A DNA stretch of 64,000 nt from Ophelia neglecta (Eukaryota), in NCBI GenBank assembly GCA_965285935.1, contig OZ260661.1, positions 94,922,001 through 94,986,000 on the forward strand, written 5' to 3'. The notes beneath the pieces were generated by a model. That model searched no databases. It was not told the DNA's origin and saw nothing but the letters and a program-made list of their open reading frames with translations. Each line of letters begins with the position of its first letter. The first letter of the stretch is position 1. Both the position numbers and the translations under genes were made by a program. Positions 1 to 64,000 of this stretch are shown here, piece by piece.

Positions 1-426
1 ATTCATCAAAGCTCATTATTTCTCTGCATGAATAATCAAATGTGTGAAACTTAGTAGAATAAATAGTAGAATAATTTGTAGAAAAATTAATAACAGAATA
101 GGGGTTTCTCTTTAACACAGGGTTTACAAGTATTTTACATTGATTAAAGTTATAAGCCTATACTTGGTCCAAAAGGCACTAAAAATTGATAGAAATGTTA
201 AGATCTGAAAAGAACTTGCATTTCTCTGCCTGAAGAAAACTCTAAACTACTTCGCAGTGCTTTTAACTTCTTTCTATCTTTTTACCGAAAAAAAAGAACG
301 ATAAAAGAAATGTCTTGAAAAATATTAATGAAGAAAATTTTTGCACACCTCAAACTATATTCGGACAGATAAGGTAGAAATTAATTAACCTATTTAACCT
401 AAAACCCACCTTGGAATAACTAAATA

Positions 427-627
427 TAGTGTAACCTGTGAATTAAACCACATGGGTGAGGTGGGGGGGGGGGGGGGGGGGGGCTGAAAAATACTGGTCT
501 TATTATGGCAGTGATGCTTTAAACAGATTTTTTTTACATAGAAAGAGTGCAGTATGGTCTTTTTATTAGTGGTCTGAATTGACAGGTGGTCTGAATATAG
601 CAATGACTTGAATAACTGGTATCACTG
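427..627. mobile_element. Degenerate TA-flanked Tc1/mariner-type MITE, same family as 53486-53658
   Basis: Ends are TA|TAGTGTAACCTGTGAATTAAACCAC ... GGTATCACTG|TA. Internal (CAG)GTGGTCT repeats are shared with the 53.5-kb copy. Confidence 0.65.
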
Positions 628-676
628 TAATAGGTAAGCATGGTAAGTGTGCAAATTTGTTCCTGACGCACCTCAC

Positions 677-855
677 CTTCGTTATTGAAGTATTACGGGA
701 AGGTTCTAGGAAGTAGATTTTGGCTGAGTCCAGTGATCCACCGGCAAATTCACCTTACTTCAATATAATTTCTTCTATGGTGGGTATTCCATATCAATAC
801 GCCCTCAGCAACTCTCGTTTACAGATGATTTGCATCATTTTAAAAGCTGCAAAAG
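677..855 (-). other. Possible non-coding 5'-UTR exon of a gene continuing left of the window
   Basis: Strong acceptor (TTTGTATTTTTTTCTTCTACAG) and donor (GAAG|GTGAGG). All three frames contain stops, and it holds short ATG-led uORFs. Confidence 0.35.
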
Positions 856-3398
856 CTGTAGAAGAAAAAAATACAAACAGGCTAAAACTAAATACGAAAA
901 GGCCATGGACAAGAAGAAACATTAACACTTTAACGCCAAATACTTGAAGCAGGCTCCGATACTAAAACCATTCAAGTTGTTGTTAACAATACATTTATAA
1001 AAACAAATCTCAGCCTTTTCCGGACCATGACTAAGCTCAGGCCCTCACCAAGAGATTTTCTTTTTTCTATAGAGAGAATGTCTGGCTGTAAGGCGCTTGT
1101 CTCCTTAATCCAACCTCAAACTGAAGTTGCCCCCAAGTCTAATTGAACTAGGCAAGGCATTTTACATTTACCTTCAAGTTGTATGAAAGACAGCCAATCA
1201 AACTAAAGTAGTATATAAATCCCCATAGTCATTGCGCTGGCTATGTCTTGACTGGCCTACTGCAATTCTCTTTTGAGCATTATTTCAAATAAAATTCATT
1301 GCCAGACTTCAGTGAACCCAGAACTAAGCAGCTCCGCTGGTGTTTTTTTCCAGTAGGAGAGACCACACCACCCCTTTTTTCTTTAGTTGCATTGGCTCCC
1401 TGTTGCTTTTCAGATCAAGGCTGCTCTTCTGACATTTGTTTGACATTTCACATAGAGTATATGGTATATTGCTCTTAATCTCAGGGTTAGAATTTAATTT
1501 CTAAATTTACATTCTAAATTACAAGCAATTTGATAAATATCAGAAGCAAGATTATACAAAGCTAAATATAAATTTAACAACACAGTTGATATTAGGCGTA
1601 TATAATATAATTTTTATTACCCACACAAAGTTACAGACATTATCAAAATATCTTAAAGACTGGCACATTTTCCTGAAATATGCATTCCTTTCAATGTAAT
1701 TTGAAGTTTTATGTATTGCACTTTTTCCCTAAAGCGCCTTTGAGTTCATTTACAAGGAAAGGAGGGCTGTATAAATGCCAATATTATTATCATTATTATT
1801 ATGTCCTATGTTTACAGTCAGCTTGCTTTCAAAAATTCTACCATATGTTAGACGACAAAAAACAGTCATAACCTTCCCTCGCAAAATGAGAAAAATTTCA
1901 AGTTCTGGAGAGAGAAAAAAAGCACTTCTTTGGGGTAAAATAACATACGAATAAATAATAAATAACAGTCAAACAATAGAAGGTGATTAAGAATTTCAAT
2001 TAAGCCAAAGGGTAGGGAGCTGGATTCAGGATGTGATGCCTAACAAACCATACCAGATAACACATCTGTAATTATTTTGCTGTGGCCACAATGTGATGAT
2101 TGCTAGCCACAATATGGGCAACCAGCTATATACAAGTAGTATATGAATACAATGTTAACAAGGGCAGTAGCCCAGTCTATTTTCACCAGAGGGGAAATCT
2201 TGAGAATGTGCAAGACTAGAAGAGTCCAAAGGACAAATGGTGGGATATCCAACAATTTACAAGCGACCCCTAAAAAGGGGGAAATCTTCAAAGATCAAAG
2301 GTAAATATTTTGGCAGAATCCTTGAAAAACAAACTCTTACGGGTGTTGCTAATTGTGAACTAATTCAATATTACCATTAGGAAAATTCATGCACATTCCC
2401 AAAGTACAGTAATAATTAAACATTTGGGTACTTTTTAACTTCTATATTTCTCTTCTTTCTCTATTGCACAAACACATGGTAAATGCTGATTCTCTTGAGA
2501 ACGATAAACCTATAAGAATCCTCATATCAAGATTTCATTAGGTTAACACTGAATTTTAGGAGTGAACATAATAGATGTGCTTTTATGTCATCATATTTAT
2601 GAAGCACAATGGAGCTGTGCATGCTCTACCGACATAATGCTTCTACAAAGAATGTGGCATCATGTTAAACCACATATCTTTGGTTTATCGACCTAGTGTT
2701 TACTTTGTATTGCATGTGAACATCAGGTTATAGATTTTCAAATGTTAGTCCATGAGCTTTCCCACAGATGTTATCACGAATGTGAGATCAAGACTGCAAA
2801 TTCAGTAAATAGGACTTGGTTTTACATGCCTAACTTGTTATAGATGATGTTCTAGATGATGCAAAGGCACAACTAATATACCGTATATGAAAGAATATAA
2901 ATTCAATTTTCCTGTAGCACCATGCCAAGTGTAAGTTTCTCCACCAAGAAATAGTGGTTAAAAATTTGATTGCACATTACATTTATAGCAGTATAATAAT
3001 TTAAATCTTTCACAAAACCTGACCAATTCTGAATATGTATCAACACATGGCCAATTTTTATGTATGAAATAGCATTAGCTTCAGTACAAAGTGAAACAAG
3101 CCATGTTCGGGCTAGTCTTATGAGTATTGGCCCATAGATTACCTGCATATTTATGAGTATAGATATGAACTGGAAGAGAAAGTTGGATAACATGCAATAT
3201 GACAGCTACTTGATGGATTTATAGCAAATATTGACAATGGCACATTCACATTTCCCAACTGCCAGTGGCTCACCAAACACATTGTAGGTTTAATACTTTT
3301 ACTAAATATTCTGAATTCAAACTTTGTAAGATCTGTGGGAATGTGAAAATTGTCTTATCTTTCAGCAACTTCTGACGCCTAGAGTCAAATATATAGAT

Positions 3399-6300
3399 TT
3401 AATGATTGAGGAGTGTAGACACTCTGATTTTGCCATCCATAGAACATGTCAGACACATTTTACAGTCTGTTGCTGACGACCAATCCACACACACCACCGG
3501 AGTCTTGTGTCCTCCAAGAGCTACTGTTCGTTTTAATCCAGTCTCCTTGTCCAACTGTCAGCACAAAAAGCCAAGTCAGTGAATTATATCAATTTCAAAA
3601 TGGCAAACACTCACATTTTTAAGCTATCAATTTCTAGTTTTTTGCCAAGGCGAGTTCAGTTAAATGATTCAAGCTTTAGATAGGATTAAACTTACAAATC
3701 TTACCTGATAAATCATACCTCCCGTTTGGTCACAGGAGAGAACATGCTTTCCTTCAGGGTCAAAAGCAAAGAGGTTGCCTTTAGGGGTTTGGACCTGTCT
3801 ATAGCCGGCAGCCCCGGTCAAGACAAAGGGTCCACAGGCTCCGCTGTGAATAGGCAGCTGAGCAAGAAGACGACCGGTCTTGTACAGGTTCCACTGCAAA
3901 AACTGCCACAAGAAAAGAAACAGAGAGAAATAAATATGCTTGCATTGTGGCACCTATGGTCAAAAGATTGTCATACATACCATCAATTATTATCAACATA
4001 CTAATGATAAAGGAAATATAATGTACCTTGCCATCACTACCCATGCTATAGCAGGAGGTCTCATCAGGACTGAACCGTAAGGAATAAACCTCTCCCTTGT
4101 GGGATGCCCAATTGGCAATACACTCACATTTCTGAATATCTGAAAGGTTATATATTTAAAATAAAAAGCAAACTTTAGATTTGCTTTAATTTTGATTGAT
4201 ATTTAGAAAATATATAGTTTAAACAGCATTTTGACATATTATGAAAATTAAGTTTTGTACATACCAAAGACCCTAATAGCTCCGTCTGCTGCTCCTGTCA
4301 ACAGGAGAGAGCCGTTGTGGTTGTATGCTGTGCAGTTGAGAGCTATAGGTCCCGGAGACAGGGACAGGCTTTTCTACAAGGGAAAAGAAAATCAAAATCT
4401 TTTTGTTTGTATATGATTGATTTTAAAATTTAAATACATCCATTAAAAAATTGGTGTTTTTTCATGATTGTTGGATTTTAAATAATGTGCTATAAAATAG
4501 AGCTATAAAATAGACCTATTCCAAATAGGTGTAGTAAGTGAAATATTATCTTAAAAGAAGTATTTGTCTGATTAGTATAATTGACATAAAATGCTGACCA
4601 ATTGAGCCATAGTTTTGAGGTCCCAGATGGTGAGTTTGCCCATCCTGGGTCCTGAGGGATCGGAGGGTCCTCCTGGTCTGATCTTTCCTGCTGCTGAACA
4701 CACGAAGGAAGCACCATTGGGACTGGACGACAACGAGATTATCCTGGAAGAATAGTTCAATTTCATAGGCAGCATTTTTGTCATTAGGCCTACCAGTAAT
4801 TAATACAGTAAAAGTTGGCAATGGGATAAGTCAGGGAGGGAATAGCACTTTCCTGTGCTCTATAGATAAGCTCTTTCTTAAAAGAGGTTTTTTCAGAACC
4901 TTCTTGTTTAACTACACATATCAAGATAGACAGCAGGGCAGAACTCTGTATCAAACCAGCACCTCGCCTCAGTGTTTCTTTGTAGTATGTACTTCATTTT
5001 AGCTATTCACATGCTCACAAACATTCACTATTGGTCCAGCCTGTTTGTTTTAACTGTTTTGACAGAGGTTGATGATTTGTTCATTGTACAAAAAATGTCC
5101 TTTATACAAATTTATGGCCTGACTTTATTCAAATTACTTTTGTGCCAAGGTAAGCAGTTTTTTTTATGTTCATAAGGATTTGGAGTTTTGGGGTTTAACA
5201 AGACATAAGCATCATGTGGGCTGTTTAGTGCATAAGGAGGGGTTGTCCTAACACAAAGTCAGCAATAATACTAGGGATATCCTTTTTATTACAATATGAA
5301 GTTCAAGGGACTGAGCCAAACTGTACAGAGTAGCTATATATACACTGTGAACCAGAGCTCATAATGCCAAAACAAAGCTTGTTTCTGTCACCATATGGGT
5401 TTCCACATCACAACAAAACAAAAATTATTCACCAACAATTACTGATAAAAATGTGCATGTTGATGGCCCAATTTTATATTTTCTTTGAGTGGAAACAAAC
5501 ACTTTTCTACTTGGCCTATGGCATGTTTCTATGTACTTATCAGTCTCACTACAGTTCCACACTCTTAACATTTTTTATATAGATGTATCTGATGAAGGGC
5601 AGGCAAGAGATTGTCCTCATCCCAAAGTTTTTTCTTTGGAGTTTTGCAATAATATGATTATGACCTCATTAACCAGAAATGTCTGCTACACAGAAGTCCG
5701 CTATTGTAAAACAACAATGCAATGACATCATTTGCATGCCCTAATAGCATTCTCATTCCAGTACACTATTGTATACAATTGCCAAATCTGGTAACATGTG
5801 GATATTTATAAGGTCAATTATTCTTTTTTTTCCTATTTTAGTAACTTACAATCACCTTTATTCAGTACAGATATTCAAATGTAAATCTATAAGTATGAAG
5901 TCTATGGAGCATTGAAAATGTTCAAATGGTGTTTGTTGAAGATATAATAATTTTTTGTATGATTAATATGTTTATTTTCTAGAAATGATTTCCTGAAACT
6001 CATGTCAATTTTAATATTTAACATAAATTATTGATCAACAAAAACTTACCTTGGATATGACACATCTGTATTCACTTCTTTCATGGTCTTCTTTTCTTTG
6101 ACATCAAACAATTTTATGCTTCCTGCCTTTGTTCCTAATAGTAACTGACATAAAATGTCCATTTTGATCAGTTCTCTCATGGTCAAAACCAACCACTAAA
6201 AATAAACAGAAAAGCACAAATCTCAAGAGTTTTACATTACATTTTGTCTCACCCATTTATCCGAGGTACAGACCCATTCCATTGAGAGGATCATAGACTT

Positions 6301-9300
6301 GGACATCGTAGTAGCCAGTGTCACTGGAGAGGGCTGCAATGTCCACACTCTGAAAAGAATGGTATTTTACTGAAATACAATCACATTAATGCTTTCTAGT
6401 AATTTTAACATATTTATGTCAAATAAAGTATGATTTAGACGCAGCCATAATCACAAAACTACTATCCAAAAATTCATAGCCCTGGGTCCATTTCTAATTT
6501 CCTATACGTTGGCTAGTAGTACCGGCAATATAAGGTCCCTAGCTACTATTTAGTCAACTAATATGCAAAATCAACTAAACTACTTAATGCCAAAAATGGC
6601 TGATTTGCTGCCAAATTTAAACCTACTTGACCACTCCATCCACATCTGCTGTGGCAACCATGTGACCACTGTTACTATAGCAGCAGTGGCTGATAGATGA
6701 ATGGTGCTCTCCATATTCCTCCTGTAATATAGATAATACAATAAATTATAAAACTTTAACTTACATGGACCATTAGCCACAAGGGACAGAAAATAAAAAT
6801 AATAAACAGTACCTAATAATTAATAGTAAATTAATTCCCAAGGGATACATAGCGGTCATATTTAAATGCTACTGAATGGTTTTTAGTTATATTCTTCAGC
6901 AGAATGTCATTTTTAGAGTACCTATTCATATGAATTTTATGTCTCTTACCTGACTTAGTAGCAGAAATGGGCTATCAGTGGTAGGGACTTGGGCTTGCAT
7001 CAGGGACTGATCATGAGTCAGTTGCTGCTGGCTTCCTGGGGCAGATTTCTGTTTTTGAACATCTGAGGAATCCTGTGTCTACAAAATGGTTGTATCAAAT
7101 GATTCTTCTTATACTAATTAAACAACTATTTTACAGTAGGTAATAATAAATTTAATCTATGTGTACATTTTTAAGGAAATTCAGTAAGACTTATTTAAAC
7201 CTATCATGAAGAACTTGTTATTTATTTGTGTTCAACTAAGGCAATTTGTTAGGTACACAAATCACTCAGTTATTGTGTAAGGAAGATACTGGTTCACATT
7301 TTTTACTTGACCAGTATATAAAGCAATAAGTAAGGGCCAGGTTCCACTATGTAAATAAAACTACATGCAATGTGCTATGCAAACACTGTTGAATAACATT
7401 TTAAGGACAAAACAACATGAGTTGTGCATTGTTTCAGAGTTTCATTTAAAAAAAATGGAATCATTTGCAAAAAGTTTATTTTCATTTCATAAAGGAAAAT
7501 GTCTACGTAGAAATACATGTGTACAACCAAAATCTAAAGTTGTGTGAAGTTTTGACTATCAAAATACTATAGAACAACTATAACATTTCTGGAGTGACCT
7601 AGAATATCACCTTCAAATTAAAATTTCCAATTTCCAATAGACCATAAATAGATAAGTATTCCTTATTTGCACTAATATAATACTAATATGCATGTACCGG
7701 GTAGTAAAATTGGTCACCTCATTTGAGCAACCCTTTTTTTGCCTTCATAACAGTTCTCAAATTATCAACCTTTCTTAAGCATTCAAATTAAACATATGGT
7801 TTTTAAATGTTGATGGGGTAATACCATTCAATCAAAACATATATTAACCCTTTTCCTCAAGCTTGCCTCTCCATTAGATTTATCCTATACACAACTTAAC
7901 TATTGCTGGAAATAACTTTTGAGACATCTAGTAAAGTTGTACATAAAAATAGCCAGAAGGGTTTTTCTAGCTAGATCTGAATGTTTGCGAAATTTTCCTA
8001 GCATGTATGGAAAGATTGGACATGCTTTGTTTGCTGAAAGTTTAAAGTGAAAAATAAGCAATAAAATAAATCTAAAGCGATCTGATGCAAATTTCACCAG
8101 GTGTAAATGCTACACTCGCTTATTAAAAGAGTGCCTTTCAACACTTGAATGCACACAACTGACCATCAAACAATCAGGAAGGGGGACCTAGAGGCCCACA
8201 AATCCCTAGACAGGTGATATCAAAATGATAAATAAAGGCCCAGTGTCTACAGGTGTACATAGTGAAATGTATAACATAATTCTCCACATCCACTCCTGTT
8301 ACCTGGCATTTCTGAATTCTTCGATTGGCTCTGAACTTTATACAATTGAAAACAGAAATTGACAATATTCAAGCATTCTGACTTTAACACAGACTGAGGT
8401 ACGGCGTAATACACTTAGAAGTTTTTCAATTCATTTCACATTTTTTTAAATGCATGCAAGATAAAAATCATATATATATATAGAGCTAGTTACCTCAATA
8501 CAAAAGTTCCGACAAAACACAATTACATGTACTACTAACTCATGTGGAAAACCTCTTTCAAATATGCCCAGTCAGAATAAAAAATCTAAATTGAGCTCAA
8601 AGTTTTCTACCTACATCTAAGTTTTGTTTTGTAGTATAAATTGTAGCTCTATGATTAGTACATGGCAAATATAATTTGACAACAACGGAACTATAACATG
8701 ACCTAACAAAATGAAAAATGATTCAATTTCCAATGCTTTAATTACCTTATGGAAACTAGTCATGCATCTTGGAATGCCTGACTGAAATGGAATCACAAAT
8801 ACCATAACTGTGCAAGATATAATTTGTGACTTTAGAACAATTCCTAAACAAGCTTGAATGCTGGCAACAGCCTACAGGTTCTAGGCCAATGTACCAAACC
8901 ATATCCCTGGCTCAAGCATAGTGTGACAGTCTTATCTGACATATACATGGACCACAAGCATTCAATATAAGAAGCTCACATAGACATATAGATTTAAACG
9001 ACATATTATGACATATGGGCTGGTACATCTCCAGTTGCCAGAATATCCTATGTATATGAAAATTGTGTATATATCTATCAGTACCACATTTGTTATTGTA
9101 GCAACATAGGAGATAATAAGACACTTTTATAAATACATGCTATTGAGAACCAAAAGATGTGAAAATGTAAAGCATATATATAGAAGAATCATAAAACCAT
9201 GAAAAATTCTTTAAAAAACTGAGAGTACTTTATATGTTTCATACCTTGATATCTTTCGTCCTGGACTCTGACTGAGTTCTAGGCTTCTCTGGTTGGTTCT

Positions 9301-12300
9301 CGCAGGATTGTGGGACTTGTGGTATTCCACTTGTCTGGCCATATGATACAACTGCACTGGAAACTATACTACTGCTCTCAATGGCTCTGGCTTTACCCAA
9401 TCTGGTGGCATGGGACTGTGATTCACGGGACTTGGATCTCAATACCACACTACTACTTGCTGCAGCTTCAGACCCAGAATTGTGGCTGGTTTCATCTCTT
9501 TTAACAAAGCTCTGGGCATTTGAAGTGCTAGCTTTTGGTGCTGAATTGGCCTGTGGTGATCTTTTACTGAGAATTGGAGAAGATGGTAGGCCAATGTTTT
9601 TGATGAAAGATTTGATTTGCTGGCTTTTTGGCATCTGCTGTGGCTGGTCAGGAATAGTTGAATCTCTGCAATGTTTTCAACTGCAAAATTAGCAAATATT
9701 TGGCACTCAAGCACCAATAGCTGCAACAGATTTAAACAAACATAAAGAGCAGAGGGACCTCTTTGAAATAAATCTAAACAATCAATGAGGTACAGATATG
9801 AAATTAATATTCTAAAAGAAAGCACTTATATTTGGGGACCCTTCAACAATTGATGGGAAAGCAATATATTAACGAATGGAAATGGAACATAACATAATGA
9901 GCAGAGTTTTGAAGCAGCATTGTAAAGCCTTCAATGGTCTCAATACTTCACTTACTGGGATATCACAAAGAAATCATCCATGAGATCCATAGAGCAAGGC
10001 CCGGGCACTGAGCTGAGATGCTCATTGGAGAGGGACAGTCCAGCCAGCGGGTCTTCCACATCTGGGGTTTTGGCTTGTTTTTCTATCAGTTGCTGTATCT
10101 GAAAAGCATGATAATGGATACAATAAACATGATATATGTCACAAGCTTCAACGTCAAGGCCATTCAGGCTGAAACAACAGTAAAATAACCTATGTTTTAC
10201 ATTTACATCCTTTTGCCGCTATACAAATTTACGCTTGTACCAAACCCACTCCACCCACCCCAGACCACCGTCCCTTCAAAATCATCTCCTCCACCTCACC
10301 AAACTCCTCTCTTGTATCTTCTGCTCCCCATCATCAACCTCATTCATGTTTTTTTCATATAAAACTTCATAACTGTTTTTGACACCCCCCAGCCCCAGAC
10401 ACAAAAGATTGCGCTCAGATAGTTTTGGCCCACATTCCCCATGAAACTTAAATCTAGAAAAGCCCTATATCTAAACACACAAAAGTAAATATTACTATCC
10501 AGCTAGTTATAACTAACCTGTTGGTGGTATCTAGAATTTTCTTCCCTCAGCTTGGCCATCTTTTTCTGGTCATCCTCAAATCGTATTAAGGATGGAGATG
10601 GTACAGAGGAGTTAAGGCTTGGTATCAGTCAAAAATAACTTGAAATCAAATATACATTAGACTACCTATAAGGAACATAAAAAGAAAGCACATAACTACA
10701 TACATATAGACTGGTAGGTTAAAGAGAAGTAGTATTCAATAGTTTAAAAAAAGGATATGAATGCTCTGAATGATGACACTGAGGAAGTTGTGCAATGATA
10801 GATAAAAGGTATCCTGCCATTGTTTAGTAAAATACATAGCAAATAGTGTCTGCTCCTCTGGATTCTTGATGAATGGCAGAACTGAAAGTAGAAAAAAAGA
10901 ACATAAATGTATGGCTTAATATATAAAAATTTATTTTAGGCAGTACCACAATGGATGCACCCACAAAAGGCATGTTTTGGTCCTTTACACCTTCTCTATT
11001 GCCTACCCTTTACCAGAATGTGCTCGGAATGCCTTGCTGTCAATTCTTAGCAGTTTAGAAAAAAACTAAAACACTTCTTCACAAATGTACTTAAAGATAT
11101 TCCAAGGCCCTCTTCTAAATGCAACTTCAAAATGAGCCCTGCCAAGCATCACCAATAGGGGCAATAATTTAGATGGCCTTACAGCCGTGCGTCCATTGTG
11201 ATACCCACTTAACATTATCAAAACAATATCTAAAACCTTAGTGTGACATTCATACTAACGAATAATGAATAAGAAGACAATAAAAATACAAATGAATGGT
11301 TTCATACAATCAAATTAAAAATAACTAATAACTAATAAGGGTCTCACTTACTGAACCATTCTTTCCAGTCTGGTTGACTTTGTAGTTCTGAAGCGTACTT
11401 TTCAAAAAATTCCGTCACTTTTTCTGCTCTGTTAGATTGAATTGCGTTGGTCAGGTACAGCTTCAATAAGTTTACCTCAAGTTTTCTCACACTGCTTGCA
11501 TACAGTTGCTCCAGACGACTGAATAATCGTCGATCAAGGAAACACCAAAACTCTCGAAGATTGTAGATGTCATAACTGGCAATGTATCCATGGAAGAGTT
11601 CCATTATCTTATCCACCTGAAAAGATGACAGAATTGATACTCAGTGAAGACATGAAAAGTTGAGGTCACTGATACATGCAATCAACCCCATTTTGAGAAG
11701 TTGAGGTCATATAATAATATGGCCTAGGATTTGTGCCCATCTCCCTGTTCCCCCTTCAATCTTGATTCCTTTCAATGACACTTTCAATGGTAGTTTTTAA
11801 GTGTAAAGCGAGTTGTCCTTAAACAATCTGAGGATTTACCTTTAATACATTTGGCATTAGGGTGAGTTGCCTATAAAGAAAACTACACACATTTATAAAT
11901 TTTAATCTTTTTGTCAAATGGTGCAATGACAGTCACAAGATTGATAAGGACCATGCAAATCAATCTTAATATAAATACTTCCAACCACTTTTCCTGCATT
12001 TTGTTCAAAGGTAAAAATGAAATCAAATCAAATACAGAGTAGATCTAGGTGCAATAATTAAATAGCAAGTAGTACTCACAGAACAATTTTGACTTATACT
12101 GTGAGTAGTTGGAAATGCTAAATTTCCATCACCAGTAGTATTATAACCCACAATTTCTTTGTAGGTGGTTCAAAAGGAAAAAAATCAATTGATGGTAGTT
12201 AAAATTTAAAAAAAAGTCAATAGCAGTGTATATTTACAAATTTAATTATAAAGCCATAATTGTCTGGTTATGGCCTGTACTTCTATTTGTGGGTTTGTGT

Positions 12301-14655
12301 GTAAGTGATTTTTAGGTGTGTGTTTAAGTGATTAATGTACAAGTAAGATGAAGAACACAAAGAAGAACACACATAGAACACAAAGTATACTTAGATAGTA
12401 CTGTTGTAAGCATATGAGTTAAAATATATGCAATAAAATATTTCAGGAAAGGGACCACCATGGGCCACGATATCGTGATATTATCTCGTTTAAATTCCCA
12501 AAATAACATGTCGAAGCCTCAAATGAGATAAAATAGCCTACTCTCGATTTAATATACAATGCTTAAACACTCCCCAATATTCAATGATAGTCCTATTCAG
12601 AATCTTAACATATAAACAGATAAATAAATTGGGATTAAGCACCCATAATGTGCAAGCTATCATACGAATATTTTGACCTTTTCCTTCGTCATTTTAATAC
12701 ACAACCCCTGATTGGTTCATAAACATGCATCATTTAATGGTCTGGCCACTGTGGAGACAACAAACCTGACATAGTTAGCGATCATCAAGTGGCCGTGTGC
12801 AAACACCACAGTTAAAGTTATCATAAGATAACCCACTCAAATTCTGACATCATTGAAACTGAAAGATATATACTTCAACTGGCACATAAAGCAACTGTAT
12901 TAAGTCCCCTCAATACTTACACTTGATTGACAATCAAGGAACAATGAAAGTCCGTGTTTTAATGTGTTTTTGCCCTGTCTTTTTGTGCCCTCAGTTTAAT
13001 AGAAGGTGTATAATTTTGTTTGTCCAGACTATATATAACTTACTAGTTTTTATATCTTGTAAGTTAGGCCTAATGATGTAGAAAATGATCACTGATACAC
13101 TAAAGAGACACTGATACTGGTGGATGTTTATTAAGTCCATTTGCTTACCACCTTGTGAAGCACTCATCAAGATGGATATGGATTATTAATAAGGAACATG
13201 TTCATTTTGTACTAATGATCTTGTACTAGTTACCTTCATATTAAATTTAGTTGTCCAAAGTCCATCAGAATATCCCTCCTAGTGCTAAGTATCAAAAGCA
13301 ATTTGGCCCCTTAGGCTTGCCCCTTCTAACTTTATTTAGACTCTGGTTTCCAGGTAGAGGACTGATAAAAGCTCTTCGTAGCTAAAACACAGTATTATTC
13401 AATTGCTCCACAAGATTTTCATTCATGCTTAAATATGAATGTGAGGAAAGTCTCACATAGAAACTGAATAATGCCACACAAAAGGAAAAGGCAGCAGTTT
13501 GCACTTTGCGAGGCAAATCAGTTCGCATTGCAAGTCTCATTTTTTTGTAAAAATTTCACCAAAATTTGCCATGGGAGATTTTTGATCTTACAAAATTTTG
13601 GCCAGGGGTGATCCCCCATGATATATATAAATCAATATCTCTATATAACTTATTTGTCCCTATCTAATTTTCTTGTCATAACTGTACCTCTAAATGTTGT
13701 AAGACCGAATTTAACTTCTTATTCTCTATTGCTGGGGGCAAACAAACAAATGAATAAATGGCAAGTAGTTTTTTTTTTATCAAAATTAATAATGTATATA
13801 ACATTTGGTTGAAAAATTATTTCTCAAGAGTTTGGGATTGCCTCTCCCATCTGTTTAAAATATACTGAATGCCCTTTTTTGCCCCTCTCCCCCAAAATTG
13901 GAAGGTATCATGGATGGTGTATACTGTACTTTTCCTGTAAAATAATGGCCACGCAATAATCTCTAACCTCTGAATTAATCAAATTCTATCAAAATCTGAT
14001 GTTGCTTAAGCAACAAAATTCAACCAGCATGCACACCTCCTATTTGAATACACAGGCAGTGTGGGACAAATTTATAAGGGACACGGCTATTTAACATAGA
14101 CCTGTGCTAAAACAGGTAATTTTCCTCACTTCCTTGAAAGATTTTTTAAAAACCAGAAAATACTAGAAAACACTCAAAATACTAGTATGTAAACATTATT
14201 TTCCCACACAATGGCATTTTCAACAATCCAACTTTCACCACTGGAATATCACTGCTTTGGAACCACATTAATGACTCTGATGCTGTGGTGACATCTACTG
14301 TAATTCAGCCAGGCTAGAGTAGGATATATGGCCATTTGTTAACAGTGATATATAAAGAGCTAGCTACAGTTTGCAGCACCAACGGCAACCATATTATACA
14401 CCCATTAGAGATCCAATTTGGAGCTAATAAAGAGCCTGAACCCTCGAAATATGCAACTTATGGGATATTTGATAATATGTTATTCCTTTATTCATAAAAT
14501 CATGAGTAAATAGCCGACCATTTCATATATCTTACCTGAAACCCGCGTTCTTTTTCAGTTCTAATGTCATTTTCAATCGCCTTCAGTGATGAAGTAAACC
14601 CCCTATACAGGAGATATTCCTTCACCATTTCATCAGTTCGAACTGTCAACGCCAT
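3399..14655 (-). CDS. WDR91: WD repeat-containing protein 91 (Rab7 effector, WDR81 partner); 15 coding exons, about 763 aa
   Basis: Exons in transcript order: 14655-14536, 11616-11352, 10881-10759, 10600-10518, 10098-9956, 9665-9245, 7078-6950, 6721-6627, 6349-6253, 6144-6050, 4743-4599, 4373-4265, 4139-4027, 3902-3705, 3554-3399 (TAA). Phases join into one frame. Peptides [99 protein letters not shown] and [12 protein letters not shown] match recalled vertebrate WDR91. Confidence 0.93.
10601..10758 (-). other. U12-type (minor spliceosome) AT-AC intron, WDR91 intron 3
   Basis: On the - strand the intron starts ATATCCTTTT and ends GCCTTAAC-TCCTCTGT-AC, giving a U12 5' site, a U12 branch point about 10 nt from the end, and an AC acceptor. 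Removing it keeps the frame (..[11 protein letters not shown]..). Confidence 0.92.
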
Positions 14656-26300: not shown

Positions 26301-29300
26301 AACCTCAATCTGCAAGTCTTGCATGTGGACATTGTGAATGAGAAATTGGAAGTTATCTTCCCAGGTTGGGTTGTCCGTCTTAGCAACTGGCACAGTCTTC
26401 CTGGTGTCATTGCCAATGGTCACCTTGGCATATGGGCTCGGCTCTCCCAATGACTTCTTGCCCCTCTGTCAGAGAAATTATGGTACAAGTAAGTATTGTT
26501 CTATAGTATACTAAGTATAATTTTATTTAGAACAGTTTGTAACAGCCACATAGGATTCTTAGATAAAGGCTTTTCCCCACAAAAATATATTTTAATAGTA
26601 ATCAATATAACTACACTTGTACAGAAAGAAATAAACAGCTACAAACTCAAAGAGATGATTTTTTATTGGATATTGCCACAGCATATGATATATAGCAAGT
26701 AAGTAAAATGTTTGCTATATATATGGTTCACTGTTTTTAGGCTAGGAAAAATGAAAAACAGAAACAATATAAAAGTTGTAAAAGAAAATTAATATAAAGC
26801 AAATAAGAAGTAACAAGCAGAATCATGCACTGCATGCTCCAGATGCCTCTCTCCCAAATGGCCTCTCTCCCAATAGTTGCTGCAGTTTGCATGTTGACTA
26901 AATAATGCACCCTAGGTTTACTTTCATACATGATCGGGGCTAGGTTTACCAAGGCTTAACAATTAGCTGATCAGTCCCACTTAATCATGGGAAGCAAGCA
27001 TGATTGTGTCAATCCACTCATGATTTTGCCATATAAAATGTTTTACAACTTGGTTAGGTTGTTTTATGCAAGTTAATCTTCATAAAACTGCCTGTGGGGG
27101 GGCGGGTGTCCTAGTTGGACCCATCTATTGAACTAAAGCTCTCTGGTCTTCCTGACTATTTTACTTTTGCAATAGAATTATTTCAATTTGCATGTACTTC
27201 ATTTTCCTACAGAATTTTCTAATATGAACAAATAAAAAGCCCAATACATTAGTAGCTTGAATTTACAAGCAATTTATAATGCAAGAAAAATAGTTAATAG
27301 AACTATTTATATTAACTAAAAGGTTCCTTCCTTTGGAAAGTAAATTACCCACTAAATGTGGGCTTGACTGGCAAGGTGCAGAAAATAGGGTACAAGCACA
27401 CTCAGGAAACTAATGTGGTTGACCAAGTGGTCCGTTGTAACCATTTCTTAAACAATATGCTAAATGGGAGTGACTGATAAAATGCATGTAATGACATGTT
27501 ATCACATATATCCCTGGCCCGCCATGCTTTAGAGCAATGTCTTGCAGCATTCATAACCAGGAGGTGTTGGTGTTTCATATACTGCCTGCACCTTTTCCCT
27601 CTCTACTAGCAAGGAATAAAACATCAGAAATTCTGTCAACTTTTCTCTTGAGTCAACTTTACTGAAAATTGGGATTTTTCAAAGATTTGAGGGTAAACTT
27701 AAAAGACTGGCGGGTCTGGATATCACACAGGAGAGGAGTATAGTTATGGGTTAAGCTTGGCTCCTAATAATGCAAGAATAGGTCAAATAATATAAAAATA
27801 AATCACACTCATATATACATGATAAAAAGCTGTTGATAAGTTATCAAACAGTCCTGAATAGTCCTGCAAGGAATATTAATGAACAAGTATAAGAGGTGGG
27901 GAAAATGTTATAGTTATCCATGTATAGATCATAATAACAACACTATCATTAAAAAATATCAACCAATAGAGGTATTAAGTTGAACATTACTATCAAACAG
28001 AAGATTATTTTGTTTTATTGCTTCTAACCAAACACAGGAGCACATTCAAGTTCTACTGCAACTGTACCCCACCCCTGCAAATAACCCCACTAATATATAT
28101 TGATGAATTTTTAAACAATCTAGTCTGGGACATAAGGTTAATCATTTTTTCATATATGTATATTGAATATAAATATTGATAAATTCCAACAATAGAAAAT
28201 AAGGTAATGCGTAATTTGCCTTAATTAAAAAATGCGCTTTAGATTCTTACTGAGAAGGATACAGACACAATATTCCTGTCTACAAGCTGAAATCACACAT
28301 AGAAAAATAGAGTTTAAAGCCAGTTTAAGCTGAGTATCTACATTGTAATTGTCTCATTTCTTCATTGCAGTCAGTACTTCTAAGTCAATTAATGCCCACT
28401 CATCAGAACAAAGGAAGTTCAGTAGATATCCTCTCCCAAGCCTGCACTAACAAAGGTGGAGAGACCTTTTATTTGACTTCCACTAGCTTGTAGCTTTGAG
28501 AATAAAGTTCTAGAGAGTTTACAATGCAGGAGTAGAAGAGGAAAAAAATGATAGGTCTCAAACTTTAAATCTCCACCAATTATTTTCCTTTTCATCATCT
28601 ATTAATGATTTCCTGGAATTTAATTTTAACATTCTGGACTTCCTATCTCATGCAAATCTAACTGATCTGACACAAACCCATTACCTGATCATGATACCAG
28701 AAAATCACCCAGTATGAATATTGAAATCTTTGTACAGAAACATGAATTTCATGACCATATATAACAGCTGTCAAGTATTGATATTGAAAAAAACTTCTGT
28801 ATCTGAAAAAAGTCAATATAAAAAAGCCAGACAAATTTATTTTAACATCCTGAATGTGAATTGAAACACTTTTCAAGTTTTTTTTATATACAGTCAAAAG
28901 ATAAATAGGTCATGGGATCAGCCACAGCTGTACAAGAGATTCAAAAGAACATTATTAAAGAGAATTCAGGAAATGAATGAATTGTATGTTTAAACCATCA
29001 ATCAAAGTGGTTCTGGGGTTGCTATATAGCAAAATGAAACATTCCATGGTGAATTAAAACTATCAACATGTCTCCTGTGCTGTATGAAATTTAATTTACA
29101 AATTGCACCCGCCAGGAACATTGGATAGAACAAATCTGTTAAAAAATATAATTGCCATGAAGAAAGCCAGTCTTTTGCTTTTCTACAATAACTCATGACA
29201 TGTACATATTAATCATGCTGGTTCTAGTAAGACACCCGTCAAAAACCCCAAGTTGTTTCAGTCAGCAGCTGAATGAAGCAAGCCTAGTAAGGGAGGAGGG

Positions 29301-32300
29301 ATCAATCAACTTACCTGATGCTATAGAAATGTATGAAAATTTTAAATGTTAGCATTCTCCAAGACATGATAACAAAAGCATTGCCAAGTCAATAGCCACA
29401 TTATCAGTATGAAAACACTTATAACAGCCAATAATCATGAATTTTATCTAATCACCACACACTGAAAAACCTTAGAATACCACCCAATACTTATGTACTC
29501 ATGTATTTTACTTAATCACCAAACATAACATGGCATGGGTATATTCAATATGATATTTTCATGAAGTAGTATTAGGATGCACCTAACCGGTCACACTGTG
29601 CTCTGTTATCAATCATAATTGTGCCTCAGTGCAGCAGGGTGTTGTACAAAGATCAGGGTAATTACAGATCAAATACTTGGTAGGTGAAATTACATAGCTT
29701 GACCATCAACAACCTGGGTCGTTAGACACTGCAACATATCCACTTATCATATAGCACACTTCAATGCAAATTTCTCATCATACCGGTAACCAGTTCAGAT
29801 TTGAATGCCACTGGAACACATGAATGCCTCTTGGTACATTAAATGCAAGCTTTATTAATAGCATTCAAATATTCAAAGCTGACATTCTACCACAACTGGG
29901 GAATGTGTTAAAACTAATTTCCTGCCCTTATTAACTGATATCTATCTCTGTTCTGGGCAGAATATCTTTATTTATTCCAAAACACTGAACAAGTTAAAGA
30001 TGAAAATATCATTTGAATAACAGTTGATATTGGGCAATTTTGTCTTTATAGTGCAAACAAAATAATGTGGAATTTCTTTGCAAGAGTTCACTTGCTGCCC
30101 TGATGTATCTCTTTACTTGAGAGACACAATTGGAAATTGAACATTATCTTAATGCTATCAAAATAAAATAAAAAGCAACAACTTTTACCATGCAATTTAT
30201 CAATACTTAAATCAGGTTTCATCTCATTATTCTACACCATAACATGGACTTGTATGTTTAAGTACTCTAAATTGATATTCATTCAAAAAGTTTAACCTTT
30301 ACTATCAGTGATACATTTTGTATGTGTGGGATGCATTAAAAACATAAAATTAACAAAATAATACACACATACATATATGCATTATTAATTTGGATCTACA
30401 AGTTGTATATGCATGCAAAATCAACATATTATTATTCACTAAGTACAAGCTACACACTCACATAATTCTTGTAAACTTAAGACGCTTAAACAAATGTTAG
30501 AATTTGAGAGTTTAACTCAGCAGAAATATAATACAATAAACTGTCCCAGTTACCCGTGTACATGAAAAGTGACTATCTTTCTACCAAGAGTGTATCCCAG
30601 TACAGTGGTCCCTGCAATATAGGGCCACTTCTCAATCCCAGGAAAAGTGGCTCTACATTGCAGGTGGCCCTTCATCGGAGGTATATTAACATGGAAAAGA
30701 TAGGAATTCAAAAACTGTCCAGCCATCGGAGGTGGCCCTTCATCAGAGGGGCCCTACATCGCAGGGACCACTGTATACATGTATACAAATTGAGAGAAAC
30801 CAAGCAACACTGACCGGCAGGTTTTTAGCTGAATCTACATTGATCATGAGCAGTGCAGTGGACAAGGTGTCCTCAGAGCCGGTCGTCATGGTCTCCTTGC
30901 TGTTCCTTTTGGCAGCCTGAAAATATGAATCCAATCAGAATTACATTACAACCAAAAGGTTATTTCAAAAGAGTAAATATGGTTCAATATACTACTTTGC
31001 GTGTCTAAAAGTAAATATCAGAATCATATCAAACCAAATAAATATACAAAATACAAATCTCTATATGCCCGTTGAAGATATTCTTAGTGATGTGGTAGTA
31101 GAAATAATTAATAATAAATGGTTGGGTGCTAGTATTGAAAATGAGAGGAAAAAGGTTAGCCTGACTTCAGATGAATGTCATTTACAAGCGATTTAAATAT
31201 GAACAAAAATAAAAACATTGGTGAAAAGCATAAAAAACTTAAAATACAACTTAACCAACAGCAAACTATCCCTGTCATTCAATAAATTGGAATGACTCCA
31301 TTCATATAAATGTGGAATATTCCCTAAAAGTACATGGTGTGTTATTGGTGTATTTGTACAGTTGAGGTAAGTATCAACATTATATGGAGAATCTCAACTT
31401 TAAATCATGCCACTCCAATTAATATGTCGTAAAACTGTGTAGGGTAAACATGTAGATGGCAAAATTCTAATCTAATTTTACTTATTTCACTAAAAATTTA
31501 TTGAGTTGAACAACTTGTTTGACTAAATAATTAGTGGGTTGAGCAGTGTTGCCATTTACAGATGGTCTGAAAATATCTAAGTCATTGCAGGGAATTAAAT
31601 GTGGTAAGGCACGGGAACAGCATGTGATATGGCCATGCATCCACACAGCTTTGGATAGCCAGTCTAAACTCTAGCAAACCTATAAGTTTTTGATATTTTA
31701 CCAAGAAATTAACTGGTAAACTTCGACCTGAGGGGGTGGGAGATTTATTAATCCTTCTCCTTGTCTCCCTGGGAGTGCTAAAATGCACTTCCTTACAATA
31801 GCGGGGAACAGCTGCCAAAAACTCTACACATTTTGGCATTACCTGCAATGTTAATTAATGCTGTGATGTCTTAGGCGATTTATTCATTTATCAGTAAGTT
31901 GTTAGCTTTATTTCTTACAATTATTAGTAGAATATGGGTAATTTTATAGGGGGAGGGGGAGACAACACTGAGCAGGTCATGGAGCATTCATGTATCAAAC
32001 ATCTTCTGTTTCCTCCGGTCAGGTAATGTTACCAGTACCTTAAATACTAGGGTAACTTTTAACTGCAGTGATGTTCTCTCTTGTACTTAATCATTTATTA
32101 CACATTAGTATCAATATTTAATACTACATGTAAATGTAAGTGTTAATTTACAAAAGCTGTCTGCAAAATCTCAAAGAAAACCTAAACTTAGTGGGTGCTT
32201 CTTAACCACATTCCTAAGTGATATTTACAGTTTTATCTAGGCAAAAAATCACTCTCCTTATCATTCAATTTGTTTGTTTTTCTTTCAAAATTAGAAGCAT

Positions 32301-35300
32301 ATACACTGTATTTAATATATGTATGAGAACCCAAATCTCATAGCAAGGCTATAATACAGAGTAGAGGCAGAACCACAACGTGGATTTAAAACAACAAACA
32401 ACAGGAACAAATAGACCATTATAACCGATTGACCGAATCCAAAAAAAAAATCATTTTTGTTCATAGAAAATGTTAAAAAACAATTAAAAGGCAGTTCTAA
32501 TTAAGTAAACCTTGACCCATGCTGTTAGCATGAGCGTGACTTACACCAATGTTAAAGTCGGTACTGATGCGTGCTTTACGCAATCTTTCTTCCTATAGTG
32601 AGGAGCAAATGAATGCAGAACATATTTTAATACTAATAAAAAAACACTGATAGACAATGATGAAAGTAAACAGATAAAACACAGTGAATACATTTAAGAC
32701 TTATCACATTAAGTACAACAGAAAAAATTGCTGTGCAGATGAGAAAAGCCAATTTTCAAAAGTTTTGAAATCTAAAATTGCAACCATCATAAACATCTGT
32801 ATTTTGTCCATCATGTGTATGTATACATACATATACAAATCAATAGCATGCTGCAATATGCCTTTCACTGGGCGATGACCAATGCAGAAGCTACAAAGCG
32901 ATTTTGGTGCACACATGCCTCACTGCCGCCGTCAGTTTTATTCAAACTTACATCAAACTTAACATTACCTCCGCTACATCAATTGACTGTCAATAATATC
33001 AACATATGCATATCTTCATAAGAGATTTGTCTCTATGAATGTAGCTCAACTGAATGTCACTCGAGTTAACGCCAAAATGCTTGAGTACTAAAAGGCATTT
33101 ATATTTAAAATATAAAGACTTAATTTATGAAGATCCATAAATAAGGCATAAAAAGAGTATTGCGAAGATGAGAGTTTTATAGGACTGTATGGCGAATAAT
33201 CTGCTGTTTCAAAATTAAAACTTATTAAAATGTTTCTTCCAAAAAGTGACACAATACTGTTATTTCAACATGAGTTTGCCCGGCAAATCATGAAGTGTTG
33301 TACGACAAGTAAGAACATTATTTCAGTCTTCTGGATTTTAAGAAAAATCACAATAAATATTTCAGAACATTACTGGCATATTTCTGTGAACCCATCTATT
33401 AGTCTTGCATTGTAAAAGCATGTAAACAAATTAGTCTTGCACCTGTAGTCATATATTACTAAAACTATGGTAAAAGGAAGAGGTCAGATCTAAGCATGGT
33501 AATTACACACAACACAGATGCAGATTTAGGCTAAAAAATGAAATGTTACCAATTGGCACATTCTTATAAAAACACAGAATAACAACATGAATTACATTTA
33601 GAAATACCAATAAAAAGCATAGTTTTATACTGTCACCCACTAGAGAGATTAAGCTGGGAAGGCTAAAAGCAAATTGTTTTATATTAAAATGCACAGAAAC
33701 TGAGAAAAGAATATTTTCACAATACATTTTTAGATGCAGCCACACTAGTACTTGACTGAAAAGCTTAGACCAGAATGGTCTTGGCTGAAAAACTGAACTG
33801 AAACCTCAAGCTCACAGTTATGCAGCCTGGGTAGATTTCTGCCAGATAAATTGTTTATATTTGCTTTGTTACTAAACCATACACGTGCAGTGCTCACATT
33901 AAAGTGTGCATGGCGCAAATCATTGAAATAATTTGAATAACATGAAGCAAGACACTATTAGCAATACTCATCCAATGCATTACAATATACACAGCAGGTA
34001 GGAATTTAAATTATGTTTACATGTCATATGACAATTGAAATATTTTCACCAGCTGAGACATCAATCAATATTTTCATTTTATCGTAAAACAAAATGGTGC
34101 AACAAATGGTTTCAATTGTTTGTATCATGGATATCAACAAACATAAAAATATGAATAATATCATGGCCGTCATTTTTACCACTATCATTTTACATCTGTT
34201 TGGAATATTCAGCCATAAAGTACAAGTATTACGAATAACTGTCCACAAGACAGTAGAAGTGGCCTACCTTTTCTAAGTCTTCAGGGTCATTGCTGAGATG
34301 AAGCCAAAGGGCTCTGACGTGAATCATTCCTGTACTAATGTTCTCAAGAGGCAGCCACTAAAGACCATATAATATATGGTTAACAAAGATTTTATTGAAA
34401 ACAATGCCATATGATATATGGGTGACAGTTTAAAATCCAATTATCTTAAATCATAATAAAACAGTGATTAAGTCACTTTTAAAACTTACAGAATCCATGG
34501 ATCCACTCTTGACCACAGTCGCGAGATCAATACTGGCTCTGAAAATAATGATAAGAAGCAATACAGAATATCATTGTAGGACTTGTTAACTTTTCTGCTA
34601 GTGCAATAATATTACTATCATTATGTGTAGGTATTTCCCGGCATAACCTATGGTAATATTATCAAACTAAAAGCACTGTCTGGGAGCGTACACTGTTAGG
34701 GAAATTACCATAAGAAACTGGAAAACTATTGAAAACAATTACCTTAGGGGTTTATTTTCAGTCATGTGACAGGGTTATTGCTAGGTATTGTTAAACATGC
34801 ATTTTGGCTAACTGTATGTTATAACACAGCTGTACACTGTACACCTATTCCCATACTATGATATTGCAGGCAACTGTGGTATACGCATTCTTACCATTAA
34901 ATTTACATTATATTTACTTACTGAAACTAACAAAAATGAGCCCGAGTATGGTGTATTAAGAAAATAATAGGTATGGATCATATTTATGAGCATGGAGCCT
35001 TACGTTCCCAGCTCATCATCGTCTCCAGGATCTTGGTCAAGACACTCCAACTCAACAAACTGACCATGCTGCTGGTCAACCACAGCCTCATAGTACTGGT
35101 TCCATACAGGGTTGACAGTGTCACTGATCACCTTCGTCTTAAACGTCTGGGCTCCGACTGCAAGGGTTAAAATCAGGATAGAAATAAGGTGGAAAACCAG
35201 CAGTTTGACATGGAATGTCTGGCAAGTGTGGACCAAAGCGTTTGGACTATCAGAGAGAAGTCAATACATAGGAGAGTTGGTGCATGGCCTGTTACATGCA

Positions 35301-38300
35301 TAAAATGAGTCAAAGAATCAATATGACATTGAAAAAGAGATGAAGGTCAAATTCAAGGTTTTCGTGAAAAAAGAGATTGATGTCACATTCAAGTTCATTA
35401 TTAGATTCTGAGTATATGACTTCCTATTAGTACTGATACATGTAGTCAATTTATATTCAGCAACATAAAGATTGAATCAAGCAAAATACGACATTTGGAT
35501 GACTGTGGTTGCGATATGCCTTTTTACATGTTCTTCATATACATGTACAATCCCATGGCAAGCTATACACAATAATAAAGTGATACTGCCAAGAACTGTT
35601 CCTTATAACACATGATTCATAAATATTAAAAGTGGATATAATATAATGGACATGTGTTTATAATTGATTCATAGAACAAAGTACAATAATTTGATATCTA
35701 GGAAATAGTCAAAATCATCATGCTAAGTACATATCCTGGTAAAACCGTGTACTTACCATAAACCTTCACATAGGGGTCTGATTTGCCTTTTCCAAACACA
35801 TTTACATCAGCTTTCTTCATCTCACGAGCAGCAACAATGTGTAAACGAATGACACCCTTAAACACACAATTAAAAAAATGAATATTCAATAGAATTTAAT
35901 GCCTGTCATTACATCTAAACATTAAAACACTCATCATAGCATTATGCATAGCCAAGGTTCTACACTGCAAACCTGAATATTCAAAAACTCAAGTGCATGA
36001 GTGCACCTTATTCACAATTTTTTTTTTGTATAACAGGGACTCAAATAAAGAGCACAAAAGTTTTGTGCAGCACTAGATTATACAGGCATCTGTCGATAAT
36101 CGCAAATATTACATGCGCAGAAATTTTGCCTTGCCCAGAAAATTTCATGTTTGATAGTACATTAGCACAAGAAGTTTTTTTCTTATTCAACATACTACAT
36201 GTAAAATATGAAACTTTCATGACATCATATTTTACCAGAATCAAGTACATTTAATTTTAGCAGTCATTTCATTTCCACAATCACTGAGAATCGCAAATGG
36301 ATAATAACAGGGCATAAACCTATCTCTGTTACTTATTTTGGTAACTCCTGCCTAGGAGAACTTTGCAAAAAGTACATGTACAATGCATGAAAATAGTCAT
36401 GTATAACAATGCCTATAGCAAATTCCTACACCTTAAAATAAATAATGCTATTACTATAATATTATTGAAATCACTTTTGAAATACATTTGTACAAAAATA
36501 ATAAGCTGAATTTACCAGAAATAGATAAATACTTCAATAAAATTGATCTGGTTACTTACTGCAGGGGTTGGGTATTTCAGAGCTGTCAGGTCCAAGTTTT
36601 GAGCCAGCTTGACGGGGATCTTGTTGGGTAGTACCATATAGTAAGCAATCTGATCCTCAACAATTGTCCGCAGGGAGTTACTACAGACATAAGAAAATAG
36701 AGAATTAATTCTGAATAATGGTGGCATGATTCAAAACTATCAGTCTGGCAGTGAGTCTGCCTCATAATAACCATATAACATTTAATATTCATTTTTGGCA
36801 CAAGAAAGTCTTTGTTGCTAAAAATTACCTCAATAGTGGTAGGTCCAACAAATTTGCCGTTTTTGTCAGATCAAAGTCCACTGTCTGAGAAGAGTGAGAA
36901 AACCAAATATCATTTCAACATTCATTCCTTAACACTACACAATTATGCATAAATTGAAGAGAAATCAAATGTTTTTTCTCACTGGCTGATTAAGGAAGAA
37001 CACATTAATTCCTCCAATTATAGGCATGACCTTCACCAAAGGTTTCATCACCACACGGATAGTGCCATGGATCTTAAACGAAACAAAATCCACAACTGAG
37101 TTCACTGAGCGTTCTACACAACTTATACGTAACAAATATGAATTGCAGACATTCTTTAATCAGTCCAGAATATACATTAGGCTACTAACTGTAAGATCTT
37201 TGATTCCTGCATTGATTCCACGTACAGCCACCGATATTTGAGAATCACTGGCATAGCTGTAAACAAACACAAACGTTCTCAATGACAGTCGAGAACTTAA
37301 TTTTAATCGGAAAAGAATATGATATAATTTCAACTGAATAGTAATAATATAAAAGATTATAGAAAACTATTATATAGTACCATAATGTATCTTTTTCAAG
37401 ATACACAACTACTGTCAAAACTAATAAAGGAATTAATTATCATATATTTGTCAGTGCATCTCTATATCTACATAAATGTATCCCTGCTATTGATATGAAA
37501 GACTCATAAATGCATTAACAGAAAAAAAAGTATTTAAAGGTCTTACAAGATCTCCATATCCATGATAATTTCATCTCTTCTGACATTCTCAGTGTAAACT
37601 TTAACACCGCCAACTCTTGGAGGCTGGAAGTTAAAAACAAATTGATCTAGTTTGTAACCTGTGTCAGACACCACTGGTTTAACCATGGTAACTGGCAGAC
37701 GCATTCTCTTGTATTATCATGTTTATTCCATATTTTTGCTCATGAAAAAATGAAAGAAACATAATGCAACACAAGATGCTGTTAAATAAGGGAGGGGGGG
37801 GGGCAGCTCTGCCTTATTTTGGACCCGTAAGCATATTTACAGACGCATATTTTTACCAGTAATGTACACTGTCATGAGCCAGAAAATTAATGCCCACACC
37901 TTTATAAGCACTTGAATGTCCAAGAACTTTTAACTAGCAGAACCTTTCTTAATACCACTTTGACCTTGAAGTGAGGACAGGATCAATCAAATGGCAGACT
38001 GGGCTAGGCAGTGACAAAATTGACTTTAAATCAGTCGAAAAATGATCGAAATAGGATCTTTGAATATTTTGAACTACCACATTGATTATTGCTAGTATAA
38101 AGACACATATCACTCTGCCAAATTCAATAAAATCAATAGAAAAATCACTAGATTGTGCAGATATATGCCAACACACTAACCTGACCAATCACATAAACTT
38201 TAATTTAACTTGTAAACTTTCGTTCCCTTTTGGGGGAGGGAGGGGGGGGGGGCAATAAAGTCAGTGGAACTACAATTATGGGTACAGGATGCCTTATTTT

Positions 38301-41300
38301 ATGACTGACCTCAATTTAAGGTAAATATTAATTCACATGTTTTGTGGTGCATGCTGTAGAAATATCATGAAACCTCTGCAGGTTTTCTGCTTAAACAGTC
38401 TTAATACTAGAGGCCTTTTAAAGCAGAGAAATATATACTTTTCAGTCAGTGTTATTTTACCTGAAAGAACCAGTGACCTATAACTGTCTATAATTAGTGA
38501 TTTATTGCATTTGGCAGTTGTAGATAATGTACTTCAGGCTAGATATGGGCCACTTTCAATGCACTGCACACTGTCAAGGTAAAATTATTCATCACTCCAG
38601 GCGTATGGTTCAGGTATGGTATCACAAGCGAGATAAATATGCCAACCACAGGGGCATAAAACCATGTTTTAGAACTGTGCACTGTATACAAATATTCAAT
38701 ACCTTTATCTGGCTGTAAGCCAGGAATGGCATTTTGCCTAACATAAAGATAAATTCTACTGGGCTTTGTCTGTAGTAAAAAACATATACATGTACTTACA
38801 ACATCTCCCAAGTCAATCTTCTCAAACTTAAATGGTCTTAGGGAGTTTGGTAGACTCTGCTGAATACTAGGCTCAACGGTAGACACGAGAAGCTCCTGCA
38901 CATAGCCCCCTATATAAGGCCACATTTGTTTCAGGGCCTATATTAATAAAAGGCAATGTTGGATCAAACATTAACAATCATTTACAAAAGAACATTTATT
39001 TCATTCATATAAAAATATTTTATCTCAGATATATTTAAGAAGTCACACAGTATTTCACACAAATGATGGGTATAAGCAAATGGGAACATATGATGTCAGA
39101 GATTCTGGTGGGAGTATGGGTTCCGTAATTAGATACAAGATAAATAAACAAAGGACTTGACTCTTGTTTTCAAAGGTACAATTCCAGTGCAAAATCAACA
39201 CTTGTTTCTGGCTGAGTATCAATTCCTTTACAAACACTCTAGGTATTCTTGCTGTTGCCTGAGGTGTGTTTGTTTTCTTTTCAGAGCTACATACAATGAA
39301 CTGATAAAATCAGCTCAGCCCTGAATAAGATAACACTCGACGAGAGGAAATAGCATATTTTAGGGTTGATCGTGTATGCATGAACCATTTTTATTTCATT
39401 GTGCACGTGTGACCCAGTTAGTCAATGGTTTCATTGCCACAGCAACGATAGGTGTGAAAACTGCACCGGGACGAGACACCACATGAAAGCTAACACAGTT
39501 ATGATGGATCATCTGATGTAATATGTTAGTTTGAAGTTAAGTAACAAGATAAAAAAAACATAGATACAACCGATTAAAAGACAAACAATAAGGATGCTTA
39601 TTTTACGCTTTTATTGAATTGGAAACAAAAAGAAGCATTTACGATAAATATATAATGGTTCCCCAGGGCACAATTTAATTAAACACTTGGTTTTCCTCTG
39701 CTACTGTTGAGCATTCCTACAGGCTAGTTGAAAATTCACTGGTCTAGAATCATAAAATTTTATTCTTCGCAGCCATTTTGTTTTTCCAAATGAGCCCAAA
39801 ATCTTTTCAGGTCAGTGAAAATGTCCTTCCAAGACTCCCATGAAGTTCTGAAATTTCCCCAACAATGGTTCAAGGGATATTGCATCCCAAACAAATCTTG
39901 ACTGACACATTCTGGTGGCAATCTTGTTTTTTGAAAGTGAGCAAAGCGAACTGGTCTTTCCAGTGAGTACTGCTACAATCTAATCAAAATAATGCTTAGT
40001 ATCAAGATACACCCATATCCTTACCATAAATCATTCACATAAAAGACTAAATATATATGTATATATATTTATATATATCTTATCAATACTTAGCTTAAAG
40101 TGGTGTTTTGATGAGTGACAAAATAATAAAACCCTCAATTAACAACTATTTATTGGCCACACAATAATTATTCAGCTCAGCATGTTCAGTGCCTTATCAG
40201 TATAGTGTAATTCATAGTTATTTACTAGTAGAGATAAAACAAGGGCCCATGGCCTCCACGTAACCCCACCACCACACCCTCTTTGTAAGCAGACATGTCC
40301 CTAAAACATTTGATTCAGTTGAAAACTTATTAATTATGATGAACACTGTTTCACAGTACTGCATCCAAAGAACAAGTTCAAATGGTCATAACCTGCCTGT
40401 TTAGGAGACCTGATCAAGAAACAAAGTGATAAAAACTAGTCCAGCATAGCACTTAAAGTAGGTCAAAGTACAATTACCCCAAAAGGCATATCTAGGGCCC
40501 CTGTGGATCTTTCATGTGTTTTATGATTGCAATCAATTCTGTAGTTTTGGAGGTCTGCTCCGGAAACAAAGTATTGTCATTGTGCTAATTAGCCAGATAT
40601 AGGTTAATTCAGGTTTTTCATATGTCGAGTAAAAGTTTCAAAGTAACTTACCGTATTTCCTCTTTTTTTACGTCGGCTAATTAATTAATTATCAATTTAC
40701 TTCGTCGAATAATAAGAGGGAATAATAAAATTATTGATTCACAGAGTTGGTGGTCGTCGTATATTAAGAGGGGTCGCAAAAATCCTAGATACTGACAGGT
40801 CAAACTCGCCATTGTGACGCCATTTTCGATGTAATTTAACACATGTATACACAGTTAGTACTCGAAAGCAACAAATACTGTGTTTAATGCCCCAAATAGA
40901 AATATCCTAGGCCTAATATTACCAGCAAAACACATGGTTACGCACGATAATTGGCCTGTACCACATCGGCGTGATATCCTGTGGGCGCCGCCATCTTGGA
41001 TATCATTAGGTGGCTCTAACTGTATAGGCTTAGTTTCGTATATATTTTCCGATTGTGCACATACATACTTTGGAGTTTGCGAACAGCCCTCCATTCAGAG
41101 AAATATGCATCCAATTGGATAAAACCCAATGAAGTTTAGATCAGTCTACCATAAAAAAATTGAAATTTTGATTACGAATCCCGGCGATCTCTGAGTCGGC
41201 CGGCCCTGGGCGATGGTTTGAACACACGTGCTCATCGAGTTAGCTCACACAGCAGGTTGCACGAGGCCCCCGAAGGACGCCCCACGTTCTGCCGACAATT

Positions 41301-44300
41301 TAACGCAATGTACTGTCCGGCCCAAATAAAACGGTATTATTTCCTACACTAATTGAGAAGTCCCAGCGAATATAAACCAGATCGCTTAAAAGTTTGAAAT
41401 TAAAGGTGCGAATACTCGCTTCTAAGAAAGCCTAGCCGCAGTTAGGCCTAAATGTAACCGTCTCTGCAGATCGTTCAAAAGTGTGAAAGGTGCGAATACT
41501 CACTTCTAAGAAAGCCTAGCCACAGTTAAATGTAATCGTCTCTGCAGATCGCTCACCAGCGTTAAAGGTGTGATTTTAAATTAATTAGGGGTATTGATGA
41601 AAAAGAAGTCAATCCTTTGAATCATTTCTTTGATTATCAGTTAGTACACAACTTTAGTCCTTATAAGCCAGGCCAATCGTCTGTTGAATCACTCTTCCCT
41701 TCGAGTTCCAACCGTTCACATCACCCTCTCTTACCAAGTTACCGATAATGGCGAAGCGAATGGAGAGCTACTTCACGAAAGTAGCGACACCAGAGGAAGC
41801 TATTCCCAGATGCTGGTTGAAGGATCCACTCCCCCCTGCACCTAAGAAGCGTGCCGTTGGAAGACCGAAGTCAACGAAGCCCATCCCAAATGACGTTCAT
41901 ACATGTCTACGCCATACTCGACATTATCCAGAGCCTACACATAATTATATAATTTATTTGTAAACGGATTGTATTATATGTTGTACACTTCATTACTTCA
42001 AAAATAAAATGTATTGTATATATATAAGTTGTAGTGTTTTATCTTATACAAACTAGAACTTTGGCTTAATCAATATTGCCTATACGCCTATATATTATGA
42101 CCTAGACCATATCTAAAATACTATGCTGATTATACGAGTAATAGATAGGCTACTTGGTAGCCTGCTGAATTTAAAAAAAATATACTGTATATCTCGTAGC
42201 GCATTTAAACCTCGAGAGCCCCACCAAACAGGCACGTTATTCAAACGGCACGGGAAAGCTCAGTGCATGCGTCCTCAGTTAGGCAACACGGTACTATTGG
42301 CCGACCGCCAGTAATATATTCAACATGGACGAGAATCCTCTCGCCACGCGACTAGCTGTACACGGTCACACGGCTTCACTTCCCAGCTTTATAGTTTGCT
42401 GGTGATGGCAGTTTGCATGAAATAATGGAAGTATAGAAACAAAAGTAAACAACATTGCTTTTATAGTTCTGATTGGCGTTTATGTGGCCAAAAGAAAGGC
42501 CGCTTCAAGTAGGCTATGGCTATCGTGATCCAACCTGTCAGCCGCCGTTACCCGGGCTTCGCCTTTATTAAAATGGGTACCGGTATGCTGACCACGGAGA
42601 ATGAATTGTACACTCTTGCATCACTAAAAGCCTACTATGAAAAAAGTTTGTCAATGAGGTGATAAGCAACGTACGCATATGGATACTTTATTTTGCCTGC
42701 CACCGCCAATGCACCGCCGACATGGCTCTGTCATAACGAACCACCCGAAAAATAGCTACGTAAACGTTCTAGGTAACAAATTTTTGATACGAACATACGC
42801 TTGAAAATTATGAGAATGGCGTAGTCGAATAATTGGAGGGGTTTCAGAAATTATTCGGCTCAGGGGTCGTCGAATTATAAGAGGGATTTCAGAAATTATT
42901 GTTTTCAAAATTAGAGGTAGTCGTATAATTAGATATGAAATTAGCCGACGTAAAAAAAGAGGAAATACGGTAGGTAATGTTAGGCACACACGCCTGTCCT
43001 ATTCACTATGTATTACATAGGCCTACATTATATGGTTAACAAAGTGAAGTGGAGCCATAGCCATTATGACTGTAGTCACACAATTTACAACTGAAAAAAG
43101 TGAAGTGGTGTGTCTGAATTTTGACAAATCATTCAGTCTGTGGTAACTGGTATAGCAACTCACAAATGTTACCATAATTTCACCTAATATGCTGTCAATT
43201 GTGTGACCACAGTATATTATGGCGAGGAAGCCATTTTCTGGGTATCACTCATATTTAATTTGGTTGCAATCCTTCTAATAATATTAAAAATCTGCTCTGG
43301 AAATGAAGTATGAGGAACAAAAATGAAAAATTATCCACAGTTCTGCAGCAAAAGTGGGCCAAAGTACAGTTACCATACCCCAAAAGAGGAACATAGTGGC
43401 CCTGGGGATAATTCATGGGTTATGGTTAAAATCCACTCAGAAGTTTAGAAAGCTTTAGAAGTAGGGCTGCATACCATTTGATTTTAAACGATCTGTTACC
43501 GAGACTTCTGAAACAATACCGATAGCAAAATGATACTGTTACTATTTTAAGATCTTTTTGGCTTCAAAAGCCAGTGTTTCATGGAAATGTACAAGATGTA
43601 CTTGGGCTAAAATAAAATATACTGAATACAAGGGCAAATTTTGTAAATCTTAAACTTCCAACCAATACATACCCTAATTTTAACCCTTTGGCATTGCAAT
43701 AGTCAGTTCAATGTGATACCGGTACCTCAATATGGATATGATACCAGTAGTACCAGCCACCTGTATTCAGCCCTATTTAGGAGATATGCTACAGAAAGAA
43801 ATGTGGACAGATGTGCTGATACCATTACTTTGTGCCACACTTGTGTGGCCTGGTTAAAAACAAACAATTTACTGCAGAAAAGTTTAAGGAGACTTGACTC
43901 ATGAATTTAAAGCACCTACATATTAGGATTGCCACCACACACCTTTAACTGCATTGTGTATGGGTATGACTTATTGTGTCAACAGCAGTACTTGACAGAC
44001 TGCTACTAAAATTAAAAGAATGTGTACTTGAAAACAATTATATAGGTGACTCACTTAAACAAGATTGCCTTGAAGGCCAAATACGCTTGTTAACTTTAAA
44101 CCTTTTAAGAAAACTGCATATATTTTTAGCACACCCAACCTTCCATAAATAATTTGAAGGTTTATCTGTTTATTTGTCCAATTGATATGTACATGTTGTA
44201 CACAGACTAACATAGGATTAAACTGAACTCATATTTGGTATGAGGAAGGAAAATGAAGAATAAAGAAGAGTAAATAGTTTATTATTAGTCCAGTATGCAG

Positions 44301-46463
44301 CAAATAACATACAACCAAACACTAGGTTTGTAATACTGTATATGCTAAACATAATTTACATATATGATAGGCGCTAGCATTGATGGATCAAGACTGGATG
44401 TGCCAGTTTGCAGACATAAAAGTAACAGCTGATGAATTCAATCCACTTTACTGAGAAGAAAAAACATTCAAATTTGTTTCTATTGCGTGCATCAGACACA
44501 AAACCTGAATAGACCATGTGGTGCAAGAGCTCGGTTAATTGAGCAAGCACACAAAAACACACGTCACAGATTTAACAACACTTGCAGTGCCAAAGACCTA
44601 TAAAAGCAGATCTGGGGTTTGATGTTCATACTATATATGTGTTTATTCATTTTATATTACCAGACTGTTCAGCTAAAGGCTTGGAACTGGCAGTTCATGG
44701 GGCAGTAAAATTATTACTTGACTCAGTTGGTGATCTTAGTTTTACGTTGTATACAACACAAATTGCTCATACAGCAAACATAAATTTGTGTTTGTTGATA
44801 TTGGCGAAGGTTGCTTTCGGTTGCCATCTCTTGAAAATGGAATGGATAAACATCTGAAAGGGATCATTATTAACAGTTTTTTGGGGTTTTTTAATGCTTT
44901 ATGCGGGCCTCATATCAAGCCCAGCTGTCAACTCATGACACTTGATATTCAGAGTACAAGCCTCACGGTACACCCCACCCTGATTAAATTCTCTATGCTG
45001 GTTTCGATACTATAGGCCTATCACATGTGTGTCATTAAACACCCAAAATTAAAATCCTTCTATATATATTGTTTGAGAAATTTTCACAAGGGGTTTACAC
45101 CAGAGATTGATAATAGTAATGACAGCTGTAGGCAGAGGTGACAACCTTTTGTAAGTGCTCTAGCTGTGACACATCTCACACATCTCTATTTGTTGAGCAG
45201 CCTATACCACAGGAGGTTACATCACACTGTTGAAGGGCAGACAAGTCTGTAGCCCTGGCTACTGTATGTAAACAGCTTTAATAATTGGGCAGACAGGAAG
45301 TGTTGGGGGATGTAACAGTTGACATGAATAATTATTGTTTGCTTTATGCATAAAGTATAAAGACATCTAGGAGATCTGGTGACATTTAATGTGGCTTATA
45401 ATGGTAAAGTCAAAACTACCTAATTTTCCTCTTTTAAGCATAAAACATTGCTGCTGGTCAAGAAGGGTGGTTGATGTCCACATACCAGAGGGGGGGGGGG
45501 AGTCAGGGTGTAAGGAAGCCTGTTAGTGGGGGGTGGGGTGGGGGTGGAGGGGTGAACACAAGGCCTACCCTGACATCATATTATCTAACCCTCTATTTAC
45601 CAGAGGGGGGCCCATTTGGTACCCCATAATCATATCTGCAGTGTGTTTATAAAAGAAACAATTTGTACACAAATGTCATGCATTTTTATTGAACATGTTT
45701 TTTTTTTAATAAGGACAGTGTACAGGAATTCCACTTGCCTTGTTCAGCCATTCAGCCCTCTCTACATCCGGGAAGTAAACCTGAAGATAATAAGTTTAAA
45801 GCATGCAAATCATCTAAAAACTTCAAATTATAATTTATTTTACTTAGAATGTCTAGTAGCAATAACAAATGCAACAGCAATAATAATTCATTGTTTAATG
45901 GTAGTCTGTTTAATAGAAATAGATTAAAGGACAATTAAGCAGCATTTGTCACAGTGTAAAAGCATATTATCTTAGCCAATAAAGTGTATATGTACAAGCT
46001 AGTACGTGATCAACATGAATCATGACCAGGGTAAGAAAAACATACCCCCCCCTGCAAATAGCAATATTTATTATTGAATAGTAATTAAAGAAAAAGGAAT
46101 ATGAATATCCAATTATTATTATGAATTAATAATTATACTTACCCAAGCAGGTAGTTCATCAACTCTAGCCAATATTGCTTCTTTTTCATTCCGAACTGCC
46201 TCCTTAGCATATGCAATTTTTGCATCTTTTATTTTGCGATATTCTTCATTTGTAACATGAAAGAACAATCCAACTATGACCCACACTGAACTGAATCCAA
46301 AATAGCCAATGATCCACACTAAAAGTAGTAGCCCAGCTGTTTGGAAATACTTTTTTAGCAGTGGCAGAAGCTGAACACCTTGATTCTGGGTTTCTCTGTG
46401 TTGGCTGGGGGCAACAACAAATGGACCTCTGGCTGTGGGTGATGGAGGAACCTCATCCTCCAT
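23321..46463 (-). CDS. ESYT2: Extended synaptotagmin (TM hairpin, SMP, three C2 domains), ESYT2-like; 19 core coding exons, about 804 aa
   Basis: Exons: 46463-46143, 45780-45739, 38937-38800, 37623-37547, 37256-37190, 37072-36983, 36884-36829, 36680-36560, 35856-35757, 35157-35004, 34538-34490, 34357-34268, 30916-30815, 26465-26304, 26140-25988, 25768-25413, 24664-24530, 23854-23699, 23366-23321 (TAA). Diagnostic peptides: ELPAW-VYFPDVERAEWLNK, QMWPYIG, PPRVGGVKVYTEN, GKSDPYVKV, DQDPGDDDELG, GRLQLTLRH, ADPYVRIYLLPE, TEWYDL. Confidence 0.93.
29315..29320 (-). CDS. Candidate 6-nt microexon of ESYT (CATCAG, His-Gln) within C2B
   Basis: GCTAAC branch point, TTTTCATACATTTCTATAG acceptor, 6 nt, then CAG|GTAAGT donor. 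Frame-preserving. Confidence 0.5.
30603..30773. mobile_element. TA-flanked MITE (Tc1/mariner-pogo type)
   Basis: TA|CAGTGGTCCCTGCAATATAGGGCC ... GGCCCTACATCGCAGGGACCACTG|TA, about 24-bp inverted termini. Internal AGGTGGCCCTTCATC occurs twice. Confidence 0.85.
32545..32592 (-). CDS. Candidate 48-nt cassette exon of ESYT (EERLRKARISTDFNIG) in the C2A-C2B linker
   Basis: TTCTGCATTCATTTGCTCCTCACTATAG|48 nt, stop-free|GTAAGT. It is phase 0-0 inside a phase-0 intron. Confidence 0.6.
40651..42970. mobile_element. 2.3-kb non-autonomous DNA transposon, Tc1/mariner superfamily with Tc2/pogo-like CCGTA termini
   Basis: Perfect 32-bp TIR CCGTATTTCCTCTTTTTTTACGTCGGCTAATT and a TA duplication (40649-50, 42971-72). 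Subterminal GTCGAAT(A/T)ATAAGAGGG-type repeats occur at both ends. The interior is CpG-rich with no transposase-length ORF. Confidence 0.9.
41402..41570 (+). repeat. Tandem duplication (about 80-bp unit, two copies) inside the Tc2-like element
   Basis: AAAGGTGCGAATACTC(G/A)CTTCTAAGAAAGCCTAGCC(G/A)CAGTTA..AATGTAA(C/T)CGTCTCTGCAGATCG is repeated. Confidence 0.85.
43462..43775. mobile_element. hAT-type MITE
   Basis: TIR TAGGGCTG(C/A)ATAC and an 8-bp target duplication TTTAGAAG / TTTAGGAG (7/8). GATAC/ATACC motifs repeat subterminally. Confidence 0.8.
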
Positions 46464-47493
46464 GTTAGCAAAAGTTTGGAAGCCAAGGTTCAACGAAATC
46501 AGGAATACCTCACACAGGTGCCTACGCCTCTCGACCCTTACCGCTATGCATATGTTTCAACCCTACACGCCTCAATGGAAATCCAGGTGCATAGCGATAG
46601 ACGATGTTCTGTTTGCTACCTATCAAAAAGCTTGTGTTGACGATTGTAGCTGTAGCCTTGTATCTTGTGTACATGTATTTATAAACCGATTGGACGAACC
46701 CAAACAGCAGAGGGGTCACAACAGAAACATCTCATTTGTAAACATCACTGAAATTGATCAATATAACAACACGTTAAATCCAAAATACACTTGCTATAAA
46801 AAATTTAACCTATATTAATATCTAGCTTTCGGCAAATTGTCGATAAACTATTACCCCACTGAACAAATATACCACACCTGCTAGTGCACCATTTACCGGT
46901 TTACCCTGTCATCCCTTAGCTCTCGCAATGGTTCAGCGCACCTGCGCATGTGGATATTAGATCTTTAAACTGATATTTTATCAGCATTTGTTCATATTTG
47001 AGGCTGACATAACTATCATTGCAATCTTTCATGCACAGTTCATGTGCAGCTTTATAACCATGTTATTCCTAAGCGTACTGACTTGTTTTCATCTTTTCCA
47101 GCCGGTGAATATTTAAGGAGTTCACGAAGCATATTGAGTGTTCAGCTTTCACAAATAGGTCCATTTTAGGGGACAAATTTTACAAAAAGAAAATGGAAAT
47201 AACATGCTCTATATATTTAAATGTTATATTGTTTTGAACAATGGAAATATGTTTTATACATGTATGATCACCAAACCAAGACACGTTTGTAATTATGCAG
47301 ACTGAAAAATTCCTTAGGTGAATGAGAATGTTGTTTTCAGTGGTAAACTATTGCGCATGCTCATTGGGTCACATACCTGAATGGTGGATTTCTGCAACTG
47401 AGCTTAGAAAGTAAACCATTTTAGCAACATTTATGCAATTAAAACTTCTCCTAATGCAGCTTTGCCTTAGGTGACGATTTTTCTAAAAGCATA
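46464..47493. promoter_or_regulatory. Probable bidirectional promoter between ESYT and WDR60, with NRF1-like motifs
   Basis: Divergent ATGs at 46463 and 47494. TGCGCATGCTCA at 47352-47363 is 11/12 to TGCGCATGCGCA, and GCGCACCTGCGCATG lies at 46936-46950. Confidence 0.6.
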
Positions 47494-50400
47494 ATGCCAT
47501 CAGGAAAGGTAAGATATATTATTATCCGTAGCGAGATCATATATCGAGACTGACAAGTGTACTTTAATCGCGTTGCCACTGTAAACATGCTATCTGACAA
47601 TGTACCTCTTACTTGGTGTTAGCTACTCGGTAATGGGAAAGGCACTGGCAGAAAGTCTGAATCTCATAGAGGGGGATTTTCCGTGTATATGAGGTAAAAT
47701 TGAAGTTTTGCTTTGATAGCACACGCGAATAACCTCGATCCCCACTGCAATGTATACTTAAGTGAAAAATACAGCCACATTGGGTAGAAAATGCCCCCCC
47801 CCCCTAAAAAAAACAAAAACAACAACATTAGGCTTGAGTTAAAAATACAATTTAGGCTCTCGTCGGAACGTTCCTCTATAGGTGATTCGGGTGGATGGTT
47901 TTAATATTAGTTTGGCTTTGTTTTTAATTCAAGAAAAATATTTTTTTACATAAAAAAGGGAGACATTTCGTTTTTCATGTAATTCAGAACATTCCATTAA
48001 AACTCATAGACTGCATTGACAGTTGTAACATTAACCTGCTGCAAGGTCCAGTGGAAGTAGCCATCATGCTTATTAACAACTCATAGTTTCAGTGGTGATC
48101 ATTGAATTTTGGTGGCGACCACTCACCAGTTTCAAACCAGTCGGTGCCAAACTACTATTTGGATCTCACCATTTGAGCATGTGCATTCAGTATGACAAAA
48201 TGGCTTCCTGCATGGCTTGGGATACAATATTCTCTCCTGAAGATGAAACTGATATTGCCGCTGTTAACCCCATTGACTTGATTTGTATTTTTTACTGTAT
48301 GTATCACATTTTGGAGAGTTCTAATCAGAGATCCTAGTTGCAAAAAGTATTAACTTAGAGAATGTACTCCTATAAAAGAGACAATTTGGCAGCTATGATT
48401 TTAGGCATAGAGCCACCTTAGAGAACTATGTGGTTCTCAACAATTATCACTCTTTCTCAGCCATTTTAATTGGTAGCAGGATTAACCACTGAATAAACAA
48501 GGGCAAGTGGACTTGTTAAGTTGTCTGACTGATTGGCAATGTGTGCTTGTAATGGAGGGGCACTAATGGCTCTCATTACTGTTTATACAAAAACTAATTA
48601 GTAATCATTGGCTAGTCAACTGGTGATTTACCTTATTGTGAAAATCCTAATAGTCATAAAGAGTGAATATATTGTACAAATCAAAATGAATATGTTATAG
48701 ATGTACATGAGTGGGTGTTAATGTAATAATTCTGAACTTAAAACTGTTGCCGTGGTTTCTGCTTTCTGTAAAATTCATTCACAGTTAGTTTCAGTCCAGT
48801 AAAGCGACTCATATCAATCCACCTTGGTGAAGTGAACACCTCTATTAACTGAACACTTGCTGGTCCCAAGAGTGTTCCGTTAACCAAAGTTTTACAGTAC
48901 ATGAAATTTATAAAGTGAACCAGCATCGTGAGGCACCACTGTTAAGATCATTAAGAACTAATGGTCGTTATACCTCGTACAAAGACCTATTTAGAAACAT
49001 GATTAGAGAGGTAACTATGGTTAGAAGGTTCAGTGTTATGGACAATTGAGAAAAGTTTGATGAGTCTAGACACTGAGAGGCAGTAAATGGAACCAATCCT
49101 ATTCCCTTGCTACATGTAAGTAGTAAGTGTGAATGCTGGAATAATGTCCAATTTCATGTTCATTTTACTGAAATAGGAACATAATTCGCTCAGGAAAAAT
49201 CAAAACTAATAATTGAATTATATTTCCCTGTAGGCCTATTCCTAGATGCACAAATAAATAAAATTCAACTGGACCTACATCTCAGGGTCAAGTCATGTTA
49301 ATGCTTACTAATATTCCTGGCTCTGTTTATGAATCTGAACTAATGAATCTGAAGTAAACTATGTATTGACCAGAACAGATACATATACATAAATTTTGAC
49401 ATTTTCACATATATGATAGATTTTTTTTCATTTTCTAACAGTCAGACAGACATATCACCCATCTTTTGTTTTTGATGGAGGCATGCATTTCAAAATTCAT
49501 TGTTTTATTATTATTCATTTCAGTACAAAATCGAGTATTTCATAATTCCATAAGTTTTCTTCTCAAATATTCCGTACCTTCAGAGCAAAGAAGATACGTG
49601 GAAATCTGGTGATTTGGAGAAACAGATTAGGGTAAGATTAGCTTGCCCCTTCAGACTTTGTCTCAAAGTTAATTTAAGGCTTTAATTGTTGTCTTTGTTT
49701 CTATGATACTGTTGTTTTATCTCATCAGGATCTCAAAGTATGGCTCCCTGCAATAATGAAATTTATTCTGTTCATCTTTTTGATGAACAAAATGAAAACA
49801 GCTGTACAGGTTGTTTCATTGCCCGTACACTCGTGTGTCATTTTAGCCCAAGAATTAAAAGCAATATTGCAAAGTTTGTTGATTTGATTGTATTATCATA
49901 ATACAATAATTAATAAAAGGTTAAAATAATAACTGTTTAAATTTAAAGCATGGTAGAGTGCCAACAGAGGGAGTAAGGCATTGATAAAAAAATGTTGAAA
50001 ACTTGAATTTTAACATATTGGGACTGTGTTAAAATGTTCAACACCAACATAGAGTAAGAAACATAATGCATTAACACAATCAATTTGGTACATGCATTGA
50101 GTGTTAAGGCTTGTACCTGCATGAAATGTATACAAGTGTTCTTTTTTGAGATTAAAAGAAGCCAATACAGGGTTTTAAAACTCCTGTTGGACCTGGTGAA
50201 AGGGAAACACCAATATTAATTGCCCCAATTCATCTAGAAGTTTAGGGGATTCTTTTGAGCCTTATCTTTTGCCGTCTGCACCACCCATGCATGCAACCAA
50301 AAAATAGGTGTACCAGGGTAAGTGTAACTAAGCAATGCTTTTGCCTACGAAACAACAAAATATGTTGAGGCCTGGAAACTTTGCTAGAAGTAGTTTTTGG

Positions 50401-53400
50401 ACCCTGCTTCCTACACTTCTTAAATTTGAGGATAAAGCATGTGTACACACTTACGCAAAATACAAGCATTTCTTTTATTTAGAGGGATAAATCTGTTGAC
50501 CCCCTCCCTGCCCTGAATTTTATGTGTGTTCAGGCAACAAGTACCCAAGGGGCTTGTCCACTACTACCTACTATAGCTGAAGGTATTCATCTCCTCGGTG
50601 AACACAGGGTTAATGTCGCACCCATACACTGTAGCTTGTTGGGACCCAAATTAGGCCACTGATATCTTAATTTAGCCATGTTTCTTGGCTGCCTTAACAA
50701 CGTTTCCCAGTAAATACCTAACAATTGCAATTATTTTGACTCCAGAATCAGTTTTTATAATGTGTAATATTCAAATAGGAATGGACATTAAATTCTCCAT
50801 TTTTTCTTATTCAACAGATACCCTTTGACTTCTATTTAGGTCAAAAATAGGACATTTAATTCAGAATTTTGGGTGTTTCACTCAAGACCCCTCCTATCCC
50901 CCCACCCCTCCCTCAAATTCAGATTTATTTCTGAACCCATGTCCCAAGATTCTGCATTCTTTTTGCACACCCCTCTCCCTGAATTATAAATGGGTTACCC
51001 TGGGTTAAATGGAACAGCCCCAACCATTTTTTCTAAGTAAAATAATAGAAACCTGATTTTTTTCTTGTTCTTTGCATTTTAAGAGATTTGGAGTGTATTT
51101 GCATAAAATGTTCTCTATAAATCTTCTAGAATGCTTGTAAACATGTAGATAAATAAGGTGTATCAAATGAAATTATTTCACCCCCACCCTTGTATGTCAT
51201 TAATCAGTTGCACAAACATATTTACCATAACTTTCAATAGGTGGTGGCATATGTAATGTAATGATAATAAAAAGTAAATAAATAAATAAATAGAACCAAA
51301 ACAAAAATTTTGATTTACTATAAATGTATTAATGTAACTTTTGAAAAATTACCATTTTTTTTTTACTGTTTCTGAAACTTCAACATGGGTGCAGTCATGT
51401 AAAGAAATACAATTGATGGTCTTTGAAACCTGTAACAAGATAGACAACTGATTGTATATAAACTTCATTTTTCCATTTAAGGATGCTAAAGATGACAGGC
51501 GCAAAACACGTGACAAGGACAAAGAAAGAGAACGTGACCCCAAGAGAAAAGACAGACATAAAGAGGATGTGATTGATGATAAGAAACATAGAAGTAAACA
51601 AAGAGATGGTAATTTAAACCATTTGACATTATTTTAAAGTCTAGTAGACTGTTACAGCTTGTCTTACTTTTAATGAAATGGAAGATGGTCATTATATGAT
51701 TATTGTACCATGAGTATTATATGGAAAAATGTAATTAATATACTGATAGATTGCTTCGGATATTGAATGCACAATTGTGACATTGAATGTAAACACTGCA
51801 AAGTTAGGTTCTCGCATTAAAATTAATCTTTCAGATGACCGACATAAAGATAAAGACCGGGACAGAGATCGTGATAGGAGACACCGTGAAAGAGAAAATG
51901 GAGAATCAGACAAAAGGGAAAGACACAAGGAGAAGGATAGAGACAGGGATCGGGATCGCGACAGAGATAAAGACAAACGTCGCTCCAAAGAGGATGTATG
52001 TAAAGCTCTATATTGGTGGCTCTTTGTGTATGTTTCATGTAATGAGTTGAGTGATACCATCTTGTTGAGAGAAAAAAAGAGAATTTTTTCCAGAGAGAAT
52101 ATAGGTTCCATTCTTAGGACTAAATTTATTATTTAATACAGAAGTTCAGGTTAGATTATCATTCATGCCTCTGTTTGATTCAGAGACATATTAGTGGTGA
52201 CTTGAAATAATTGTATCATGAATTTCCACTACCACTATCAATATGTTGTATGGGAAAATATAATTTCTATCTACTTGTCAGTCAGAATGAGATGAGAAAC
52301 TGAAATTTTCAACCGGTCAAATTTATCTACTATAATAATTAGTTGTCTTATATTTGAATTTGAATTAAATTTGGTGGAGATAATACCTTTCTTCGCAAAT
52401 TTTACAATTAGAAAAGACTGACATATTCAGATTTCAGTTGTTATATTTATGACACTTATGTTATACATTGCTATGTGTTTAGTTGTTGGGAGAATATATT
52501 GATTTTTTTTCTTATGTCTTTTAGGATAGGAGAAAAGATGACAAAGAAAGAAGAAAGAAAAGAGATGAGGTAGGTTAAATGAAGAAGCTAGCAAGCAATT
52601 ATATTTTAGAGTGTACACCTTATTTATGCACTGTGAAATTCTTTAGAATGTTATGTATGAATACTATATCTATAGTTATGCTATATCTGTCTTTCATTTG
52701 CTTAGTTCTTTGGTTTTGATTCTTAGTAAACACACATGTGACACATACTTGTTTGCAGGACCCAGATGATAGAGAAAAGAGACATAGAAGACAAAAAGAG
52801 GTACATGTAGTTAGTATATAAAACCGCATATTCTCATTATATACATAAACCTGTCCTAATACACAATATTTCATTTTTTAGTGCACATTTGTCTTACGTG
52901 TGTAATATTAGAATTATGTAAGTCAAGTCACATTGCCTGAGCATGTATTCTGATAGGAAAATGATGAAGACAGAGAAAGGCGACATCGGCGACACAGAGA
53001 GGAACAAGTAAGTACCCTTCTGCATGTGATTATTTTGTGTTTCTTTTTTTATCCTTCTGCTATCAATTTTTAAATATTTGAGATTATTCCAGGCCCTGGG
53101 AAGTTGTGAAATGTTTGTAGTAGTAAATACCTGCTAAATGTACTACTTCAGTTTAAAATAGCAGACGTTAAACGTTCAACAGGTGCCAAAATGTCTAAAT
53201 ACTGATAATCCATGATTGCAAATACAGCATGCCCATTAAGTTCAGCTGTCGCTGTTTATTTATGAATACTTCCTCCACCCTATTAATAATAGAGAATAAT
53301 CAAACGTGATTTTGATTAATCTTGTAATGTTTTATTTTGGCATACTTGTCCCTTCGTTGATCATGGTGCTAATAGACTGCTTTACCAAAAACAAATTCTG

Positions 53401-56400
53401 AACAGGCATGTTGAAGAGATATACCTAAGCTGCCAAACAATAGCATTTAATTATACAAGTTCAAACATACTGTTATACTAAAGTACAGTGAAACCTGTGA
53501 ATTAAGACCACCAAAGGGACTGGAAATACTGATCTGATTTTGGAGGTGGTCTGTTTAGGTTATTAAACGTTGGAAACATGCAAGATGGTCCTCATATCAG
53601 TGATCTATATTGGCAGGTGGTCTGATTATAGAGGTGGTCTTTAAGGCAGGTTTCACTGTATTCAGTACAGAAGTTTTTATTTGATTGTTGTTTAAATGTA
53701 AAAGTAGTCATGACATCCACCTCATTTCCAGGACCGTGACGACAGAGAGAGGAGGCATAGAAAACAAAAAGAAACTGTTAGTGTTTTGTTCTGTTTTGTA
53801 TGTCGTGGCCATTATTAAGAGGAGGGGGGCTAATAGCTGAAAAGTGGGGTAGTGTGCTTTAAAGAAACCCTTTAGGCATGCTTTTTCGTTTTCAATTTTA
53901 CTAGTATCTCTTCACCTTGATTGGGAAATACTTACTATATACTGTTCTATATTCATTGATATTTCTTAAATTTTTACACTGGAATATCTTATACCCCAGT
54001 TTTTTTATAAGTACAATGATAGTGGCTTACTGTGCCAAAAAAGCTTACTTTTAATAGCTTAAATCCTTAAAAAAAATAGATCTACACTAAAAAATTGTTC
54101 GAGTACTTGATGCTAACCATATTTTGCACATTCTAGATGATTATATACCGTAAAAGAAGGCTTTTTAAATTTGCATTTTTCTTGCAGAATGGAGATGATC
54201 GAGAAAAGTCATCAAGAAGACACAGAGATGAAGATGTGAGTATCAGTGTTTTCTTTTTACAGTTATGTAATGGAGTTACCATGGATTTAGGAATGCACTG
54301 GTATATGTCTCTTTGGTGGCTTTGCAACCTTTATAATTGGTTGTTGGTGAACCTAGCCCTGGTCCATAAGGAATTCTGTTTGTAAGTTCAGACATATTTA
54401 ACTCAGGTTTAATTGCTTTCAGAGTGAAGATAGAGAGAGAAGACATCATGGGCACAGGGATGAGGATGGTGTTAGTTTCAATATTTGAATATTCTCATAC
54501 AACCTTATAATAACTTTATTGGAGCTTACTTGTACTTGTTAATTGTTGTTTAGATCAGCAGAAGCCAAGACTCCATTGTAGACATCAAACTACTTGTACA
54601 AAATACTATTTCAATATTTCTGAATCTCTGAATATTATTCTTACCCATTCTTGTTTTCTTTGTTGCAAACCCCTGAGTAAATTTCTGCTTCCTCTTTGTA
54701 TGGCTGTGTTATTTTTTTCTTCAGGACAGAGACAAAGAACAAAAACATAGAAAACACAGAGATGTTAGTCTGGTTTTTATTTCATTTTCATTACTTGTTT
54801 TTTTTTTGTCTCAGCACTTAACACCTAATGTAAAAAGTTGATAAGATTAAATGATCTTTATTCCAGTTGGGATATTTCTTGGGCTGGATACTTATAAGGT
54901 TATCTATTTATCATATAATTTTCCATTTTCCTCTCCATAAAGGGTGAAGATAGAGAAGACTGGCACATGAAACCAATAGATGATGTTAGTATGAGATTTT
55001 GTGCTTGACAGATTTGCCCCATTTGTTGTACTAATGACAAACTTTTTCCACTAACATAGGATTTCTATCCTCCACAGGAGGTGAGATTTTGATGTGAAGG
55101 CATGGGCTTCAGTTGCTTTGGTTTAAGAATATGAATATGAATACAAAGCCTGCAAGGGTATAGGCATTAAGAACAAATAATCATGAAACATGCCTAAATG
55201 TGTAAAAATGTCTTGCCAACAGAAGACGACCGTTCAGTGCATTGGGCATGTTCAGATTTTGTTAGCCTTGAATCCTAGTCTAATTCCAAAATGCCACAAA
55301 TCAAGAAACTGCCTTAATGGTTTTTTCATTTATTATCATGAGAGAAAGGTCTATTTTATTTGTATGAGAGACCATATTTCCAGACGAAGCTTGTGTTCAG
55401 GATTTGGCATTTTCCAGTTTTTTTGATCATAAAAACTGATTTTTAATTGTGTGCATATTAGAACCAATTGACTTCCTAGCAGTATAGACTGGATTGACAA
55501 TAAGACAAAACAAAGGGTTGTGTGTATTGTTTACACTTGGTGACCAGCATTTCTAAAGAATAGGCACTAGAATATCTCAAGCAATAATAAAAAACTAAGA
55601 AACTAACTAACCCCTAACAATTTGATAATTTATTGTTAAGTAACCATGTCCCAGCAAGGGTGACTTGACAGGAATATTGTCAAGAAATAAATTCAACTAC
55701 AGTTTTAAATTTGATGAGAAAAACCTTTCAAACAATCACTATGATAATATTACCAGCAATAGACTTACAATTTTGATGTGTTGGATAGTTGATTAATTTG
55801 TTTTTCTCGTGTCTGAGCTAATATTGTTTTCATACATGTTTGGTCAACTTCCCTAACTCTGCATTTTTTCATTTAGTGTATTTTAATCTGTCATTTATGA
55901 TCCCCAAATACTGGAAAAAAAGCCAGTACGAAATGGGATCATCATAACATTGTCCAATTTATTAATTTCTGTATGTTTTTTTCTCTGTCTGTGTAGAGGT
56001 ACTTTTTCCGGTTTTGAAGCCTTTCTTCATGTTTGTCTATCACTAATTCATTGAAAGTCTGTAGCTCTTGAATGTGTAAATTTGTATTTCAGAACTCTTA
56101 CTATAAAGACATGTTTAGTCCCAGTGGTGGAAATACTGTAAGTTCATCAACTGCTTAGCTTAGCCTCTTCATTAGCTGTCATTTTGATCAAAATGTTTTT
56201 TGCCAATTTTTTTAGCTAGGTTTCTGTGACCATGTGTTGTGATTATATGATCACACGTCTTGGACAGCTCTACTCCCACTATAACCAGTTCCCTGACTAT
56301 TACTTGTATATACTTCAGTGTAAAATAAGTAGAATAGATACCCTGGTAACTAAGCTTTTTATAGAAAATGAAGCTAACAAGTTGATGTGGGCATTTAGTA

Positions 56401-59400
56401 TTGCCTCAAGATGTGTAATCTCCTTTTGTGATGATGCTTGGTGGTTCTTAAATTCAGTATGCACAATTTCTCATTTTCGTCTGTTAGAATTACCTATCGC
56501 CCAGCAGACAAACACGATTTCAATTTGCAGTAGATGCTAGTCATTTGTAGATATCAAGGTATTTGATTGTAATATGAAAAACTTATAAAATTTCTTTGCA
56601 TTTGCACACTTCCTTTAATTAGGCAACAGTTTTACAGTTCCTTGGTTTTTTTTTTTTCAGCTGAAAACAAATAGTTATTGTTATGGTGATTCAGTTAAAG
56701 AAAAAACCCTTGCCAAACATTTAATTTCACACAATTTACTTTAAACAGTAAATCCATGCCACCCTAAATAGGATCTCCATGTTTATAGAGAAGTACATAG
56801 CTACAGTTATGAGAGATTTTAGCCATGAAGAGAGCAGATGGTAGAAAGGCCTATAGCAAAAACTGCAAGCCAAAATATGGTTTGGGCCGACCATTAAACC
56901 ATAAACTGAATTGAGAAAAGCCGAATGTTTTTAGGGTCTGGTCATTCCACCCCATACTGGTTGGTTTGTGAACCAAGGTATCAAAAATATAGTTTCTAGT
57001 TGTATAATCCTTCAAATTCAGATAGTCATCTTTTTTATATAAAGCAATAATGCATGAACTTTACTGCCTTGTTTCTTTTAATATTGAAAAATGGTGTCAT
57101 TTTTTGTAGGGGGAAGAAAAAGAAAAGAAGCACAGGCGTACTAGAGATGAAGATGTTAGTATCTGCTTCACACAATATATAGTTTGCTGGTTGTGCTTTA
57201 AAATTAACTGCCCTTTTTATTTACTGATGTCATCTGTTGCACTCTTGCATGAATGAGGCATATGGCCATCATATAATGTAATACAATAATATTGTACGAT
57301 AGTGTATAGGTATTTGGAATAATTGAATGGGTTAACTTAACCCATCAATGCCCAATTCAGTATTAACGTCAAAGCAAGAAGGCGGGATGTTTATTCCGAT
57401 GGGGAAGACAGATGCCGTAGACACAGGGATAGATCTCAGGATGAAAATGTTTGTCTTGATATTAATATTAATTGTATAAAATTGCTTTATTAGTGTACTA
57501 ACAAATAACTCTTTCTCTGCAGCATAAATGTATACTGATTAAACTGATGGCTCACGATATGAACTAAATTACGTTAATTGTATTGCAACATTAACATTTA
57601 TGTGATTTATATTTTAGAAATCCCTGTTATCAATGCACCATAATCTCTGCATGTTAACACCAGCAGTTTAAATGGTTATTTTGTTGTTTGCAGGGATCCC
57701 CTTGATATAACTATTTTAATATTACCATTTTGTTATGTTTAGTTTATTTAGTGTATATATTACATGGACTTTAATACATGTATATACTGGAAGAGTAGAC
57801 AGTTTGGTGTGGATTTTAAATTTGTCTACTCTCTAGTGCAAATTTGTGCAGAAATAAATTCTTGCCGAATCAAAACCACTTTTAGCATCTCCCTGTTCAA
57901 TTCCATGGTGCAAAACTTAGTTCCCTACAAGAATACTTCATATTAAAATTATATGGATACAAATTTTTGTCCTGACAATTGTTCTACTCTTGCAGCATTT
58001 GGTTGATGCTATCCTATTTTTGTGAATCGTTTGACCCGTCTGAGTACTGGTTGATTTTACCATTTAGCTAACACTTCTGTGTGTCCCATTAACAGATTTG
58101 ATTTTTCAGTTTTTGGGAAAATGCTAATGATCTGTGGCCATCAATAGCTAAATTCTTCCTAATAACCCAAACCTTCATGCCAAACAAACCAATATTTTTC
58201 AGCTATTTTAGCAAAAAACAAATGTGGTATTTGGATCCACACTGTCCCTGAGAAGTATGTTCCTATTATAAAATGTCCTTTTAGTGATTGTTAAATAATC
58301 AAGTGATAAGAATGCACTGTACTGTGGTTATTAACTAATTTTTAGTCTTATAAAAGGCACATACATGTATTCAATAAAATGGCTCGGGAAGCTGTATGAA
58401 TGTTTGCAGTTACATTATTCTTGGGTTTTGCCTAAAAGAACTATATAAAAAAGCCATTAAATTAAACAGGCCACAGTTATTTTTCCTGCTACTGCAAATT
58501 GGATGCCTCTATGCCCAATTTCTGTTATTGATTTCATATAAAGGAGAAAAAGACTTAATCTGAAATTAACAAAAGGCCAAGAAAGTTGACTACTCTTCTG
58601 CCCTTTATTTTTCAGCTTTTGAGAAAACATCATTGCAGTAACAGGCTGTCACCAGTCATTAAAGTTTCACACATATATTCTCAGGGTGACCGAAAGAAAA
58701 AGGATGATAAGATGCGAAGAGGCGATGAAGACGACCGAAAACGAAGGCACCGTGAAGATGACGAGAAAAGGAAACGCAGAGACGATGACGACAAAAAGCA
58801 TGGACGTCATCGTGATGGTGATGAGGAAAGGAAACATAAAAAACGAGAGGATGAGGTAGTAATTATGAGAAATTATGATTGAAATTAAAAAGTAATAGAT
58901 ATGATGAATATAATGCTCTTTTGTTGAAGTTTCATAAAAATTCGATTTTTTATCGAATGACATCACAGTTTATAGAAGCCTGTTGATTTGGCGGCCTTAG
59001 AAACCAAGGGGAAGCACAATTTTATGCCTTAGCCAAGGACCTGGTCAAATTCCATCCATATGACATGATTGACTTCAGGCAAAAACAACCATTCAAGTGT
59101 GGTACTTTATATTATGTTCAGATTCCTGCAAACATTCACTATTCATAAGAGCTGTTAGGTGGCTAGTGAGGTTGAGAAAATCGAACTAAATCACATTCGG
59201 TCAATAATTTCAAGGGCAAGTGGATATTTTGGCCCCTGGTGCACTGCTGTGTGTGGAGATCGTCTCCACCTCATCATGCTCTTGGCATTATGTATAAAAT
59301 AATTTCCCGGGTTGGGGCAGGATGTAATAATGGTTATTTCTACCATACAATAATTTAAGCATTAGCTGTCTTTTGTGGCTATAACACAGAACTTGACTGT

Positions 59401-60193
59401 AGGACCCTAGCTGGCTAATGGAAGTGAGGTGGATTTGCAGTCATTGATGGTTCAAAGTTCAAAGGTACTGAAACCTGCTGATTGATTAGCACATCTGAGC
59501 AGACAGCATGAACTATGCCAGAAATCCAGCCAACATCCTGCTGTGTACACATACTCATTAAAAACTTGATAGTCTGTAATTGGTCAACTCATAGAACCAT
59601 ATAAAAATTAAACATCCTGGTATAATGGTTCCTGGCATTATACTAGCACTTTTTTTCCACCAGTAAGGACTGAAATAATGGTGAACAGAACAGAACAAAA
59701 GTTGTATACCAAATCATGTCGCAACACAGTTAGACCTACTACTAATATTTATAGTTGCTATTTTCAAACTTTTAAAATCTTGCTTAAACGAATTTCATAT
59801 ATATTTAGACTATGTGCTGTTAAAACAAATGTTTCCGTAGATGATAACATATTTAACTATTTCAAAGTTGTATTGAATACTTATACAGACTGATGAGGAG
59901 AGAAGGAAAAGAAAGGAAAAGGAAAGAGAAAAACGGAGGAAAGAAAAGGAAGAAGAAGAGAAAAGGTAAAGTCATTCCTGGGTTGTACTCTTGCCCCTGT
60001 TTCTTTTTATCTGTAGTTATTGTACCAATTATTGTAGTCATTACTTTATATGGCAAACTGTATGTAGTGAATAACTAAGTAAAATGTTATTGGCAGTTTT
60101 TATTCCTTCTTTCAAAAATAAAACCTCTTTTAATTTATCTGAGAGTTGTTATGTTCATTTTTTTGTACTTGTAGGAAAGAGGAAGAAGAAAAG
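47494..60193 (+). CDS. DYNC2I1: Dynein-2 intermediate chain 1 (WDR60/DYNC2I1), 5' exons only; the WD40 exons are not in this window
   Basis: Exon 47494-47508 (MPSGK) plus 49584-49631 (SKEDTWKSGDLEKQIR) match the recalled human N-terminus MEPGK..TKDDTWKADDLRKHL. R/K/D/E-rich exons follow at 51482-51608, 51835-51995, 52525-52569, 52759-52800, 52957-53007, 53732-53776, 54188-54235, 54423-54470, 54725-54763, 54943-54984, 57110-57154, 58685-58855, 59889-59965 and 60175-60193, all AG/GT-bounded and phase-compatible. Head-to-head position with ESYT supports the call. Confidence 0.82.
52525..57154 (+). repeat. Tandem array of nine homologous phase-0 microexons (39-51 nt) encoding a DRE(R/K)RHRxxR(D/E) repeat
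   Basis: Peptides: DRRKDDKERRKKRDE, DPDDREKRHRRQKE, ENDEDRERRHRRHREEQ, DRDDRERRHRKQKET, NGDDREKSSRRHRDED, SEDRERRHHGHRDEDG, DRDKEQKHRKHRD, GEDREDWHMKPIDD, GEEKEKKHRRTRDED. Five share the donor GTTAGT. Confidence 0.85.
53486..53658. mobile_element. TA-flanked MITE (Tc1/mariner-pogo type) within the WDR60 microexon array
   Basis: TA|CAGTGAAACCTG..TAAGACCACC ... GGTGGTCTTTAAGGCAGGTTTCACTG|TA, with internal AGGTGGTCT repeats. Confidence 0.85.
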
Positions 60194-60312
60194 GTAAGCA
60201 GCTGTACATTATTTTTATCTCATATGCCTTCTTTCAATCAAATCCTTTCCTGATGAGCACCTGTTTTACTTATAGAACACTGTCTTTACTTATTATACGC
60301 TCACACAGTGTA

Positions 60313-61146
60313 CTGTAGAAATCTTTTATTTTGTGGACCCAATGTTTCGTGGTTAGGAAAAAAAGCTTTGCCGGACCATATTTTGCAACTTATACATCCC
60401 AGATATTTGTTTGCGGGGGTTTATTTCAATAGGCAAAGTTTGTTGCCATAAAAAAAATTATGCAGCAGCGAAGCATCGTTTATTTTTGTGAAACTTTTAT
60501 TTAGCGAAGAAGAGGGCACATTTTTGTGACAGATCGTAATCCGTATGCAGTGTTTATCCCTCATGATTTCAGTCAGATTTCAGTAGACCTGCACATGCTG
60601 GCTAGCTAAACCAGACATGAACTCCCACTGAAATGCTGAGGCCCAATAAGTATATAACGCACCCTGTGATTAGTTATTTTTCTTCCTCTTGGCCAGTCAC
60701 ATCAAGCCTTTCTCATGCCGTCAGTATACAAATTGCATATGGCCGACACAGCAAAGAAGTAGTGAATATTCAGCAAATAAATCTGCATTGTGTTACTTAA
60801 TTATAGTCTATCCAAGGGACCAATATTAGCAGCGAGGTAGAAATGTTTTTCCTTGCACAACGTGGATCTTCAGTCGCTTTATATGAGCAAGTAAAGGGGT
60901 GCCTTGTTATAGCACCAGTGAGAAAAACAGCTTAGTCCTGCTAAACTGGTTTTGAGACTTACTCATTTGTTAGTCCCAGAATTTTAATTTTGCTAAAAGT
61001 AATTTTCACATGAAAGCTATATTCACTTTTGCTGGAGTTTTTTTCTTGGAATTTGATTTTCACAACAAAATATGTTATTCCCGCCACTATGGTAAATTTA
61101 CAAAATTCGTGAAATTAAAGTACCACAAAATAGAAGACTTCAACGG
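60313..61146. mobile_element. About 830-bp non-autonomous TA-flanked DNA transposon
   Basis: Left end TA|CTGTAGAAATCTTTTATTTTGTGG versus reverse complement of right end TA|CCGTTGAAGTCTTCTATTTTGTGG (20/24 identical). Confidence 0.7.
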
Positions 61147-61317
61147 TATATCTGTGGGGTTTTGTCTATCTCAAAAAAACCTTTGTTTATTTTTTGTCTC
61201 CACTATTGCACACTTTACTGTCTGCTTAATTCTATCTCTGGACTACATGTCAAATGCATGTTAAATCCATACACAATCTAAAAATTCTAATTTGATGATT
61301 TCTTGTAATACCAATAT

Positions 61318-63735
61318 GTGATCATGAAACCCAAGATGAAAAATCAGAGAAGAATAGGCCACCAAAAGACTACAGAGAGATATAAACAACTTAAAGGCCA
61401 AGATAATTTGAGAAACCAGCAAGAAAAAGTGGTTGACCCTATTCGCTCAAGTTCATCCCCTGCTAATTACGACTACTCTGATGACTTTGAATCTTATACC
61501 AGCTCAGACACCGCCATATGTAGAGCTTCTAGCTCCCATTCAGCAAGCTCAAAAGAAGGCACATCAGGTTATTATGCCGAGAAATCTGTAGCACAAGATG
61601 GACAGAAAATGGCTGTACCAGTAAAGGGTATATCACACCATGAATACCCTGTGTATACAGATGAAAAAGAATTGGATGGAGTGATGAATGATTTGAAAAC
61701 TGCTGAAGATGAACTGGGATTTACATGTAAAACGGATCCTGAAACAATGGTATCCCAACTAGAAAAGGTGCAGAATGACATGGATGCCATGTTTGGTTCC
61801 TATGATCCTATACTGGGGAAGGATGATTACCTTTCTATTGCTATCAGAGAAGTAGAAAAAGCTCAAAGTAAAGAAAACAATTCTGTTGAATTGAAAGAAA
61901 ATTCAGATGCAGTATTCAAACTGGAAGATGAAAACAATAGGACAATTACCACTGATCTGCCTAGTTATGTTTCGGATACTACTATTAAATGTAAGAGAGG
62001 CCCTTTAGAAATTAACCCAAAGAATGACACAACAGATCAGGAACCAGAACTATCAGCTCCTTCAGCCATAGATAATGCAGCAGGCAGTGTTGTGCTAGAC
62101 GTTCTCAGAGCTTCTTTGCAAAAAGTTCAGGGATTTGAACAAAGACTGTGTAGTGGCATATTCAGGAAAATTCCTGCAGTCAAGTCAGTATTCAAACGAC
62201 TGGAGCCTCAAACCAACAGTTCTGAGTCTTCAGTTTCTATTGATTTAGAAAAACCAAATGGTTTAACACCAGAACCATGTGTTGTTTGGGAACCCAGCCA
62301 AGGAGATGCTGAGGAAATCCTCGCAGATTTTGATTCGGTTAAGTACCCAGAGAAAAAGGACAGCACAACAGAACAACTCAAAGAGGAAGAAATACAGCAA
62401 TGTTTGGTAAAAGGAAGGAAGACTGGATTATGGCTTCAGCAGGAAGTGTCACCACCTATTAGCGATTTTATTCAACTTTCAGACAGCAAAGTAGGAAATG
62501 AAACAGCACCTGTGGAAAGGACTCCAGAACCTACTCCAGTGGTCCCTTTCTTGTCTTCTCCTCAGCAAACAGCCACCCATGAGGATCAGTCTGATAACAT
62601 ACTGTCCAATCCCTCTAATTCTGTTAATAAGGGAACAACACCTACTCATGATAATAGCAAAGAAAATGAAAGATGCAATTCTGATCTGCAGATCAGTGCT
62701 GTGAAACTGGACAAGCCCCAAAATAACAGTAGAAAACTGGGCAGTCAGTTAGTTGAAAGCACTCATCCAGATGAGAGTTCAGACAAAACCGAAATCACTC
62801 TAGATTCAATAGCTGATCCTGATCAAAGCAAGAAAAACTCACTGCCATTGTTTGAAAAGAACAATATTGTCTCGCCAAGAAGCTTCAAATCGAGTTCTAG
62901 TGGAAATGCATCATCTTTAAAATTGCCAGAAAAGACACCACTGATTGCTACAGGCAAACCTGCTAGATCGCCAACCATATCTCCTGCCAACTCTCCTTCT
63001 CCAGCAAGATCGCCAGCTCCACCTAAAAGTCCTCGCAGAATATCACTTAACACTAGAACAGGATATAGCTCAAAGCCAAACCCTCTTAGTCCCAAGAAAA
63101 AAAATACTCCAAAGAATACTCTCAAAACTAGATCACCGAGACAAAAGACAATTCATGCAAAGATAACCTCCCCGAGCACCATATCAGCAGCTAACCCTTA
63201 TGAAACAAAAACCAAATCACCAAGACAAGAAAATAAAGTCAAGGAAAGTGCATTAGCAGCAAGCAGTACAAGAAATACAGGTGACAAAGTGAACTCCGTT
63301 TCTAATAGAAGTGATGTTTCTGAACCAATGAGAAAGTCTTTGGGAGAAAAGTCAATGAAATCTCCATTGGAGCTAACCCAACAAAATGCACAATCTCGCA
63401 CAGAGTGTAGTACTGAAACTTCAAAGACACAGTCATCTGTGGGCAAAAGTCTCGACATTTCAAATGTTGAACCTGCTGACAGCACAGAAGTATGTGTGAC
63501 AGGGAGCCAGCAAGTTGCTCACCTTGGAAATGTGGAAGATTCTACAAGTTTTGAACTAGAACCACAAAGTTCATCCCTTCATTCCTATCCTGATGATGAG
63601 GTATTTGAAATGAAGTTATCAACGTGTTGTGAAGATTTATGGTATTTCAAACACATAACCAGTTCTTTCATTTTGTCTCCCCAAACTGTAACACTATTAA
63701 CCAGACTCACTCAAGCCTTGGAAATTTGTTTTTAA
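61318..63735 (+). CDS. 2.4-kb open frame, Ser/Pro/Lys/Glu-rich low-complexity protein; probably a giant exon of WDR60, otherwise a nested gene
   Basis: An 805-codon stop-free frame in AT-rich DNA is very unlikely by chance. The track start is GTG and the first ATG is at 61324. Phase-0 AG acceptors precede 61336 and 61348, and a possible donor GAG|GTATTT lies at 63600/63601. It contains NYDYSDDFESY and many SP[RK] motifs, with no recognisable folded domain. Confidence 0.7.
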   Translation: MIMKPKMKNQRRIGHQKTTERYKQLKGQDNLRNQQEKVVDPIRSSSSPANYDYSDDFESYTSSDTAICRASSSHSASSKEGTSGYYAEKSVAQDGQKMAVPVKGISHHEYPVYTDEKELDGVMNDLKTAEDELGFTCKTDPETMVSQLEKVQNDMDAMFGSYDPILGKDDYLSIAIREVEKAQSKENNSVELKENSDAVFKLEDENNRTITTDLPSYVSDTTIKCKRGPLEINPKNDTTDQEPELSAPSAIDNAAGSVVLDVLRASLQKVQGFEQRLCSGIFRKIPAVKSVFKRLEPQTNSSESSVSIDLEKPNGLTPEPCVVWEPSQGDAEEILADFDSVKYPEKKDSTTEQLKEEEIQQCLVKGRKTGLWLQQEVSPPISDFIQLSDSKVGNETAPVERTPEPTPVVPFLSSPQQTATHEDQSDNILSNPSNSVNKGTTPTHDNSKENERCNSDLQISAVKLDKPQNNSRKLGSQLVESTHPDESSDKTEITLDSIADPDQSKKNSLPLFEKNNIVSPRSFKSSSSGNASSLKLPEKTPLIATGKPARSPTISPANSPSPARSPAPPKSPRRISLNTRTGYSSKPNPLSPKKKNTPKNTLKTRSPRQKTIHAKITSPSTISAANPYETKTKSPRQENKVKESALAASSTRNTGDKVNSVSNRSDVSEPMRKSLGEKSMKSPLELTQQNAQSRTECSTETSKTQSSVGKSLDISNVEPADSTEVCVTGSQQVAHLGNVEDSTSFELEPQSSSLHSYPDDEVFEMKLSTCCEDLWYFKHITSSFILSPQTVTLLTRLTQALEICF

Positions 63736-64000
63736 TGTTTGGTATATATTTATTTGGTATATTTTATTACTTTCCCTTTTAAAGTTGTTTCTTCTCAGGT
63801 TGCATTGATGAAGAATCTTATGTTCACATAATATGATATTAGGATAAGAACAAACCTATCATGTGACAACTTATTTTTGTTTTTGGGCAACTTATGGTTT
63901 ATACTGGAAAGAGCAGGATACAACATTAAATTATATATGGTATTATTTATTGCCTTTTGAAGCCCATATTTCATTGACTGCCAATATACTTAAACATGTT

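What the first reader, a model, noticed from the sequence alone, without database searches (positions are those of the whole stretch)
52525..57448. Modular microexon array encoding the charged disordered N-terminus of dynein-2 intermediate chain WDR60
Seen: nine AG/GT-bounded exons of 45, 42, 51, 45, 48, 48, 39, 42 and 45 nt, all multiples of three and phase 0-0. Each encodes one unit of a D/E-D-R-E-(R/K)-R-H-R-x-x-R-D-E repeat, and five share the donor GTTAGT, which points to serial exon duplication. The same unit recurs without introns in exon 58685-58855. Established: WDR60 has a long charged N-terminal region ahead of its WD40 domain. Inference: any subset of these exons can be skipped in frame (up to 2^9 combinations), so the array could tune the length and charge of this region of the retrograde IFT motor per ciliated cell type. 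I know of no description of such an array in WDR60. Short-exon arrays are easily missed by gene predictors.
Basis: partly seen in the sequence, partly recalled or inferred. Interest (0 to 1): 0.82.

Follow-up and report, generated by a model that had tools for sequence, protein, structure and literature searches.

The report
Short repeated exons in dynein-2 WDR60
Nine very short, similar, in-frame exons really do sit in the 5' part of this invertebrate's WDR60 (dynein-2 intermediate chain) gene and encode charged repeats of its flexible N-terminal tether, but related animals already have annotated, looser versions of this layout, and no RNA data could be reached to show how the exons are spliced here.

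Summary
Nine AG/GT-bounded, stop-free, phase 0-0 exons of 45, 42, 51, 45, 48, 48, 39, 42 and 45 nt lie at 52525-57154. Five have the donor GTTAGT. Shuffled sequence gives about 0.007 such charged segments against 8 observed.

The gene is the WDR60/DYNC2I1 orthologue. Downstream exons match human WDR60 in PDB 6rlb, and the gene sits head-to-head with an E-Syt gene, as in three other phyla.

The units look like old duplicates under protein-level constraint: pS is about 0.86, pN about 0.30, and the intron flanks cannot be aligned. With the nine exons the N-terminal extension is about 350 aa, within the 275-418 aa of orthologues. Without them it is about 215 aa.

The layout is not unique. Lineus, Haliotis, Saccostrea, Dimorphilus and Saccoglossus models have runs of short phase 0-0 exons in the same segment. 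RefSeq isoforms skip some of them, for example a 39-nt unit exon in Lineus.

I found no RNA run and no transcript-derived protein of this species. Inclusion, and above all combinatorial skipping, is therefore untested. This is an extreme, finely split member of a known kind. The scan has not reported it on other DNA.

The parts
47494..47508 (+). First coding exon of WDR60 (ATG; MPSGK), about 1 kb from the divergently transcribed E-Syt gene
   Evidence: The same 15-nt first coding exon (MPSEK/MPPGK/MPSGK) is present in all six mapped orthologue models.
49584..49631 (+). Exon 2, 48 nt, phase 0-0, SKEDTWKSGDLEKQIR (conserved KEDTW motif)
   Evidence: The orthologue exon 2 is 48-57 nt and carries the same motif.
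51482..51608 (+). Exon 3, 127 nt, phase 0 to 1, charged
   Evidence: A conserved phase-1 intron follows it in the five orthologues where it can be read; Dimorphilus lacks it.
51835..51995 (+). Exon 4, 161 nt, phase 1 to 0, RD/RE/RH-rich; ends in phase 0 just before the array
52525..52569 (+). E1, 45 nt, DRRKDDKERRKKRDE, donor GTAGGT
52759..52800 (+). E2, 42 nt, DPDDREKRHRRQKE, donor GTACAT. Alternative in-frame donors lie at 52806 and at 52809 (GTTAGT).
52957..53007 (+). E3, 51 nt, ENDEDRERRHRRHREEQ, donor GTAAGT
53732..53776 (+). E4, 45 nt, DRDDRERRHRKQKET, donor GTTAGT
   Evidence: Against E2, pS is 0.90 and pN 0.08.
54188..54235 (+). E5, 48 nt, NGDDREKSSRRHRDED, donor GTGAGT
   Evidence: Its 3' end plus donor is 95% identical to that of E9 over 21 nt (family D8).
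54423..54470 (+). E6, 48 nt, SEDRERRHHGHRDEDG, donor GTTAGT. It carries a heterozygous A>G at 54448 (His to Arg).
54725..54763 (+). E7, 39 nt, DRDKEQKHRKHRD, donor GTTAGT
54943..54984 (+). E8, 42 nt, GEDREDWHMKPIDD, donor GTTAGT. The basic core is degenerate and the acceptor (..ccataaag) is weak, so it may be a decaying exon.
   Evidence: clear nucleotide match to the unit profile, E 5e-7.
57110..57154 (+). E9, 45 nt, GEEKEKKHRRTRDED, donor GTTAGT
57401..57448 (+). Unit-like relic (GEDRCRRHRDRSQDEN, then GTTTGT) without any in-frame AG acceptor. Probably a dead tenth unit.
   Evidence: Read from the sequence and the open frame. Only a faint profile match.
58685..58855 (+). 171-nt phase 0-0 exon with about four fused units and no introns between them
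   Evidence: family D3, period 27-33 nt.
59889..59965 (+). 77-nt K/E/R-rich exon, phase 0 to 2
   Evidence: The same 0-to-2 then 2-to-0 exon pair precedes the DDFE exon in Haliotis and Saccoglossus.
60175..60193 (+). 19-nt exon, phase 2 to 0

Best explanation
The nine segments are genuine coding exons of the WDR60/DYNC2I1 orthologue, the dynein-2 intermediate chain, of an unidentified invertebrate. Its closest annotated WDR60 sequences, about 50% identical, are spiralian. Each exon encodes one 13-17-aa acidic-then-basic module, roughly D-D-R-E-R-R-H-R, of the long, charged, intrinsically disordered N-terminal extension. They lie upstream of the conserved DDFE patch.

The array arose by ancient tandem duplication of a symmetric (phase 0-0) unit exon. 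It has since been kept under protein-level constraint, with some birth and death: E8 is degenerate and a tenth unit is dead.

In human cells this extension acts as a flexible tether that docks dynein-2 on IFT-B trains. By inference, the modules here mainly supply length and mixed charge to that tether. Most are probably included in the main mRNA. The weak GTTAGT donors and the small exon size make occasional skipping of single exons plausible, as annotated in relatives, but this is not shown.
For: Shown:
- The exon features are far beyond chance.
- Gene identity. Downstream exons match human WDR60 residues 462-541 (E 4e-12) and 582-691 (E 9e-10) in PDB 6rlb/6sc2. The gene has the MPSGK / KEDTWK start and DDYNYDDDDFE / DYDDDFE exons just past the window. 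It is head-to-head with an SMP/C2 (E-Syt) gene, as in Liolophura, Lineus and Saccoglossus.
- Coding constraint among units. Mean pS is 0.86 against pN 0.30, and differences by codon position are 130/144/225. Similarity stops at the splice sites.
- The same unit is abundant in orthologous proteins.
- Orthologue models have phase 0-0 short exons in the same gene segment: Lineus 57, 57, 117, 81, 39, 108, 63 nt; Haliotis 54, 66, 240, 60, 42, 63; Saccostrea 45, 60 ... 45, 60, 84, 84, 30; Dimorphilus 87, 69, 132, 321, 63, 54; Saccoglossus 105, 105, 48.
- Length. With the nine exons the extension before the DDFE patch is about 350 aa. Orthologues have 275-418 aa. Without them it would be about 215 aa.

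From the literature:
- The WDR60 N-terminal extension is a transplantable flexible tether to IFT-B (PMC10987677).
- Human residues 1-374 are poorly conserved yet contribute to function (PMC10110421).
Against: There is no transcript evidence for this species. No RNA run was returned, the three runs laid are genomic DNA, and no matching transcript-derived protein was found. The reading frame does not need the exons, because both neighbours are in phase 0. Five donors have T at +3, which is weak. E8 has lost the basic core. The pN/pS comparison rests on short sequences aligned by hand and on pairs that are not independent. The tether function is carried over from human cell work and was not tested for this repeat region.
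Confidence: 0.75

Rival explanations
1. The array is a combinatorial splicing device: many subsets of the nine exons are included in different ciliated cell types, tuning the length and charge of the dynein-2 tether.
For: All nine exons, and both flanking exon ends, are in phase 0. Weak GTTAGT donors and microexon size are typical of regulated exons (my own knowledge). In relatives, RefSeq isoforms skip phase-0 cassette exons of the same extension. Lineus X3 lacks exactly the 39-nt unit exon. Magallana gigas isoforms lack 28 aa, 49 aa and/or 10 aa, which correspond to the 84-nt exon, the 60-nt plus 84-nt exons, and the 30-nt exon of the Saccostrea model. Ostrea, Mytilus, Argopecten, Dreissena, Haliotis and Owenia show similar cassettes.
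Against: There are no RNA data for this species. Each relative shows only one to three cassette events, mostly outside the core unit run, and these are computational isoform models. The total length with all nine exons matches orthologues, which suggests that inclusion is the default. Protein-level constraint on each unit fits constitutive use equally well.
Confidence: 0.12
2. Some or all of the segments are dead pseudo-exons, relics of past duplications that are no longer spliced into the mRNA.
For: The frame does not require them. A clearly dead tenth unit lies at 57401-57448. E8 is degenerate with a weak acceptor. Five of the donors are weak.
Against: All nine keep AG, a pyrimidine tract, GT and an open frame, although synonymous sites are saturated. 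Neutral relics that old should have lost these features, as the tenth unit has. Differences are enriched at the third codon position. Without the nine exons the extension would be shorter than in any orthologue examined.
Confidence: 0.08
3. A rival for the origin only. The array arose not by exon duplication but by repeated intron gain into an ancestral long exon made of tandem units. Such long exons exist in the chiton (828 nt) and the oyster (331 nt).
For: Liolophura and Saccostrea encode many units in one exon. This genome also keeps a four-unit exon without introns. The intron flanks show no similarity.
Against: The introns fall at the same point of the unit, in the same phase. Five or six share the unusual hexamer GTTAGT, and E5, E8 and E9 share up to 9 intron bases. 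This is more simply explained by copying an exon together with its donor. Adjacent near-identical exon pairs in Lineus (57/57 nt) and Saccoglossus (105/105 nt) show that exon duplication does occur in this gene segment. Intron loss can explain the long exons.
Confidence: 0.2

Closest known systems
WDR60/DYNC2I1 N-terminal extension (human; flexible tether to IFT-B, PMC10987677, PMC10110421)
   Same: It is the same gene (PDB matches). It has the same position ahead of the DDFE/IFT54-binding patch and the light-chain sites, and the same highly charged, disordered character.
   Different: The human studies describe the region as poorly conserved and do not discuss exon structure or repeats. Here it is built from regular D-D-R-E-R-R-H-R modules, one per exon. 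The fraction of D, E, R, K and H in the extension is 0.73-0.85 in the invertebrate orthologues examined, against 0.63-0.66 in vertebrates.
Annotated WDR60 gene models of other invertebrates (Lineus longissimus, Haliotis rubra, Saccostrea echinata, Dimorphilus gyrociliatus, Saccoglossus kowalevskii)
   Same: They have runs of phase 0-0 short exons, starting in the acidic spacer, in the same gene segment. There are tandem duplicate exon pairs, and cassette skipping appears in RefSeq isoforms.
   Different: Their exons are fewer and mostly hold two or more units (54-331 nt). The chiton has a single 828-nt exon. The window's gene is the most finely split, with nine consecutive single-unit exons of 39-51 nt.
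Titin PEVK exons and other symmetric exons that encode disordered modules (PEVK: my own knowledge; general principle: PMC3632108)
   Same: These are tandemly duplicated, in-frame short exons, each encoding one module of a disordered, charged segment. The number included sets the length of that segment.
   Different: Differential inclusion is experimentally established for PEVK and untested here. The protein, the unit sequence and the proposed role (motor-to-train tether rather than spring) all differ.
Neuronal/animal microexons (3-51 nt regulated cassette exons; my own knowledge)
   Same: The size class, the frame preservation and the location in a disordered, charged protein region are the same.
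   Different: Classical microexons are single, deeply conserved and regulated by SRRM4-type factors. Here they form a paralogous array, and no regulation has been shown.

Membership tests
WDR60 / DYNC2I1 orthologue | Region homologous to the light-chain (DYNLT) binding stretch and the following segment of human WDR60 | tested here: met
   L009:3141-3431 matches 6rlb_C residues 462-541 with E 3.9e-12.
WDR60 / DYNC2I1 orthologue | Start of the C-terminal beta-propeller region homologous to WDR60 | tested here: met
   L009:4618-4977 matches 6rlb_C residues 582-691 with E 9e-10. Further WD-like open frames follow in L009.
WDR60 / DYNC2I1 orthologue | Acidic DDFE double motif (IFT54-binding patch in human) ahead of the light-chain sites | tested here: met
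   The exons DDYNYDDDDFE and DYDDDFEDDD lie at about L009:35-92 and 563-653. The same exon pair occurs in the orthologue models.
WDR60 / DYNC2I1 orthologue | Array and propeller exons belong to one transcript | not testable with these tools
   No RNA for this species. This is inferred from strand, order, phase continuity and exon-by-exon correspondence with the orthologue models.
Tandemly duplicated exon array | Neighbouring exons similar in sequence, length class and phase | tested here: met
   66-84% nt identity between unit exons. All are 39-51 nt and phase 0-0.
Tandemly duplicated exon array | Similarity extends into the flanking introns (recent duplication) | tested here: not met
   Only the donor hexamer and up to 9 intron bases are shared. 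With pS near saturation, this points to old duplications, not to the absence of duplication.
Alternatively spliced cassette microexons | Length of 51 nt or less, frame-preserving, with canonical splice sites | tested here: met
Alternatively spliced cassette microexons | Transcripts both with and without the exon | not testable with these tools
   No RNA for this species. Only indirect support exists: RefSeq isoforms of relatives skip comparable exons.

The most novel reading that the evidence does not exclude
The nine single-unit exons are used combinatorially and tissue-specifically. Different ciliated cell types would then make dynein-2 with N-terminal tethers differing by up to 135 residues in 13-17-residue steps, setting how dynein-2 docks on anterograde IFT trains.
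Probability: 0.1. Interest if true: 0.6.

Novelty: new member of a known kind. Interest (0 to 1): 0.3.

Why it matters
The WDR60 N-terminal extension was recently shown to be the flexible tether that loads dynein-2 onto IFT trains. What sets its length and composition is unknown, and the field treats residues 1-374 as simply non-conserved.

This locus, together with the orthologue gene models mapped here, shows that in many invertebrates the region is built from a recognisable acidic-basic-His module encoded by symmetric exons. These exons are duplicated, fused, lost and, in some annotations, skipped. That gives a concrete handle for testing whether tether length matters: natural variants with different numbers of units.

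On its own, the array in this window is a well-preserved example of exon-duplication modularity, not a new mechanism.

Tried and rejected
RNA evidence:
- The look-up of sequencing runs with a 10-kb query returned only three genomic runs of one sample.
- Read laying confirmed the runs are DNA, with flat depth over introns and exons, so it gave no splice information.

Same-species proteins or transcripts:
- The word search with the 171-nt exon found nothing in the 59-187 aa range.
- The search with the 803-aa open frame found nothing.
- The library-wide HMMER search and the search with Lineus WDR60 found no protein more than about 50-65% identical to this gene. The species and its close kin are therefore not in the protein collections at the lengths searched.

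Other dead ends:
- Pfam gave nothing for the charged exons or the giant open frame.
- The look-up of encoding contigs failed for isoforms that are not the longest product.
- A nucleotide profile of the unit found no further hidden units in the introns.

Rejected: chance occurrence, and recent serial duplication.

All searches were exon by exon, by reference.
Full report
**What is in the sequence.**
Reading 51800-59200 and enumerating every AG...GT-bounded, stop-free segment whose length is a multiple of three gives nine exons on the + strand:

| Exon | Coordinates | Length (nt) |
|---|---|---|
| E1 | 52525-52569 | 45 |
| E2 | 52759-52800 | 42 |
| E3 | 52957-53007 | 51 |
| E4 | 53732-53776 | 45 |
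| E5 | 54188-54235 | 48 |
| E6 | 54423-54470 | 48 |
| E7 | 54725-54763 | 39 |
| E8 | 54943-54984 | 42 |
| E9 | 57110-57154 | 45 |

Its implied starts for E2-E9 were one base too high. Every acceptor has AG and a pyrimidine-rich tract. The donors are GTAGGT, GTACAT, GTAAGT, GTTAGT, GTGAGT and then GTTAGT four times, so five share GTTAGT as claimed. E2 has two more in-frame donors, one of them a sixth GTTAGT at 52809.

The translations are acidic-then-basic units such as DRDDRERRHRKQKET. E1 lacks the His core, and E8 (GEDREDWHMKPIDD) is degenerate. The end coordinate in the finding, 57448, belongs to a tenth unit-like stretch (57401-57448, GEDRCRRHRDRSQDEN followed by GTTTGT). This stretch has no in-frame AG acceptor and is best read as a dead unit.

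The 171-nt exon 58685-58855 carries about four units without introns (family D3).

**Is it more than chance?**
Yes. In 52.0-58.6 kb there are 8 distinct acceptors followed by a highly charged in-frame AG..GT segment. Three hundred shuffles gave a mean of 0.007 and a maximum of 1. The whole minus strand of the 64-kb window has none, and all + strand cases lie in this gene's 5' part.

**Which gene.**
The window is G000:C1:94922001-94986000. I fetched 60 kb downstream.
- Open frames in the first 10 kb match human WDR60 (cytoplasmic dynein 2 intermediate chain 1; PDB 6rlb, 6sc2, 8rgg, 8rgh) at residues 462-541 (E 3.9e-12) and 582-691 (E 9e-10), and match nothing else in the PDB.
- Just past the window lie the exons DDYNYDDDDFE and DYDDDFEDDD..., the acidic patch.
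- Upstream, the gene starts with a 15-nt coding exon (47494-47508, MPSGK) and a 48-nt exon (49584-49631, SKEDTWKSGDLEKQIR). Exons of 127 nt (phase 0 to 1) and 161 nt (phase 1 to 0) follow.
- After the array come the 171-nt exon, a 77-nt exon (0 to 2) and a 19-nt exon (2 to 0).
- The gene is head-to-head with a gene carrying an SMP lipid-binding domain. The called gene next to WDR60 has the same arrangement in the chiton Liolophura, the nemertean Lineus and the hemichordate Saccoglossus.

The identification as WDR60 is therefore sound.

**Are the nine segments coding exons?**
Direct proof is missing.
When laid on 51800-57799 they proved to be genomic DNA, with flat depth over introns and exons.
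- The long query probably hid exon-only RNA holders. That was my mistake and could not be repeated.
- Word searches with the 171-nt exon and with the 803-aa open frame found no same-species protein. The nearest WDR60 proteins in the collections are only about 50% identical over the conserved part.

Indirect evidence is nevertheless consistent.
1. All nine keep acceptor, tract, donor and open frame.
2. Among the seven alignable unit exons plus the relic, differences fall 130/144/225 on codon positions 1/2/3. Mean pS is 0.86 (saturated) against pN 0.30 when E8 and the relic are left out; E2 against E4 gives 0.90 against 0.08. Nucleotide similarity stops at the splice sites. So the copies are old and have been kept as protein. 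This analysis rests on short sequences aligned by hand and on pairs that are not independent.
3. The same unit is abundant in orthologous proteins.
4. With the nine exons, the extension ahead of the DDFE patch adds up to about 350 aa, within the 275-418 aa seen in 15 orthologues. Without them it would be about 215 aa, shorter than any. The sum was made by adding exon lengths.

**Comparison with other species.**
I mapped six annotated proteins onto their own genomic loci by exact-match chaining and splice-site refinement. All share the 15-nt first exon. All but Dimorphilus also share the phase-1 intron between the third and fourth coding exons. After that comes a run of phase 0-0 exons that begin in the acidic spacer:

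| Species | Phase 0-0 exon run (nt) |
|---|---|
| Lineus longissimus | 57, 57 (a near-identical pair), 117, 81, 39, 108, 63 |
| Haliotis rubra | 54, 66, 240, 60, 42, 63 |
| Saccostrea echinata | 45, 60, then 200 and 331 (not phase 0-0), then 45, 60, 84, 84, 30 |
| Dimorphilus gyrociliatus | 87, 69, 132, 321, 63, 54 |
| Saccoglossus kowalevskii | 105, 105 (a pair), 48 |
| Liolophura sinensis | 90, then one 828-nt exon holding most of the units |

Symmetric short exons that encode charged modules are therefore an old and widespread design of this gene segment. Lineages differ in duplication, fusion and internal expansion. The window's gene is the most finely divided example seen: nine consecutive single-unit exons.

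**Alternative splicing.**
Nothing can be said for this species. In relatives, RefSeq lists many isoforms.
- The four Lineus isoforms differ by exact exons. X3 lacks precisely the 39-nt unit exon AEERKHRKRDEKK, and X4 lacks an 84-nt exon.
- Magallana gigas isoforms lack 28 aa, 49 aa and/or 10 aa. On the Saccostrea model these correspond to the 84-nt exon, the 60-nt plus 84-nt exons, and the 30-nt exon.
- Ostrea, Mytilus, Argopecten, Dreissena, Haliotis and Owenia show similar single cassettes.

These are computational isoform models and mostly lie at the edge of the unit run. They make skipping of single exons plausible here, helped by the weak GTTAGT donors. They do not support a 2^9 repertoire.

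**Origin.**
Several features favour duplication of an exon together with its donor:
- shared phase and a shared position within the unit;
- the unusual donor hexamer in five or six exons;
- up to 9 shared intron bases in E5, E8 and E9 (family D8);
- exon pairs in other phyla.

The unalignable flanks and saturated pS say the duplications are ancient. Intron gain into a repetitive long exon remains a minority alternative. The dead tenth unit and the degenerate E8 indicate turnover. A nucleotide profile of the unit found no further copies hidden in the introns.

**Function.**
In human cells the WDR60 N-terminal extension (1-470) is required for dynein-2 function and can be transplanted onto WDR34. 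It is proposed to be a flexible tether to IFT-B through patches at 375-388 (IFT54) and 407-433 (IFT80) (PMC10987677). Residues 1-374 are poorly conserved, unstable and disordered, but deleting them gives moderate defects (PMC10110421).

The array lies in the equivalent of that non-conserved part. My reading, which is inference and not shown, is that the modules supply length and mixed charge to the tether.

**Novelty.**
No paper links WDR60 with microexons or exon duplication in the library searched. The general principle, that symmetric exons encode disordered modules, is established (PMC3632108; titin PEVK from my own knowledge). Database gene models of relatives already contain the architecture.

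I therefore class this as a new and extreme member of a known kind, of moderate to low interest until RNA data exist. The scan holds no earlier report of the same thing on other DNA.

Noticed in passing
window 61309-63732 (+): There is a 2.4-kb open frame (808 codons) between the charged exons and the DDFE exons of WDR60. It is in phase with a GT donor right after codon 764 (exon end 63600...YPDDE|gtattt) and holds an ANYDYSDDFESY motif that resembles the DDFE patch. It has no Pfam family and no relative of 442-1405 aa. It could be a giant in-frame cassette exon, an alternative end or a nested gene. An open frame this long in 35% G+C DNA is unlikely to be chance.
   Followed up: partly
window 53480-53660: A very high-copy short interspersed repeat with inverted ends (MITE- or SINE-like) lies in the intron between E3 and E4. 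Summed contig depth there is about 2-6 x 10^5, against 12-40 elsewhere, with many alternative joints.
   Followed up: no
window 59014-59250: An interspersed repeat lies in the intron after exon 58685-58855. It has about 40 matches of 68-86% identity on several chromosomes of the same genome.
   Followed up: no
window 46122-46556 (-) and 38542-38937 (-), against WDR60 start 47494 (+): The E-Syt-like gene (SMP_LBD) is transcribed divergently from WDR60, about 1 kb away. The same head-to-head pair is present in a chiton, a nemertean and a hemichordate, so this is very old microsynteny and possibly a shared bidirectional promoter.
   Followed up: partly
window 54448 and 52943: There are two polymorphisms in the sequenced sample. 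One is an A>G in E6 that changes His to Arg, seen in part of the contigs of all three runs. The other is a 5-nt insertion (TGACT) 14 nt upstream of the E3 acceptor in two runs. Only 1 of about 43 listed SNPs in 6 kb falls in the 405 nt of microexons.
   Followed up: no
window 15694-18126 (+): An intron-less 811-codon open frame encodes an ankyrin-repeat protein (Ank_2, E 8e-30). It lies between a minus-strand gene with CTLH-like and WD40 exons (3.4-15 kb) and the E-Syt gene.
   Followed up: no
L018 2580-2901 (Lineus) and L019 8164-9353 (Saccoglossus): Both loci hold near-identical adjacent exon pairs (57/57 nt and 105/105 nt) in the charged region of WDR60. These are independent, more recent tandem exon duplications in other phyla.
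   Followed up: partly
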